From the IMG/VR virus record IMGVR_UViG_2585427746_000005, positions 1 through 50,193 of that record: a stretch of DNA of 50,193 nt; one strand, written 5' to 3'. This stretch comes from a virus. Lineage: Duplodnaviria; Heunggongvirae; Uroviricota; Caudoviricetes. The notes under the pieces were generated by a model. That model had not been told where the DNA came from. It saw only the letters and a list, made by a program, of their open reading frames with translations, and did not search any database. Both the position numbers and the translations under genes were made by a program. Shown piece by piece: positions 1-50,193 of the stretch (positions within the stretch are counted from its first letter, which is position 1; every line of letters starts with the position of its first letter).

Positions 1-483
1 ATGACGAAGAAAAAAGCACATAAACCTGGTTCAGCGACCATCGCGCTTAACAAGCGCGCCCGTCACGAATACTTTATCGAAGAAGAGTTCGAAGCGGGAC
101 TTGCCCTGCAAGGCTGGGAAGTTAAATCCCTGCGCGCAGGAAAAGCCAATATCAGCGACAGCTACGTCCTTCTGCGTGACGGAGAGGCATTTCTGTTTGG
201 CGCTAACATCACGCCAATGGCCGTGGCCTCCACGCATGTGGTGTGCGATCCTACCCGTACCCGCAAGTTACTTCTCAACCAGCGCGAACTGGACTCATTG
301 TACGGTCGCGTCAATCGAGAAGGCTATACCGTAGTGGCACTCTCCCTGTACTGGAAAAATGCCTGGTGCAAAGTGAAAATCGGCGTCGCCAAAGGTAAGA
401 AACAGCACGATAAACGTTCAGATATCAAAGAGCGCGAATGGCAGGTGGATAAAGCACGTATCATGAAAAACGCCCACCGTTAA
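1..483 (+). CDS. smpB: SsrA-binding protein SmpB
   Basis: Complete 160-aa ORF, ATG at 1, TAA at 481-483; translation recognisable as enterobacterial SmpB; lies directly upstream of ssrA as in Enterobacteriaceae. Confidence 0.95.
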
Positions 484-697
484 ACCTGCACTCCAATTAT
501 TGACCAGTTCCTCACCGCGCCTCCCTCTCCGGCGGCGCGAATGAACATCTTATTGGCTATCACATCCGACACAAATGTTGCCATCCCATTGCTTAATCGA
601 ATAAAAATCAGGCTACATGGGTGCTAAATCTTTAACGATAACGCCATTGAGGCTGGTCATGGCGCTCATAAATCTGGTATACTTACCTTTACACATT

Positions 698-1060
698 GGG
701 GCTGATTCTGGATTCGACGGGATTTGCGAAACCCAAGGTGCATGCCGAGGGGCGGTTGGCCTCGTAAAAAGCCGCAAAAAATAGTCGCAAACGACGAAAA
801 CTACGCTTTAGCAGCTTAATAACCTGCTTAGAGCCCTCTCTCCCTAGCCTCCGCTCTTAGGACGGGGATCAAGAGAGGTCAAACCCAAAAGAGATCGCGT
901 GGAAGCCCTGCCTGGGGTTGAAGCGTTAAAACTTAATCAGGCTAGTTTGTTAGTGGCGTGTCCGTCCGCAGCTGGCAAGCGAATGTAAAGACTGACTAAG
1001 CATGTAGTACCGAGGATGTAGGAATTTCGGACGCGGGTTCAACTCCCGCCAGCTCCACCA
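698..1060 (+). ncRNA. ssrA: tmRNA (transfer-messenger RNA)
   Basis: 363 nt starting GGGGCTGATTCTGGATTCGACGGG and ending with tRNA-like 3' end GGGTTCAACTCCCGCCAGCTCCACCA; internal tag frame GCAAACGACGAAAACTACGCTTTAGCAGCTTAA encodes ANDENYALAA-stop. Confidence 0.95.
1016..1060. repeat. attL: 45-bp direct repeat forming the 3' end of intact ssrA
   Basis: ATGTAGGAATTTCGGACGCGGGTTCAACTCCCGCCAGCTCCACCA is repeated identically at 36100-36144. Confidence 0.85.
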
Positions 1061-1071
1061 AATAAAACAAA

Positions 1072-1100
1072 GGGTTACGTGAAAACGTAGCCCTTTTTTT
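1072..1100 (+). terminator. Rho-independent terminator after ssrA (prophage-supplied)
   Basis: Stem GGGTTACG / CGTAGCCC with 6-nt loop followed by T7 run, 12 nt after the tmRNA CCA end. Confidence 0.7.
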
Positions 1101-1176
1101 ATGCCCCGTGGCGGCAAAATGGCGACAGACGTTTGGGCGTGGCGACACAGGCAATAAAAAACCCGCCAGTGGCGGG

Positions 1177-1392
1177 TTAGTATGCAAACTGCTCCTGCAG
1201 GCCTTTTGGATGCGGTGGAGCTGCACTGATTTTCTCCGGGCGGCAAACCGATCGCACAAACGTTTCATGGGTTACAAACGTATGCCCGCATTCAATATTT
1301 GTACATTGGTTGTAACGCTCTTTGGTTTCGCTGGAGACCTGAAAGCTGCTGCGTGTATGTGCTGCCATTCCACACAACGGACAATTCATCAT
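1177..1392 (-). CDS. ogr: Ogr/Delta-type zinc-finger late-gene transcription activator
   Basis: Translation MMNCPLCG...C.NIECGHTF has the Cys4 pattern and length of P2 Ogr / 186 B; start moved to the ATG preceded by AGGGGAG; sits next to the att end as in P2. Confidence 0.8.
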   Translation of the reverse strand: MMNCPLCGMAAHTRSSFQVSSETKERYNQCTNIECGHTFVTHETFVRSVCRPEKISAAPPHPKGLQEQFAY

Positions 1393-1463
1393 GAGCAACT
1401 CCCCTTAATCATTTTTGCTGAAATCGCAATAATGATACACCATAATTCAATATTGAGAACTAA

Positions 1464-2567
1464 TTATTCCATTTCGAGATCATCTATTTTCACCTCAAAA
1501 TCCAGGCTGGTCGTAAATCCGTTATCTGCCGTAACGGTATGGGTCAGCGTGGTAATGGTCCATTCCGCATCATCGATCTGCTTTTTGAACCCCTGCACCT
1601 TTACCGGCATTTCCGTATAGAGATCAGCGCGCCCCTCTGCCAGCTGCATAGAGAATGAGGCCACCCCACGCTGCAGGCGCTCCCATTGCATTTTTGCGGC
1701 CCGTTCCGCGTTGCTGCGGTTCGCATAGGTCCGACTGAGTACCAGCACGTTTTCATCCGTACCGACCAGGTAATCCCCTTGCTTCTCCTCCGGTGTTTTG
1801 GTTTTGGTCGTGGTTGTTTTCCGCTTACGCTTTACCTTTACCGCTTCTTTTTTTACCGGTTCCCGCGTATGCAGCCAGCTGGCAATTACGCCGGTATAAG
1901 CTCCACGGTCTGCCAGCGTAAACCGGTGACTGTCACCATCTTTACGGGTAATAGTGATAACCGGCAGCGCTTTGCCACTGGCAGTTTTACCCTGGCCCTG
2001 CCGGAGAAATAGCAGATTGCCATCTTTCACGGACGCAATAGCGCCATACTGGCGCGCCAGACGCATCAGAAAACTGGCGTCGCTCTCGTTTGTCTGGTCA
2101 ATATGATCGATCGCTTTGTCGGTCAGGTCTTTGCCCAGCGCCATTTTCAGGTTATGGCGCCCGGCTATTTCTTTTACCACCTCCCCCACGGTTGTCTGGT
2201 GCCATGACTTTTCGCGCCTGGTATTCAGCGTTTCCCGGAAGTCAGCACTGCGGGCGCGAATGGTCAGACGGTCAGGCGCGCCACTGTGTTCAATTTCATC
2301 TACCGTATAACCGCCCTTTGGGAACAGCGGCTGACCTTTCCAGCCCAGCGCCACGGTGATCACCGCCCCACGGCGCGGCAGCACAATCAGGCCGTCCGCG
2401 TCGTCCAGCTCCAGATCAAGCTGGTCAGCCTCAAAGCCCCGGTTATCGGTCAGGGTCAGGCTCATCAGGCGCTTATCCAGCACCGTTGTAATATCCTTAC
2501 CCTCAATCGTGACGCTGAATGCTGGCGTTTTGCTGCCGGTAGTCAGCAGCCCTGAATCTAAACTCAT
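1464..2567 (-). CDS. Tail protein D (P2 gpD-like)
   Basis: 367-aa ORF, ATG start, ATGA overlap with the upstream U gene; position and size match P2 gpD. Confidence 0.8.
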   Translation of the reverse strand: MSLDSGLLTTGSKTPAFSVTIEGKDITTVLDKRLMSLTLTDNRGFEADQLDLELDDADGLIVLPRRGAVITVALGWKGQPLFPKGGYTVDEIEHSGAPDRLTIRARSADFRETLNTRREKSWHQTTVGEVVKEIAGRHNLKMALGKDLTDKAIDHIDQTNESDASFLMRLARQYGAIASVKDGNLLFLRQGQGKTASGKALPVITITRKDGDSHRFTLADRGAYTGVIASWLHTREPVKKEAVKVKRKRKTTTTKTKTPEEKQGDYLVGTDENVLVLSRTYANRSNAERAAKMQWERLQRGVASFSMQLAEGRADLYTEMPVKVQGFKKQIDDAEWTITTLTHTVTADNGFTTSLDFEVKIDDLEME

Positions 2568-3049
2568 GACAGTAAACCTCCCACCGTTCCGCTGATGCTT
2601 CCAATCGCAGACGTTGCCGTGTTCTGCAGAATGCCCAGCTGATCGCTAAGGCTGCCGAACATATCCGCCAGCGACTCATCCACCCTTTTCAGTGACAATG
2701 AGAACTCAATGCGGCGCGGCATCCCGTCACGGAAAAATTCTGCTTTCGTCTGGTTCAGCCCCTCGATCACATACATGCCATAAATCGTGCCACTTCCCTC
2801 GATCAGGGGCCACGCCTTGCCCAGCTCCGCCATCTGTTCCAGCGCCAGCATAGACAGCCTGCCGCCGGTGATTTCCGGTAACAGCACCCCGGATAGTGTC
2901 AGCGTGTCATTATCCGGCCCCAGAAATTGCGTGGTGGCGCGACGGTTTACGCGGCTGTTTGTCGCATGGCGCCAGCTACGCTGATACTGCAGCTCCTGAT
3001 AAGGGACCGTGCGCAGTTCGAAAACAAATAATCCCAGCACCATCATCAT
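2564..3049 (-). CDS. Tail protein U (P2 gpU-like)
   Basis: 161-aa ORF between the tape measure gene and D; overlapping stop/start codons on both sides. Confidence 0.8.
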   Translation of the reverse strand: MMMVLGLFVFELRTVPYQELQYQRSWRHATNSRVNRRATTQFLGPDNDTLTLSGVLLPEITGGRLSMLALEQMAELGKAWPLIEGSGTIYGMYVIEGLNQTKAEFFRDGMPRRIEFSLSLKRVDESLADMFGSLSDQLGILQNTATSAIGSISGTVGGLLS

Positions 3050-5841
3050 TCGTCATAGCCCCCCTGATCGCTGTAGTTACTCCGGGCCTTCGCCCTGATC
3101 CGGCGGTCACGCTCATCAAGCTGGCGCGCCACCTCTCGCGCAATGTCCTGCGCATTCTGCCCTGGCTGCGCCTGGATAATAATCTGCGTGGGCGCGTCCA
3201 CATGGAAAACTGGCTGCGCGCTTGCGCCCTGCCCCATCATCACGGCGCCCGATTTCACCGGCAGGCTAAACGGATGAAGCGGGGCCGCATCGGCCGGCGC
3301 CGCAGCCACCCCCATCATCCCGGCAACCACCGAGGCCAGCGCCGCTGTGCGTCGCCTGCTGGTTACGTTTACCGGGCCGTTGATAATCTCCGGGCCGTTC
3401 TCCCCCACGATGCCAAACTGCCCGCGCGGGATATTACCGCCGGTGTCATACATCCCTGCATAAGCCGGAAACCCGCCGGGCGGCAATATCACGCTGCCGT
3501 TACCGCCCAATGTGGCAGGCGTCTGATTTGGCAGCCTGGCGCTGGCGGCCTCTTTGTTAACCAGACCAAGTTTATCCAGCAACCAGACCACACCGGATTT
3601 CAGAGACTCCAGCGGATGCAGTGCCACGTTCAGCCCTTCCGCCAGCATTTCCCCGAACAAACGCCCCATTGATGCCGCACTCTGCAGCTCTGCCGCCGTC
3701 GATTTAACTGGCGTCAGCAAGTCGGTAAACCAGCCCCACAACTCCCGGACCTTATCCCCTACCCATTGAAATATGGGCATCAATGGCGCAAAGGCTGACA
3801 GAATTGGCTCAGCTGCAGCTTTAAACCCTTCCACCACGCCCCCCAGAAAGGCGCTGATAGGCTGCCAGTATTTCCAGACCACCATCGCCACCCCAGCCAG
3901 CGCAGCCACCACCAGACCGATCGGACTCAATAGCGCGCCCAGCAGACCGCCCACAGAAAACAGCGCCACGCGCAACACTGCCAGCGGGCCTGAAACCAAC
4001 AAACGCAGCACCCCGCCCGTACGGGTCACTGCAGCTGCGGTAGAAGGTAAAGCCTTAACCGCCAGCATCGACAGCGCGAACCGGATCACCGCAATCGGCC
4101 CCAGCACTGCAGCCACCGCCACCGCCAGCGTACCCAACCCGACAGTGATCGCCGCCGTCGCCGCAGCCACTTTCATCAGCGTGCCAGCCAGCACGGGATT
4201 CTGCTCAACCCAGCGCCGCAGCGCCCCTGTCACGCCTTTAACCATGCTCATGATATCCATCAGCGGCTGGCGCAGCGTTTCCCCCAGGCTACTGAAAGCG
4301 TTCTGCGCGCCCGTCTTAACCAGCAACCACTGCGCAGACAATGAATCTTTATTAATGTCGGATTCTTTCTGCATTGAGCCGTTCGCATCAGCTCCGGCGG
4401 TGAGTTTCAACTGGCGCTGCAGCTCCAGCAGGTTGTTAGCCAGTTTCGCGGCATCATCGCCAAACTCTTTACCAAAAATCATCGTCATTGCTGACAGGCG
4501 CTTATCCTGCGGCAGCTTGTTGACCTTCTCCAGTACGCGCTGAATAGTTCCCATGGCATCCGTGGTCATCTGCTTTTCAATCTCTGCCGGATTGAGTTTC
4601 AGCAGGTCCATACCTTCAAAAAAGCGTTTGCTTTGCATGGTGGCAATGGAAAGCTCACGCACCATGGCATTAGAAGCGCTGGCGGCAATTTCAGGCGCGG
4701 CGCCCAGAGAAAGGAAGGTTGAACCCAGCGCCGCCGCTTTGCGGAAGTCGAGGCGGTCAGCCACGCCCCCCATGCGCTGCAGGACGTTGATAATATCCCC
4801 GCCCTTTGACATGGCGTTATCGTCCAGGTAGTTCAGCGCATCACCCAACTGCTCAATATTGCGCGTAGGCACTTTATACAGCTGCGCTATTTTTCCTAAC
4901 CCTTCCGCCAGTTCATCTGCAGGCAATTCAAAGGCCGTTGCTGCTTTAGCCGCAGTGGAGGCAAAGGCCAGCAGATCGCGCTTCTGGTCCTCAAAAGGAT
5001 CATCCTGATTGATCACGCCCATGCGGGCGCCCCCCTCAACTAATGCCGCGTAGTCAATCGCGCCGTTCTCCATCGGCAACTGCTCACTGGCTGCTTTGAT
5101 GGCATCCTGCATTTCATAAAACTGCTTTGTGCGGTTGCCGTTGTCGTCACGCAGTCCGTTAACCTGTTTTGCCACGCCTTTCATGGCATCTTCCATGCTG
5201 GCATAGCTCCTGACCGCAGCCACAACCGGTGCCCCCATCGCTGCGCCAGCGGCTGCCGTTGTCGCCCCGGCGCCAGCGATGCGATCACGAACTTCAAGAC
5301 GGCGGGAATACTGCTCACGGACCGCATTCATTCGCGCCTGCTGTTCCCCCAGGCGTTTGAGTGATTTTTGCTGGCGGTCCAGCGCCTGCCGCGTTTCGTC
5401 AGCATTCTGCCGTAGCGTGCGCTGGGCGGAACTCAGATTTTTTGTACTAATACCCGCAGCACTTAATTCATCCCGCTGCCGCTGGGCAGATTGACGCAGC
5501 CCGTCAAAGGTATCTTTTAGCTGGCTGGCACGGCGTTTAGCCTGCTCCAGTTCTTTCGCCTGTTTTTTTGTCGGATTGCTGGCTGCAGAAAATGCATTCG
5601 CCAGTTCAGATACTTTCTGGCGCGCAGCCGCAAGATCGTGTTTTGCCCCCTCGAGCTGGGTGCGGACCTTGCGGAATCCATCAATACGGGCGGCCTGTGA
5701 ATCAAGCGCTTTGAGGCTGGCGCGGCTTTGCTGGATTGCGGCTGCCAGCTCCTTAGAGCTGGCCTGCGCAGAACGGAAGGGGCGGGTGAGTTTATCCACC
5801 GCATTCAGAATGACCTGCAGGCGCAGGTTGTTATCGCTCAT
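3046..5841 (-). CDS. Tail tape measure protein (P2 gpT-like)
   Basis: 931-aa Ala/Gln-rich helical protein with hydrophobic central block, GGAG SD; position between E and U. Confidence 0.9.
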   Translation of the reverse strand: MSDNNLRLQVILNAVDKLTRPFRSAQASSKELAAAIQQSRASLKALDSQAARIDGFRKVRTQLEGAKHDLAAARQKVSELANAFSAASNPTKKQAKELEQAKRRASQLKDTFDGLRQSAQRQRDELSAAGISTKNLSSAQRTLRQNADETRQALDRQQKSLKRLGEQQARMNAVREQYSRRLEVRDRIAGAGATTAAAGAAMGAPVVAAVRSYASMEDAMKGVAKQVNGLRDDNGNRTKQFYEMQDAIKAASEQLPMENGAIDYAALVEGGARMGVINQDDPFEDQKRDLLAFASTAAKAATAFELPADELAEGLGKIAQLYKVPTRNIEQLGDALNYLDDNAMSKGGDIINVLQRMGGVADRLDFRKAAALGSTFLSLGAAPEIAASASNAMVRELSIATMQSKRFFEGMDLLKLNPAEIEKQMTTDAMGTIQRVLEKVNKLPQDKRLSAMTMIFGKEFGDDAAKLANNLLELQRQLKLTAGADANGSMQKESDINKDSLSAQWLLVKTGAQNAFSSLGETLRQPLMDIMSMVKGVTGALRRWVEQNPVLAGTLMKVAAATAAITVGLGTLAVAVAAVLGPIAVIRFALSMLAVKALPSTAAAVTRTGGVLRLLVSGPLAVLRVALFSVGGLLGALLSPIGLVVAALAGVAMVVWKYWQPISAFLGGVVEGFKAAAEPILSAFAPLMPIFQWVGDKVRELWGWFTDLLTPVKSTAAELQSAASMGRLFGEMLAEGLNVALHPLESLKSGVVWLLDKLGLVNKEAASARLPNQTPATLGGNGSVILPPGGFPAYAGMYDTGGNIPRGQFGIVGENGPEIINGPVNVTSRRRTAALASVVAGMMGVAAAPADAAPLHPFSLPVKSGAVMMGQGASAQPVFHVDAPTQIIIQAQPGQNAQDIAREVARQLDERDRRIRAKARSNYSDQGGYDE

Positions 5842-6282
5842 CGCTGGCTCCGCTTCTCTGTATCGCTTTGTACCGCCATTCCAGCACTTCGGTCAGCGGC
5901 ATAACGTCAGTGACGGAGGGCGGCCAGTGAAAAATGGTGGCAATATCTGCCACCAAATCATCTACCGTCAGGCAGTCGGTAAACCGGCAAGCACCGACTT
6001 CTTCAACAAAAAAGTGACCACCTCAACAGACAACGAGGTGAGATCGGCGGGGTCCAGCTCTGCCATTTCCTGCGGCGTCAGCGTCGGGGTGGAAATGCGG
6101 GGGATCACCGTCATCATGGCGCCCACATCCATATCCATAAGGGCCTGCAGGCGCGTGCCACGCAGTGCGCCGGATTGCGGCTTACGCAGTACAATTTCAG
6201 TGATTTCAGTTTTACCGCGCTTGATTGGGGTATCCAGCTGCACAGTCTTTTCAGTCAGTTTATCGCTCATTATCTTTTCCAT
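5831..6282 (-). CDS. E+E' fused tail chaperone made by programmed -1 frameshift
   Basis: -1 frame after the slippery site stays open for about 56 codons and ends at TAA 5831-5833, just past the T start codon; total about 147 aa, as in P2 E+E'. Confidence 0.6.
5968..6282 (-). CDS. Tail assembly chaperone E (P2 gpE-like)
   Basis: 104-aa ORF directly upstream of the tape measure gene; carries the T-TTT-TTG slippery heptamer near its 3' end. Confidence 0.75.
   Translation of the reverse strand: MEKIMSDKLTEKTVQLDTPIKRGKTEITEIVLRKPQSGALRGTRLQALMDMDVGAMMTVIPRISTPTLTPQEMAELDPADLTSLSVEVVTFLLKKSVLAGLPTA
6007..6013 (-). other. Slippery heptamer T-TTT-TTG (programmed -1 ribosomal frameshift site)
   Basis: Minus-strand reading GTC ACT TTT TTG TTG AAG in the E frame; heptamer position verified by codon-by-codon translation. 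Confidence 0.7.
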
Positions 6283-6319
6283 TAGGGTTATTGCGCGGCC
6301 TGCCGCGCCATCAGGTTAA

Positions 6320-6835
6320 TCAGAGGCCAATTGCGTTGCGGTGTTCTTCCAGCAGGTCCACACCATCACAAATTTCGACCATATTGATAACATCGACCTC
6401 ATAGAGCACCTCACCGGCGATCGTCAGCTTCGCATAGGTATTGGTGCTGCTGACCTTCGTGGAATTGCTCTCGCCCGTTTTCAGTTCGCCAGCATCCACC
6501 TCTTTATGGCGCCCACGTACAACCAGCTCAACCGCCTGCACTTCGCCGGTATCGTCACGCTGAATTGAGCCAGTGAAACGCAGCTGGATGCCGTCGACAG
6601 TGGCTTTCCCCATCTGCTTGTATAGCAGTGACTCCATACCGCCAATTGAGAATTCGGTATCCAGCGCGCCATCATCCAGCCCCAAATCCACATCTGCAGA
6701 TCCCGGCATCCCGCCGCCGCGATATTTTTCAAACTTGCGTGAATACTTTGGCAAGGTGATTGACTCAACAATCCCCATCCAGTTGTTCCCGTCGTTAAAC
6801 AGGTTCAGGTGCTTTAACTTGCGTGGTAATGCCAT
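6320..6835 (-). CDS. Major tail tube protein (P2 FII-like)
   Basis: 171-aa ORF, ATG start, directly downstream of the sheath gene. Confidence 0.85.
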   Translation of the reverse strand: MALPRKLKHLNLFNDGNNWMGIVESITLPKYSRKFEKYRGGGMPGSADVDLGLDDGALDTEFSIGGMESLLYKQMGKATVDGIQLRFTGSIQRDDTGEVQAVELVVRGRHKEVDAGELKTGESNSTKVSSTNTYAKLTIAGEVLYEVDVINMVEICDGVDLLEEHRNAIGL

Positions 6836-6844
6836 GTATCCCCC

Positions 6845-8017
6845 TTATGCGCTGACGCGGCTGGCAAAATCGACCAGATAGCGATCGGTGATGCGCTGGC
6901 GCAGCATCAGATTTTCAAGCGGCGGCACTGGCGTATAGTCGTAGTCGATCGCCAGCTTCCCGGCTTTCAGGGTGTCCTTATCGTTCACCGACTCATCCAG
7001 CCAGCAATCACCACCAATCAGATAGCCCTGGTTAACCAGGCTGCGCATTTTGGCGCGGATACCTTCGATAATGTCGCGGGCCAGTGATGGATTCAGCGGC
7101 ATATCAACTGCCCACATATGCGCTTCCGCCATGGTGTCAGCCAGCACCTGCGCCGTGCGGGTGTAGTTTTCAAACTGGAACAACGGATCATCACTGAGGC
7201 AACGGGAACCCCAGAAGCGGAAACCGTCTTTACGAATGAGGGTGGTGATATCGTTCTGGTTAAGCAGTCCCGCATCCGTTGCCGGGTCCTGCAGATCCCA
7301 GGACACATCAGCGGACAGGCCAGTGACGCCATTCACGCCCACGTTAGACAGGGTTTTGTGCCAGCCGGTCTGCTCGTCAATTTTGGCGCGCATACCCAGC
7401 GCGCGAGCGGTGGCAAAAGCCGTCGCATCCGCCTGCAGCACGGTGTCAAAGTTGATAAAGTCAGGCCAAATCAACATCCCTTCACGCTGGCTGAAATTCT
7501 CACGATAGGCGATCGCTTCCTCCACCGTTTTGCAGCCATAGGCGGAAAGGTAAGCGAACCCGCGCAGGCTCTGCGCCACGCTAAGCAGTTCAGTGGAAAC
7601 CGCCTGCGTATCATGGCCCGGCACACCGAGGATGCGCGGCTTAACGCCCAGCTGCGACTGCGCAGACAGCAGCGCTTTGATGCCCGTTTTTTTACCGTCT
7701 GCCGTGACGCCGCCGATAATATTGGCGGTGGTTTCAGCTTCGGTTTCACCCTGGGCCACGCGGATAACCACGGTGACAGGCTTTGCCTGATCTGCAATAG
7801 CATCCAGCGAGCGGGCCAGCGTGCCGGACTCGCCTGCTTTGCCGCTGGCGGTCAGCACATCGGTCAGAAGGACCGGCTTATTGAGGGGGAACACGGACGC
7901 ATCGGCATCATCGCCGGTGCAGACCATGCCCACGATGGCAGTGCTCACCGTGGTAATCGTTCGGGTGCCTTCGTTGATTTCTTCAACGCGCACGCCGTGG
8001 TGGTAATCCTGAGCCAT
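6845..8017 (-). CDS. Contractile tail sheath protein (P2 FI-like)
   Basis: 390-aa ORF, ATG with GGAGA SD; first gene of the FI-FII-E-T-U-D operon. Confidence 0.9.
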
Positions 8018-8089
8018 AAGGCATTATCTCCGGTTGACAGGGATGCCTTATGTTCTGGTTGATACGCACGCGGCGCACGTTTTTCTGCC

Positions 8090-8107
8090 TGTGCCATCAC
8101 TGACACA
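8090..8107. promoter_or_regulatory. Candidate Ogr-dependent late promoter dyad TGT-N12-ACA upstream of FI
   Basis: TGTGCCATCACTGACACA, centred about 81 nt upstream of the FI ATG. Confidence 0.45.
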
Positions 8108-8119
8108 ATAACGGGGTTT

Positions 8120-8677
8120 TCAGCCTGGCTGGCTGGCGGGAAATTTCTTATACAGCGTGGAAATACCCACATCAAAAAGCAGCGCCACGCGCTGACGTGT
8201 TTCACCTGCAGCCAGTAACCGCCCGGCCTGCGCCCATTGTTCCTGTGACAACTTTGGACGGCGCCCGCCGATTCTCCCCTGCGCCCTTGCTGCTGCCAAT
8301 CCCGCACGGGTTCTTTCCACAATCAGTTCACGCTCCATTTCAGCCAGGGCGCCCATAATGTGGAAGAAAAAGCGCCCCATGGGTGTCGAGGTATCAATGC
8401 TGTCCGTCAGACTGCGGAAATTAACAGCCCGCTGCCGCAGTTCCTCCACGAGAACCACCAGATGCCGCATACTGCGCCCAAGTCGATCAAGCTTCCAGAC
8501 AACCAACGTATCTCCCGGTGACAGGGTTTTAAGCAGCTTTTTTAATCCGGGGCGGTCCGATGTTTTACCGCTCATTTTGTCCTCAAATATCAGTTCACAT
8601 CCTGACCGCTCCAGCGCATCACGCTGCAGTGCCGTGTTTTGTTCATTTGTTGATACGCGTATATATCCCACTTGCAT
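8120..8677 (-). CDS. Site-specific DNA invertase (Hin/Gin/Cin/Pin family serine recombinase)
   Basis: MQVGYIRVSTNEQNTALQRDAL...LVVWKLDRLGRS...GRRPKL...ISTLYKKF is near-collinear with Hin/Gin; start moved to ATG with GAGGGA SD; abuts an inversion site. Confidence 0.9.
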   Translation of the reverse strand: MQVGYIRVSTNEQNTALQRDALERSGCELIFEDKMSGKTSDRPGLKKLLKTLSPGDTLVVWKLDRLGRSMRHLVVLVEELRQRAVNFRSLTDSIDTSTPMGRFFFHIMGALAEMERELIVERTRAGLAAARAQGRIGGRRPKLSQEQWAQAGRLLAAGETRQRVALLFDVGISTLYKKFPASQPG

Positions 8678-8731
8678 CTGCTTTCCCTCACGCAAAACCC
8701 CGAATGATGCCAGCCAGGCAGAAAAACTGCA

Positions 8732-8757
8732 TTTTCTTAAACGTTGGTTTAAGCGAA
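8732..8757. repeat. Left inversion site (hix/gix-like)
   Basis: TTTTCTTAAACG-TT-GGTTTAAGCGAA; half-sites resemble the TTATCCAAAACC consensus; core TT. Confidence 0.6.
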
Positions 8758-9423
8758 TCGTTTTCAGGCCGGGTTTTACGGGTAAAAAAAATTACTGCCA
8801 GCCAGTTATATGAATGGCCTGATGATGTTGATGATATCGACGTAACCATTGTCGCCGGTGGTGGCGGTGGAGGCGCCGGGGTATCCGTTCCTGTGGGGTA
8901 TTGTTCTGCTGGTTCAGGTGGCGGCGCCGGTGGTTCGGCACGCTCACGGTATAAGCGCGGGGATGTACCGCTCGCTATTCAGATAGAAATTGGTGCAGGT
9001 GGTAAAGGTGGTATTGCGGACGGCGCACAACCGACCAGCGGCGGCAATACAAAATTTGGTGAGCTTATGCTTGCTGAAGGGGGAGCAAGAGCCGCAAACG
9101 GTCTTGCCTTTCAGCAGACTGGCGCGTCTATGTTGATAGGCAATGGCGGCGGCGGTGCAGCGTATGGCGGCAATCTGTTTTCCAGTCGTGGAGGCTCAGG
9201 AACGCCAGCGGTATTCCTCAGCAATGGCTATGAGTCTGGGGCCGGTGGCGATTCAGTGTTTTCTTTCGGCCCACCGCCGTTAACAACAAATATCAGCGTT
9301 GCCGGTTATGACGGTGTGGATGGTGCTGGCGGCGGCGGTGCTGTCATTATTGAAAATACCGCCGGTCGAGATGGTGGCGATGGTGGCGATGGTGTTTGCC
9401 TGATTGTGGAGTATTCAAAATGA
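8746..9423 (+). CDS. Alternative tail-fibre C-terminal segment (silent orientation, no own start codon), glycine-rich
   Basis: Open frame continuing from the left site core in the same codon phase as H; gains an N-terminus only after inversion; stop overlaps the tfa' start (ATGA). Confidence 0.55.
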   Translation, partial: GLSESFSGRVLRVKKITASQLYEWPDDVDDIDVTIVAGGGGGGAGVSVPVGYCSAGSGGGAGGSARSRYKRGDVPLAIQIEIGAGGKGGIADGAQPTSGGNTKFGELMLAEGGARAANGLAFQQTGASMLIGNGGGGAAYGGNLFSSRGGSGTPAVFLSNGYESGAGGDSVFSFGPPPLTTNISVAGYDGVDGAGGGGAVIIENTAGRDGGDGGDGVCLIVEYSK

Positions 9424-9806
9424 ATCGTTTTGCGATTATTGATAAAGGAGTTGTGATTAACATTGTCAGCGCTATCAACCCTGCTGATTTAAATTACCCG
9501 GCATCGGATGTTATCGACATTGGTGATATGAGTATTGAGCGCGGATATATTCTTTCTGGCGATGAGTTTTCAGCCCCACCGAAAACAAAAGATGAAGAAA
9601 TCTCCGCTGCTTATCAGTTAAAAATGAGGCTAACATCGACCGCGAGAGAAATTGTTTCGACTTTACAGGCTGATTTATTACTAGGTGAAATCAGTGATGA
9701 AGATAAAGCGCGCCTGATTGAATGGCGCGCCTATCTGAAAAAAATGGAAACTATTAATATTCAGGATGCGCCGGGCATTAACTGGCCTGAGTCACCGGCG
9801 GTGTAG
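9420..9806 (+). CDS. Tail fibre assembly protein (alternative cassette)
   Basis: C-terminus ...RLIEWRAYLKKMETINIQDAPGINWPESP matches the conserved Tfa C-terminal motif. Confidence 0.75.
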   Translation: MNRFAIIDKGVVINIVSAINPADLNYPASDVIDIGDMSIERGYILSGDEFSAPPKTKDEEISAAYQLKMRLTSTAREIVSTLQADLLLGEISDEDKARLIEWRAYLKKMETINIQDAPGINWPESPAV

Positions 9807-10380
9807 GCCATACGGGTTTTGTTGTATCAACTCGCATCAGCAAGACCCTGTATTTTATCCATTCAGCCAGCGCTGCGGTTTCTCCTTTCGTCGCGATTCC
9901 TGAGTTAACAGCATCCTGTCGCCATGCTATTTCAGAATCAGCCGCACCGCGAAGTTGTGATTTTTTCCGCTCAGCATCGGCTACATCCGCCGCCTGTTGA
10001 GCATCTGCGTCCGTCACCCACTCGCTACCGTTCCATATGTCATATGCGGTTGTCGGGGGTAATGTTGTCACGCCGTCAGCATAATCGCCCAACGCACCAA
10101 CAACAGATGATTTCCCGGTCATTGTGTCATACACAATATCCCCTCGATGGTCAGCGACATACATCCAATCGCTCAAATCAGCATTACGACAAATAGCAAA
10201 CCCATCTTTATTTTTGGGTGGCGCATCTGTGCATGAACTGGCTGGAATGCCAACACCTAAGGGAAGATATTCAACCGAACGGCCAATATATTCGCACGTC
10301 GTTTTATCATAGTTATAAACAATAATATTCCCTGCTGTTGTGGCAATATCATTTGCGCCTAAAATAGCGTCATTCATCAT
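9778..10380 (-). CDS. Tail fibre assembly protein (currently expressed cassette)
   Basis: C-terminus ...ALAEWIKYRVLLMRVDTTKPVWPTPP; ATGA overlap with the H stop. Confidence 0.8.
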   Translation of the reverse strand: MMNDAILGANDIATTAGNIIVYNYDKTTCEYIGRSVEYLPLGVGIPASSCTDAPPKNKDGFAICRNADLSDWMYVADHRGDIVYDTMTGKSSVVGALGDYADGVTTLPPTTAYDIWNGSEWVTDADAQQAADVADAERKKSQLRGAADSEIAWRQDAVNSGIATKGETAALAEWIKYRVLLMRVDTTKPVWPTPPVTQAS

Positions 10381-11489
10381 GCAGCCCTCACAATATAGTT
10401 AAATGCAATATTACGCGGCCTTGCGTAGCCCATATATTGAACACCATCGCTATTGCTCGGCGCTGAAGTCCATGTTGATGTCGCTTGAATGGCTCTTGCC
10501 CTTATCAAATCGCCATTGTTTTCACTTTTGTCCCATCCGAGGAGCGCAAGGGTATTCAGTGAAAACTGAACAATATTATCAACAGCGGATTCCCGTTCCT
10601 GAACTAAATAAGAGCCCTTTTGCCATGACAGCAATGTACGCCCACTATCAACACCACGACCATCATCCCATCCACGGATAAACTCACTGCGCAAATCAGG
10701 TAATTTCAGCGCTGGATAAGCCAGTGCCAGTTTCGGGTATTGCTGCGCAGTAAACGCAGCACCATTACATTTCAGCCACCCAGCCGGTGCTGTTGCGGTA
10801 GGCCACGGAACAGGGACGCCAACGGGCAACGCCGAGCCATCTCCCAAACCAAGGTATTCGAGAACGCCTGCGGCATCCGTTTTGCCCAGCATCAAACGAA
10901 TAAAATCACTCAAATCAGCCAGCGCGGCTGCCTTCTCCGCAGTGAAATATGGAAACTTTCCTTTAGCCGGTTTCAGCTCCGCCAGCGCGGTCAGGGTATC
11001 GCTTTTCTGCTGCCGGGTTTCAATGAGGTTATCGACATAGCTACGCGTTGCCAGCACTACAGATGGATCGATTTTCAGCGTGATGTTATCGGTGCTACTG
11101 GTGATCAGCACCATGCGCACGGTCTGCGTGCGTCCGCTACCTTCAACGAGCTGCGGCTTATAGCTTTCCGGGCAATTCCCCACGGCAATCAGCGCGCCGG
11201 TCTCATCGAACAGTCCAACCTCGCGAATCCACCAACCGCCCTCAGTTTCAGGGATCACTTGTTCAGCAATAATCTGGCTACTGTTCTGTGGATCGATATA
11301 AAGCATATTCAGCGCGGCGCGGCGTTTTTCTGCAACCAGCGCCGTCTGTTTTGCGTCAGGCGTCGGCAATGCTCCACCGCCGTCACCCACCGCCATCTGG
11401 GTAATTTTCAGAGGGATACCGAGCGCGGCAGCGCTTGCCAGCTTCGCCGCCCCAATATCCGTCATCAAGGTGTAAAATTTTGCGCTCAT
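10377..11489 (-). CDS. Tail fibre protein H (constant N-terminus plus current variable C-terminus)
   Basis: 370-aa ORF; inversion site falls in codons LEYLGLGD; C-terminal part has the WLKCNGAAF...LPDLRSEFIRGWDDGRG fibre tip motif. Confidence 0.85.
   Translation of the reverse strand: MSAKFYTLMTDIGAAKLASAAALGIPLKITQMAVGDGGGALPTPDAKQTALVAEKRRAALNMLYIDPQNSSQIIAEQVIPETEGGWWIREVGLFDETGALIAVGNCPESYKPQLVEGSGRTQTVRMVLITSSTDNITLKIDPSVVLATRSYVDNLIETRQQKSDTLTALAELKPAKGKFPYFTAEKAAALADLSDFIRLMLGKTDAAGVLEYLGLGDGSALPVGVPVPWPTATAPAGWLKCNGAAFTAQQYPKLALAYPALKLPDLRSEFIRGWDDGRGVDSGRTLLSWQKGSYLVQERESAVDNIVQFSLNTLALLGWDKSENNGDLIRARAIQATSTWTSAPSNSDGVQYMGYARPRNIAFNYIVRAA
10839..10864. repeat. Right inversion site (hix/gix-like) inside tail-fibre gene H
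   Basis: ATCTCCCAAACC-AA-GGTATTCGAGAA; inverted relative to the left site, 17/26 identical when aligned, identical codon phase. Confidence 0.6.
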
Positions 11490-12097
11490 GGGTTCACTCT
11501 CATTGTGTCGATATCGTGGACCGCGCCGCTATGGTACGCAGTGCCGCCGGAAACGATGGTTTCATTGATATACGGGTAAATCGTAATTTCTTCGCCGGTA
11601 TAGGTCGCGGCTCCGAGGTAATACGGGCCACTGGTTTGCAGATTGATAGACATGCCGATCAGATGGCGGCTGCACGGTTTTGCATCACTAATCAGGCGCT
11701 CAAGCTCCAGATAGGTTTCCTCTGTGATCCCCTGGTCCTGCACACCTATATCCAGCCGGAATGTGCCCGGCTGCTCACCGTTTTGCCACCACTCAATAAT
11801 GCGGATCAGGAAACCAAACGGCTCAACCACGCGACGAACGGCGCTGAGCGTCCCTTTGTGCTGATGAATATAGAAAGCATCCTGCACTACCCGGCGTTTT
11901 GTACTTTCGGCCCAGCTTTCGTCCCAGCGGTCCACTGAAAAAGCCCAGGCCAGATAAGGCAGAAAGCGGACCGGACACGTTGCCGGGTTCCACAGGTCGC
12001 GCAGTGGAACCTGCAGATCAGAAATGCCGCTGCAGGTCAGAGCCAGGCGACGCTCAAGGGCAGATGAGCCAGGCGGCAGAAGCGTGTTGTTACTCAT
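11486..12097 (-). CDS. Baseplate/tail protein I (P2 gpI-like)
   Basis: Start moved to ATG (MSNNTLLPPGSSALERRL) with GAGG SD, 4 nt after the J stop. Confidence 0.75.
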   Translation of the reverse strand: MSNNTLLPPGSSALERRLALTCSGISDLQVPLRDLWNPATCPVRFLPYLAWAFSVDRWDESWAESTKRRVVQDAFYIHQHKGTLSAVRRVVEPFGFLIRIIEWWQNGEQPGTFRLDIGVQDQGITEETYLELERLISDAKPCSRHLIGMSINLQTSGPYYLGAATYTGEEITIYPYINETIVSGGTAYHSGAVHDIDTMRVNP

Positions 12098-13007
12098 TTT
12101 CGGCAACCTCACTCGCCACCGATACATCACACCCATCGCAAAAACCGGATTCTGTGCGGTCCATAATGATATCGGCGGCAGGCTCAATCATTTCTACCCA
12201 ATCCACCCCGGCAACACGTAACACCGCGCCATAAGACTCACTGCGCACACTTCGGCCCAGGCGCTTTTGCTCAATCAGGTATGCGGCTAAATTCGCGTTA
12301 GCCGCCTCAAGGCATGGCCCTGCAATGACACCATCAAATAGATGCAGTTTTGCTTTAACGCTGTAGTGGTGAATCGCGGCAGACTGCACCGTGACACGGT
12401 CCGCAATGGGCCTTTTATCTTCCCCGTTTACCGCCAGCGCCACCGCGCCCAGCAGCTCCTCGGATGCGGTCCCATCCCCGTCATGACTCAGAACGGTAAG
12501 CACCACCTCCGCCGGGGCCGGGCTGGTCGCACTGGCATCAGCCACGCGCCCATCGGCACTTTTAGCGTGAAACTCATAGGCCGCAGATGGCCCTGCAACG
12601 GATAGCCCTTCAAAGGCTTCCGGCACGCGCTGGCGTAATGCATCATCACTTTCCATCACAGCGGCGACCGGCGGCACAGAGTCATCATCTGCTGGCGTTA
12701 CCGTCAGACGTTTTACGTTGTTGTTTCCCGCGAGCTGATCCAGATCGGTACCGATGGCATAAGCCGCCATGACAGCCTGCGCAGCTTCATTGATACGCTG
12801 ACGCAGCAAAATTTCACGGTAGGTATTTTCCTGCAGCTGCTTGACGATGGGATCAGACTCCAGCGCCAGCGTGCGCGCCACAGCCTCCTGTTCGTCTGCA
12901 GGATAAAGCGCGACAAAATCCGCCTTGCGTTCCGCCAGTAGCGCTTCAAAATCCGGCACATCCACAATCTGCGGCGGCAGCAGTTGGGAAAGGTCAATTA
13001 CTGCCAT
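12090..13007 (-). CDS. Baseplate assembly protein J (P2 gpJ-like)
   Basis: Start moved to ATG (MAVIDLSQLLPP...) with AGGAG SD. Confidence 0.8.
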   Translation of the reverse strand: MAVIDLSQLLPPQIVDVPDFEALLAERKADFVALYPADEQEAVARTLALESDPIVKQLQENTYREILLRQRINEAAQAVMAAYAIGTDLDQLAGNNNVKRLTVTPADDDSVPPVAAVMESDDALRQRVPEAFEGLSVAGPSAAYEFHAKSADGRVADASATSPAPAEVVLTVLSHDGDGTASEELLGAVALAVNGEDKRPIADRVTVQSAAIHHYSVKAKLHLFDGVIAGPCLEAANANLAAYLIEQKRLGRSVRSESYGAVLRVAGVDWVEMIEPAADIIMDRTESGFCDGCDVSVASEVAENE

Positions 13008-13353
13008 TTTCAGCTCCTGTCGATATGGAAAGAGAAACTGCGGCGCCATCGTTGCGCTGCCCGGAAAGCTCCACCACCATCGAGCCATCAAAATTTGTGC
13101 TGATAGAAATGGCATCCAGCGTCAGGCGAGGTTCCCAGCGGCTCAGCGCCACATAAACGGCAGACATAACCTGCAGGCGCAGCGCCGGGTTCTGAGGCTG
13201 ATCGATAAGCTCAGAAAGCAGCGAGCCATATTCCCTGCGGGCAATCCGGCTGCCCTGCGGCGTCAGCAAAATATCCCGCACCGATTGGCGCAAATGGTCC
13301 GTATCCGTGATCGCTTTTCCGTTGGTCTGACTCATGCCCAGATACATCGTCAT
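12994..13353 (-). CDS. Baseplate protein W (P2 gpW-like)
   Basis: 119-aa ORF, ATG start, ATGA overlap with V stop. Confidence 0.8.
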   Translation of the reverse strand: MTMYLGMSQTNGKAITDTDHLRQSVRDILLTPQGSRIARREYGSLLSELIDQPQNPALRLQVMSAVYVALSRWEPRLTLDAISISTNFDGSMVVELSGQRNDGAAVSLSISTGAENGSN

Positions 13354-13928
13354 ACCGGCCCCCCTGATTTATCACTGCCAGCTTTCACACCATCATGACC
13401 GTGTTTATCAACCACAATGTCGTTTGAACTCATGGCGCCGCCGCCCTGGGTAACACCGCCGTTAATCACCACATCACTGTTAATCCGCGTATTGTCAGCC
13501 TCCACCACAAACTCACTGGTTTTAAAAGTGACGTTATCGGCAGCCTCGATCACCATGGATTTGATGCCCCTAACATACCAGCGGCCCGTGGCGGGTTCGT
13601 ATTCAAACCAGCCGCCATCGTCATATTCGGTCACGCTGCCGTCCTCAGAATCAGACGGCGGCGGGTACTGATTGGAATAGACGGCAGGCAGCGCAAAGGC
13701 GGTTTCAAGATTGCCGCCAAGACTCAGCAGCACAACCTGCTCACCCACTGACGGTTTCCACCACGTACGTGATTTACCGGCGCGGCAGGTCAGCCAGTTA
13801 ACCCAGTTGGTTTCGAGATCGCCTGTTTTCACCCGGCATAGCCAGTTCTTCCGGTCCACTTCCGTTACAGTTCCGGTGCGGATCAGATTGGTGATAAGGC
13901 GCATGATTTCTGTTAGCTGTGTATTCAT
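13350..13928 (-). CDS. Baseplate spike/assembly protein V (P2 gpV-like)
   Basis: Start set at ATG MNTQLTEIMRLITNLIRTG; exact start uncertain (alternative ATG at 13904). Confidence 0.75.
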   Translation of the reverse strand: MNTQLTEIMRLITNLIRTGTVTEVDRKNWLCRVKTGDLETNWVNWLTCRAGKSRTWWKPSVGEQVVLLSLGGNLETAFALPAVYSNQYPPPSDSEDGSVTEYDDGGWFEYEPATGRWYVRGIKSMVIEAADNVTFKTSEFVVEADNTRINSDVVINGGVTQGGGAMSSNDIVVDKHGHDGVKAGSDKSGGPV

Positions 13929-13974
13929 TCCAATACAATGCAGAGAATACTTTCGATCAGCACTCTGTTGCTTT

Positions 13975-13992
13975 TGTATGGTGTTTAATACA
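13975..13992. promoter_or_regulatory. Candidate late promoter dyad TGT-N12-ACA between V and the divergent moron
   Basis: TGTATGGTGTTTAATACA in the 105-bp V / moron intergenic region. Confidence 0.4.
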
Positions 13993-14033
13993 ATAATCAG
14001 AATCAAGTCGAACAAAACAGCATGAGTTAAGAA

Positions 14034-14927
14034 ATGTCCCTTTATAAATACGTTTCAGCCACAACGCTCGAATACATTCTGAACGGTTCAATACGATTCA
14101 CTCAACCCGGAGGATTTAACGACCCATTCGAATTAGCTTTAGAAGTTTACAATCCTACCCTTAATGAAGATGAAAAAGTAAATATACAATTTGATGTTTT
14201 ATCGCAAGATGATTTAATTAATAAATACCTTCTTGATAAGGACTTTCAAGACGACAATTGTAGTGATGTTTTTTCTCGCGAACTTATAAGTAACCTAAAC
14301 AAAGAAATAGGCATACTATGCTTATCTAAAAATTCAGACTCCCATCTAATGTGGGCTCACTATGCCGATGAGTATAGCGGTGCTGTCATAGAGTTTGATG
14401 AAAACCATGAATATTTCTCTGGCTTAACTGAAGTTAAATATGAAAAAGATCGGCCAATTATTCACATGAATTATTTCCTAGAAAATAAAACGATCCCAAT
14501 TTCAAACCTATGCATCAAGCCGGACATTTGGAGTTACGAGAAAGAATTCAGAATAACAAGGTCATTAAGAGACTGTAAAAAAAACAAAGCCAAAACTAAA
14601 AAGTTCGATATTTACACGAACGAAATACCTCTTGATGCCATTAAAACCGTTACACTTGGCGAGCGATGCTCTCTAGAATCTGCTCGCAATACATATCATA
14701 AGCTTAAGAATACCCATGTTGCCTTGAGTATAGCTGCATTAGCAAATTGGAAGTATGAATTCCGTTATGAACCAATAAAATTTAATGAGCCAATCAAAAA
14801 TATGTCCCCGATGATCTCACCACGCACAGCGGAGATTTTTGCAGAAGATAAATCCTCGTTAGGTGAAGTTGCAAGATACATCCTCCAAAAACACCCAATG
14901 AGCAAAATAACTAAATGGCGATTATAA
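14034..14927 (+). CDS. Moron: DUF2971-like protein
   Basis: 297-aa ORF, ATG start; N-terminus LYKYVSATTLEYILNGSIRFTQPGGFNDPFE resembles the DUF2971 signature; AT-rich, opposite strand to the late operons; 3' end overlaps S by 6 nt. Confidence 0.7.
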   Translation: MSLYKYVSATTLEYILNGSIRFTQPGGFNDPFELALEVYNPTLNEDEKVNIQFDVLSQDDLINKYLLDKDFQDDNCSDVFSRELISNLNKEIGILCLSKNSDSHLMWAHYADEYSGAVIEFDENHEYFSGLTEVKYEKDRPIIHMNYFLENKTIPISNLCIKPDIWSYEKEFRITRSLRDCKKNKAKTKKFDIYTNEIPLDAIKTVTLGERCSLESARNTYHKLKNTHVALSIAALANWKYEFRYEPIKFNEPIKNMSPMISPRTAEIFAEDKSSLGEVARYILQKHPMSKITKWRL

Positions 14928-15374
14928 CAATCGACATAACCAATTTATCATGGTGTCTTTGATCAATCTCTCAGATTCAGAGTTGAATCCAAGGAGGTTA
15001 CGTTCTGTATAGCGGATTTCTGGTCCCTTGCGGCTAACCCGATCGCGCAGACCATAGTGGTGTACGCGGGCAATGCGCTGCACCCGCCCCTCAAACTGCA
15101 CGCTGGCAGAATCTGCGCTGGCGGTGGCTTTCAGGTATTTAGCGGTACGCAATTTGGTGAACATCTGCCGCTTAATTCGCCCCTGCTTCGTACGAGCCGT
15201 AACGCGGCGCGGCTCGTAGCCGCTGCCATCCGGGTTACGCTGCAGCCTGATGTTTTTTTGCTGCGTGCGGCGCAGCTGCTGCGCCAGCTCGCGCAGCATC
15301 CGCTTTCTTTCTGCCGGGGCGAGGCTTGCCAGCAGGGCTGTTAGCCACGCATCAACCTGCTGCAGCTCATCCAC
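14922..15374 (-). CDS. Tail completion protein S (P2 gpS-like)
   Basis: 150-aa ORF with GTG start overlapping the R stop. Confidence 0.7.
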   Translation of the reverse strand: MDELQQVDAWLTALLASLAPAERKRMLRELAQQLRRTQQKNIRLQRNPDGSGYEPRRVTARTKQGRIKRQMFTKLRTAKYLKATASADSASVQFEGRVQRIARVHHYGLRDRVSRKGPEIRYTERNLLGFNSESERLIKDTMINWLCRLL

Positions 15375-15822
15375 GTTTCACTGTCCACATTGCATCATCA
15401 GGGTTTTCCGGCTCCGGTACAGCCTCCACGCTCGACACGCCGCCGTCAGTGCTGACCACAACGCGCTCCGTCAGCTGCAGGTCTATGCTGATATCGCAAA
15501 TATCATTGCGCAGAATATCCACCTCAAAGCTAAACAGTTTTTCCCTCAGCTCCGGATTATTGATAGCGTCAGGCTGGTTAATGCTCAGCCACTGGAGGAT
15601 CGGTGCCATCAACAAATTCTGGTCGCCGCTGAAATCGACTATCACCACGTTCAGGGTGTACCGGTATTCCCATGAAATAGACGGCGCGCCGGTCGCCACT
15701 ACTGCGCCTTTGTCCACGAACATATGCAGCTTGTCCGGGTTCTCCCGGATGTACTGCACCGACTTATTGAGTGCGTGGCGTAAGGATTGAGGCTTGTTCA
15801 CTGTTTCGCTCCTGGCAGGCAA
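15367..15822 (-). CDS. Tail completion protein R (P2 gpR-like)
   Basis: Start ambiguous: TTG at 15822 (AGGTGG SD) or GTG at 15801 (AGGAG SD). Confidence 0.7.
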   Translation of the reverse strand: MPARSETVNKPQSLRHALNKSVQYIRENPDKLHMFVDKGAVVATGAPSISWEYRYTLNVVIVDFSGDQNLLMAPILQWLSINQPDAINNPELREKLFSFEVDILRNDICDISIDLQLTERVVVSTDGGVSSVEAVPEPENPDDAMWTVKRG

Positions 15823-16045
15823 TAATCACATCCACCTTATCAGCGCAGATGGCCCATGCAGCCTCGGCTTCATCAGCCGCCGTAAGCAGATCGCCGTTAG
15901 TCCTGGCTGACGACTTTTGCAGGCGGCACTGTGTTATTTTCGGACAGCCATTCACGGTAAGCTGCACCTCCGGCGAGCGCGGGGCGGTCCCGCAACCTGA
16001 TAACGTCAGGAGGCAAAGGAGTATCAGACCAGCGCCGCAAATCAT
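15764..16045 (-). CDS. o-spanin lipoprotein (LysC/Rz1-like), nested in the i-spanin gene in another frame
   Basis: ATG start giving MICGAGLILLCLLTLSGC with lipobox LSGC; embedded in the 3' part of the upstream spanin gene. Confidence 0.6.
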   Translation of the reverse strand: MICGAGLILLCLLTLSGCGTAPRSPEVQLTVNGCPKITQCRLQKSSARTNGDLLTAADEAEAAWAICADKVDVIIACQERNSEQASILTPRTQ

Positions 16046-16322
16046 CGTTTTCACGTTTAAGCTCCTCAATACGCCGTTGCCGCTGGCGCAGTAGCGCGGT
16101 GGATTCTTCCGCCGCCGCATAAAGCCGCGCCTGCTCCCGGTTGTTGGTTTCGGTCAGAACAGACAGCGCGATCAGCTGACTGCTGGCGCGGGCCTGTTTT
16201 TCCTTGCTGGCTTCAAGATCACGTCCCTGCAGCTCAATCGTCTGCCGGGCCTTGTTCAACTGCCACGATTGCCAGCCAAGCAAGGCAAGAACCAGCGCTA
16301 TCACCGCCGCCAGTATGCGCAT
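15897..16322 (-). CDS. i-spanin (LysB/Rz-like)
   Basis: N-terminal TM helix MRILAAVIALVLALLGW then charged coiled-coil region; directly downstream of the endolysin. Confidence 0.65.
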   Translation of the reverse strand: MRILAAVIALVLALLGWQSWQLNKARQTIELQGRDLEASKEKQARASSQLIALSVLTETNNREQARLYAAAEESTALLRQRQRRIEELKRENDDLRRWSDTPLPPDVIRLRDRPALAGGAAYREWLSENNTVPPAKVVSQD

Positions 16323-16352
16323 CAGGCCACCGCCACTTTATTTTTCATTCCG

Positions 16353-16862
16353 TTACGCTCCCTTTAAGCACCAGGACAGCTCCCGCGCGCGGCGGTTATC
16401 CAGCCCCTGATTAAATACACCGTTGACATACACCCAGCGCGGCAGCTGATAGCACGCATCCCGCCAGCGCTTCTGATTAATAAACTTCACCATGGTGGAA
16501 CTGCAGGCATTGCCGGTCCCAACGTTAAAGGCCAGAGACACCAGCGCGTCATAGACAAACTGCGGAACATCCACTAGGACACAGCGCGCCAGCGCGGTTT
16601 CAACCCTCAGCACGTTGGTGATGAAGTTCCCCGCCGCCTGCCGTTCTGTAATGGTCCGGCCCGGCTTCACGCCTGACGTGTTGCCGATGCCGTCAGTCCA
16701 CACACCCGCATCACACTGATAAGGCTGCAGGCGACATCCCTCGTAATCCGCAATCAGCTTTAATCCTTCCACCGATGTGTGGAGTTGCTGAAAACCCGGC
16801 AGCGTGGCGGCAATCGCCAGCACCACACCGATAACGCAGTTTTTAACGGCCCGCAGACTCAT
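16353..16862 (-). CDS. Endolysin, GH24 phage lysozyme with N-terminal SAR-like hydrophobic segment
   Basis: Start moved to ATG (MSLRAVKNCVIGVVLAIAATLPG...); E-x8-D-x5-T catalytic triad pattern in EGLKLIADYEGCRLQPYQCDAGVWTDGIGNT. Confidence 0.8.
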   Translation of the reverse strand: MSLRAVKNCVIGVVLAIAATLPGFQQLHTSVEGLKLIADYEGCRLQPYQCDAGVWTDGIGNTSGVKPGRTITERQAAGNFITNVLRVETALARCVLVDVPQFVYDALVSLAFNVGTGNACSSTMVKFINQKRWRDACYQLPRWVYVNGVFNQGLDNRRARELSWCLKGA

Positions 16863-17058
16863 ATTCACCCCGGCTGATTTTTCCGCTGGCAAGCAGCTGA
16901 TAGGTCTTGTGCCGGTAGTACCAGCTGACCAGAAACATGCACAAACCCAGCACCATTCCGGTGATGGTCGCTGCCGCCTGCAGATCAAAGTTCCCAAGCT
17001 TCGCCATGAATAAGGCGATGCAGTACGTAACAAAGGCGCTGATTCGTTCAAGCGTCAT
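16843..17058 (-). CDS. Holin (P2 gpY-like)
   Basis: 71-aa protein with two hydrophobic helices and charged C-terminus, immediately upstream of the endolysin. Confidence 0.75.
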   Translation of the reverse strand: MTLERISAFVTYCIALFMAKLGNFDLQAAATITGMVLGLCMFLVSWYYRHKTYQLLASGKISRGEYESAGR

Positions 17059-17061
17059 AGT

Positions 17062-17265
17062 TCAGTCCCATAGCTGGACGGTCTGCACCGTGGTCGTGGC
17101 GGCAATATCCGGCAGCTCCACCTGCAGGCCGTGTGGTAAAAATGGGCCATATTCAGCCAGCCCCGGATTTGCCTGCAGTACCTGTTCCGTGACGCCCTGC
17201 GTGCGTCCGTAATGACGCCAGCAAAGCGCGTCCACCGTGTCATTCTGGTACGCACGCACTTTCAT
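17062..17265 (-). CDS. Tail protein X (P2 gpX-like)
   Basis: 67 aa from the internal ATG; MKVRAYQNDTVDALCWRHYGRTQGV...ANPGLAEYG resembles P2 gpX; ATGA overlap with L. Confidence 0.75.
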   Translation of the reverse strand: MKVRAYQNDTVDALCWRHYGRTQGVTEQVLQANPGLAEYGPFLPHGLQVELPDIAATTTVQTVQLWD

Positions 17266-17729
17266 CAGATCAGCTCCACCGTGCAGTGCGGCGCATCCTG
17301 TACCCGACTGATAGCCCAGCGGGCATCCCGCCACAGGTCGCCGCTGGCCTCCGCCAGTTCCTCTCCCCGCTTCACGCCAGACGCCGTGGCGTCATAGTCC
17401 TGATAACGCTCATTGACCTGCGCACGCGCCCAGCAAAAAACAGCATTGTGATAGTGGTGGATGCGCTCGCTTTTACCGTCCAGCTGCTCCGCAGGCACAT
17501 CTGCCAGCGTCATAAACCCCAGCATCTGCTGGCGCTGGCGGAAGGTGTAAAGCTCTGCGTTAACTTCTGACATAGCGGAAAGGATCAACTGCTTTAAACG
17601 TGGTGCCGTCACCGTGCCGTCCGTTCGCATCACGCTGCGAAATTCCGACAAATCAACATCAGGCCAGAACGGCGTATTTTTGATGACTTCGGCCTGTTCC
17701 GGTGCCTGTTCGGGCGCAACAAACTTCAT
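17265..17729 (-). CDS. Head completion/stabilisation protein L (P2 gpL-like)
   Basis: 154-aa ORF, ATG start, position between M and X. Confidence 0.8.
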   Translation of the reverse strand: MKFVAPEQAPEQAEVIKNTPFWPDVDLSEFRSVMRTDGTVTAPRLKQLILSAMSEVNAELYTFRQRQQMLGFMTLADVPAEQLDGKSERIHHYHNAVFCWARAQVNERYQDYDATASGVKRGEELAEASGDLWRDARWAISRVQDAPHCTVELI

Positions 17730-17822
17730 GCGGCTTTCTCCAGATTAGAGGGCGGTGGACGGGGTTTTGATGTGGCGTTGCCTTTCGCCACCCCGTGCCG
17801 CCCGTGCGCGGGGCACGTTCGG

Positions 17823-18473
17823 TCAGCTACTGGCGGCGCGCAAACGGCGCTCCAGTTGCTGTTTATCTTTCTTCACGCCACAGTGGTTATCGAGCTGCAG
17901 CGCATGGTTGAGGTGGTTAAGCGCTGATGCGGGGCTGGATTCAGCCAATACAAGGCCGATTGCTTTATGCAGTCGCGCCCGTGACTGATCCGGCATATCG
18001 TGATCGGCGGTAAGGTCCAGCGTCTGCAGAAGCGGCTCAGCGTCAAAGCCCGTTGCGGCAATCAGGGCGCTTTGCGCCGCGTCTGCAATTTCTTCCGCCA
18101 GCACCGTCTGCACGTTCCGATTGCCAATTGGCATCACCCAACCCTGACGCAGCGCATGACGCCCGATTTCCAGCGCTCCGGCATAATCACCGGCATCGAT
18201 ACGCCATAGCATCACGAACATCAGCACATCGTCCTGCTGCGTACCTCCGGCAGCCAGCACCCCCTCAGCCCAGGCGGCATACTTAGGCAGCAACTCAACT
18301 TTGATTTGTGCCTTTGTTACCGTGGACTGGATGCCTTTAAGGCGGCGGCGATCCTCCGCCAGCTGCAGCAGCATCAGGTCATAACCTGACGCATGGCGAA
18401 CACTGCCGCCCTGACGGGCGGCCTGTTCAGCCTGGACGCGCAGGCGGTGCTGCCTTGCGGGACTCAGGCTCAT
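17823..18473 (-). CDS. Terminase endonuclease (small) subunit M (P2 gpM-like)
   Basis: 216-aa ORF, ATG start, follows the capsid gene N. Confidence 0.8.
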   Translation of the reverse strand: MSLSPARQHRLRVQAEQAARQGGSVRHASGYDLMLLQLAEDRRRLKGIQSTVTKAQIKVELLPKYAAWAEGVLAAGGTQQDDVLMFVMLWRIDAGDYAGALEIGRHALRQGWVMPIGNRNVQTVLAEEIADAAQSALIAATGFDAEPLLQTLDLTADHDMPDQSRARLHKAIGLVLAESSPASALNHLNHALQLDNHCGVKKDKQQLERRLRAASS

Positions 18474-18476
18474 GCA

Positions 18477-19553
18477 TTACTCTCCGGTATCTGGTGCTGG
18501 GGTACTGAAATCACCGTACTCGATGTTTTCAACCAGAGCCGCGCAGCGGTAGTCCTCCACCACAAACGCCTCATTGACCGATTCAAAGTTTTCAATGCGA
18601 TCGCGTTTCGGGTTATCGATGACAGAACGGCGGCGGGTATCTGCCTGCCAGTAAATGGACAGGTTATCCAGACGTGTGATCAGCAGGGCATTTGCCGGGA
18701 AGAACGGCGCGCGGACCGCCTGCAGGCCACCCATGCGTTTCTGGCTGATAATGAGATCGGCAGCCAGCTTTTCACTGTTTTCCTGGTCCTTGTTGACGAG
18801 AGGGAAATACTTATCGGACAGCAGCTCACGACCACAGATCACCACCAGTTCATCATCGTCCTGGTACACCACATCGATCAGTTCGTTGACGGCATCCATC
18901 ACCACGGCGTCCAGATTTTCGTAGCCTTTTTCATCCAGCCCCGACGCGCCTTTACCCACTTTCACAGCGCCTTTAGTGGTTACGCCGTCTTTGGTGGTAC
19001 TGCCCATAACGTGATCCGGTGCATCTTCGCGGATTTTCTGCAGCCAGCCTTTGTTCACATCCTGCAGCAGAGGGTTAGCAGAACGGTCAGAGGTTTTGGC
19101 GCGGCTCACGCCGTTAAAGCCAATCATGATGCGGTCCAGCGCCTGACGCTTGATGATGGCGTTACGCACGCGCACCTGGAAGTCCTGGAATTTCGCCCAC
19201 AGGTCCAGCTTCGCGTAGGTCAGCACCGTGTCATAGTTGGTCTGCTCGCATTTATACTCCACGTCCTCCATCACCATCGGATCGGTAGGCTCACGGTCCT
19301 GTTTGGTGGTGTCGGTGGTTCCGGCAACGGTGCTACCTACGCCCAGCCCCAGCAGTTGTCCAGACTGCTCATCAACCGGCGAGACGTTAATCAACGTCAG
19401 GAATGCAGCGGACTGCTGGATCTCATCCTCTAGCGTCTGCTGTACGGACGGCTCAACGGTGAACTTGCTGGAAAGCTCCTCAACCTCCACACCGTTCAGG
19501 CGGGCCAGCTGCTGCAGGTAGGCATTGAATGCAAATTTAGTTTTCTGTTTCAT
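18477..19553 (-). CDS. Major capsid protein N (P2 gpN-like)
   Basis: 358-aa ORF, ATG start; size and position typical of P2 gpN. Confidence 0.9.
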   Translation of the reverse strand: MKQKTKFAFNAYLQQLARLNGVEVEELSSKFTVEPSVQQTLEDEIQQSAAFLTLINVSPVDEQSGQLLGLGVGSTVAGTTDTTKQDREPTDPMVMEDVEYKCEQTNYDTVLTYAKLDLWAKFQDFQVRVRNAIIKRQALDRIMIGFNGVSRAKTSDRSANPLLQDVNKGWLQKIREDAPDHVMGSTTKDGVTTKGAVKVGKGASGLDEKGYENLDAVVMDAVNELIDVVYQDDDELVVICGRELLSDKYFPLVNKDQENSEKLAADLIISQKRMGGLQAVRAPFFPANALLITRLDNLSIYWQADTRRRSVIDNPKRDRIENFESVNEAFVVEDYRCAALVENIEYGDFSTPAPDTGE

Positions 19554-19569
19554 CGGGTTTTATGCTCCA

Positions 19570-20403
19570 TCAGCAATTGGTCAGAGAGCCAGCAGGTGCA
19601 GAGCCGCCCGGCGTGCGCTGGCGATAATCTTTGCGGCTATCTTCCTGGCTCAGCTTCTGCTGCAGTTCGGAAAAGGCATCGACCTGCGCCTGCAGCGAGG
19701 TTTCCAGCTCAGACAGACGGGCGGCCAGCTCAGATAAGGATTTTTGCGTGCTGTCGCCCAGGTTCTGCTGCTCAGTTGCCAGCAGTTCCACGGCTTTATG
19801 CACATCAGAGAATCGCGCATCGTCGCTTTGTTCTTTTTTGCTGAACATCGCAGCCACGCGGGAAAAAAGGCTCGGTTTTTCGTCCTGGGTTTCTTCCAGT
19901 TCGATCACCGTTTCTGCAGCGGCGGTAAACAGGTTTTCAGGGTTCTGTTTACGGTTCGCCAGCGGGTTGTGCGCAGCGCTGGCACTGAAAGCCAGCATTT
20001 CGGTACCCAGACTTGCTGGATCGTCAGTGGCCGCCAGCCCTACCAGATAGGCTTTACCGGTATCAGCAAATTTCGGGCTGACCTCCATGGAGGTGAACAG
20101 CTTCTGGCCTTTTTTTACCAGCTCCACCAGTGAATCCGTTGGCTCCACATCGGCATAAAGCGCCATCTTGCCCGCCAGCGGGCCATCACTGATTTCCTCT
20201 GCAACCAGCGCCGCTACCTTGCCGTAACGGTTAAAAGTGCTGTCCGGCATGTAGGACTTAATGTGTTCTAGGTTGATCAGCGCGGTATAGACCGACGGGT
20301 TATAGCTGGCAGCCATCTGAATCAGCCAGTCACGCTGGATTTCGCGTCCGTCAGTGGTGGCACCTTCCACCCCAATACGGAAACGCTTTGCTTTCACTGT
20401 CAT
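19570..20403 (-). CDS. Capsid scaffolding protein O (P2 gpO-like)
   Basis: 277-aa ORF, ATG start; first gene of the leftward head operon, divergent from P. Confidence 0.85.
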   Translation of the reverse strand: MTVKAKRFRIGVEGATTDGREIQRDWLIQMAASYNPSVYTALINLEHIKSYMPDSTFNRYGKVAALVAEEISDGPLAGKMALYADVEPTDSLVELVKKGQKLFTSMEVSPKFADTGKAYLVGLAATDDPASLGTEMLAFSASAAHNPLANRKQNPENLFTAAAETVIELEETQDEKPSLFSRVAAMFSKKEQSDDARFSDVHKAVELLATEQQNLGDSTQKSLSELAARLSELETSLQAQVDAFSELQQKLSQEDSRKDYRQRTPGGSAPAGSLTNC

Positions 20404-20479
20404 GAGCTGTGCTCCGTTAGAAAACTTACTGGAGCCTTATGTTTGCTGTGATGGAGGGGGTGAAACAACGCGCGCACCT

Positions 20480-20497
20480 TGTGCGATAAACCACACA
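20480..20497. promoter_or_regulatory. Candidate late promoter dyad TGT-N12-ACA in the O/P divergent region
   Basis: TGTGCGATAAACCACACA, about 85 nt upstream of the O ATG and 55 nt upstream of the P ATG. Confidence 0.45.
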
Positions 20498-20543
20498 AAA
20501 CGCAGTCAGGGAAAGGCTGCAATCAAGGCCGTATGTTTGAGCC

Positions 20544-22307
20544 ATGGAAACCATGACCCCCGCAGACCTCGATCCCCGCAGGCAGGCAATGCTGCTGTAT
20601 TTTCAGGGATACCGCGTAGCCCGCATTGCTGAAATGCTGGGCGAAAAAGTTGCAACCGTTCACAGCTGGAAAAAGCGTGATAAGTGGGGCGAGTATGGCC
20701 CACTCGATCAGATGCAGCTCACCACTGCAGCCCGCTATTGCCAGCTCATCATGAAGGAGCAGAAAGAAGGGAAAGACTTTAAGGAAATTGACCTGCTGGC
20801 ACGTCAGTCAGAGCGTCACGCCCGGATCGGGAAATTCAACGATGGCGGGAACGAGGCAGATTTGAATCCGAAAGTTGCCAACCGCAACAAAGGCCCGCGC
20901 CGCCAGCCTGAAAAGAACGTTTTCACCGATGAGCAGATCGAAAAGCTGGAAGAAATATTCCGTGGCGGTATGTTCGAATATCAGCGCCATTGGTGGCAGG
21001 CAGGCGTTAAGCACCGCATCCGCAACCTGCTTAAATCCCGTCAGATAGGCGCAACGTATTTCTTCGCCCGCGAGGCACTGATCGACGCTATCACCACAGG
21101 GCGCAATCAAATCTTCCTCTCCGCCAGCAAGGCGCAGGCACACGTCTTTAAGCAATACATCATCGACTTTGCCAAAGAGGTTGATGTGGAGCTGAAAGGC
21201 GACCCGATGACGCTCAGCAATGGCGCCACGCTGTATTTCCTCGGCACAAACGCCCGCACCGCGCAGAGCTACCATGGCAACCTTTACCTTGATGAATATT
21301 TCTGGATACCGAAATTCCAGGAGCTACGCAAAGTGGCATCTGGGATGGCGATTCACAAAAAATGGCGGCAAACCTATTTTTCCACGCCGTCCAGCCTGAC
21401 CCACAGCGCCTATCCGTTCTGGTCGGGCGCCCTGTTCAATCGGGGCCGCGCAAAAGCTGACAAGGTAGATATTGACCTGACCCACGCCAATCTGGCGCGC
21501 GGCGTGCTTTGCCCAGATGGACAATACCGCCAGATCGTCACCGTTGAGGATGCCGTGCGCGGTGGCTGTAACCTGTTCGACCTCGACCAGCTGCGCATGG
21601 AATACAGCCCTGACGAATACCAGAACCTGCTGATGTGTGAATTTATTGACGATCTGGCGTCAGTGTTCCCGCTCAGCGAGCTGCAGGCCTGCATGGTGGA
21701 CAGTTGGGAAGTCTGGACTGATTTTCAGGCGCTGGCGCTGCGTCCGTTTGGCTGGCGTGAAGTCTGGATCGGTTATGACCCGGCGAAAGGTACGCAGAAC
21801 GGTGACAGCGCCGGTTGCGTCGTCATTGCCCCGCCATCAGTATCGGGCGGCAAGTTCCGTATTCTGGAGCGTCACCAGTGGCGCGGAATGGACTTTCGCG
21901 CCCAGGCTGACGCTATCAAAGCCCTCACGCAGCAATATAACGTGACCTATATCGGCATCGACTCAACCGGCGTAGGCCACGGCGTCTATGAGAACGTTAA
22001 AGCCTTTTTCCCCGCCGTCCGCGAGTTCGTTTATAACCCGAACGTCAAAAACGCCTTGGTTCTCAAGGCATACGACATTATCAGCCACCGCCGCCTGGAG
22101 TTCGACGCAGGGCACACCGACATCGCGCAATCCTTTATGGCAATCCGCCGGGCCACCACCGCCAGCGGCAACCGCCCAACATATGAAGCCAGCCGAAGTG
22201 AAGAAGCCAGCCATGCAGATTTGGCCTGGGCAACGATGCACGCGCTGTTTAACGAACCGCTGCAGGGCGAGGCCGCTAATACCAGCAATATTGTGGAGAT
22301 TTTCTGA
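20544..22307 (+). CDS. Terminase large (ATPase) subunit P (P2 gpP-like)
   Basis: 587-aa ORF, ATG start; position and size match P2 gpP. Confidence 0.9.
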   Translation: METMTPADLDPRRQAMLLYFQGYRVARIAEMLGEKVATVHSWKKRDKWGEYGPLDQMQLTTAARYCQLIMKEQKEGKDFKEIDLLARQSERHARIGKFNDGGNEADLNPKVANRNKGPRRQPEKNVFTDEQIEKLEEIFRGGMFEYQRHWWQAGVKHRIRNLLKSRQIGATYFFAREALIDAITTGRNQIFLSASKAQAHVFKQYIIDFAKEVDVELKGDPMTLSNGATLYFLGTNARTAQSYHGNLYLDEYFWIPKFQELRKVASGMAIHKKWRQTYFSTPSSLTHSAYPFWSGALFNRGRAKADKVDIDLTHANLARGVLCPDGQYRQIVTVEDAVRGGCNLFDLDQLRMEYSPDEYQNLLMCEFIDDLASVFPLSELQACMVDSWEVWTDFQALALRPFGWREVWIGYDPAKGTQNGDSAGCVVIAPPSVSGGKFRILERHQWRGMDFRAQADAIKALTQQYNVTYIGIDSTGVGHGVYENVKAFFPAVREFVYNPNVKNALVLKAYDIISHRRLEFDAGHTDIAQSFMAIRRATTASGNRPTYEASRSEEASHADLAWATMHALFNEPLQGEAANTSNIVEIF

Positions 22308-23344
22308 TGGGAAAACGCAAGAACCGCCGCACCGCGGCTAATCACAGCACAAATGCCAGCGGTGGCGCAGCGGCAGAGGCATTCAGCTTTGGCGACCCGA
22401 TCCCGGTACTGGACCGCCGTGAACTGCTGGATTATGTGGAATGCGTCCAAATGGACAGGTGGTATGAGCCGCCCGTAAGTTTTGACGGGCTGGCGCGCAC
22501 TTACCGCGCCGCTGTTCATCACAGCTCGCCGATTGCCGTTAAACGCGACATTCTCAGCAGCACCTACATCCCGCACCGCCTGCTTAGCCAGCAGGCATTT
22601 ACCCGTTTTGTGCAGGATTATCTGGTTTTTGGTAACGCCTATCTGGAGAAGCGCGCCAATCGGCTCGGCGGCGTGCTTTCGCTGGAACCGACGCTGGCGA
22701 AATTTACCCGCCGTGGGGTGGACCTCGATACATACTGGTATGTGCAATATGGATTCACCACACAGCCCTATGAATTCACGCAGGGAAGCGTTTTCCATCT
22801 TCTTGAACCTGATATTAACCAGGAGATTTACGGTCTACCGGGTTATCTGTCCGCTATTCCATCAGCGCTGCTGAATGAGTCCGCAACACTGTTCCGCCGT
22901 AAGTATTACATCAACGGCAGCCATGCTGGCTTTATCATGTACATGACTGACGCCGCGCAGAACCAGGGGGATGTAGACAACATCCGCCAGGCCATGAAAA
23001 ATGCCAAAGGACCGGGTAACTTCCGCAACCTGTTTATGTATTCGCCAAACGGCAAAAAGGACGGCATCCAGATCATCCCGTTATCAGAGGTTGCGGCGAA
23101 AGATGAGTTTCTGAACATCAAGAACGTGAGCCGCGATGACATGATGGCAGCGCACCGCGTGCCGCCACAGATGATGGGCATCATTCCCAACAATACCGGC
23201 GGCTTTGGTGATGTGGAAAAGGCCAGCCGCGTATTTGTACGAAATGAATTAATCCCCCTTCAAGAAAGGATTAAAGAACTCAATGAATGGTTAGGTGATG
23301 AAGTCATAAGATTTGCGAAATATACACTCGACGACATAAGCTAG
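22307..23344 (+). CDS. Portal protein Q (P2 gpQ-like)
   Basis: 345-aa ORF; start overlaps the P stop (TGATG). Confidence 0.9.
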   Translation: MGKRKNRRTAANHSTNASGGAAAEAFSFGDPIPVLDRRELLDYVECVQMDRWYEPPVSFDGLARTYRAAVHHSSPIAVKRDILSSTYIPHRLLSQQAFTRFVQDYLVFGNAYLEKRANRLGGVLSLEPTLAKFTRRGVDLDTYWYVQYGFTTQPYEFTQGSVFHLLEPDINQEIYGLPGYLSAIPSALLNESATLFRRKYYINGSHAGFIMYMTDAAQNQGDVDNIRQAMKNAKGPGNFRNLFMYSPNGKKDGIQIIPLSEVAAKDEFLNIKNVSRDDMMAAHRVPPQMMGIIPNNTGGFGDVEKASRVFVRNELIPLQERIKELNEWLGDEVIRFAKYTLDDIS

Positions 23345-23356
23345 TTTCTTATAAAA

Positions 23357-23387
23357 GATGGTGTCATCATATAATGACGACACCATC
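23357..23387. terminator. Hairpin between convergent Q and cargo operon (putative bidirectional terminator)
   Basis: GATGGTGTC ... GACACCATC 9-bp stem (extendable to 13 bp with one mismatch); U-rich tract follows on the minus strand. Confidence 0.5.
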
Positions 23388-23391
23388 GCAT

Positions 23392-24087
23392 CTAAAACCT
23401 ATCAATTTCCAAACATGAAATGGCATCATTGAAAATTGAAAAATGCTCATCAGGAACCACTGCAGAAGCCCCACTAGTTAATTCAAAACTAATCTTTGAA
23501 TCAAGGTAAAGCCCTCCAGCTTTTATTTTATCGAGCTTGAATTCGCCATCCCCAACAAAACTCTTCAAATCATGCAAAGCATCGCCACTAGAATTCAATT
23601 CCAAACATGCTCTTGTTTTGTCAGTAACAGGAAGATTTGATACCTTCACTTTTGAAATACCAAACACCTTTACGCCAAAATTTTCTCGAACGACCCTCAT
23701 GAAAGCTTTAAGATCAACGGTTAAATTTCCATAAGCAACATTTAATCCTTCAGCCTGAGATAAAAAATCGATGAAAGGTTTAACTGTTTTTGGCGGATTG
23801 TAAAAAGTTAACAGACATATCTTATTGCTGAGGGTTTGGATAGAAAAACTAATCTGATCAAATACAACCCTTTCGAATTCCAGCACCTCACCAAATGGAT
23901 CGGCAACCGGCTCTAAAACAACAGATTTTTTATTGAAAGTTGCAGCAATACCATTATGAATGGTTTCATACTTAGTAAAGCCAGCACCAATAGCATCAGA
24001 ATAAGGCGTGTTTTTGATAAAATCAAAGACAGCCTCAGGGCTGGTTCTGATTTTCAATCTCATCCACTTCAATCTTAATTGTGACAT
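23392..24087 (-). CDS. Cargo operon gene 3, hypothetical protein
   Basis: 231 aa from ATG with AAGGAG SD; AT-rich; no motif recognised. Confidence 0.7.
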   Translation of the reverse strand: MSQLRLKWMRLKIRTSPEAVFDFIKNTPYSDAIGAGFTKYETIHNGIAATFNKKSVVLEPVADPFGEVLEFERVVFDQISFSIQTLSNKICLLTFYNPPKTVKPFIDFLSQAEGLNVAYGNLTVDLKAFMRVVRENFGVKVFGISKVKVSNLPVTDKTRACLELNSSGDALHDLKSFVGDGEFKLDKIKAGGLYLDSKISFELTSGASAVVPDEHFSIFNDAISCLEIDRF

Positions 24088-24106
24088 AGCCACTCCTTAT
24101 GATGTA

Positions 24107-25171
24107 TTAGCTGATTTCCATTATAATAGAATAAGCTCTATTTTCAATTAGTTTATTGAATCGCTCAGCTTCTCTACCAGAGAGTTTTTGCGGCTTACTG
24201 AAATATTGTCCATTTGCCTTATACTTTCTGACTCCCTTAACCAAATATGAAAAATTAGTACAATTAAGAGGATCACCAAATTGGGCCTCAAGCTCAAATA
24301 TATCTGGATCAGCCAAGTTCTCCTTGACCTTCCATTTTATTTTCCAAATATAGAACCCTCTATCATAAAGATCACTTAATTCATCAGATTTAAGCACCCC
24401 CTCCCCCTTAAGTGATGCCCTAGACACGTGCACCCCAGTTTCGGTGTTTCCATCTTCAGCCTCAATAGTTTCAGGCTTAGGGTGATATACATAAGCATCA
24501 GTAACATCCAGTAACTCATAACCATCAAGTGTACGGATTAATCTATCGAAGAATAAAGTTCTAACATCAGCAGATGTATTGTGAGAGAGAGAAATTTCGT
24601 TTAATTTTAAATCAAGGTTACTATCATCCGCTTGCTCGTCCTGAATAGCGCTGATGTGCCCAAGTAAGAGTCCCTCGTAATCTTCAAGGTTTTCATTATC
24701 TGGACGACGGATACTGTAACCATCATCAAGAGGCTCAATTTCAATTAACGCCTCTTTATTAATAGCCTGTTTGAAATCACTTTTACCATAATTAGTTGAA
24801 AGATACCTGATATTAATAAGAACTCGAGGCCCATCTACGATTATTTTACAATAATCATCCTGATCGGTAATTTCTTTCTTAAGTTTTTCTGCGGCATCTA
24901 TAATACCTTTCTTATCTATACCAGTCTCAATTCTTACACATGTAAATTTTTCGGTCCTTGTCTGGCCACCTAAAAGGGTTGCAATTTTTTGATGCTCGTA
25001 ATAATCATGAGTCATTCGAGAATAGTTTCTTGCCAATTCTTTTCGAGGTGTTTTTTTACATATTATTGTCCCCCTCTCTAAGAAAAGATCTTGAATTTCA
25101 TTTAGAGTAATTTGCTTTTGGTTTAAAGCATCATATAAAGCTTTATCAGTTACGCTGTGAATATTTTTCAT
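24107..25171 (-). CDS. Cargo operon gene 2, hypothetical protein
   Basis: 354 aa from ATG (MKNIHSV...) with GGGAG SD; ATGA overlap with gene 1 stop; no motif recognised. Confidence 0.7.
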   Translation of the reverse strand: MKNIHSVTDKALYDALNQKQITLNEIQDLFLERGTIICKKTPRKELARNYSRMTHDYYEHQKIATLLGGQTRTEKFTCVRIETGIDKKGIIDAAEKLKKEITDQDDYCKIIVDGPRVLINIRYLSTNYGKSDFKQAINKEALIEIEPLDDGYSIRRPDNENLEDYEGLLLGHISAIQDEQADDSNLDLKLNEISLSHNTSADVRTLFFDRLIRTLDGYELLDVTDAYVYHPKPETIEAEDGNTETGVHVSRASLKGEGVLKSDELSDLYDRGFYIWKIKWKVKENLADPDIFELEAQFGDPLNCTNFSYLVKGVRKYKANGQYFSKPQKLSGREAERFNKLIENRAYSIIMEIS

Positions 25172-26232
25172 TTCGGCTCCCAAGAAATAACTTCTGCAGA
25201 GAAGAATTCTTTTACTGTAGACACAACTTTAACGTCTAAATCTTCAAGCCTCTTTTTAGCTTCTTCATCTAACCCATACTCATGTGCATATTTTTCAACT
25301 CCACGTTGAAAGTGTGAGAGAATCCTCTCATCTTTTTCTCGATAAGCCAGCCTTATCCTAATTTTATTTATACCATCAAGAATTTGATAATTTGACAAAA
25401 TATCTAACAAATAAAAAAATTCATTGTCGCTATTACCTTTTTTGTTGTAATACACAACAAACCCTTCTGGATAAACCTCCTCCTCTATACCTTTAGCTCT
25501 ATTATATTTATGAACAGCGCCATGTTTGATAATCATGAAAGGTGATGACAAGACTTCTATAGTAGCTGGAAGATATTTTTCAGTCACAGCAACCTTATGA
25601 AAAGTCAATTGAGGGTAATAGAATCCATATTCTTCATCAGGAAACTCTTTCTTAGCAATCAAATCATTCATATCATTCGTAATTGCCAACATATAATTAA
25701 TCAAAAATGGATCGATTATATGAATTTGCTGACCTGAAGATAAAGGAATCTTTTCTAAATTGACAGCCTTATCCCTTCTTCCTTTAGTAGGTTTAGGAGG
25801 ATTAAAAAAATCATAAAAATCATGCTGCAACTGATTATCATGATTAAAAACAAACAACAAACCTCGAACTTCACAGTCGATTTGAGAAAAATTATACTTT
25901 TCTGACCACTCAGGACTATACCGAGCACATTCAATAGTTTTTGCTAATGACTCCAGTGCAGATTCTATTTTTGACGCATTTATTGAACCTGCTTTATAAC
26001 TTTTTAAATCAGTATTTAAATAAATGACCTTGTTTAAATATGGATCTTTATAACTAAAAACAACATCTACAGGATGCGTATGCTTCTGTTTCTTACCTTC
26101 GGGCTTATGTTTAGCCTCATCATCACAAAGGAAATCTCGGTCGCAGGGGCCATGCTGCTGCCACTTAAATCGACTCAGTAGATCCTCAGATATGCGTTTT
26201 GCCAAATCTTCAATAGGGCCGTTCTCTGCCAT
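25168..26232 (-). CDS. Cargo operon gene 1, hypothetical protein (possible PD-(D/E)xK-like motif)
   Basis: 354-aa ORF, ATG with AAGGAA SD; HPVDVVF...IYLNTDLKSYK could be a D...(D/E)xK nuclease core but this is unverified. Confidence 0.7.
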   Translation of the reverse strand: MAENGPIEDLAKRISEDLLSRFKWQQHGPCDRDFLCDDEAKHKPEGKKQKHTHPVDVVFSYKDPYLNKVIYLNTDLKSYKAGSINASKIESALESLAKTIECARYSPEWSEKYNFSQIDCEVRGLLFVFNHDNQLQHDFYDFFNPPKPTKGRRDKAVNLEKIPLSSGQQIHIIDPFLINYMLAITNDMNDLIAKKEFPDEEYGFYYPQLTFHKVAVTEKYLPATIEVLSSPFMIIKHGAVHKYNRAKGIEEEVYPEGFVVYYNKKGNSDNEFFYLLDILSNYQILDGINKIRIRLAYREKDERILSHFQRGVEKYAHEYGLDEEAKKRLEDLDVKVVSTVKEFFSAEVISWEPK

Positions 26233-26269
26233 TTGATTTCCTTACTTTTTTGCAGACAAATCTAATTGA

Positions 26270-26298
26270 AAGATAAAGGTAAGCTTTTTTGCTTGCAA
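26270..26298 (-). promoter_or_regulatory. Putative sigma70 promoter of the cargo operon
   Basis: Minus-strand TTGCAA - 17 bp - TATCTT about 30 nt upstream of the gene 1 ATG. Confidence 0.35.
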
Positions 26299-26333
26299 GG
26301 ACTTTGGGCCTAACGTGAGACGCTGAGCGCGCG

Positions 26334-26352
26334 CTCGTATCCCCGCCACGCC
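26334..26352. other. Putative cos (cohesive end) site
   Basis: Minus-strand GGCGTGGCGGGGATACGAG shares its first 12-13 nt with the 186/P2 cos 19-mer as recalled; lies in a GC-rich non-coding patch. Confidence 0.5.
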
Positions 26353-26490
26353 TGCCCGCTTTATGCAGTGGTTTTCATGCACCTGCATGACATACGGAAA
26401 ATCCCGCCAGAACTGGCGGGCCTCGGCTAAAACGATCCTCAAACGATCATGCGGATTCATGCGGCATAGGCATGCAGTCTCACCACGTCG

Positions 26491-26748
26491 TCACGTCAGC
26501 GTAAAATCATCGTCAAAATCCATAAAATTAGCCGCCGCCTGCGTATGCTGGACTATGTACACAACACCATCGTGAAGGGAAACCGGGTATTCAAACTCCA
26601 GCATAAACAATCCATCATAAGTTTTTCCTAACCAGAAGCCGCCGCCGTATTGCTTGCCTCGCTGAAACAGAACCCAGCCACCGGGAACGTACTTCTGCAG
26701 TATCTCATCCCGATAAACGACCTGATAATTACTGTCACTTTTGCCCAC
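26491..26748 (-). CDS. Small hypothetical protein
   Basis: 85-aa ORF between cos and the DinI-like gene; no motif recognised. Confidence 0.35.
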   Translation of the reverse strand: MGKSDSNYQVVYRDEILQKYVPGGWVLFQRGKQYGGGFWLGKTYDGLFMLEFEYPVSLHDGVVYIVQHTQAAANFMDFDDDFTLT

Positions 26749-26821
26749 GGCCTAACGCCTCGCTTCTCTCGTTGTTCAACCTTGCAAGCGGTAAAACCAG
26801 TTTTATCGCTTGCAATGTTCG

Positions 26822-27055
26822 TTAATGCATCCAGCTATCGTCCTCCCAGACCTGCTGCATTATTTCCATTACCTGCTGCTTATCTTCATCAAGTTTTACG
26901 CCACTCAATTCGATGCCATTGGTACTGCCTTTACGAATGCGGATCGTGGTTTTGGGATACAGAGGTTGCAGGTTCCGATAAAGCTCTGCCTCTAATGCTT
27001 CCAGTGTCGCCTGGCTAATTTTCTGCTCTTTATCAATCATTATTTCGACACGCAT
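26822..27055 (-). CDS. DinI-family protein (Tum C-terminal-like)
   Basis: MRVEIMIDKEQ...MEIMQQVWEDDSW resembles DinI (MRIEVTIAK...ISEILQETWE); ATG start. Confidence 0.75.
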   Translation of the reverse strand: MRVEIMIDKEQKISQATLEALEAELYRNLQPLYPKTTIRIRKGSTNGIELSGVKLDEDKQQVMEIMQQVWEDDSWMH

Positions 27056-27067
27056 AAGAGGCCGCCT

Positions 27068-27256
27068 TTAGCTGGTTACGTCCATTGAACGGTTATATTC
27101 ATAGCTTCTGATTTTCGCCATCAACTCATCAGTCAGCTCTGAAACCCACTGGATAGCCAGCCGCTTTTCTTCATCGCTGCACTCACTAGCCGCTACAAGC
27201 TTGATAAAAAAATCAATGCGCTGGAGCTTCAACGACTCCAAAAGGTAGTCCTGCAT
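27068..27256 (-). CDS. Tum-like antirepressor N-terminal ORF (SOS-regulated)
   Basis: 62 aa from ATG with AGGAGG SD; separated from the DinI-like ORF by an in-frame TAA; LexA box just upstream. Confidence 0.55.
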   Translation of the reverse strand: MQDYLLESLKLQRIDFFIKLVAASECSDEEKRLAIQWVSELTDELMAKIRSYEYNRSMDVTS

Positions 27257-27303
27257 TTTCCCTCCTATCACTACTATCGACCAAATAACTGTATGTATAT
27301 CCA

Positions 27304-27319
27304 CTGTTTATATATACAG
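27304..27319. promoter_or_regulatory. LexA (SOS) box
   Basis: CTGTTTATATATACAG matches CTGT-N8-ACAG with AT-rich spacer; about 50 nt upstream of the tum-like ATG. Confidence 0.75.
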
Positions 27320-27399
27320 TATAGTAGCTATTTCGAATTGTAAAACCCTTTTTTGCTTTCAATCAGATAGCGCTGATAGAAATCAAATAATCAGGAAAA

Positions 27400-29862
27400 T
27401 CAATACCACTGCCGCCATTTGTCATCTTCCTGCAGTCGCTGGTTCCGGTAAAAAAGCCGCAGGCCAGCGCCAGATGGGATACTGCCACCTCGCAGAAGCA
27501 AATCGATCTCCCTGTCACCGCAGTCAAAGCCCCTGGACTGCAGCTCATACTCCAGCTGCAGACGCTGCTGATCGCTGATTTCCTGTTTATAGCCTCTTCG
27601 GCGCTTCGGTTTTACCAGCCGCAGACGGGTGTTTAACTCACGCAGTTCCTTTTTCCCCATTCCATGCAGGTATTCCTGCAGTGTTTGGTCATCCATGGTC
27701 GTTATATCAGGTGCAGCTGGCGCAGTTTTCGCCCCTGATTCGTTCAAATTTTCCACAAGGGGACAGTTATTGCCACGAGTCCAAGGGGCGCTAGCGCCCT
27801 GGTCGGCTGACGCCTCCTGCAGGTCAACGTCAACGGCCTTACGAACCATTTTCCATTTCACCGCGTGCGTACAAATCCGCCCTTCCTGAATAGGGGACCA
27901 GACGCCATAGATACGGATACCATGATCGCCATAAGTACTCGGCTCATCGTTCAGCTCGTAGGCTGTTCTGACCAGATGGTGTTTACGAGGGACCAGCACG
28001 CCGCCTTGCGCCATGACGTAAGTGGCAAAGCAACCGGCATCTGCCGCAGCCAGCACAGCATCAAGACGCGGATTGCCGATAACAGGCCGCGCATTTGCAA
28101 GGGCCACCAGAATCTCTGGCGTTAGTTCAGGTTTCCCCGGTACGGGTTTTAATGGCGGAAGGTCGCGTTTAGCCTGGCCCGCCAGCAGTCGCAGCTCACG
28201 GTAAGCCTGGCGGCCCGGAATACCGAAGAAGCGGAATTGCTGGACGCGATGCAGTGATGCCCAGGCGTTCACGTTCTCCGCGTTATCACGCAATGATTTG
28301 CCGGTTTCCTTGCTGACTTCATTAGCCAGGCCGCGCCCATCAATATTCTTACTGATGTATTTAGCGATGTAGCTGGTTGGCGTGCCTTTACGCGGATTGA
28401 TTAGCTCAGACTTAAAGCGCGGGCCGGTATTGTTTCCCAGCTCCTCGCGGTCCTCACGAATGGCAAACTTGCGCAGCAGCTCCGTGATCGCTTTGCGGTG
28501 TTTCTTGCGCATAAAGCACAGCAGGTGCCAGTGCACAGTGCCATCATGATGAGGCTCAGCGACTCGCACCCCGTACCAGCGCAGCCCGGCTTTATGCATG
28601 GCCTTACGGAATGCGGCGAACGTATCAACCAGATAATCACTGCTCTGTCGCACTGTAGCGCTGGTCCATTTCGGGTTTGGTCTGCCATTGTTGAGCGTGG
28701 CGTGGAAGCGTGACGGGCAAGTGATGGTATAAAACACGGCACAGTCGCCGCGCATTTCCGCGATAAGCTCCAGCCCTTTAACACAGGCCATCATTTCGTT
28801 ACGGCGGTGCGCCGGATTGCTGGCGCTGGCGTTTACCACATCCTCTAAATCCAGCGTGTCGCCCTGCTCATTGGTCAATTCGTGTGAGCGGAAAAACTCC
28901 AATGATTTACGGCGCTGTTCGCGCTTATGGATCACTGCTTCATAGCTGACATATGGCGACGCCTTTTTATTTACCAGGCACACTGCGCGCAGCTGCTCCT
29001 CGCGCCACTCACAGCGCATCTGCCATAATTTGCGATACCACCAATCCGCGCACAGCATACGCGCCAGCGAGCCGGGAATAAGCTCATAGGGCACAGGCTT
29101 GCGGCGGCGTTTCTTACGTCGCAAACGCTCAAACGCTGGCGGGATAACATCAAGGCGCATCGCTTCCGCTGCAACCAGTTCCCACGCCTGGCGGATTTCT
29201 TCCGGCTTCACTTCGTCAGTGGAATAGAGATCACCGCAGGCAGCTTCCAGACACATGCTCATATGAGCCGCAACCAGCGTGGACAGGCGTTTGACCTGAT
29301 CCTGATTCATTTCAGGCAGAACCAGCAGCCCTTCCAGCCCTTCATGGCTCGCCATGAATCGGAAAGAAGCAGACACCTGGCTATCACGCGCACGCGCCAG
29401 CCGTTCAAGGCATGGCCTGACGGTTTCACGCAGATAACGGGAATATGCCTGCGGACGGCCCAGACTATGGAAGTATTTAATACGCTCAAGCAGGGGTTTG
29501 CTGATGTGTGATGGCTCGGCGCTTACGTCTGCCAGAACCACCAGATCGGGATTGACTCGCTGCTGCTCGCGGGCCATTTTGGCGTGGCTGATCAGCCGGT
29601 CCTGCTCCATTTCACGCAGAACTGGATCACGGGCTTCGTTATAAAAATAGCGTTCCCAGACCTCATCACTCAGTTCCTCGCGACGCAGCCGGTCCTGCTC
29701 ATTGTCAGCGGCATACAAAGTGATCAGGTTTGAAAGCGCAGATACCGGCGCAACTTCCGCCGGGTCCGTGTATGGGTTAATCGCTTTTGGGGTTTTGTTC
29801 CAGGCAAAAGCAGCGGCGGCATCATGTACGCCGCCGTGGTTTTTAACATCGTGATCGCTCAC
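27400..29862 (-). CDS. Replication initiation endonuclease A (P2 gpA-like)
   Basis: 820-aa ORF with GTG start overlapping the Dam stop; size and position typical of P2 gpA. Confidence 0.85.
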
Positions 29863-30800
29863 GCTTGCGCCTCATCACTTATTTGATTCGCCGCGGCAGA
29901 GCCTAGATGGCAATAGTGCCATCCCTCAGGATGGCTAGTGCTTCGACCGTATCGTTCACAAACGATCCGAACCTCCTCGCCAGGGCCAGCAAGATCAACG
30001 CCATGCCAAAGAGGCGGTATCGACACTGCGATGATTTCAGCTGCAGATTTACCTTCTCCGGCAGCCACGCCCATGCTGCGTTTTGCATTGATGCAATTGC
30101 GGGTAAAGTTGCGATAAAGGGAGCGAGTCAGGGGCGTATCGCTATTGGACACGACGACCGGATGACCTTCTGATGTGCGACGTTCAAGAATAGACGCCAG
30201 ATGATACTGATCATCCTCGGTAAATCCGTCAGTGTGGTAAGTAGAAAATGCACCGTCATACGGAGGGTCGCAGTAGATAACATCCCCCGACTGCAGCATT
30301 GCCAATGTTTCCTCATAGCTGGCGCAAATGAAGGTGGCACGCTTTGCCTTTTCGGCAAATGCACGTATTTCATCAACGGGCAGATAAGGTTTTTTGTAAT
30401 TACCGTACGGGACGTTAAACAGGCCGCGCTGGTTATAACGGCATAACCCGCGATAACAATGGCGATTAAGGAAAAGAAAATAAGCCGCCTTGTCCATGTA
30501 ATCCAAAGGCGCAGTATTAAAATACTGTCGGCATTTATAATAGGCTTCTTCCGTTGTGAACTTAGAAAAAACTCGCTCAGCCAAGTGAATAAATCCGTTA
30601 ACATCATCTTTAATTGCTTGATACAGATTTATCAGATCAGGATTAACATCTGCGACAAGATAATGAGGATAGTCTGTCGCCATCATGACAGCGCACGAAC
30701 CCGCGAAAGGTTCAACAAGGCGCTGGCCTGCTGGCAGATGCTTTTTCAGCTCCGGCATGATGGCTGTTTTATTGCCAGCCCATTTCAGGATAGTGCTCAT
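29859..30800 (-). CDS. DNA adenine methyltransferase (Dam-like)
   Basis: [11 protein letters not shown]...LVEPFAGS...DPPY... matches N6-adenine MTase motifs I and IV. Confidence 0.9.
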
Positions 30801-31093
30801 TCAACACCCCCAACCGCTGCCATTGAAAGCGCCTGAATATCATTTTCGTCAAGTGGGGCAATAGACATCATCACCCAATTACCGCCAGCAGTGATCAAGC
30901 CCTCAAGCGGTAGTATGTGGGTAACTTTTACTACCAGTTTATTTCCCGAATATTCTCCAGCCCATTCACGCAATAACAGAAAATCACCGCGTTGATAATT
31001 ACGGTCATTAATTCGCAGCTCTGCTTTTTTCTCACCATTAGATACGGCATTAAAATAAAGCGGCCCAATCTTCAAACCATGAATGACGCTCAT
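30797..31093 (-). CDS. Small early protein (DUF3850/ASCH-like, tentative)
   Basis: 98-aa ORF with ATGA overlaps on both sides; family assignment from memory only. Confidence 0.5.
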   Translation of the reverse strand: MSVIHGLKIGPLYFNAVSNGEKKAELRINDRNYQRGDFLLLREWAGEYSGNKLVVKVTHILPLEGLITAGGNWVMMSIAPLDENDIQALSMAAVGGVE

Positions 31094-31365
31094 GCCGCAC
31101 CACCTTTTGAAATTGCGGTGCGTCTTACTTCAAATAAATGGCCCTCATCGCATTCATACGTTCCATGCTCTTGCAGCCACGCATCATGCCCGCACATATC
31201 GCAGATCATTACCTCTGGGACTGGCTGCTGGTCAGCATTGCGGCGCTGCTGCAGCTCTACTAATCCAGCCAGCAGGCGCTGATGGAACCCCTCCGCTTTC
31301 AGGCCCCAAATCAGTCGCGCTAATTCGCTATCAGTCAGAGGATTAATCAGTTTCTCGGTAGTCAT
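31090..31365 (-). CDS. Hypothetical early protein
   Basis: 91-aa ORF, overlapping stops/starts within the early operon. Confidence 0.55.
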   Translation of the reverse strand: MTTEKLINPLTDSELARLIWGLKAEGFHQRLLAGLVELQQRRNADQQPVPEVMICDMCGHDAWLQEHGTYECDEGHLFEVRRTAISKGGAA

Positions 31366-31589
31366 ACCGCACCCCCTACGTAATGCTTGCCTTTCAGCTC
31401 TGCAATTTCCTGGCAGGTTACGCAGAGATCACAGCCCGGAACTGCAGCGCGGCGTTCTGCGGGAATGACAATTCCGCAGCTCTCGCACTCAAGAGAAGAA
31501 GCCCCAGCCTTTCGGCTGCGGGCGTGGTGGATATGGCGCTGGCGTTCTTCTTCAACGCGCTGCTGTACAAGGTCCATAGAATCAGCCAT
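31362..31589 (-). CDS. TraR/DksA-family C4 zinc-finger protein
   Basis: CESCGIVIPAERRAAVPGCDLCVTCQ has the Cys4 spacing of phage TraR/DksA-like proteins. Confidence 0.7.
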   Translation of the reverse strand: MADSMDLVQQRVEEERQRHIHHARSRKAGASSLECESCGIVIPAERRAAVPGCDLCVTCQEIAELKGKHYVGGAV

Positions 31590-31822
31590 CAGTGGATCTC
31601 CTGCGCTTCGTTCTGGATGTTTTCAGCTGCGATACGCAGCAGCTCTGCCGCCTCAACATGGTTAAGCTGGCGGGAAGTAATACGGCTAGCCAGGCTATCG
31701 AGGCGGGCAGCCATTGCTGCAGCACGCGCTCGGCGTTCTTCCATACGCGCATCCGTCAGCAGCTGGTTAAGGCCAGCATCATCTGGGCCGCTTTTGGTGA
31801 ATCGGGTTTCAATATTTCGCAT
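31589..31822 (-). CDS. Hypothetical early protein
   Basis: 77-aa ORF in the early operon. Confidence 0.5.
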   Translation of the reverse strand: MRNIETRFTKSGPDDAGLNQLLTDARMEERRARAAAMAARLDSLASRITSRQLNHVEAAELLRIAAENIQNEAQEIH

Positions 31823-31889
31823 CGTTCGTTCTCCTGAATTTGGGCAAAGGAATGCCCGGCGGGTTTACGCCTTTAATTTTTGTGGTTGG

Positions 31890-32231
31890 TTAATTCGGCA
31901 TGGCTAGCCGAGTTGGAAATAAGCTCACCACTGTACGGAAATGGTTCATTGCTTTAATCAGCTCCCGCTTTTCGCCAGTCGTCAGCTCACTAACATTGAC
32001 GCTATGACGTTCCGCCGGGATTTTTGCCATAAAGAATATTGCGGCTAGTGCGCGTTTATTCTGCTCATGGTTAATATCCCGTTGGTCCCGCATATCGCTA
32101 ATAAAGCGCCCTAGTTCTGAATCAATATTTAAGCCAAACACTTTCGCCCTTAGTTCCGCGATGTGGTTTAACCCATTAAGGCGGAGGCCAGCGCTTAGCG
32201 GAACAGTCGCAGCATCGCCTTCAATAGCCAT
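31890..32231 (-). CDS. Hypothetical early protein
   Basis: Start moved to ATG (MAIEGDAATV...) with AGGGGA SD. Confidence 0.5.
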   Translation of the reverse strand: MAIEGDAATVPLSAGLRLNGLNHIAELRAKVFGLNIDSELGRFISDMRDQRDINHEQNKRALAAIFFMAKIPAERHSVNVSELTTGEKRELIKAMNHFRTVVSLFPTRLAMPN

Positions 32232-32402
32232 GGTTTCCCCTGTTTTGTGGTGGACAGGCCAGCCAGCAGCGCATCCTGCGAGCGGCATGGATGCCAGCGC
32301 TTACCATCCGTTCCAGAGATCCAGCCGTGACCGTAATGCGGGGCCGGGTTTTGCTTAACGAGTAGCGATGCAAAAGATGGTTCTTTAGTCAGCATAAGCA
32401 CC

Positions 32403-32912
32403 TCACAGCAGGCCGAACGACGCGCCAAGGCCCGTCATTGTATCAACGGCACTACCCATCGCCGGGCTGGACTGCAGGCGCGCCTGCATCGATACCGCGG
32501 TTAATGCCATCAGGCGAGTAACAGAGTTGATACTGTCGATAATCTGGCGGCGGCCTGCAGTCGTCAGTTGCTCACCGGAAACAGCACCGGCAGCGACGTG
32601 CCCAATCTCAGCCGTTGCTTTAAGGACGTACTGCGGCATTTTCTCTTTTGCCACTTCATTCAGCGGCACGCACGGCAGGCAATGGATTTGTGCCAGGAAA
32701 CCATCAACCAGCGTGGAGTCCTCAGTGATATCTGTCAGCCCCCAGATTTCCGGCGGGGTAAGCTGATGAGGCTGGTCCGGGTTCAGCTTGTTGCGCAGAG
32801 TCTGGACGTTCATTCCGGCGCTGGCTGCCAGCTTCGCCATGTTGTGACGCAGCGCGAAAGCGCGGCAGGCTTCGTCAAAGTGCGGATGTTTGGAAATCTT
32901 ATAATCAAACAT
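32403..32912 (-). CDS. CII-like lysogeny establishment regulator (186 CII-like)
   Basis: 169 aa, same length as 186 CII, with an HTH-like segment; position after apl. Confidence 0.65.
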   Translation of the reverse strand: MFDYKISKHPHFDEACRAFALRHNMAKLAASAGMNVQTLRNKLNPDQPHQLTPPEIWGLTDITEDSTLVDGFLAQIHCLPCVPLNEVAKEKMPQYVLKATAEIGHVAAGAVSGEQLTTAGRRQIIDSINSVTRLMALTAVSMQARLQSSPAMGSAVDTMTGLGASFGLL

Positions 32913-32944
32913 GTGAACTCCTTAAAAAGTTCTCATAATTGAAT

Positions 32945-33187
32945 TTATTGGCCAACAATGACGCGGAAGTTGGAATGACCGAGGGATTCGCGAACCTGGT
33001 CGGTTTTGTACATCAGGTAACGCAGGCTTACGCGACCTTTGTTTTTTTCTTTCTTGACCATGTACTTAGCAAGCTGACCATGGTGAATTTTCTGGTAAAC
33101 AGAGCCACGGGAGATACCTTCCCATTCAGCGAACTCTGCAGGCGTAGCCATCTCTTTTGGTACACGAATTGAAATATCAGTGCTCAT
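32945..33187 (-). CDS. Apl/Cox-like excisionase/transcriptional regulator
   Basis: 80-aa HTH protein (ATPAEFAEWEGISRGSVYQKI) divergent from cI, first gene of the lytic operon. Confidence 0.6.
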   Translation of the reverse strand: MSTDISIRVPKEMATPAEFAEWEGISRGSVYQKIHHGQLAKYMVKKEKNKGRVSLRYLMYKTDQVRESLGHSNFRVIVGQ

Positions 33188-33306
33188 AGTGCAATATCTC
33201 TCAGTTAAGGTTTGGTTTACGTCGTTTTATCTTGTTTTACTTGATTCAATAATTGATACATCGAGATACTACGATCCAATATTTGATACGTCAATAGGAT
33301 TGAAAA
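33188..33306. promoter_or_regulatory. Immunity switch region: face-to-face promoters and operator repeats
   Basis: Leftward TTGACG-17-TAGTAT promoter; repeated TTGATAC(A/G)TC motifs; palindrome TCAATAATTGA; between divergent apl and cI. Confidence 0.5.
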
Positions 33307-33939
33307 ATGATACAGGTGAAAGCTGGCGAGAATACCGGGGGAAGAGAGGCTATCCATAGGCTAATGGCTGCCTATGATTTCAAATCCAGACAACAGCTGT
33401 GCGATCACCTGGGCGCATCAAAAAGCACCATGGCAAACAGATACTTAAGAGATAGTTTTCCAGCGGAATGGGTGATTCAGTGTGCTTTGGAGACAGGGGT
33501 TTCTTTACTGTGGCTCACTACCGGACAGGGTGAGACAGGTTCAAACATTGACCATAAAAAAGGTATCAATTTCGTGAACTCTGGCAAAGTTAAACCCCTT
33601 TCTGAGCTTGTCTCCCCCGAAATTGATAAGGCAACTCTCAACGGTGGTTTATTGGTCGATGCTGGAAAAGCAATCATTGATAGCAGCCTGCTCCCCTCAG
33701 ACTCAAGCAACCTATTGCTGGTGAATACTTCTGGAGATTCTTACTTAGTGGACCGCAGCCAAACACCTCCAGTTAACGGTATGTGGTTGGTAGATATCGA
33801 CGGAATAAAAAGCATTGTTAAGTTAACACGGCTACCAGGAAACAGATTAGTGGTCCATCAAGACGAATCATCCTTTGAGTGCAGTCTTGATGATATCGAG
33901 GTAGTCGGACGCGCATTAAAAATAATTAAGAGCCTTTGA
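33307..33939 (+). CDS. CI immunity repressor (186 CI-like)
   Basis: CALETG..LLWLTTGQGE and LWLVDIDGIKSIVKLTRLPG align with 186 CI as recalled. Confidence 0.8.
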   Translation: MIQVKAGENTGGREAIHRLMAAYDFKSRQQLCDHLGASKSTMANRYLRDSFPAEWVIQCALETGVSLLWLTTGQGETGSNIDHKKGINFVNSGKVKPLSELVSPEIDKATLNGGLLVDAGKAIIDSSLLPSDSSNLLLVNTSGDSYLVDRSQTPPVNGMWLVDIDGIKSIVKLTRLPGNRLVVHQDESSFECSLDDIEVVGRALKIIKSL

Positions 33940-33940
33940 T

Positions 33941-34969
33941 ATGACCATCAGAAAGCAGCCAAACGGAAAATGGTTGTGTGAATGCTACCCGAACGGGCGA
34001 GACGGCAAGCGTGTGCGCAAACAATTTGCGACGAAAGGCGAGGCCATAGCATTCGAAAACTTCACCATGGATGAAGTAAACAAAAAGCCATGGCTTGGTG
34101 AGAAGGAAGATCGTCGGCGCTTGTCAGAAGTAATTGAGCAATGGCACTCACTCTACGGGCAGACGCTTGCAGATCCCAAACGCCTGATGGCGAAACTTAA
34201 AATTATCTGTAATGGTCTGGGCGATCCCATCGCTTCAGAGCTGACCGCCGGTGACTTTACGAAATACCGCGAAGCACGGTTAAAAGGTGAGGTGCGAAAT
34301 GAAGATGGCGCGCTTATGTCACCAGTTAAGCCTCGCACGGTAAACCTTGAACAACGCAACCTATCATCCGTGTTTGGCACACTGAAAAAGTTGGGCCACT
34401 GGTCAGCACCCAACCCACTCGCCGGTTTGCCAACATTTAAAATCGCAGAAGGTGAACTGGCGTTCCTGACACCGGAAGAAATTAAACGCCTGCTGGATGC
34501 CTGCGCTGATTCTCAAAGCCCCAGCCTGCTGATGATTGCAAAAATATGCCTGGCAACTGGTGCACGCTGGAGTGAAGCCGAAAATCTGCAGGGCCATCAG
34601 TTATCGAAATACCGGATCACCTATACCAAGACTAAGGGCAAGAAAAACCGTACCGTGCCGATATCTCAGGATCTGTATGATGAACTTCCCAAGAACAGAG
34701 GGAAGTTATTCACCCCGTGCAGAAAAGCTTTTGAGCGTGCAGTAAAACGGGCAGGTATTGAGCTGCCTGAAGGCCAATGCACTCACGTGCTGCGTCATAC
34801 GTTCGCCAGTTATTTTATGATGAATGGCGGAAACATACTGGTATTAAGAGATATTCTGGGCCATGCCGATATAAAAATGACGATGATTTATGCACATTTT
34901 GCACCTGATCATCTAGAGGATGCAGTAACAAAAAACCCTTTACATGGATTAAAATGGACCTCACCATGA
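33941..34969 (+). CDS. int: Tyrosine integrase (P2/186 Int-like)
   Basis: 342 aa with C-terminal ...HVLRHTFASYFMMNGG...LGHADIKMTMIYAHF (R..H..Y catalytic signature). Confidence 0.9.
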   Translation: MTIRKQPNGKWLCECYPNGRDGKRVRKQFATKGEAIAFENFTMDEVNKKPWLGEKEDRRRLSEVIEQWHSLYGQTLADPKRLMAKLKIICNGLGDPIASELTAGDFTKYREARLKGEVRNEDGALMSPVKPRTVNLEQRNLSSVFGTLKKLGHWSAPNPLAGLPTFKIAEGELAFLTPEEIKRLLDACADSQSPSLLMIAKICLATGARWSEAENLQGHQLSKYRITYTKTKGKKNRTVPISQDLYDELPKNRGKLFTPCRKAFERAVKRAGIELPEGQCTHVLRHTFASYFMMNGGNILVLRDILGHADIKMTMIYAHFAPDHLEDAVTKNPLHGLKWTSP

Positions 34970-35985
34970 TTCTAGAATTAATAACTAGCAATATAAAAAA
35001 ACCAGAAATCTCTATCTTATTAATAGCTCTGTATTTAATTTACTTATTTATAGAATATACAAAAAATAAAAATAACAGTTATTTTGAAATGACTGAGGAA
35101 AGACTAACAAAACAAAAACTATTCAAACAATCAATAAGAATACCTGTTATTTCATCTTTATATTTTGGTGTCTTCGCATGGGTGGGACACTCCCCTCAAT
35201 TTGATGCTACAGGATTTAAAAACTTCATTGAAATAAGCAAGTTGCCTATTGCTCTTCTGTCTCTTTCGATACCATTTGTAGCCATAGTTGCTAACATTCA
35301 CAGAACAATACAAACCGAGAATCAAATTAGAAAAACACAACAACAGATAGATTTAGTAACCGAGAAAAACCGCAGTGATGCTTACTACGCTCACCTAAAA
35401 AATTATTCTGATATATTTAAAACACTGCCATCATTTACCCTCTCTCGCCGTGACAATACAACCTTTGAAAAAGGTACTGTTAAATTATCTGTGGATCATA
35501 CATATTCATTATATAAAAAAATATTCACAAAATCCTCAATCTCTGCTGGATATAACAGCGAGGTTGATAAAAAATTCCTTAGACAACTAGAAAACATATA
35601 CACTAGCATCGGGAATGCAATAATAAGAAACAATGAAATTTACCCAAGTCAAGTGAGCATATCTAATTTAGAGAACATTGAAGCGCTAGTGGTATTTTTG
35701 TGTAGAGAACTAGGTGTCAATTATGAACGAGAAGTTAACAAATTCGATATATTTGACCCAATTTCAAATTTAGGAATAGAAACATCATTTTCAGATGAAA
35801 AAGAGATCAAAGAAATGCTACGAGGCTTAAGGGACATATTGATATCTCTTTACATGCTAATTGATCAAAATACAATTATTTTTCAAGGCAATGCCAATAG
35901 CGGCGATTTTTTAGCTAATTATGCTTACGACCCAGATAATTTGATTTTTAAAGATATCTTACCTATAGATTCTCAAGGTAAATAA
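34954..35985 (+). CDS. Cargo: predicted multi-pass membrane protein, function unknown
   Basis: 343-aa AT-rich ORF with three hydrophobic segments near the N-terminus; sits between int and attR. Confidence 0.65.
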   Translation: MDLTMILELITSNIKKPEISILLIALYLIYLFIEYTKNKNNSYFEMTEERLTKQKLFKQSIRIPVISSLYFGVFAWVGHSPQFDATGFKNFIEISKLPIALLSLSIPFVAIVANIHRTIQTENQIRKTQQQIDLVTEKNRSDAYYAHLKNYSDIFKTLPSFTLSRRDNTTFEKGTVKLSVDHTYSLYKKIFTKSSISAGYNSEVDKKFLRQLENIYTSIGNAIIRNNEIYPSQVSISNLENIEALVVFLCRELGVNYEREVNKFDIFDPISNLGIETSFSDEKEIKEMLRGLRDILISLYMLIDQNTIIFQGNANSGDFLANYAYDPDNLIFKDILPIDSQGK

Positions 35986-36099
35986 TTGGCGACACTTTGG
36001 CGGCAGAGCATTAAAAACGTATAAAACAGACAAACATCAGATAACACTAAGGCACTGATTTAAAACATAAACTACTGTTTTTATTATAGTAAAAATGGT

Positions 36100-36144
36100 A
36101 TGTAGGAATTTCGGACGCGGGTTCAACTCCCGCCAGCTCCACCA
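36100..36144. repeat. attR: displaced 45-bp copy of the ssrA 3' end
   Basis: Identical to 1016-1060; followed by a second integrase gene. Confidence 0.85.
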
Positions 36145-36180
36145 ATTTTTGATATATTGAAGTTCAGTGAAGTCTATCAA

Positions 36181-36212
36181 GCCCGCATGGAACCAGCCTT
36201 GCGGGCTTTTTT
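36181..36212 (+). terminator. Rho-independent terminator downstream of the displaced ssrA 3' end
   Basis: GCCCGCA ... TGCGGGC stem followed by TTTTTT. Confidence 0.55.
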
Positions 36213-36310
36213 ACGTCTATAGTAGTCTACCGAGAATTGCTAGAATCTACTCGTTATGGCACCCTTTTTGGGACCCAACACAAAGGGTCCAAAACATGAG
36301 GGTCCCAAAC

Positions 36311-37540
36311 ATGGCAAAAATCGCTAAGAAGCTCACTGACACTGAAATCAAAAGCACCAAACCTGCCGAGAAAGAGGTTAACCTTTTTGACGGCGATGGT
36401 TTGCTCCTGCGAATCGCCCCCTTAGCGAAGGGAGGAAAGAAAAATTGGTATTTCAGATATGCAGTGCCTGTGACCAAAAAGCGAACTAAGGTGAGCTTAG
36501 GAACCTATCCTCACCTTACACTTGCGAAGGCACGAGCTTTACGTGATGAGTACTTGTCGTTGCTTGCAAATGGTATAGACCCACAAGTTCATAACACCCA
36601 CAAAGCCAATGCCCTTAAGGATGCAACGGAACATACATTTCAAGCAGTAGCCAAGAAGTGGCTTGATGAGAAAGTCAAAACGTCAGGCATCTCCCAGGAT
36701 CATGCTAACGACATCTGGCGAAGCCTAGAGAGAAATATCTTTCCAACGTTGGGTGATACCCCCATTAAGGAGATTCGCCCTAAAATGCTTAAACAGCATT
36801 TAGACCCCATAGAAAAACGAGGTGTCCTTGAAACACTTCGCCGCGTCATATCCCGCCTGAATGAAATTTTCCGCTATGCAGCAACAGAAGAACTCATAGA
36901 ATTCAATCCGGCTGACAACCTGGGGCAACGGTTCAGCAAGCCAAAAAAACAGAATATGCCAGCATTACCCCCTTCCGAACTCCCCCGCTTCCTGGTTGCT
37001 CTAAACAATGCTTCTATCCGTTTAGAAACAAGGCTACTGATTGAGTGGCAACTTCTCACATGGGTTCGCCCTGGTGAAGCTGTTCGCACAAGATGGTCAG
37101 ATATTGATATAGAAACCAGCATGTGGAACATCCCGGCGGAGTTTATGAAAATGAAGAAGCCTCACAAAGTTCCACTGAGCAAAGAATCTTTGCGAGTCTT
37201 GGATTCAATGAAAGCCATCAGCGGGCATAGAGAGTGGGTTTTTCCCAGTATCAAAGCTCCACTCAATCACATGCATGAACAAACAGCTAATGCGGCTATA
37301 ATCCGTATGGGCTTCGGAGGTGAGCTTGTAGCTCATGGTATGCGATCAATCGCTAGAACGGCGGCTGAGGAGTGTGGCAAGTTTAGAACTGATGTCTTAG
37401 AAGCCGCCCTTGCCCACTCGAAAAAAGATGAAATAATTGCAGCCTACAATCGTGCAGAGTATCTCACAGAACGTGTGGTTCTCATGCAATGGTGGAGTGA
37501 CTATGTTTCGTCTCAAAAATACAAAGTTATTGCCGCATAA
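36311..37540 (+). CDS. P4-type tyrosine integrase (IntA-like)
   Basis: Start moved to ATG MAKIAKKLTDTEIKSTKP...; N-terminal arm-binding-like segment and C-terminal catalytic domain. Confidence 0.9.
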   Translation: MAKIAKKLTDTEIKSTKPAEKEVNLFDGDGLLLRIAPLAKGGKKNWYFRYAVPVTKKRTKVSLGTYPHLTLAKARALRDEYLSLLANGIDPQVHNTHKANALKDATEHTFQAVAKKWLDEKVKTSGISQDHANDIWRSLERNIFPTLGDTPIKEIRPKMLKQHLDPIEKRGVLETLRRVISRLNEIFRYAATEELIEFNPADNLGQRFSKPKKQNMPALPPSELPRFLVALNNASIRLETRLLIEWQLLTWVRPGEAVRTRWSDIDIETSMWNIPAEFMKMKKPHKVPLSKESLRVLDSMKAISGHREWVFPSIKAPLNHMHEQTANAAIIRMGFGGELVAHGMRSIARTAAEECGKFRTDVLEAALAHSKKDEIIAAYNRAEYLTERVVLMQWWSDYVSSQKYKVIAA

Positions 37541-37822
37541 CTCTTCCATGATGGGTTAACTATCTTGATTTATTTGAAGAATTAATGATCACACCATTAA
37601 CCTATGTGGACTAAGCATAGCCATTTACAAATGGGTACCTTGAGGCCACATAACGAAAGCTGTCGGTCATATCAGCTAAATAATTCACATCTCTTCTCGA
37701 TTATCATACACCTCGAAGAACTACCAAATTCGCTCTAATCAATGATAAAACAGTTGAATTCGGTTAAAATTTGATCAATTTTATCCTCTACATTGTATTG
37801 AATCATCCATGAGGTTTTGTGC

Positions 37823-39379
37823 ATGGCTAGCGGAAATGAAAAAAATCATAGAGTTAGGGTCGCACAGTACTTGAGGATGTCTACCGACCATCAGCAATAT
37901 TCTTTACATAATCAGTCTGAATATATCAAAGATTATGCTGAAAAGAACAATATGGAAATCGCTTATACCTACGATGATGCAGGTAAGAGCGGAGTCAGTA
38001 TCGTAGGCAGGCATTCTTTGCAGCAGTTACTTAGCGATGTAGAACAAAAGAAAATAGATATACAGGCTGTATTATTTTATGATGTGAGCCGTTTTGGTCG
38101 TTTTCAAAATAGTGATGAAGCTGCATATTATTCCTTTCTATTTGAAAGAAATGGTGTAGATCTTATATATTGTTCCGAACCTATACCCACTAAAGATTTC
38201 CCTTTAGAGTCCTCTGTTATACTGAATATAAAAAGATCAAGTGCTGCATATCACAGCAGGAATCTATCTGAAAAGGTATTTATAGGGCAAGTAAATTTAA
38301 TAAAGCTTGGTTATCATCAAGGCGGTATGGCTGGTTATGGGCTGAGACGTCTTTTAGTAGACGAAAATGGCATAGCTAAAGAAATATTGAATTTCCGCAA
38401 AAGAAAGAGTATTCAAACAGATAGGGTAATATTAATTCCGGGACCAAAAAATGAAATAAAAATTGTAAATAGAATCTATGATCTCTTTATAGATAGTAAC
38501 GTCCCAGAATTCATTATTGCTGAGAGATTAAATGAACAGAGCATACCTGCAGAAAATGGAACATCATGGACTCGTGCAAAAATACATCAAATTTTGACAA
38601 ATGAAAAATATATTGGAAACAACATATATAACAAAACCTCATCTAAACTAAAAAGTAAGCTTGTAAAAAACCCCAAACATGAATGGATTAGATGTGACAA
38701 GGCATATAAACCAATTATTTCAAAGAAAAAATATAATAAAGCTCAAGAAATAATTCAGCTCCGATCCATTCATTTGACTAATGAAGATCTATTAGAAAAG
38801 CTAAAAGAAAAATTAGAATCTAATGGAAAACTATCAGGCTTTATCATTGATGAAGATGATACAGGCCCTTCATCTTCTGTTTATAGAACCCGATTTGGTG
38901 GTCTTTTAAGAGCATATACTTTGATTGGTTATAAGCCAGAACATGATTACAGCTATCTCCAAATAAATGAAGCACTAAGATCATTTTACTCAGAGATAAT
39001 TGAGGATTTTAAGGGCGAAATATTAAAAAGTAACTGTCATATAGACGAGTATAAATATTACCCAATGCTTTACATCAATGATGAGTTTTTAATTTCCGTC
39101 CTTGTTACTAAATGCATACATATGAAATCAGGTAAACTTAGATGGAAAGTCCGGTTTGATAACTCACAGAAAGCAGACATAACAATTGTTATACGAATGA
39201 ATTCACAAAATATTTCACCTCTTGATTTTTATATCATACCAAAGATTGAAAACGAATATAGTAAAATGTGTATGATGGAAACAAACAACATTCGGTTAGA
39301 TCTCTATAGATTTGATAATCTTGATAAATTTCTACAAATTATTACTCGCATGAAAGTGAGGGAACTATATGCTGCCTGA
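37823..39379 (+). CDS. Large serine recombinase (resolvase-domain N-terminus)
   Basis: YLRMSTDHQ...GKSGVS...LLFYDVSRFGR resolvase motifs with a long C-terminal extension; ATG with GAGG SD. Confidence 0.85.
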   Translation: MASGNEKNHRVRVAQYLRMSTDHQQYSLHNQSEYIKDYAEKNNMEIAYTYDDAGKSGVSIVGRHSLQQLLSDVEQKKIDIQAVLFYDVSRFGRFQNSDEAAYYSFLFERNGVDLIYCSEPIPTKDFPLESSVILNIKRSSAAYHSRNLSEKVFIGQVNLIKLGYHQGGMAGYGLRRLLVDENGIAKEILNFRKRKSIQTDRVILIPGPKNEIKIVNRIYDLFIDSNVPEFIIAERLNEQSIPAENGTSWTRAKIHQILTNEKYIGNNIYNKTSSKLKSKLVKNPKHEWIRCDKAYKPIISKKKYNKAQEIIQLRSIHLTNEDLLEKLKEKLESNGKLSGFIIDEDDTGPSSSVYRTRFGGLLRAYTLIGYKPEHDYSYLQINEALRSFYSEIIEDFKGEILKSNCHIDEYKYYPMLYINDEFLISVLVTKCIHMKSGKLRWKVRFDNSQKADITIVIRMNSQNISPLDFYIIPKIENEYSKMCMMETNNIRLDLYRFDNLDKFLQIITRMKVRELYAA

Positions 39380-40265
39380 AAAAAATGAATTCCCAATAAT
39401 TCAAATTGAGATTGCAAAAATAAAATTTCTTAACCCACGAACAAGAAATAAGGTAGTGCATGAAGAAATAAAGGAAAGCATAAAAAAAAGAGGATTAAGC
39501 AAGCCTATAAGCGTAAGAGCTATTGATGAAGACGATTTCAAATATGCTTTAATTTGTGGTCAAGGGAGAATAGAGGCTCTTGTTGCATTAGGTGAAACTA
39601 TTATTCCAGCAATTATAAGAGATGTATCAGAAGAAGATGCTTACGTTATGAGTTTAGTTGAAAACATTGCAAGGAGAAGACCACGTTCTAATGAGTTATT
39701 ACAGGTGATTAAAGACATGAAAATCAGAGGACTTTCAGACTCCGAAATAAGTGAGATTACTGGATATTCATCGAACTGGGTGAGCAGTATTAATATGCTT
39801 CTTGATAAGGGAGAGCATAAACTTCTCTCAGCAGTCGAACGGGGTAATTTGCCTCTGTATCTCGCAGTGCAATTTGCAAGATGTGAAACTGAGGAAGCAC
39901 AAGATATTCTTACCGAAGCATATGATAAAAAATTAATAAAAAGTCGGGACATTATAAAGATAAAATACATTCTAAATCAAAGAACAGTTGGGAATAAAGG
40001 TGCAAAAGCAGCCGGATTTTATTATCACAAACCATCAAAAAGGATGACTGCAGAGGAGTTGATTGAGCTTTATGAAAATAGTATCGCTGAACATAAATCT
40101 GTTTATAACAACTCGAAATTTATAAAAACCAATCTACTAATAATAAATGAGATTTTTAACATCATAATGATGAATAAAAGCTTTCAAAATATACTTGAAC
40201 AAGAGAATCTTTCAGAACTACCATCTCAGATATTAAACCCAGTAAACAAAGAGGTATCAAAATGA
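39369..40265 (+). CDS. ParB/Srx-fold N-terminal domain protein
   Basis: ICGQGRIEAL resembles the ParB GxxR box; 11-nt overlap with the recombinase gene. Confidence 0.65.
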   Translation: MLPEKNEFPIIQIEIAKIKFLNPRTRNKVVHEEIKESIKKRGLSKPISVRAIDEDDFKYALICGQGRIEALVALGETIIPAIIRDVSEEDAYVMSLVENIARRRPRSNELLQVIKDMKIRGLSDSEISEITGYSSNWVSSINMLLDKGEHKLLSAVERGNLPLYLAVQFARCETEEAQDILTEAYDKKLIKSRDIIKIKYILNQRTVGNKGAKAAGFYYHKPSKRMTAEELIELYENSIAEHKSVYNNSKFIKTNLLIINEIFNIIMMNKSFQNILEQENLSELPSQILNPVNKEVSK

Positions 40266-41158
40266 TTCAGATACGTTTTGGCAAAAATTTTATTTACCTG
40301 GAAACTAATAAGTTAATTCCATCTAAGGAATTATTAGAAAACGTAAAGCGAAGCCATAAATATCATCAAATAGTTACCTCTATCGAAAGCTTGGGTATTA
40401 TTGAACCAATAATAGTATTCTATGACAAAGATAAAGATGTCACTAAGATACTTGATGGCCATTTAAGGGTTGAGGCTTTAAAAGACTTAGATATAGAAAA
40501 AGCTCCATGTATACTTTCGAGCATAGATGATGCTTTCACTCCTAACAAACAAGTGAATCATATAAATGTAGTTGAAGAACATAGAATGATAATTAAGTCT
40601 CTGGCAAAAGTATCAATTGAAAAACTTAGTGCTGCTTTGGGCATATCTGTTGATGCCATAAAAGATAAAGCTAATGTGATGAACGGCATAGATCCAAGTG
40701 TAATTGCGAAACTTTCTGATAAACCTATACCTAAGGCTACATTTGACGTTTTGAGGAAAATGAAGCCAATTCGTCAAATTGAAGCAGTCGGTACAATGAT
40801 TAATTTTGATAATTATAGTAAAAAATTTGCAATGAGCATCTTGGATGCAACACCGTCATCGATGATAGTAAATAAAGGGAAAAACACTCCCTATAAAAAG
40901 GACATAAAAAAAACCATACTTCGTCTGGAACAAGAAATGGCAACAACTTCGGAAGAAACGAAAAAACTTCAAACCGAGTATGGTTCAGATATGTTGAAAT
41001 TCGTTATAATCCAGTCATATATTAATAAATTACTTGGCAACTCTAAAGTTCTTCATTGGTTCTTAGAAAACGAGGTTGATTATCTTAATGAGTTAAAAAG
41101 AATTTCTAGAATAAATTCTTTGGATGATAAGACTCTTACTGAAAACAGCCAGTCATAG
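40262..41158 (+). CDS. ParB-like nuclease domain protein
   Basis: KILDGHLRVEALKDL matches the DGHHR-type ParB-like nuclease motif; ATGA overlap with the preceding gene. Confidence 0.65.
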   Translation: MIQIRFGKNFIYLETNKLIPSKELLENVKRSHKYHQIVTSIESLGIIEPIIVFYDKDKDVTKILDGHLRVEALKDLDIEKAPCILSSIDDAFTPNKQVNHINVVEEHRMIIKSLAKVSIEKLSAALGISVDAIKDKANVMNGIDPSVIAKLSDKPIPKATFDVLRKMKPIRQIEAVGTMINFDNYSKKFAMSILDATPSSMIVNKGKNTPYKKDIKKTILRLEQEMATTSEETKKLQTEYGSDMLKFVIIQSYINKLLGNSKVLHWFLENEVDYLNELKRISRINSLDDKTLTENSQS

Positions 41159-41811
41159 TCATGGTTTTATATAGCCTAAATAAACCAAGAAGTATACTTA
41201 CACAACGACCTTCACGCCGAAGAAGCTGTCAGATACGCCAGCAACCAAAGCATTGCGTTTAAGAGTCAGTCATTGATACGAAGGGATAACTGCGTATCAG
41301 CAGCCGGACATTGAGTCGAATAAAGGCTGGTAGAGAGGGACAGTTCTGTGTCACCGGGAGATTAGTCAGAAACATCAGCGGCAGAACAGATGAACCAGCA
41401 ATTGGTAGTGTACAGAAAACTCTCCAGTATATAATTATTCAACTTAACACTAAAAAAAATCACATAGTTAATATCATAATTTTTCTTTGGTCTACTTATG
41501 CGAGAGATATTGTGGCTTCAACCTGGTATTAGGAGTCGTTTCAGATAAAAGATGTTCTTCGATTCGACTGGACTTGGTAATAGCAATAAGTAATCGTGAA
41601 TATTGAAGGACGAAAGGCTACTTCAAAACAAAGTAACCTTTCCAATATTCCCATATATGGGACAAGTGGCACATTAACTGCACATAGTGCAGGATACATA
41701 TGACATAAAACTTTTTATTTATGGCATACATTAAAAATAACTTTTATTTTACGAATGTCAATAGGCTCTTGCTTAATACTTTTAAAATAATTAATTGATT
41801 TTTTATTATAG

Positions 41812-41831
41812 CTTCGCTTGTACAAGCGAAG
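41812..41831. repeat. Perfect 20-bp palindrome
   Basis: CTTCGCTTGTACAAGCGAAG equals its reverse complement; in the 1-kb non-coding gap between convergent operons. Confidence 0.6.
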
Positions 41832-42162
41832 ATCCTATTGTTCTTGAATGAATAATGCCAATTATAAAAGAAGCAAGGGCTAACCCTACGAAGCCGCTGC
41901 GCTTGTTTCTTTGGGTTCCCCTTGCTTTTCTTCCCTTCGGTTAGAAAAGAAAATCCAGCCCAGTTTATCAACTATCTACAGTATTCCCACTAAAGAGTAA
42001 CCGCCACTTTATACTCCGTTTGTGAGCTGAGGCTACTGTAGCATTTTTGGGTTTAAATTTTCTATCATTACCAGTTGTTGTGTCGGGATAAAAATATTTT
42101 CTCGCATCCAACCATAAAGATAGCAGATTTGCTATCATCATCACTTCACATAATGAAACTTT

Positions 42163-42194
42163 TTAAGTAGGCCTAAAATACAAGGCCTACTTAA
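42163..42194 (-). terminator. Putative terminator hairpin after the RelA/SpoT-like gene
   Basis: 11-bp perfect inverted repeat TTAAGTAGGCC / GGCCTACTTAA, 17 nt after the stop; no clean U-tract. Confidence 0.4.
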
Positions 42195-42210
42195 TAGCCG
42201 GAGATAGTTA

Positions 42211-43116
42211 TTATTTAGATGCTAAAATAGTATTTTTATTGAATTTTTCATCAGCATCTGTAAGCTTTTTCATTATTAAAGCAGGGGCTATATCCTGAAG
42301 CTCCGTAGATTTTATGAAAAAATAATTACAAAGGTAAATTATATTATTAAGATTAATTGGTATATCAATATTATAATCTAACATTAACGATAACAAACGA
42401 TCTCTGTCAATTCTATAAAACTTTTTACCAAGCTCTTTCTCATTAATTATTGAAATTATCTTTTCATCAAGCTTATCGTCCATTCTCAATCTTAATTTAT
42501 TTCTTAGCATAGCGGACCATGCGCTTGACTTATAATTTCTATATGCTAAATCCTCAAATAACTTCATTATTCCCCAATCAGATGTTTCCAAAGAGGCGTA
42601 AATTCCATTCAGCGCGCGACTAAGGTCATTATGCTCAACCCAATCCTCTTTGCACTTATAGCGTAGATCATGCTCAACTTCATGCCATCCTTCAGATAAA
42701 ATAGTTCTAAATTGGACTTCAAAAGTAGTATCAATATAAGAATATTTCTTTAATAAGACACTATCATTTGATAATACTTCTGGTAACTTAAAGACGTAAT
42801 TGCATCGAGTTGCCGCAAAGAGATTAGCCGTGGTTTCGTCTACGGTTTTAGATTCAATTTCGAATAATTTCTCCAGTGTTTTTTGAGCAATAAATAAATC
42901 ATCAGGAAAATATAATATTATCCTAACCCCAAATAAGTCTTGAATTTTTTTACCATCCTCTGAGTATTTATTAGGCTCTTTTTCATATTTCTTAATTATT
43001 GAGCTTTCTGATTTTGTCCTCGAAAAAAAACGATAAAGTAATCCAATACGATTAAGTTCATCTTCTATATCTTTTTGCAAACTTTGAATAATTCGCAATT
43101 CATTCCCGTTATACAT
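42211..43116 (-). CDS. RelA/SpoT-domain nucleotidyltransferase (small alarmone synthetase / toxSAS-like)
   Basis: DLFGVRIILYF and FEVQFRTILSEGWHEVEHDLRYK match the synthetase-domain motifs; start overlaps the upstream stop (TGATG). Confidence 0.8.
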   Translation of the reverse strand: MYNGNELRIIQSLQKDIEDELNRIGLLYRFFSRTKSESSIIKKYEKEPNKYSEDGKKIQDLFGVRIILYFPDDLFIAQKTLEKLFEIESKTVDETTANLFAATRCNYVFKLPEVLSNDSVLLKKYSYIDTTFEVQFRTILSEGWHEVEHDLRYKCKEDWVEHNDLSRALNGIYASLETSDWGIMKLFEDLAYRNYKSSAWSAMLRNKLRLRMDDKLDEKIISIINEKELGKKFYRIDRDRLLSLMLDYNIDIPINLNNIIYLCNYFFIKSTELQDIAPALIMKKLTDADEKFNKNTILASK

Positions 43117-45221
43117 CAGAAATTCCTCCCAAGAATTGCTTTAATCTCTGATATTCTTGCCATGTTAAGTTCAAGGAACGAACGCTTGTCTGGCGTAAGT
43201 AAAAGACCGTCTTTCCTCAATTTATCTAAAGAATGGAGTATTTCACTTAACTGAAATTGATTGTTGTTAGAACATAAGCCTTTTATAGGCCGATGCTTAT
43301 GATAGCTAACACTCCCTCTGGGACAGAACTTCTCTAAGATGTAAATATCACAATCTGTAATATCGTGATCATTTTCACTGTTTATCTCGACAGATTTTTT
43401 ATTAATAGCATCATTGTCACATTCACATCCCAAAAAATAAATATCTTCCCTACCACTTAATTCGTTAAAACTACAATCTATAAAAGAACAGTTCACGAAT
43501 GTAACGTTTTTATAATTACCACAGGTAAATATGCTGCTAAAAAACGAACAATCAACAAAGATAGTATCATGTATTATATTTATATCGCCTAAAGAAAGTT
43601 TTGATATAGACAATTGCTCAACACTATCATTTTTTAAATCTAATGGAACTTTTCCTATAAGCAAATGACTATAAAGGATTTTATCATTACCTGACATAAA
43701 ATATAAAGCAAACTCTAAGCTATGCCAAAGTAATTCTTTTTCATCATCGATCCTCGGCATATAAGATTGCACTGCTGGTTCTATAAAACGTTTATCACCA
43801 ATCCATTCATTTGACTTATCATTAATAATATTTTCAGAAACAAAATTACCAAGAACAAATTCATTAACAAATCCAATACCTTGGTTTTCTGAGCCTGACC
43901 GATCTAATAGAGCATGCGATGCTAATTTATTAACTAATTCGTCAGTAGTTGGTCTTTCATCTACAGTATAAAGCTTTCTTGTAGCCTCCAAGAGTTGTTG
44001 ATTCTTTTCAGTTATGACTAACGATATATACTCTCTAGACTCAGATGTGTAGTTACCCTCGACCATGTCGTCAGCTATTATTTTTAGTATAGTATATTGA
44101 TCTTCAATAGACATTAATAAATCTTGTCTTTTTCTTTCTCGCTCAAGCATTGAATCAAAATACTTCCTCACTATAGTTGTTGGGTCGCTTATAACTTTAT
44201 TAAAGTCGGTGTCGTCGATGCATCTTAGAAATGATAGCAGTACAGGGTTTGATAATTTGTTAAGAGGAAATCCTGTCGATGAAATTTCATCTAAACGTTG
44301 ACCTGGAAGCCAGTCTTCAATTTGTGGTTCATGAATTCTTATTCTTATCACATCAAAATCTTCTTGATGTGATGCTATCCACTGATGGAATTCATCTCCG
44401 TCAAATATAGCTGTTCTTCGAGTTGTCAAAACCACTTTTGCACTATCAGTTAGAAGCTCACTTATTGTTTCCAGCATTGGCTCTGTTTTTTCATAATTAT
44501 TTTCAATTCCGTTTGTACTTTCATGCAATAGTTCATCAAACCCGTCAAGTATAACTGGTACATTTCCTGCTCTTATTTCATTCCTTACTAAGGCTGAGCT
44601 TAACAAAGGAAAACTTCTATCAATTTCATCTAATAGTACATACCTGAATATTTTTGCTTGCCTATTCCTTGATAGTTCTGAAAATAATGGTATTTTCCCT
44701 ATATTGTTAACTATAATCTCCCTCAATAATTCATACGCCGTGCAAGTCTTTCCAAAACCGGCTGCAGCCTCAATCAAAAACAGAATTGGACGCCTATGTT
44801 GTATTCTCTCTAATATTTCCGTAACAACATTAGCTTCGCCAATAACACCATTTAAGTAATATTTTGAATTTATGTAGGAATAAGTTGCAGTAGGTGAGTG
44901 AATTTTTACAATTGAATCTGTGAAAGTATTATAATCTTTAATCAACCTTTCTTTAGTTGAATCGACGCTAAAGAAGCCATTAAATAATTCCTTATGTGCT
45001 TCTTCATAAGACTGATATTTTTTAATTTGACATGCATAACCTAACTGCCTATATTCTTCAAAGGTTTGATTTACATTAACCTCATTATTTAGTGGAAGTA
45101 TGTCCGCGTTATGGTAGTGCCCTGTTTTAATAGAATATACAGCAATACTTTCGTTACCTGTATTTTCTTCAGTAAAACCAAACCTTTTATATATCTCTGT
45201 AAGTTTGCTTTTTCGTAACAT
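43116..45221 (-). CDS. NACHT/STAND-like P-loop NTPase with C-terminal pentapeptide repeats
   Basis: Walker A AAAGFGKT, NACHT-type Walker B VILDGFDEL, C-terminal FVDCSFFSSIFTCGNYKNVTFVNCSFIDCSF repeats; start moved to ATG with AGGAGG SD. Confidence 0.8.
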   Translation of the reverse strand: MLRKSKLTEIYKRFGFTEENTGNESIAVYSIKTGHYHNADILPLNNEVNVNQTFEEYRQLGYACQIKKYQSYEEAHKELFNGFFSVDSTKERLIKDYNTFTDSIVKIHSPTATYSYINSKYYLNGVIGEANVVTEILERIQHRRPILFLIEAAAGFGKTCTAYELLREIIVNNIGKIPLFSELSRNRQAKIFRYVLLDEIDRSFPLLSSALVRNEIRAGNVPVILDGFDELLHESTNGIENNYEKTEPMLETISELLTDSAKVVLTTRRTAIFDGDEFHQWIASHQEDFDVIRIRIHEPQIEDWLPGQRLDEISSTGFPLNKLSNPVLLSFLRCIDDTDFNKVISDPTTIVRKYFDSMLERERKRQDLLMSIEDQYTILKIIADDMVEGNYTSESREYISLVITEKNQQLLEATRKLYTVDERPTTDELVNKLASHALLDRSGSENQGIGFVNEFVLGNFVSENIINDKSNEWIGDKRFIEPAVQSYMPRIDDEKELLWHSLEFALYFMSGNDKILYSHLLIGKVPLDLKNDSVEQLSISKLSLGDINIIHDTIFVDCSFFSSIFTCGNYKNVTFVNCSFIDCSFNELSGREDIYFLGCECDNDAINKKSVEINSENDHDITDCDIYILEKFCPRGSVSYHKHRPIKGLCSNNNQFQLSEILHSLDKLRKDGLLLTPDKRSFLELNMARISEIKAILGRNF

Positions 45222-45298
45222 TAAACTCACCTCCTGATATTTTTCGCAATGATGCTATAGTCGCTGTATGAACTTTTAATATAATATTACAAAAACCA

Positions 45299-45337
45299 TC
45301 TACATAGCTACCGCCTAAGCAATAATAGCTATGTAGA
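45299..45337. repeat. 12-bp perfect inverted repeat upstream of the NTPase operon
   Basis: TCTACATAGCTA - 15 nt - TAGCTATGTAGA; followed on the minus strand by GGTTTTTG. Confidence 0.5.
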
Positions 45338-45945
45338 GATTATCTGTAAGAGAACAGTTCAACGGTTACGTGCACGTTATGACATCGTTCTAACTTCATG
45401 GGGTGCTCAGTAACAGAACTTTTAAGCCATTCTTGCTCGCTGAACATGCAGTCATACCTATCACAAGCAGTACAACCATTACTTAGCAGACCTCTGCTTC
45501 TTGTTCCAAAAGGAACGTAAACCAGATGTTAGAGTTAACAAAACTGAAAGCCACTGCCCCCCAAATCTCCAAGTCAAACATTAGAGACTTTAAGTGAGCT
45601 CAGCCCAGATTATGCATTCTAATCAATTTCCAAATAATCAATCGGGCTAAGCCGTGGTGGTCATCGCGCCAATCCCCATAATGAAGGATACATCTTGGCT
45701 GTATCATCTTCCTTACAACTGCGTTTCAACATGTGCTGAACAACACTCAAGTTAATGTAAATGAGCCAGTGAATACAACATCTGTTTCAAATCACTTTGA
45801 AGTTTTCTTCACTTAATGTGTACGCCAAAATTATCCGGATAAACATAGAGTAACGGTCGACCGGGATTACAATCAACCAGTTTCATCTCTAGTAAGCGAT
45901 ATTCTTAAGGCGGCAGCGGAATGTTCTGACAACCCCACTGAGGCG

Positions 45946-46332
45946 GTGCTACAAATCTTATCGAAGCCAAACATCAGCTACGTTTCCCTAGATGTTAAAA
46001 TCAGTAGTCGCAGGGCCAATGCTAATGATCCACACATTGACCGTGAAGGGGCCTTTCAGGTGGGTACGACTGCATTCCAAGTGACCACCGCACCTATGGA
46101 GAAATTGATTTCACACTGTATCAAAATCAAACGCGCAGGCTACAGGCCGGTCATCCTAACTCTTGAAAGCAAGGTCATTGCAGCACGCCAGCTGGCTGAT
46201 AACGTTGGTATGTCTGAACTGATAGCCATCCAGGCAGCTGAAACTTTCATTGGTAACAATATTGAAGAGATTGCTATTTATGACGGCGATAAAATCCGTG
46301 AGAGTCTCGCAAGATTGATACATCTCTTATGA
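45946..46332 (+). CDS. Hypothetical protein or gene remnant
   Basis: 128-aa ORF with GTG start and no clear SD, after about 600 bp of ORF-free sequence. Confidence 0.3.
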   Translation: MLQILSKPNISYVSLDVKISSRRANANDPHIDREGAFQVGTTAFQVTTAPMEKLISHCIKIKRAGYRPVILTLESKVIAARQLADNVGMSELIAIQAAETFIGNNIEEIAIYDGDKIRESLARLIHLL

Positions 46333-46913
46333 TTGATGAGCCTCTTGGATCGTTAACTTACTGACCGACTCCTGAAATACATAGAGCTCAGTAAGCTTAA
46401 CGAGTCGCTTTTTTCCACCATACCTAAGCCCCAAAACTAAAGCACTACGGCTTGATTGGGCTGGCGTAAGTCTGCACACCGAGCCTTTTGCACTATAAAT
46501 TTCTCAGAATATATAACCAATATGTCAGTAAAGGTTTAAAGTGAATGATTCGTTTTGGCAGGATACTTACGATTATCACAACACTATCACATATTGTGTC
46601 TCACACACAAAGTTGAAAATCAAAACAGAAGTAAAAGATATAATATTCCCCTGCTAAAATACGATTCACTTCAAACATTTAATATTAATGGGATATATTT
46701 CCCCCTAAGCAATGGGGAAAAACGCCCATCAATCAACCATGAAATAAAAATAGCACTTTTTGCAAACTATGAATTTATTTATATAAAACATCACATTAAA
46801 TTAGTTTATTCAAAAGAAAACGCTTGCTTATTTTTTATTATTAAAAATAAATTTGATTTTTATTTATTTGATAATATACATTCATTTCATCAAAATAATA
46901 AAGGAGAATAAAA

Positions 46914-47354
46914 ATGAAAAAACAAAACTATTCAACCCTGACAAGTTACCTATCTAAAACAAAAAAGAATACAGATCTCTACCGTCTGTATAACCCTCAC
47001 TTTTCAATATTCTGTAAAAATAGCATTGAAGATCATGTTTTTTATCTTAATTATTTTTCCAGACATATGGTGACGGAAAGAAATATTCTGACCATATTTG
47101 CTATCCATACCTTTTTCTCTTATAGCATGGAAAAAAAAGACACCATAAAAGCTTTTACCCGTTTTCTTAAAGAGGAGAATCACGATACTTTCTATCAGTC
47201 ATTTTCTTTTCGTGGCTGCAATATCATTTACACAAACAAAAAAGGCGAAGTGAAAGAGATCTCATGGTTTTCTTTTTCACGGATCTATGACGAGATCATT
47301 AAGATAAAAGAATATGAATACAACAATAATACCTGGCACAAAACGACCGCTTAA
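46914..47354 (+). CDS. Hypothetical protein (first gene of ankyrin operon)
   Basis: 146-aa AT-rich ORF, ATG with AAAGGAG SD. Confidence 0.6.
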   Translation: MKKQNYSTLTSYLSKTKKNTDLYRLYNPHFSIFCKNSIEDHVFYLNYFSRHMVTERNILTIFAIHTFFSYSMEKKDTIKAFTRFLKEENHDTFYQSFSFRGCNIIYTNKKGEVKEISWFSFSRIYDEIIKIKEYEYNNNTWHKTTA

Positions 47355-47368
47355 AAAGGAGAACGCCC

Positions 47369-48322
47369 ATGAGTAACTATACAGAAGATAATTTATTTGA
47401 CAGCAAAACTAAAAAAGACGTCCAGAATTGCATTGCTGCAGGCATTGACATTAACACACTTAATGAACACGGTGAAAACGCCCTTTTCGGTTGCGACAGT
47501 ATCGGGGCTTTAAAAGCCATGATTGAAGCAGGCATAGCGCTGAACCATACAGATTGTTATGGTAATAATGCCCTGTTTAGCAGAAAAAGCCCACGTGCAG
47601 TGAGGCTATTGATAAAGTCAGGTATTAACGTTCACCACAAAAATAATAAAGGCCAGTCCTGTCTTCACTGGCAGCGCTACGCCATAGATTGTGCGGAACT
47701 CCTCATAAACGCGGGCATTGATATCCACAGCACAGATAACGAAGGACAAACGCTTCTTTATGACCTCCTCGATCATGACGTCTTTGATTACTGGGTAAAT
47801 AAAGGGTGTGACATAAACCACAGAGATTATGGTGGCAAAGCGGTGCTGGATCTTCCGACTGACAACGAGTGGTGGATATATGATTTCAGTATTAATGCCC
47901 TCAAACGCCATGTTGATAGAATAGACAGCACGCCAGTATTATTTAAACATGTTTCAACTGAGGCTTTGCCTCTAATTGCTTTGCTTCATGAAAAAGGGCG
48001 TAATATCCTTATCGCTGAACACTGTTCCTTCGCATTATATGTCAAAAACATGAAGTACTTCTTTACCTCACTGAAAAAATATACCGATATCAGTCATGTT
48101 CAGTTTTATAATTGTTATCATGATAAACATATTGGTATCTACACCGGCATAGAAAGTGTGAAATGGTTCATTCGAAATGGTATCCGAATGGACGACGATA
48201 TACTCAGACAGCGTTCTGACTCCGATAAGATTTTTTCTTATATCGCAGCAAGAGAGAAAAAAGACCTGTTAAAAGAAATGAAGCCAGAGATCCCCCGTTC
48301 ATCTGTACGAAAAAGACTCTAA
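47369..48322 (+). CDS. Ankyrin-repeat protein
   Basis: At least four N-terminal repeats of the G-x-(N/T)-(A/L)-L...L(I/L)..G(I/A)..N pattern; ATG with AAGGAG SD. Confidence 0.75.
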   Translation: MSNYTEDNLFDSKTKKDVQNCIAAGIDINTLNEHGENALFGCDSIGALKAMIEAGIALNHTDCYGNNALFSRKSPRAVRLLIKSGINVHHKNNKGQSCLHWQRYAIDCAELLINAGIDIHSTDNEGQTLLYDLLDHDVFDYWVNKGCDINHRDYGGKAVLDLPTDNEWWIYDFSINALKRHVDRIDSTPVLFKHVSTEALPLIALLHEKGRNILIAEHCSFALYVKNMKYFFTSLKKYTDISHVQFYNCYHDKHIGIYTGIESVKWFIRNGIRMDDDILRQRSDSDKIFSYIAAREKKDLLKEMKPEIPRSSVRKRL

Positions 48323-48396
48323 AACTCTGGAGTAAACAACCCTTTTCTTAGTCTGCAAGGATTCATTTAATGACCATTAATCTGATATGTCCTCGT

Positions 48397-48430
48397 GGGT
48401 ATACTATTTGTCAAATGGTATACCTTTTTT
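48397..48430 (+). terminator. Putative terminator after the ankyrin operon
   Basis: GGGTATAC ... GTATACC stem followed by TTTTTT. Confidence 0.4.
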
Positions 48431-48523
48431 AATCCAGATAATTAAATTATTTATCCCGTAACAACTTGACTTATTCATTTCATCGGTTATCTGTAGTAAT
48501 AAACATGAAATAAAAGGATAACT

Positions 48524-48931
48524 ATGAACAGTGACATGAGTAATGATGATGATATAACCAGAGTATCAAAACGCGGTAAATTCCATACTGACAAATTTCC
48601 TGAGAATGAAATACGACATCACTGCATCAGTGTCAGATTAAATGAAGAAGAATTAATTATTCTCGACAGTAAAAGAGGTCAGTATAAAAAAGGAGAATGG
48701 CTCAGGATGGCTTCCCTGAATAAACTCCCGCCGGTTCTGCCAGAAATCAATCGTGAAGCATGGATAAAACTTGGCAGCCTTTCACAGGATTTAAACTACC
48801 TGTTGAGTCATCTCGACAGCAAAAGCCCTGACAGCGAACTGACCCGTACAGAACTCTTCGCCCTGCGCAGACAAATCAAAACTCTCAGGGATCACCTTAT
48901 TCCCTCAACATTTCTGGAGTCAGACCCATGA
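48524..48931 (+). CDS. MobC-like relaxosome accessory protein
   Basis: 135-aa protein with RHH-like segment and LGSLSQDLNYLLSHL motif; ATGA overlap with the relaxase gene. Confidence 0.65.
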   Translation: MNSDMSNDDDITRVSKRGKFHTDKFPENEIRHHCISVRLNEEELIILDSKRGQYKKGEWLRMASLNKLPPVLPEINREAWIKLGSLSQDLNYLLSHLDSKSPDSELTRTELFALRRQIKTLRDHLIPSTFLESDP

Positions 48932-50193
48932 AAGGCATGCAGAAAATAAAAAGGGGTAAACAATTCACAGGTGTGGTTATTTATAGCCTGAAGTCAGGTT
49001 CTCACCACAAAATCACGCCTTATGTCATCGGTGGCAACATGACGGGTAGCACTGCTGCTGAGCTTATAAGTGAATTTGAAGGCACCCGACTGCTGCGTCC
49101 CGATGTCGCCAAACCTGTCTGGCATAATTCACTTCGCCTGCCAAAGGGTGAGAAACTGTCAAACAGACAGTGGGCAGCATTCGCTGACGATTATATGGCC
49201 CGAATGGGCTTCACTGACACCCATCTTCGCTGCTATATCATGCACGATGATCCGGATGGGCAGCATATTCATATCATTGCAAGTCGTATTAACATGGTCG
49301 GTGGAAAACTGTACCTGGGGAAAAATGAAAATCTTATCGGCACACGGATTATCAGTGAGCTGGAGAGAGTACACGGCCTCACCGAAACTACGGGTGTAAC
49401 CGGCAGTAGCCGCCAGGATAAAAGGAAGCCTTCCCGTAATGAACTGATGATGGCAGAACGCACAGCAGCTCCCTGCCCTAAGTCACTGTTGCAGGCCCTG
49501 CTCGACAATGCATTAACACACCATCCCGATTTACTAACCTTTGTTCGCTTACTGGAACAGGAAGGAGTGACCTGCAAACCCAATATCGCCACTACGGGTA
49601 AAATGAGTGGATTTTCATTTCAATACCAGGGTATTGCCTTTAAAGCATCTCAGTTGGGTAAAAAATATGGCTGGTCTTCCCTGCAAGCACTGATTGATTT
49701 TACGCCTGAGCATCTGAGTTTACTGAAAGAAGCCCAGAGGCCAATAGAACCTACAACCGCGCCAGTGCCAGTGCCAGTGCCAGTGCCAGTGCCAGTGCCA
49801 GTGCCAGTGCCAGTGCCAGTGCCAGTGCCAGTGCCATCATGCGAGTCTGAAGAGCAGGCTGCAAACCGGGAAACGATTCTGGAGAAAATCCATCAGCTTG
49901 AAGAAAAAATTCGTCTGGAAAGACAACAGGAGACAGTGGGTATCATCCAGCTCAGGAGCAATCTGCACAATACAGCTCGTCAGATACCCCGCCAGCGTCG
50001 TCTGTATTCATGGCTTGTATTGCTCGTCCATATTGTGGCACTTCTCAGGCGCAGAGGCATGTCTCTGTTACATGCCACTGCACATCCTTTCCACCAAATC
50101 CTCCACCTACATATTCTGACACCCTGTCATCCCATGACAACAAATACCAATAAAGAACAATCATTTAAAAACAACAACCATCCTGCACCATAA
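48928..50193 (+). CDS. Mobilisation relaxase (MobA-like)
   Basis: Histidine triad IMHDDPDGQHIHIIASRIN; internal (PV)n linker; stop TAA at window end. Confidence 0.8.
   Translation: MKGMQKIKRGKQFTGVVIYSLKSGSHHKITPYVIGGNMTGSTAAELISEFEGTRLLRPDVAKPVWHNSLRLPKGEKLSNRQWAAFADDYMARMGFTDTHLRCYIMHDDPDGQHIHIIASRINMVGGKLYLGKNENLIGTRIISELERVHGLTETTGVTGSSRQDKRKPSRNELMMAERTAAPCPKSLLQALLDNALTHHPDLLTFVRLLEQEGVTCKPNIATTGKMSGFSFQYQGIAFKASQLGKKYGWSSLQALIDFTPEHLSLLKEAQRPIEPTTAPVPVPVPVPVPVPVPVPVPVPVPVPSCESEEQAANRETILEKIHQLEEKIRLERQQETVGIIQLRSNLHNTARQIPRQRRLYSWLVLLVHIVALLRRRGMSLLHATAHPFHQILHLHILTPCHPMTTNTNKEQSFKNNNHPAP
49762..49836 (+). repeat. Hexanucleotide tandem repeat (CCAGTG), about 12.5 copies, encoding (Pro-Val)n
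   Basis: Uninterrupted CCAGTG repeats inside the relaxase ORF, in frame. Confidence 0.9.

Follow-up and report, generated by a model that had tools for sequence, protein, structure and literature searches.

What could a large STAND ATPase and a stand-alone RelA/SpoT-like enzyme be doing together in one operon? The question is raised by a locus in a 50,193-nt stretch of DNA (the window), in which an initial annotation had noted reading frames for proteins of 701 and 301 aa overlapping by one nucleotide. The annotation had proposed a sensor-effector defence pair or an unusual toxin-antitoxin. Both frames were found where they had been placed, on the minus strand and joined by TGATG (Table 1). 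RefSeq names the products 'NACHT domain-containing protein' (WP_000944877.1, gene 1) and 'RelA/SpoT domain-containing protein' (WP_000282312.1, gene 2). Since the junction reads GGGAGGAATTTCTGATG, the stop codon of gene 1 and the start codon of gene 2 have one base in common, and the Shine-Dalgarno of gene 2 (GGAGG) sits within the 3′ end of gene 1. In most orthologous pairs the genes share 1 or 4 nt at the junction or are separated by no more than 3 nt. An AGGAGG is located 8 nt 5′ of the gene 1 ATG (45221), and a GTG at 45230 falls within that Shine-Dalgarno.

Table 1. Features of the NTPase/synthetase locus, in window coordinates
Feature	Position	Strand	Basis or details
Gene 1, NLR-like STAND/NACHT NTPase, 701 aa	43116..45221	-	ORF; stop TGA 43118-43116; coding 45221->43119
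N-terminal NA-iREase2 domain, aa 6-123	44853..45206	-	Pfam PF22723, 1.4e-33, 116 bits vs cut-off 27
NACHT module, aa 126-470: NBD, helical domain, winged helix	43812..44846	-	Walker A 44745-44768, Walker B 44529-44552
Helical spacer, aa 471-527	43641..43811	-	Model secondary structure; poorly conserved, mean pairwise identity 0.24
Pentapeptide-repeat beta-helix, aa 528-600	43422..43640	-	Family profile vs PDB; strand ladder 533-597 in AlphaFold model
C-terminal small alpha/beta domain, aa 621-701, basic	43119..43361	-	AlphaFold model
Gene 2, RelA/SpoT-type small alarmone synthetase-like pyrophosphokinase, 301 aa	42211..43116	-	ORF; ATG 43116-43114
SYNTH domain + long helix, aa 1-199	42520..43116	-	Carries all synthetase motifs
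Family-specific C-terminal helical domain, aa 200-301	42214..42519	-	Confident helices in model
Coupling junction	43114..43130	-	GGGAGG Shine-Dalgarno 43130-43125 + TGATG stop/start overlap 43118-43114; direct reading
5′ leader of gene 1	45222..45350	-	AGGAGG Shine-Dalgarno 45235-45230 + promoter-like CTTACA-17-TATTAT 45350-45322 (consensus match only; region shows no enrichment over shuffles)
Terminator-like hairpin	42119..42136	-	~75 nt 3′ of gene 2; pattern match only
Host element, mobilisable island	36117..50193	.	Starts at repeat of ssrA 3′ end (36117-44)

The description of the pair as AT-rich island cargo agrees with its composition, 31-34% GC against ~50% or more in the flanking DNA. 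The E. coli island is located at ssrA, adjoining a P2-like prophage. Besides the pair, it encodes an integrase (36167-37537), a serine recombinase and a relaxase, along with two ParB/RepB genes, an ankyrin protein and a DUF4928 remnant. No copy of the pair was found among 50,697 phage genomes, while 77 of 5426 complete E. coli genomes (1.4%) contain it at ≥99% identity.

The association of the two genes extends beyond this island. Among loci with DNA available upstream of the synthetase gene, an NTPase homologue directly preceded that gene in the same orientation in 78/78, covering six phyla (Gamma- and Betaproteobacteria, Bacteroidota, Campylobacterota, Myxococcota, Cyanobacteria, Bacillota). 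The pair was also adjacent on 6/6 plasmids, some of them conjugative, down to 36% identity. The two proteins co-diverge, as judged by a distance-matrix correlation of r = 0.93, and the synthetase forms 252 sequence clusters at 50% identity. The pairing is obligate. For the observation as a whole, the domain E-values together with conservation across phyla exclude chance. Neither a third conserved gene of ≥100 aa near the pair nor a conserved small ORF (30-130 aa) on either side was found among the loci. Defence-type neighbours (type I R-M, AbiE, Schlafen-type ATPases) or integrases were present at 18/77 loci at least. Recognisable defence neighbours occur at about a quarter of loci, a lower bound but still a modest share, which weighs somewhat against a defence reading.

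The NTPase was annotated as a NACHT protein with C-terminal pentapeptide repeats. Both features stand, and an N-terminal NA-iREase2 domain (PF22723) had been overlooked; the ~80-aa basic domain at the NTPase C-terminus and the ~100-aa helical domain of the synthetase are likewise additions to that description. The NA-iREase2 domain does not look like an active PD-(D/E)xK endonuclease, a possibility that we rejected. The conserved D...(D/E)xK was absent from aa 1-125 among 72 orthologues, with no invariant Asp or Lys, and the positions that are conserved are aromatic or hydrophobic, plus E76 (91%). Judged from these alignments, the domain is an inactive restriction-endonuclease fold.

The ATPase site, on the other hand, looks active by sequence. 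The GFGKT and LDGFDEL motifs first noticed belong to a Walker A (AAAGFGKT; G155, G157, K158 and T159) and a Walker B with NACHT-type extra acidic residues (VILDGFDEL; D226-L231), and these residues are invariant across the 72 orthologues. So are sensor R268 and winged-helix H436, whose roles (H436 as equivalent of NLRC4 H443) are suggested by their position in the model and by the description of Kibby et al. rather than by superposition. The AlphaFold model (pLDDT 87, pTM 0.75) predicts an NLR-like NBD-HD-WHD fold, and its best Foldseek matches were the NACHT modules of NLRP7, NLRP14 and NLRP3 together with Avs4 (E 4e-9 to 6e-8). With Pfam NACHT (PF05729), the window protein scored 17.5 bits against a cut-off of 26.7, a Klebsiella plasmid orthologue passed it with 29.1 bits, and metagenomic orthologues gave NACHT matches as well, listed unmarked.

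Downstream of the NACHT module, the pentapeptide repeats are short (~70 aa) and below the Pfam cut-off in the window protein (17.9 bits). They are supported by profile matches to McbG-like, Qnr and MfpA structures (E 9e-7 to 1e-4) and by the beta-helix of the model. This beta-helix and its linker (aa 528-620) carry a mean net charge of -8.7, negative in 72/72, while the C-terminal domain has a net charge of +3.9, positive in 99%. The latter is possibly winged-helix-like, as one orthologue gave a weak WH_III-A match. The C-terminal half is the least conserved part of the protein (identity 0.17-0.28 against 0.49 for the NBD), which fits the expectation for a sensor.

The second protein scored 56.8 bits with Pfam RelA_SpoT (cut-off 27; 3.2e-15), and its AlphaFold model is confident (pLDDT 93, pTM 0.88). 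The synthetase motifs read at the outset (DxxGxR and EVQxRT...W.E..H...YK) are all present and invariant in the 72 orthologues (D60..G63..R65; E133, Q135, R137, T138; W144, H145, E146..H149..R152..K154), and R33, K35, S39 and K43 are also conserved. With its catalytic motifs intact, the enzyme looks active. By sequence as well as structure, the closest solved relatives are RelP, RelQ and Rel, ahead of CapRel and Tas1, with E-values of 1e-14 to 1e-10 for RelP/RelQ. All catalytic motifs are in common with RelP/RelQ, but these are non-mobile, are not accompanied by an NTPase and end without the extra C-terminal domain. A further difference lies in the acceptor loop, GYRSxH in RelP/RelQ against F..R.N here. 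In an HMMER alignment to RelQ and 2be3, the column of the canonical acceptor-loop (G-loop) Tyr corresponds to the variable position 103, and the family has its own invariants nearby, F100..R104..N106. In other RSH synthetases (CapRel Y155, Pag1B Y129) this Tyr stacks on the acceptor base. Since it is replaced by family-specific residues, the acceptor may be unusual.

The C-terminal domain of the synthetase contains a conserved basic cluster (R205, K207, R209, R211, K231, R235, R238), and model comparison found no structural match past ~aa 195. Sister clades with other C-terminal extensions have no NACHT gene beside them and occupy ordinary chromosomal positions, and related modules adjoin GGDEF/EAL, response-regulator or purine-salvage genes in such settings. 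One variant, P0183, has a small-alarmone-hydrolase-type HD domain fused to the synthetase and was found downstream of NA-iREase2-NACHT on three contigs. Such fusions are rare, but they suggest that the synthetase product is reversible by an RSH hydrolase. The HD specificity residues do not discriminate between (p)ppApp and (p)ppGpp.

Is this a known system? As the initial annotation had supposed, no described system matching the pair was found in PADLOC, NCBIfam or the literature searched. No PADLOC v2.0 model matched the NTPase at full length (11 members, P-loop noise only) and none matched the synthetase, for which the candidate PDC-S33 gave a partial match (74/349 profile positions, best E 2e-7, 34/72 members). 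NCBIfam system models did not match the pair, and the literature searched contained no description joining NACHT with RelA/SpoT as a two-gene pair. Because no PADLOC model matches, the assignment to defence rests on analogy and context.

The ingredients themselves are known, since Kibby et al. (10.1101/2022.07.19.500537, Cell 2023) catalogue both the NTPase subgroup and NACHT-fused alarmone synthetases. In that work, bNACHT proteins give phage protection, and Table S1 lists 'NA-iREase2+NACHT+Pentapeptide' in clade 15 (V. cholerae, Paenibacillus and others), where relatives carry a TIR or phospholipase domain at the N-terminal position. Alarmone synthetases appear there among NACHT-fused effector domains, and a eukaryotic Tox-RelA+NACHT+Pentapeptide fusion is cited. 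The window NTPase shares the listed architecture, the NACHT motifs and the WHD histidine, and is placed in clade 15 by architecture alone. However, the tested clade-15 members (bNACHT09, 34, 69) differ in N-domain as well as in sequence, and bNACHT69 is a single-gene insert of ~2.5 kb, whereas the effector is here a separate protein. The NA-iREase2 subgroup was catalogued bioinformatically, with no mention of an obligate RelA/SpoT partner gene. Avs proteins are built on the same STAND principle (sensor, NTPase, effector), but their enzymatic effectors are fused and their sensors are large and of TPR type, and no PADLOC Avs model matches the NTPase.

On the synthetase side, the closest two-gene precedent is PANGU type I, which combines the nucleoid-associated sensor Pag1A with the toxSAS Pag1B/GRel, a SAS that is non-toxic alone and produces pppGpp once activated by sensor binding (10.64898/2026.04.06.716658). 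Both are two-gene operons with a separate sensor and SAS effector, and Pag1B shares the succession of SYNTH, helical linker and extra C-terminal domain, which binds the partner in PANGU. PANGU type I was nevertheless rejected as the identity of the pair, since the sensor in PANGU is a DNA-clamping NAP and here a STAND ATPase of NACHT type. In addition, Pag1B retains the G-loop Tyr, and the C-domain of its SAS is an acidic DNA mimic, while here this domain has the basic cluster and the acidic surface lies on the pentapeptide helix of the sensor. CapRel(SJ46) acts on tRNA and consists of one polypeptide that includes its own sensor/antitoxin domain but no ATPase; a fused toxSAS of this type was rejected, as sequence profiles gave no CapRel match. 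FaRel, FaRel2, PhRel and PhRel2 are RSH synthetases acting as growth-arresting toxins in conserved two-gene operons (PMC7229694), and the (p)ppApp toxins Tas1/Apk have the hydrolase Aph1 for immunity (PMC10083569). These toxins resemble the pair in their small operons, and the SAH-type HD off-switch resembles the P0183 fusion. A type II toxSAS with a small cognate antitoxin was likewise rejected, the sole conserved neighbour being the ~700-aa NTPase.

None of the three grounds for refutation named in the initial annotation applied, and of its two options a sensor-effector pair is favoured over a classical toxin-antitoxin. We consider it slightly better than an even chance (about 0.55) that the two genes form an immune module that is complete in itself and spreads horizontally, in which an NLR-like sensor switches on the synthetase in trans. 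In the scheme that we infer, including the defence role, direction of control, trigger, contact surface and exact product, the resting NTPase would probably be ADP-locked via winged-helix His436. An infection cue would be read by its C-terminal region, that is, the acidic beta-helix and the basic terminal domain, leading to nucleotide exchange and oligomerisation. Since the N-domain appears to be a dead nuclease fold, the killing or arresting activity would be supplied in trans by gene 2, presumably produced in step with gene 1 via translational coupling and inactive until engaged by the NTPase. Once activated, the synthetase would transfer pyrophosphate from ATP to the 3′-OH of a purine nucleotide and so make a product of the (p)ppGpp or (p)ppApp type. 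ATP/GTP would be drained and growth halted, so that the phage cycle could not finish.

How might the pairing work? A 'DNA-mimic' handshake in reverse is conceivable, with the acidic beta-helix holding the basic C-terminal domain of the synthetase or the sensor's own basic domain. The held domain may then be released when displaced by phage nucleic acid or a DNA-binding protein. A crude covariation analysis did not support docking at the iREase domain, its weak signals pointing to the WHD and pentapeptide regions. Cells might become reversibly dormant instead of dying, some variants carrying their own hydrolase to turn the signal off. The full combination of an NLR-like oligomer activating a separate synthetase, a 'DNA-mimic' handshake and reversible dormancy remains tentative, and we would sooner doubt it than rely on it.

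The synthetase could instead act on tRNA, like the best-known anti-phage toxSAS. The missing acceptor-loop Tyr and the basic cluster of the extra domain are in line with such a target, and Kurata and colleagues are said to have shown in 2021 that SAH-type hydrolases counteract tRNA-targeting toxSAS. The affinity with RelP/RelQ, closer than with CapRel, leaves us thinking this target unlikely.

An addiction module is somewhat less probable still. The synthetase would be a constitutively toxic toxSAS and the NTPase its antitoxin, the pair mainly stabilising its island or plasmid, with defence arising by antitoxin loss. The overlapping bicistron, its presence on islands and plasmids, the intact active site and the precedent of SAS subfamilies that are toxins in two-gene operons all agree with this. 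However, the partner is not a small neutraliser but a STAND ATPase of 700 aa, in which the ATPase site is invariant and regulatory residues of NLR type are present, and the SAS of PANGU is non-toxic alone. In addition, two independent E. coli lineages, ML35 (IS3) and DLI.5a (deletion), lost the half of the NTPase that comprises iREase and NBD and kept the synthetase 100% intact, a point weakened by the matter of expression and by the C-terminal NTPase fragment still present in both.

Finally, a system without immunity, where the STAND switch controls alarmone synthesis on an endogenous signal or the synthetase product is the ligand of the NTPase, has the housekeeping nature of RelP/RelQ, the ordinary settings of related modules and the ability of inactive nuclease folds to act as ligand-binding domains in its favour, but we give it little credence given the sporadic, mobile distribution in AT-rich DNA, islands and conjugative plasmids, near-identical in 1.4% of E. 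coli, the R-M and Abi genes among the neighbours, the fast divergence of the NTPase C-terminal region and the fact that the reversed flow leaves no effector domain in the system.

If confirmed, the immune module would add a defence system widely distributed over six phyla. Bacterial NLR-like proteins would then signal in a new manner, by recruiting a stand-alone nucleotide-pyrophosphokinase in trans, as opposed to a fused nuclease, TIR or protease, and NLR-type pattern recognition would be directly linked with stringent-response-type nucleotide signalling. The pair would give PANGU an independent counterpart, a second non-toxic SAS licensed by a sensor, and would thereby suggest that 'sensor plus latent SAS' is a general design. 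In E. coli, where about 1% of strains carry it natively, it would also be tractable for studying the switching on of an unfused enzyme by NACHT, the role of the dead nuclease and the reversibility of infection-time arrest.

The NTPase gene and the synthetase gene occupy exactly the positions assigned to them in the initial annotation (see table), and every motif cited there was found in the two proteins. Direct reading of the junction, GGGAGGAATTTCTGATG, bears out the proposed 1-nt stop/start overlap, one base being common to the TGA of the first gene and the ATG of the second. The ribosome-binding site of the synthetase gene (GGAGG) is situated within the 3′ end of the NTPase gene, which has its own AGGAGG 8 nt upstream of the ATG. 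GC content of the pair is 31–34%, against ~50% or more in the flanking DNA, and a promoter scan of this AT-rich DNA was uninformative (29 sites versus 20.7 ± 5.3 expected). Identical proteins are present in RefSeq as WP_000944877.1 ('NACHT domain-containing protein') and WP_000282312.1 ('RelA/SpoT domain-containing protein'), respectively.

Coordinates of the NTPase–synthetase pair and of other features of the window
Feature	Position	Strand	Description
NTPase gene (gene 1)	43116-45221	minus	701 aa; ATG 45221, stop 43118-43116 (ORF reading)
Synthetase gene (gene 2)	42211-43116	minus	301 aa; ATG 43116-43114, stop at 42211 (ORF reading)
ssrA	698-1060
P2-like prophage	698-36144		integrated at ssrA, between ssrA and the island
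ssrA 3′ end, 28 nt	1033-1060
Exact duplicate of ssrA 3′ end	36117-36144
AT-rich prophage cargo	14034-14924		297-aa DUF2971 protein; GC ~36%
AT-rich prophage cargo	23392-26232	minus	three ORFs of 233, 358 and 354 aa; GC 32-40%
DUF4928 C-terminal fragment	45946-46329		profile positions 178-288 of 306; just upstream of the pair; RefSeq pseudogene remnant
Ankyrin-repeat gene of the island with the ORF before it	46914-48319		ankyrin-repeat protein of 317 aa, preceded by a 146-aa ORF
Island relaxase	48928-50193		long (PV)n repeat; ORF end coincides exactly with window end

A scan for the synthetase family, with a single genome for each of 100,044 species, yielded 80 loci, which span Gamma- and Betaproteobacteria, Bacteroidota, Campylobacterota, Myxococcota, Cyanobacteria and Bacillota. 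The two genes co-occur throughout: a ~700-aa NTPase homologue (E-values from 1e-81 to 0) lies immediately upstream on the same strand in 78 loci, the junctions being mostly 1- or 4-nt overlaps, and the remaining two start at a contig end, without any upstream DNA. Conversely, NTPase homologues were found on six plasmids, with identities as low as 36%, and each has the synthetase gene directly downstream. The two proteins also show correlated pairwise distances (r = 0.93). No third gene is conserved, the most frequent neighbour family occurring in 10/78 loci at variable positions, and no small ORF that could be a candidate antitoxin recurs beside the pair outside close relatives. The NTPase–synthetase pair is obligate.

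Pfam assigned residues 6–123 of the NTPase to NA-iREase2 ('NACHT-associated inactive restriction endonuclease 2'), a strong match (1.4e-33) beyond the reach of the initial annotation; the NACHT and pentapeptide matches were weak. Alignment of 72 orthologues shows Walker A residues G155, G157, K158 and T159, the Walker B stretch D226-G-F-D-E-L231, R268 and H436 to be invariant; the position of H436 is probably that of the ADP-contacting winged-helix histidine of NLRs. Conserved positions of the N-terminal domain in this alignment are aromatic or hydrophobic with the sole addition of E76, and the PD-(D/E)xK catalytic set is absent. The AlphaFold model (pLDDT 87, pTM 0.75) comprises, from N- to C-terminus, an alpha/beta domain, NBD, helical and winged-helix domains, a helical spacer, a beta-helix (~528–600) and a terminal alpha/beta domain of ~80 residues; its top Foldseek matches were the NACHT modules of NLRP7, NLRP14 and NLRP3, and bacterial Avs4. 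The pentapeptide repeats are upheld both by this beta-helix and by the family profile, which resembles the Qnr/MfpA/McbG pentapeptide proteins over residues 530–610. The pentapeptide and linker segment is acidic in 72/72 orthologues (mean net charge −8.7), and 99% have a basic terminal domain (+3.9). Mean pairwise identity peaks in the NBD (0.49) and is at its lowest (0.17–0.28) from residue 471 on, a pattern that would be expected of a sensor region.

We consider, with a probability of roughly 0.55 and judging from sequence, that the pair may constitute a sensor–effector module. The NLR-like ATPase would detect infection via its divergent C-terminal region and then change state. As a dead nuclease fold fills its N-terminal 'effector slot', the co-translated synthetase would provide the output in trans and, once licensed, would pyrophosphorylate a purine nucleotide and cause growth arrest. 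The closest worked example of such a mechanism is PANGU type I, whose synthetase, GRel, is harmless alone; binding of a separate sensor to its extra C-terminal domain turns the inert GRel tetramer into an active pppGpp-making complex (10.64898/2026.04.06.716658).

The RelA_SpoT match of the synthetase exceeds the Pfam threshold, and the synthetase motifs and catalytic residues, as initially read, show no or almost no variation within the family. In the structure model, which is very confident (pLDDT 93), residues 1–199 form the SAS fold including a long helix, and residues 200–301 an added helical domain (CTD) for which no structural match was found. Basic residues of the CTD form a conserved cluster (R205, K207, R209, R211, K231, R235, R238). 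In a crude, phylogeny-corrected covariation analysis, this domain gave weak signals with the pentapeptide region (r = 0.28) and the WHD (0.22), and none with the NA-iREase2 domain. Since covariation is weak (r ≤ 0.28) and not directed toward the latter, we claim no docking interface; as an idea, the acidic beta-helix of the NTPase and the basic CTD cluster appear electrostatically complementary and are a candidate contact. F100, R104 and N106 are family-specific invariants, and the column of the RSH acceptor-loop tyrosine falls on a variable position. Because of this unusual acceptor loop, we keep as an alternative a variant of the sensor–effector model in which the effector targets tRNA, a rather improbable one in our estimate.

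When 1.84 billion representatives were searched exhaustively with the profile, 252 synthetase clusters were retrieved at E ≤ 1e-30, the majority ~290–330 aa long. In sister architectures (proteins P0205–P0269) the SYNTH + CTD module is followed by unknown extensions of 190–380 aa or by AAA_28 + CYTH. No NACHT gene adjoins these extended proteins (loci L082, L089 and L090 among them); on an E. eligens chromid (L082, 5914–7740), the extended synthetase gene lies 4 nt after an adenosine deaminase gene, with a response regulator next. Such proteins could combine sensor and effector in a single chain, or else regulate physiology. Another variant (P0183, 427 aa) is encoded directly downstream of an NA-iREase2–NACHT gene on three independent metagenome contigs (L086–L088). 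Its C-terminal end is an HD domain with an RSH hydrolase signature of the small-alarmone-hydrolase type, whose best PDB match is the (p)ppApp hydrolase Aph1 (7SMG, E 1.6e-18), (p)ppGpp hydrolases being weaker. The four published specificity residues of Aph1 (D24, R96, D116 and R119; PMC10083569) are all replaced in P0183 (by R, K, S and P, respectively). We therefore dropped (p)ppApp as the product read from this fusion and make no base-specificity call from the HD domain. A safe inference from the fusion is that the synthetase product should be reversible by an RSH-type hydrolase.

The 3.4-kb pair region was found in 77 of 5426 complete E. coli genomes, the host DNA here being E. coli; it is chromosomal in all and at least 99% identical in 76. 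Several of these E. coli copies are decaying, through frameshifted NTPase genes, IS2 insertions (pig isolates) and deletions. In strains ML35 (L084) and DLI.5a (L085), the 5′ half of the NTPase gene (iREase and NBD) was lost, by an IS3-associated truncation in one case and a deletion in the other, and the synthetase is 100% intact. A classical toxin–antitoxin system, with which the operon shape is consistent, sits awkwardly beside such natural truncations and would have as partner an ATPase-competent 700-aa protein, a poor fit; we regard it as unlikely.

The island carrying the pair is integrated at ssrA, its further cargo including an integrase, a serine recombinase, two ParB/RepB genes and a relaxase; the 146-aa ORF ahead of its ankyrin-repeat gene had no Pfam match. 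The P2-like prophage encodes a baseplate hub, tape measure, sheath, tail fibre, P2-type capsid, terminase and GPA replication protein. The exact repeat of the ssrA 3′ end indicates that prophage and island are two tandem integrations at one site, and in FDAARGOS_1248 the island directly adjoins ssrA. The AT-rich patches of the prophage resemble hotspot cargo and may hold further defence genes; the 358- and 354-aa ORFs had no Pfam match. The DUF4928 fragment could be what is left of a neighbouring system that has decayed. On a conjugative F-type plasmid of Klebsiella pneumoniae (IncFIB/IncFII; OW967220, L083), a divergent copy of the pair (36% and 45% identity) lies near the region for replication and close to a pifC-like repressor gene. 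The neighbourhood in other species repeatedly includes type I R-M subunits, AbiEi/AbiEii and Schlafen/AlbA_2-type ATPases, with one of these three kinds present in at least 18 of 77 loci, as well as integrases and conjugation genes; no NTPase homologue was present among 50,697 phage genomes. This mobility and context speak against a regulatory role outside immunity and against reversed signal flow, and we regard this reading as very unlikely.

No match to a described system was found in PADLOC v2.0, NCBIfam (2026) or the searchable literature. PADLOC returned nothing specific for the two proteins, 72 synthetase orthologues and 10 diverse NTPase orthologues, NCBIfam holds no model describing the two-gene system, and the searchable literature, of incomplete coverage and including the supplements of a 2026 STAND survey, gave no account of a NACHT NTPase and RelA/SpoT pair. 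bNACHT69 (Klebsiella, clade 15) was rejected as an NTPase orthologue, as its sequence differs and it was cloned as a single gene. The NTPase subgroup was already catalogued, without functional test, by Kibby et al. (Table S1; 10.1101/2022.07.19.500537), who also reported alarmone synthetases as NACHT-fused effectors, among them a eukaryotic Tox-RelA+NACHT+Pentapeptide fusion. Their clade 15 relatives carry TIR or phospholipase at the N-terminal position, whereas the NTPase here has an inactive nuclease fold. We rate the modules and the logic of the pair as known, and their combination as undescribed, widespread and strictly conserved.

Follow-up and report, generated by a model that had tools for sequence, protein, structure and literature searches.

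Where conjugation has been studied best, the last genes to reach the recipient are those of the relaxase operon, and the relaxase gene is usually located in the lagging region (Samuel et al. 2024, PMC11541004). Leading-region genes are found on the other side of oriT, with the transferred strand as their template, and among the 300 most prevalent families, the T-strand encodes all leading anti-defence, methyltransferase, SSB and toxin-antitoxin genes (PMC11541004). The same study lists a 10-member 'Ankyrin repeats' family among its 'Other unknown leading families' (Samuel et al. 2024, PMC11541004). For the linear plasmids of the pBSSB1 family, 'unknown function' is the label given to most genes (Hawkey et al. 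2022, PMC9453081).

Here we analysed a window of 50,193 nt (the whole stretch of DNA under study), which contains a two-gene operon encoding an orphan 146-aa protein (A) followed by a 317-aa ankyrin-repeat protein (B). Below, we describe the setting of this operon, the two proteins and their distribution, and then weigh what the pair might do.

The A-B operon in the backbone of a mobilisable element

The window opens with the tmRNA gene ssrA (698-1060), followed by a P2-like prophage and then by the island. The island carries genes for a P4-type tyrosine integrase, a serine recombinase, two ParB-like proteins, a RelA/SpoT-domain protein and a NACHT protein with NA-iREase2, and it continues with a REase remnant, A, B, a MobC/NikA-like gene and a relaxase gene (Table 1). 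In the initial annotation, the pair had been assigned to a mobilisable island. Indeed, the MobC/NikA-like gene and the relaxase gene with its PF03432 match directly follow B. In all loci compared, the mobC-like gene was located directly upstream of the relaxase gene. The relaxase is annotated as such in RefSeq, and its NCBIfam matches (MobB, TraI_MobP and MbpB) were all under the cut-off.

Table 1. Features of the A-B operon and its surroundings (positions in the window)
Feature	Position	Strand	Description and basis
Conserved upstream module of A	46741-46913	+	Promoter-like hexamers, 5'UTR, SD; left edge of the island backbone
ORF-A	46914-47354	+	ATG start, 146 aa; ORF list and sequence
ORF-B	47369-48322	+	ATG start, 317 aa; ORF list and sequence
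B residues 1-160	47369-47848	+	About five short (30-31 aa) ankyrin repeats, variable part; Pfam, AF2
B residues 161-250	47849-48118	+	Small alpha/beta unit, invariant Cys219; AF2, invariant alignment columns
B residues 251-317	48119-48322	+	Degenerate ankyrin-like repeat, long helix, basic tail, stop codon
Inverted repeat (13 bp), then T-run	48397-48425	.	Terminator-like end of the A-B operon; candidate oriT repeat
MobC/NikA-like relaxosome accessory gene	48524-48931	+	Weak NikA-like Pfam match (0.042)
Relaxase gene	48928-50193 (to window end)	+	MOBP/MOBQ-type nuclease domain; PF03432 at 1.6e-22

A and B are co-oriented, each ATG has an AAGGAG located 7 nt upstream, and the A stop codon is separated from the B start by 14 nt, a gap in which sequence inspection revealed no terminator. 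Upstream of A, we found a promoter-like site (TTGATA-17-CAAAAT; 46868-46896) and a block, ATAGCACTTTTTGC...AAGGAGAATAAAAATG, which is recognisable even in linear plasmids with a 43%-identical A. No RNA family was detected in the region with Rfam. The GC content is 0.32 for A and 0.40 for B, and it is 0.31-0.39 at the A-B end of the window, compared to about 0.50-0.61 in the prophage part. The initial description of an AT-rich two-gene operon with a strong SD before each gene was thus correct, and its coordinates were exact.

Dozens of full-length homologues were found for each gene. Pairwise dN/dS values were 0.07-0.46 for A and 0.16-0.72 for B, the same range as for the neighbouring mob genes. 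Based on these homologues and values, we take A and B to be genuine genes that evolve under purifying selection. For neither of them was positive selection detected across the whole gene (dN/dS < 1).

When the region was compared to seven other loci, identity was at background level (4-51%) upstream and then reached 57-94% at 46741-46909. From there, the alignment persisted through the A promoter, A, B, the spacer, mobC and the relaxase gene. The cargo upstream of A was specific to the locus, with NACHT, RelA/SpoT and REase genes in the window, an ars operon in locus L015 and an AAA_15 ATPase pair in locus L006. The abrupt rise in similarity at 46741, together with the locus-specific cargo, shows that A-B belongs to the conserved backbone of an ssrA-inserted integrative mobilisable element (IME), at the edge facing the variable cargo. 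A-B is an accessory operon of this backbone and not part of the cargo.

Among 5,426 complete E. coli genomes, about 62 contained an identical A-B segment. It was chromosomal every time, and no PLSDB plasmid contained it at high identity. The A and B families are confined to Enterobacteriaceae, the hosts being commensal and environmental members from food, poultry, pigs and humans, and both are restricted to mobile elements. No homologue of A or B was found among 50,697 phage records.

Architecture and allelic diversity of A and B

Protein A is basic (pI 9.3), contains 19% aromatic residues and is cytoplasmic. Its AlphaFold model (pLDDT 81.6) comprises five helices, a three-stranded sheet and two helices. 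In line with the earlier view that the first gene encodes a protein without a recognisable family, searches of Pfam, NCBIfam, PADLOC and PHROGs revealed no credible family for A and gave only sub-threshold matches (Pfam DUF817, 13.8 bits with a cut-off of 25.9; phrog_10612, E = 0.023). Foldseek gave no viral structure match to A with E < 0.1. Protein A is an orphan with no known family or fold. Its first 28 residues are near-invariant at the protein level, and the synonymous sites vary freely. Neither A nor B has a signal peptide or a transmembrane segment.

Protein B was above the Pfam gathering thresholds for Ank_4 (37.4 bits; cut-off 22.7), Ank_2 (36.8; 27.3) and Ank (25.6; 21.1), and these matches span residues ~45-155. 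In its AlphaFold2 model (pLDDT 91.3), helix pairs are stacked every 30-31 residues over residues 1-160. The profile search thereby confirmed the ankyrin assignment of the second gene, which had been made from the DNA letters and their translation. The rarity of ankyrin repeats in enterobacterial chromosomes, which had been stressed at that stage, is a weak argument, since E. coli K-12 has the ankyrin proteins ArpA and YahD. Within the repeats of B, conservation is seen at the framework positions (G.NALF and LI..G..IN), and hypervariability at the hairpin tips and where helix 1 ends. The nucleotide identity of the repeat part to loci L015 and L026 was 53-78%.

Structure comparison of the whole of B with Foldseek was dominated by ankyrin matches. 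Among the BFVD structures, 343 matched with E <= 0.001, and the named matches in the best 50 were mostly ankyrin proteins of giant viruses and poxviruses.

In the AlphaFold2 model, the alpha/beta unit downstream of the repeats has the order helix, then beta-alpha-beta-alpha-beta, with a helix at residues 168-180, strands at 190-195, 213-221 and 245-248, and helices between the strands. Residues 251-317 are the most conserved part of the protein (mean entropy 0.73, compared to 1.15-1.19 elsewhere), and the most conserved segment could be narrowed to residues 251-305. The long helix (residues 285-304) carries VKWFIRNGIRMDDDILRQR..DKIF.YIA.REKK.L. The tail is disordered (pLDDT 52-67 across the last 20 residues) and basic (pI 10.2), and it ends with (K/R)(K/R)R(L/I/M), which is RKRL in the window. 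It is kept in the 412-aa B paralogues, which show 30% identity, and is absent from paralogues of 291-293 aa.

A profile of B residues 158-317 was compared to 1.84 billion representative proteins and gave 32 matches. All of them were members or fragments of B's own family, or large generic ankyrin proteins in which the degenerate repeat (residues ~250-285) alone was matched. No sequence relative of the C-terminal part was found in the PDB, and the C-terminal half matched no known family or fold. The alpha/beta unit, helix and tail are confined to roughly 80-100 Enterobacteriaceae sequence clusters. We conclude that B is a true ankyrin-repeat protein, to which a private C-terminal module is joined.

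Two other ideas about the C terminus of B were abandoned. A shuffled enzymatic domain was dropped because the exhaustive profile search matched only B's own family and generic ankyrin proteins. Homology to plasmid methylases, suggested by a weak PADLOC 'REase_MTase_IIG' match, was rejected at an hhalign probability of 0.4%.

The dS values between the window and locus L015 were 0.08 in mobC, 1.9 in A and 1.3 in B, and breakpoints were located at the A promoter and inside B near residue ~250. The variable cassette begins near codon 30 of A and ends near codon 250 of B. To its left lies the conserved upstream region of 170 nt, and to its right a conserved block comprising the B C terminus, the spacer and mobC. 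In locus L024, central B is 91-98% identical to the window, whereas A and the B N terminus are ~70% identical, which indicates that A alleles and central B recombine apart. The first ~85 residues of B tend to be co-inherited with the A allele. In summary, the alleles of A and B are anciently diverged and mosaic, between near-identical flanks. This pattern is suggestive of conflict-like evolution of A-B.

Co-occurrence, candidate oriT and possible roles

With one genome per species, A-B-mobC-relaxase was kept in 14 of 15 Enterobacteriaceae species loci, and in 5 of those loci, a second B paralogue is located upstream of A. In the complete E. coli genomes, A was present in 159 and B in 64, so that ~60% of the A carriers have no B. 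In E. coli, the most frequent A allele (P0010; 312 contigs) is directly followed by mobC-relaxase, without B. Conversely, B paralogues of 291 and 412 aa were found without A or a relaxase gene nearby, either in an integrase-only islet or, in the case of the 412-aa paralogue, adjoining a Gabija-like pair of genes for an OLD-TOPRIM ATPase and a UvrD helicase. The A-only and B-only loci, and the A alleles recombined away from central B, show that A and B are often but not always together; obligate cognate pairing was not seen. The co-conservation required by the initial annotation was thus only half borne out: nearly all species loci keep the two genes together, but many E. coli genomes have A without B.

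Homologues of A with 43% identity occur in small linear plasmids of the pBSSB1 type, where they are followed by 1-3 small ORFs and then by two 262-aa N6_Mtase genes. This A-like-plus-methylase unit is sometimes repeated. The plasmid gene order is ArdC ... RelE/HTH - 124 aa - Ank (236 aa) - A - 58 aa - 254 aa - N6_Mtase - N6_Mtase. The product of the 236-aa ankyrin gene, located directly upstream of the A homologue, is above the Pfam thresholds and 26% identical to the repeats of B. Its similarity to the terminal repeat and helix of B is weak (hhalign E = 0.001, probability 21%).

On the island, A and B have the same direction as mobC-relaxase, and the 201-nt spacer between B and mobC contains an inverted repeat. 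In all spacer types (12 loci), an inverted repeat and a T-rich run are present at the same place, and the repeat sequence differs by type. The oriT presumably lies in this spacer, where the inverted repeat listed in Table 1 is the only plausible candidate. Provided that this is the oriT, the position and orientation of A-B would match those of a leading region. The presumed direction of transfer has the relaxase gene last, and the orientation of A-B would fit if the relaxase gene enters last, as is typical.

Two candidate nick motifs in the spacer were considered and rejected. The MOBP-like motif ATCCAG (plus strand, 3' of the inverted repeat) was promising in two spacer types but was not conserved within type 1, and TATCAG(A/G)T (minus strand) was conserved only in part. 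No Frpo-like ssDNA structure was found upstream of A (minus-strand fold of 46560-46915, z = -1.75), and the fold of the B-mobC spacer (z = -0.88) revealed no Frpo/ssi-type promoter. Promoters of this type are not universal among leading-region genes.

Our best explanation, possible but doubtful, is that A-B serves in early establishment or anti-defence, with B binding a host protein. A would be a general protein of mobile elements, basic and possibly able to bind nucleic acids. B might act as a cytoplasmic adaptor: its variable ankyrin surface would bind a host or competitor protein that itself varies (e.g., a defence component) and thereby block or redirect it, while its conserved C-terminal module would do a constant job. 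Located opposite the relaxase gene across the presumed oriT, and transcribed toward it, A-B would enter the recipient first and help the element to establish. With this explanation, we infer a binding target for B, an anti-defence or establishment effect and an interaction between A and B.

We prefer early establishment or counter-defence because of the association with ArdC and orphan methylases, the restriction to mobile elements and the mosaic diversification of the alleles. The backbone position, the leading-like geometry, the plasmid ArdC/N6-methylase neighbourhood and the conflict-like evolution were counted in its favour, as were the conserved ankyrin framework with its hypervariable surface, the solubility of both proteins and the precedent of the 10-member leading-region ankyrin family. 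Our confidence is nevertheless low, because the candidate nick motifs are poorly conserved on both strands, there is no ssDNA-promoter fold and no homology to known anti-defence proteins, and B is missing from most E. coli genomes with A. Gene-wide dN/dS is below 1, and any repeat protein would be expected to be hypervariable at some of its surface positions. Furthermore, neither A nor B showed similarity to anti-restriction, anti-CRISPR or SOS-inhibitor proteins in Pfam, NCBIfam, PADLOC and structure searches. Since so many A-carrying E. coli genomes lack B, B is dispensable for the element.

Alternatively, B, with or without A, could be an anti-phage or anti-mobile-element defence gene, with repeats that sense an invader and a C-terminal alpha/beta unit as the effector, which we consider unlikely. 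Defence-type genes abound in the island region (NACHT with NA-iREase2, RelA/SpoT domain, REase remnant), locus L001 contains a dCTP deaminase gene, and the alleles are deeply diversified. The B paralogues in the integrase islet and beside the Gabija-like pair, which the 412-aa paralogue adjoins, fit a defence role equally well. B also matched the PADLOC candidate PDC-M72A (3.1e-8), but this match comprised the ankyrin repeats alone (residues 13-99, aligned to positions 274-366 of the 392 in the profile); B is not PDC-M72, and A matched nothing in PADLOC. Moreover, the upstream defence cargo is swapped but A-B stays at the edge of the backbone, the C-terminal domain of B has no recognisable catalytic motif or relative, and the other partners of A, orphan methylases and ArdC, are counter-defence genes.

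It is rather improbable that A-B regulates the excision or mobilisation of the element, with A as a DNA-binding (auto)regulator acting on the upstream region and B as an adaptor sensing the state of the helper plasmid or the host.

A toxin/antitoxin or effector/immunity pair, as proposed in the initial annotation, is very unlikely. Although the genes are tightly spaced, co-transcribed, located on a mobile element and co-conserved in 14 of the 15 species loci, and although the A allele tends to be inherited with the B N terminus, each gene was found without the other, central B recombines independently of A, and the gene order differs between the plasmids (Ank-A) and the island (A-Ank). In addition, natural A-only genomes suggest that A alone is tolerated, and no toxin, antitoxin or immunity family was matched by A or B in Pfam, NCBIfam or PADLOC at E <= 1. 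A translocated B directed at eukaryotic cells, with its ..P(K/V)RKRL tail as a nuclear-localisation-like or secretion signal, can be largely dismissed: the basic C-terminal tail is conserved and many bacterial ankyrin proteins are effectors, but the weak matches to the Legionella NCBIfam equivalogs AnkY/LegA9 (25.5 bits) and AnkH/LegA3 (22.4 bits) are far from the cut-offs of 600 and cover the repeats alone, B has no N-terminal secretion signal, the hosts are commensal and environmental Enterobacteriaceae, and there is no linked T3SS or T4SS effector locus, the nearby transfer genes being for DNA mobilisation only. The remaining probability falls to something else.

This IME family, whose defence and resistance cargo is swappable, is widespread in E. 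coli, Salmonella, Klebsiella, Citrobacter and Enterobacter. A-B is its conserved accessory module nearest the presumed oriT. If A-B aids establishment or counters immunity, it would represent two new anti-defence protein families, one of them an ankyrin binder, and would provide a functional link between IMEs and linear plasmids of the pBSSB1 type, which are poorly understood. Megaplasmids of Enterobacteriaceae also encode many alpha-solenoid proteins, ankyrin proteins among them, that await an explanation (bioRxiv 10.1101/2025.09.30.679422), so a function assigned to A-B could carry over to them. A bolder form of the establishment explanation, quite improbable as a whole, is that B would be the first protein for counter-defence or host takeover, among those of bacterial conjugative elements, that is built on ankyrin repeats. 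B would then be expressed first, or co-transferred via a helper T4SS using its C-terminal module and (K/R)(K/R)RL tail, its diversifying ankyrin surface would act as a natural DARPin sequestering a recipient immunity protein, and A would be a new class of establishment factor common to IMEs and linear plasmids. If A-B is merely a dispensable accessory pair, the finding is ordinary. A-B is a good, cheap candidate for experiments and is not surprising in itself.

Comparison with known systems

Similarly to type II toxin-antitoxin systems, A-B is an adjacent, co-transcribed gene pair on a mobile element. Unlike in those systems, the pairing is not obligate, toxin or antitoxin domains are lacking, and the second gene encodes a large (317 aa) repeat protein.

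The ankyrin part of the proteins encoded by the pBSSB1-family Ank genes is 26-37% identical to that of B, and in some phylogroups, the Ank gene also adjoins an A homologue. However, these proteins are shorter (175-236 aa) and have neither the alpha/beta insert nor the basic tail, and their genes precede A instead of following it as on the island. In other phylogroups, the Ank gene heads a pilin-containing operon without A, unlike on the island.

B shares a conserved repeat framework, a variable surface and presumed protein binding with other bacterial ankyrin proteins, such as the Dot/Icm Ank effectors of Legionella and Coxiella, P. aeruginosa AnkB, ArpA/YahD and the sponge-symbiont phage ANKp. 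It differs from them by its short 30-31-aa repeats, by G.NALF in place of G.TPLH, by its private C-terminal unit and lack of a secretion signal, and by the location of its gene beside a relaxase gene. In the literature that was searched, we found no mention of the RefSeq accessions of A and B, or of ankyrin in connection with anti-restriction or conjugation.

Known leading-region genes (ArdA, ArdB/KlcA, ArdC, PsiB, SSB and orphan methyltransferases; PMC11541004) are located on the oriT side opposite the relaxase gene, as A-B would be given its presumed oriT, and A-B is co-directional with its relaxase gene. In contrast to them, A-B shows no sequence or fold similarity to known members and no detected Frpo-like ssDNA promoter. 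To our knowledge, no ankyrin-based leading-region member has been characterised. A-B is nevertheless like leading-region genes in its strong SDs, in the N6-methylase and ArdC neighbours of its linear plasmid relatives and in its restriction to mobile elements. The A and B families are uncharacterised and narrow, and we regard A-B as a mobile-element accessory or establishment module built from the two.

Insertion site and probable prophage cargo

Downstream of ssrA, a P2-like prophage and the mobilisable island form tandem insertions, and the locus is of the CP4-57 type. In NZ_CP025903.1, ypjA is found past the far side of the island. The GC content of the prophage (0.55-0.6) falls sharply to 0.32-0.40 at positions 14001-15000 and 23001-26000 of the window, and these low-GC stretches are probably accessory-gene hotspots. 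No Pfam domain was found in the 343-aa ORF beside the P2-type integrase. In NZ_CP025903.1 an anti-phage dCTP deaminase occupies the equivalent position, so cargo seems to have been exchanged here at a hotspot of the prophage.

Features of the window and of related loci outside it
Feature	Location	Coordinates	Details
tmRNA gene (ssrA)	window	698-1060	Rfam RF00023, 295.8 bits
343-aa ORF	window	34954-35985	adjoins P2-type integrase
P4-type integrase of the island	window	36167-37540	
Large serine recombinase, then two ParB/RepB-like genes	window	37817-41158	one operon
NACHT gene and RelA/SpoT-domain gene	window	42211-45230	- strand
DUF4928/type II restriction endonuclease, C-terminal fragment	window	45946-46332	PADLOC REase_II match, 2e-51
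Stem-loop TTTCCCC...GGGGAAA, then motif ATAGCACTTTTTGC	window	46690-46771	
Distant ORF-B paralogues (412 aa and 291 aa)	L011	209-5347	
	L014	3356-9239	
pBSSB1-family linear-plasmid regions	L037	974-8075	
	L021	632-4457	
	L043	1746-4642	
	L044	2765-6866	

Island genes around ORF-A

The serine recombinase-ParB/RepB operon lies downstream of the P4-type integrase. The NACHT protein (704 aa) combines NA-iREase2, NACHT and pentapeptide repeats, and its gene overlaps by 1 nt that of the 301-aa RelA/SpoT-domain protein; together the two genes are a candidate defence operon. Of the RelA/SpoT gene, 264 nt remain in NZ_CP025903.1. The restriction endonuclease fragment is a decayed remnant immediately upstream of the promoter region of ORF-A. 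The stem-loop and ATAGCACTTTTTGC mark the left limit of the conserved module upstream of ORF-A; at the equivalent position, the linear-plasmid homologue has another stem-loop, CCCCGTTAATGGGG, with a T-run.

The relaxase contains a (Pro-Val)12 tract at residues ~272-304 (window 49740-49800). This segment varies among loci in both length and sequence, with identity down to 20-60% in a sliding comparison.

Relatives of the ankyrin gene

Ankyrin genes resembling ORF-B were found in 36 PLSDB records of pBSSB1-family linear plasmids, all of them typed as "non-mobilizable". Most of the listed records have the gene ~1-3 kb or less from one of their ends. Some pBSSB1 phylogroups have the order ArdC ... 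RelE/HTH - 124 aa - Ank - ORF-A - 58 aa - 254 aa - two N6-methylases. Other phylogroups have an operon that begins with an ankyrin gene of 175-188 aa and contains type 4 pilins. The two distant paralogues of ORF-B together with an integrase constitute a minimal islet, and the 412-aa paralogue also adjoins a Gabija-like OLD-TOPRIM/UvrD pair.

Follow-up and report, generated by a model that had tools for sequence, protein, structure and literature searches.

What is a perfect hexanucleotide microsatellite doing inside the gene of a DNA-processing enzyme, and does its length matter to the protein that it encodes? We addressed this question for a 50,193-nucleotide stretch of viral DNA (Duplodnaviria; Heunggongvirae; Uroviricota; Caudoviricetes), positions 1 to 50,193 of IMG/VR record IMGVR_UViG_2585427746_000005 (hereafter, the window), which ends in a relaxase gene that contains an array of identical six-base units. 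We combined repeat detection, profile searches, comparison of homologous islands in complete genomes, and a survey of the relaxase family. Our preferred explanation, to which we assign a probability of about 0.72, is that the array is an in-frame hexanucleotide VNTR encoding an X-Pro inter-domain spacer in the relaxase of an apparent integrative mobilizable element, that its copy number is driven by slippage, and that its length is largely tolerated.

Results

A perfect, in-frame hexanucleotide array in the window

Tandem Repeats Finder and a direct scan of the window both placed a perfect array of 12.67 GCCAGT units on the plus strand at 49761..49836. The former reported a period of 6, 12.7 copies, 100% matches, 0 indels and a score of 152, and the latter returned a 76-nt uninterrupted period-6 run, equivalent to 12.67 units. 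An initial annotation of this DNA had recorded a perfect CCAGTG repeat of about 12 copies at 49762-49836; its unit and coordinates were right, with the perfect run beginning one base earlier. Read in codons, the array is 12 x CCA GTG (49762-49833) followed by a last CCA (49834-49836), and within the ORF at 48928-50193 its product is (Pro-Val)12-Pro at residues 279-303, in keeping with the in-frame (Pro-Val)n string that had been proposed. The other two plus-strand frames across the array read (Ala-Ser)n and (Gln-Cys)n, neither of which is open, and the ORF list of the window contains no minus-strand ORF over it.

By direct scan, the array is the sole perfect tandem array of at least 18 nt with at least three copies in the 50-kb window. 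Across 530 kb, comprising the window and the fetched loci, nearly all other such perfect arrays proved to be the homologous relaxase array. Direct calculation puts the chance expectation of 70 successive period-6 matches in 50 kb at about 5e4 x 4^-70, which is negligible. Folding of the array as single-stranded DNA revealed no strong structural driver of hairpin-mediated instability, an explanation that we set aside: the plus strand folds no better than shuffles (z 0.67), and the minus strand forms a weak mismatched hairpin of -13 kcal/mol (z -2.65). The array has the hallmarks of an in-frame coding VNTR, with perfect short units joined head to tail, a unit length that is a multiple of 3 inside an ORF, and a copy number that changes from strain to strain in whole units.

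The array separates two parts of a MOBP-type relaxase relative

The gene that carries the array (48928..50193, plus strand) encodes a 421-residue protein that PF03432 (E=1.6e-22) places in the MobA/VirD2-like nuclease family and that is a MOBP-type relative; its TAA stop codon forms the final three bases of the window. PF03432 spans residues 32-151 and passes the Pfam gathering threshold with 80.6 bits against a cut-off of 24.6. Three NCBIfam relaxase models (Bacteroides MobB, TraI_MobP and MbpB) align to residues 6-256, all under their curated cut-offs (TraI_MobP_relax 50.9, MobB 57.3 and MbpB 41.6 bits, against 250, 400 and 400). Judged by these profiles, the protein is a relative of the named equivalogs TraI_MobP_relax, MobB and MbpB, and not a member of them. 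The MOBP label itself derives from a plasmid homologue of 43% identity, typed as such in PLSDB. Among 29 homologues, Y19 and H106-D107-D108...H113-I114-H115 are invariant, corresponding to the catalytic Tyr and the His-rich metal-binding motif (HxDx5HxH). RefSeq annotation of an identical relaxase ORF is present in the E. coli AST198 locus (L001), and the cluster collection that we searched held no exact-sequence cluster for the 421-residue protein.

We took domain boundaries from profile coverage and conservation because the AlphaFold2 model, built from a 29-sequence alignment, is poor (mean pLDDT 43.5, pTM 0.25); this low-confidence model served only as a rough secondary-structure outline. 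Profile coverage and representative matches delimit an N-terminal relaxase and DNA-processing region at residues 1-262 (48928..49713, plus strand). This region, from residue 1 to about 260, is the only part conserved over the wider family, and nearly all representative matches cover it. Allele comparison marks the adjoining residues 263-278 (49714..49760, plus strand; LSLLKEAQRPIEPTTA) as a variable, non-repetitive pre-array linker, which in other alleles contains decayed repeat units such as GTACCT, GCACCT and TTAACA. Beyond the array, invariant columns and the low-confidence AlphaFold2 model outline a C-terminal module at residues 304-421 (49837..50190, plus strand). It runs from an invariant SC..EE..NRETILEKI.QL through a predicted long helix and a hydrophobic helix (LYSWLVLLVHIVALL) to a variable tail, and its W..IP.L..LLK..GK.LLH motif is common to distant relatives. 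The AlphaFold2 outline suggests coil at residues 270-307, the long helix at 308-351 and the hydrophobic helix at 355-375. A search of solved structures yielded no related one, only compositional matches to PV-rich tails (E ~0.5). With PF03432 ending at residue 151 and the NCBIfam relaxase models reaching about residue 256, the array lies after the relaxase domain, as originally annotated.

The relaxase belongs to a chromosomal island next to ssrA

Immediately upstream of the relaxase, the ORF list gives a 135-residue ORF (48524..48931, plus strand) whose stop codon overlaps the relaxase start (ATGA). Searches against Pfam and NCBIfam profiles returned no match for it. The plasmid relatives described below have an annotated MobC at the matching position, and because the ORF occupies this MobC position it is probably a relaxosome accessory protein. 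Upstream of both mob genes, a 13-nt inverted repeat (GGTATACTATTTG / CAAATGGTATACC) in the intergenic region at 48398..48424 is a candidate oriT hairpin.

The two ends of the window frame the chromosomal setting. Positions 1-1061 correspond to smpB-ssrA, and positions 36100-50193 are 99.97% identical to the island adjoining ssrA in E. coli AST198 (L001), with a ~35 kb P2/Fels-2-like prophage between them. The AST198 island encodes an integrase, a recombinase, two ParB-like genes, a RelA/SpoT-NACHT pair, DUF4928, an ankyrin-repeat protein, the mobC-position ORF and the relaxase. The relaxase is found in 171 of 5426 E. coli complete genomes, at 173 places that are all chromosomal, with 0 on plasmids. 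A plasmid origin was rejected on this distribution; the sole near-full-length "plasmid" match is a 3.6-kb linear contig that resembles an island fragment. Since the relaxase is always chromosomal in E. coli, the element that bears it looks like an integrative mobilizable element (IME). As a chromosome-only element with no conjugation genes in the region seen, it would need a helper.

Copy number varies in whole units on one flank haplotype

We next asked how array length varies among homologous islands, using window positions 48500-50193 as a query against E. coli complete genomes and converting record spans to copy number. The allele set comprises 59 complete genomes with 0-1 mismatches in 1618 flank bases, as judged by BLAST bit scores. 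Spans fell into nine classes (1646, 1658, 1664, 1670, 1676, 1682, 1688, 1694 and 1700 bp), with all differences multiples of 6. A single flank haplotype therefore carries nine whole-unit alleles that range from 4.67 to 13.67 copies (n=59). The 7.67-copy allele occurs in 17 genomes, 8.67 in 11, 6.67 in seven, 9.67 and 11.67 in six each, 12.67 and 13.67 in four each, 10.67 in three and 4.67 in one, giving a mean of 9.2, a variance of 4.8 and a Simpson diversity of 0.85. Most of these copy numbers are inferred from alignment spans; seven loci were read directly from sequence (L001, 12.67; L002, 8.67; L003 and L004, 7.67; L057, 12.67; L058, 13.67; L059, 11.67). Copy number thus differs among homologous islands and is not identical in all homologues. 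The initial annotation had predicted that slippage of a 6-nt unit would alter linker length and keep the frame, and this is what the alleles display: differences are in whole units only, and no frameshifted or pseudogene alleles are listed.

Near-clonal pairs isolate the change to the array itself. In the contrast of L057 with L059 (12.67 versus 11.67 copies), between chicken isolates Z1323CEC0007 and CEC0003, 25.7 kb align without a mismatch and with one gap of 6 nt, and a further isolate, Z1323CEC0011, has 2 mismatches and one additional unit. Likewise, in the contrast of L002 (8.67) with L003/L004 (7.67), the pig isolate Res13-Lact-PER12-33-A is one unit different from ER02-39 and PER04-33, with 0 mismatches over 41.6 kb; single-unit differences between assemblies such as these may in principle include consensus errors. 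The same allele recurs within clonal sets, namely the three MRE162 genomes, Z217-2/-4, TB4019/4328 and five of the six Res13 isolates. From the near-clonal one-unit contrasts and the stable clonal sets, we conclude that the array is fast relative to point mutation yet not wildly unstable.

Allele-size variance and flank diversity together yield a ratio of array to per-site mutation rate of ~4e4, an order-of-magnitude guess because the island is horizontally mobile and the genomes cannot be treated as independent. Very roughly, this ratio would correspond to an array rate of order 1e-5 per generation, similar in magnitude to the slowest rates measured for E. coli VNTRs. For E. coli VNTRs of 6-7-bp units, which also gain and lose whole units, published rates run from 4.4e-5 to 1.8e-3 per generation (PMC3777172).

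The X-Pro register is conserved across genera that use different DNA units

The 120 protein clusters nearest to the relaxase share 79-96% identity with it and belong to E. coli, Klebsiella, Enterobacter, Citrobacter, Salmonella, Raoultella and Cronobacter. The proteins are 399 to 420 residues long, mainly in 2-residue steps (a few have 400 or 420 residues). In every one of the 120, (Pro-X)n directly precedes the invariant Ser-Cys, with n between 2 and ~15 and Val, Met, Ala, Glu or Leu as X. The commonest E. coli protein-cluster alleles (VPASVPLTVPVPS) are short and each occurs on several hundred contigs. They look like decayed arrays, in that their DNA reads GTACCT GCACCT GTGCCA TTAACA and then a few live GTGCCA or ATGCCA units. 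One metagenomic homologue, P0121 (288 residues), stops partway through its (PA)n array, as if cut off by the end of a contig.

Inspection of the homologous position in 45 loci from other species, one genome per species, uncovered perfect arrays built from several different units. GTGCCA (Val-Pro) reaches 18.5 copies, with the longest examples in Citrobacter meridianamericanus; ATGCCA (Met-Pro) is present at 5.8 copies in L015 and L018; GCTCCT (Ala-Pro) reaches 23 copies among L025, L026, L027 and L029; GCACCA (Ala-Pro) is present at 11 copies in Rahnella; and GTCCCT (Val-Pro) at 5.8 copies in Erwinia tracheiphila. Family-wide, copy number runs from 2 to 23. A long spacer is not essential, since L016, L023/24 and L055 have only two units.

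In a tree of the N-terminal 262 residues, arrays are limited to one clade, which divides into a Pro-Val and a Pro-Ala branch. Members of a small intermediate branch show just Ala-Pro-Ala-Pro, and in the outer branches the place of the array is taken by long linkers that are non-repetitive, acidic and rich in Ser/Thr/Pro. Across the wider family, sampled as 150 representatives at 50% identity, a strict dipeptide array occurs in one, a protein that ends inside its array. By these sequence comparisons, the array typifies a single relaxase subfamily that spans Enterobacterales, and the conserved property is the alternating X-Pro peptide in register, not the DNA word. The constraint appears to act on the peptide rather than on the DNA word because different clades encode the same dipeptide with different codons. 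The purity of arrays made from different units, in turn, points to continued slippage-driven homogenisation over long periods.

Discussion

A proposed spacer of tolerated length, homogenised by slippage

In the explanation that we prefer, a slippage-driven X-Pro spacer of largely tolerated length, copy number would change through replication slippage (slipped-strand mispairing). Six-base loops are poor substrates for MutS-dependent repair. Unrepaired loops would persist, and repeated gain and loss of units would homogenise the array, which would explain whole arrays of the new units ATGCCA, GCACCA and GTCCCT. At the protein level, (X-Pro)n would adopt an extended, relatively stiff conformation, and alternating X-Pro avoids Pro-Pro stalling motifs. 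X-Pro repeats rise ~0.3 nm per residue, so each unit would contribute ~0.6 nm and the E. coli alleles would span about 3-8.5 nm. Such a spacer would keep the N-terminal relaxase domain apart from the C-terminal helical module, which is presumably the part that oligomerises or docks the coupling protein.

Published peptide and linker data bear on this geometry. (AP)5 and (PK)7 peptides are extended and have increased persistence length (PMC13351908), and domain separation is raised by proline-rich linkers, not by Gly4Ser (PMC4191447). Of the "length-polymorphic hinge" in the initial annotation, the length polymorphism stands, and the hinge gives way to an extended, semi-rigid spacer as the better description of alternating X-Pro (PMC13351908). 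Most likely, the proline-rich spacer is required or selected, with loose limits on how long it must be. The bulk of the variation in copy number would therefore be tolerated drift and not a switch.

Alternative explanations

Linker length could instead be a variable under selection, setting mobilisation efficiency or helper compatibility through the geometry between relaxase and coupling protein or within a relaxase dimer, with the slippage-prone array kept for rapid re-tuning. Several observations agree with such a role. Pure arrays stand at one position across clades with only ~50% N-terminal-domain identity, entire arrays have been replaced by other units, a single flank haplotype holds many alleles at high diversity, and long-term purity in many lineages could mean that mutability or length itself is selected. 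Moreover, a chromosome-only element without conjugation genes in the region seen must use varied helpers. We nevertheless consider selected re-tuning unlikely: the alleles most frequent in the E. coli protein clusters are the short, decayed and stable VPASVPLTVPVPS forms, the clonal sets (MRE162 x3, Z217 x2, TB x2 and 5/6 Res13) are mostly stable, and the pattern can be accounted for by a microsatellite life cycle in a tolerant linker, with no need for second-order selection. The array could also act at the level of DNA, as a homology patch for swapping N- and C-terminal relaxase modules, with the peptide secondary. At third codon positions, the identity of L009-L015 is 0.69 upstream of the array and 0.98 downstream, and that of L051-L053 is 0.98 upstream and 0.78 downstream; since these identities are discordant in both directions, the relaxase gene is, on this evidence, clearly a recombination mosaic. 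The array is identical between alleles that are otherwise 15-25% diverged, and the junction in the L009 lineage falls within an interval that opens 7 bases before the array and closes 45 bases after it, as a patch would have it. Other junctions, however, lie elsewhere, ~150 bp upstream (L010/L011/L019) or ~110 bp downstream (L051/L053, L018/L050), so that one of at least three recombination events maps to the array, too few to demonstrate a hotspot. Clades also differ in DNA unit yet keep X-Pro, which argues for constraint on the peptide and makes a primarily DNA-level role very improbable. A joint version, which we hold to be rather doubtful, envisages a self-homogenising (X-Pro)n "molecular ruler", kept through the divergence of Enterobacterales genera, that would set the distance from the relaxase head to the C-terminal module and be re-tuned by slippage to suit helpers, and/or would serve as a homology patch for module swaps.

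We give almost no credence to a sequencing or assembly artefact, or to an ON/OFF phase-variation switch. Repeats can be miscounted in long-read-only assemblies, and one metagenomic homologue is truncated inside its array. Against an artefact, the array is present in at least 130 independent complete genomes and in at least 30 other species, and arrays of 28-138 bp are below ordinary read length. Against both, copy-number differences are all multiples of 6, with no frameshifted or pseudogene calls. The earlier suggestion of an assembly-error hotspot accordingly finds little support, the array being shorter than an ordinary read and all 59 alleles differing by multiples of 6. Gain or loss of a 6-nt unit always preserves the frame, so the sequence itself rules out ON/OFF switching. 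We likewise rejected a simple-sequence contingency locus, as the unit is 6 nt, the array is intragenic and the observed alleles are all in frame.

Relation to known repeats and relaxases

The closest counterparts at the DNA level are the hexanucleotide VNTRs used in E. coli MLVA (such as O157-10 and the Vhec loci), which are likewise perfect short-unit arrays that change by whole units through slipped-strand mispairing and have high allele diversity among near-identical strains. Unlike those loci, the relaxase array belongs to an accessory island (171/5426 complete genomes), encodes part of a protein in frame, and is kept as a repeat across genera with different units. It is distinct from the ten generic E. 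coli MLVA (GECM-10) loci, none of whose CVN/CCR primers (list from PMC8143711) matches the window or L001 with up to 3 mismatches.

At the protein level, the (Glu-Pro)n(Lys-Pro)m spacer of TonB and Ala-Pro-rich linkers are likewise alternating X-Pro, extended and stiff; unlike the relaxase array, the TonB spacer is not a pure DNA microsatellite. The TonB family matched the relaxase by linker composition only (E=0.0029, 17.5 bits against an NCBIfam cut-off of 315), a score so far under the cut-off that we treat the resemblance as analogy, not homology. The R region of S. aureus ClfA and Sdr proteins is a Ser-Asp dipeptide spacer of strain-polymorphic length, encoded by a degenerate 18-bp unit in cell-wall-anchored proteins. 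It shares with the relaxase a length-polymorphic dipeptide spacer between functional protein parts, whereas the relaxase processes DNA in the cytoplasm and its pure 6-bp unit encodes X-Pro.

Among relaxases, those of 8.3-kb IncQ2 plasmids (MOBP by MOB-suite) are 43% identical over the N-terminal 250 residues, and these MobA/MobC plasmids have a mobC-position gene upstream of the relaxase, as in the window. The catalytic Tyr and the His-x-Asp...His-x-His motif of MOBP-type relaxases are conserved in the island relaxase as well. The plasmid relatives and 149 of the 150 wider-family representatives differ from it in having other C-terminal regions and no dipeptide array after the relaxase domain. 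In the literature on proline-repeat linkers in relaxases and on PVPVPV strings, we found no description of a polymorphic X-Pro microsatellite in a relaxase.

Implications

Coding VNTRs and dipeptide spacers are already known; what is new here is the family-wide picture, in which the same register is written with different units, together with a natural allelic series. Long pure microsatellites are uncommon in E. coli, and the relaxase array is therefore a fast-evolving marker, one that can separate near-clonal isolates carrying the ssrA island. If its length is functionally neutral, the locus would be mainly a typing and annotation curiosity. It also marks where two modules meet in an IME relaxase subfamily that has been little characterised, and the natural series of 2-23 X-Pro units provides material for relating spacer length to relaxosome function and helper compatibility. 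For the family as a whole, the pattern is that of a microsatellite conserved as a repeat while its DNA unit turns over and its peptide register stays constant.

Two elements in tandem at ssrA

The window carries a P2/Fels-2-like prophage of ~35 kb (1062-36099), flanked by ssrA and the mobilizable island. Att copies lie at the prophage ends, at ~1016-1061 and ~36100-36145, and the final 46 bases of ssrA are present in two copies in the window. The position of the prophage between ssrA and the island indicates that two elements sit in tandem at ssrA. P2-like prophages in complete E. coli genomes are only ~81% identical to the window prophage, and none of the complete genomes contains more than 76% of it.

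Gene content of the mobilizable island

Mapping from the ssrA-adjacent island of E. coli AST198 (L001, 13711-16721) placed a RelA/SpoT-domain gene and an adjoining NACHT-domain gene on the minus strand at ~42210-45220, and together they look like a defence-type pair. Annotation of the Korean chicken isolates splits the NACHT gene into two hypothetical proteins, and IS2 adjoins the gene in the Res13 isolates. The 41.6-kb regions of two near-clonal Res13-Lact pig isolates (L002 and L003) are identical apart from one unit of the relaxase array and a 15-nt stretch, CATCTACATAGCTAC, at ~15473, flush against the IS2 terminal inverted repeat. The 15-nt stretch may reflect either variation at the IS2 junction or a difference in assembly.

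Upstream of the mobC-position ORF, the intergenic region contains a near-perfect 13-nt inverted repeat (48398-48424; arms GGTATACTATTTG and CAAATGGTATACC, 1-nt loop), a candidate oriT hairpin. The ORF itself (48524-48931, 135 aa) is named either 'hypothetical protein' or 'ATP-binding protein' in RefSeq, depending on the genome. Because it has no match in Pfam or NCBIfam, the 'ATP-binding' name looks unfounded.

Tandem arrays in related loci

Another perfect hexanucleotide array, (CTGGCT)10.8, encodes (Pro-Glu)n in Pantoea sp. GD03673 (L032, 5801-5865). The island is a related one whose relaxase lacks an array, and the (Pro-Glu)n stretch lies close to the C-terminal end of an adjacent 348-aa ORF on the minus strand. 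It is also seen where locus L030 ends (5790-5811). In Erwinia phyllosphaerae (L031, 5559-5643), the 8-nt unit TAAAATAC is repeated perfectly for 10.6 copies downstream of the relaxase homologue, as far as the retrieved locus extends. Within the wider relaxase family, one metagenomic representative (P0121, 288 aa) is a relaxase homologue that stops within its own (Pro-Ala)n array, suggesting that microsatellites of this type can break short-read metagenome contigs.

Mosaicism of the mob region

Alignment of homologous loci L005-L022 and L050-L054 revealed that the mobC-position gene and the post-array segment can reach 98-100% identity between species that show 15-30% divergence in the N-terminal domain of the relaxase. 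The final ~80 codons of the relaxase fall into at least two types, with a mutual DNA identity of only ~57-66%. Judged from these sequence comparisons, the mob region (48524-50193 and its homologues) is a recombination mosaic.
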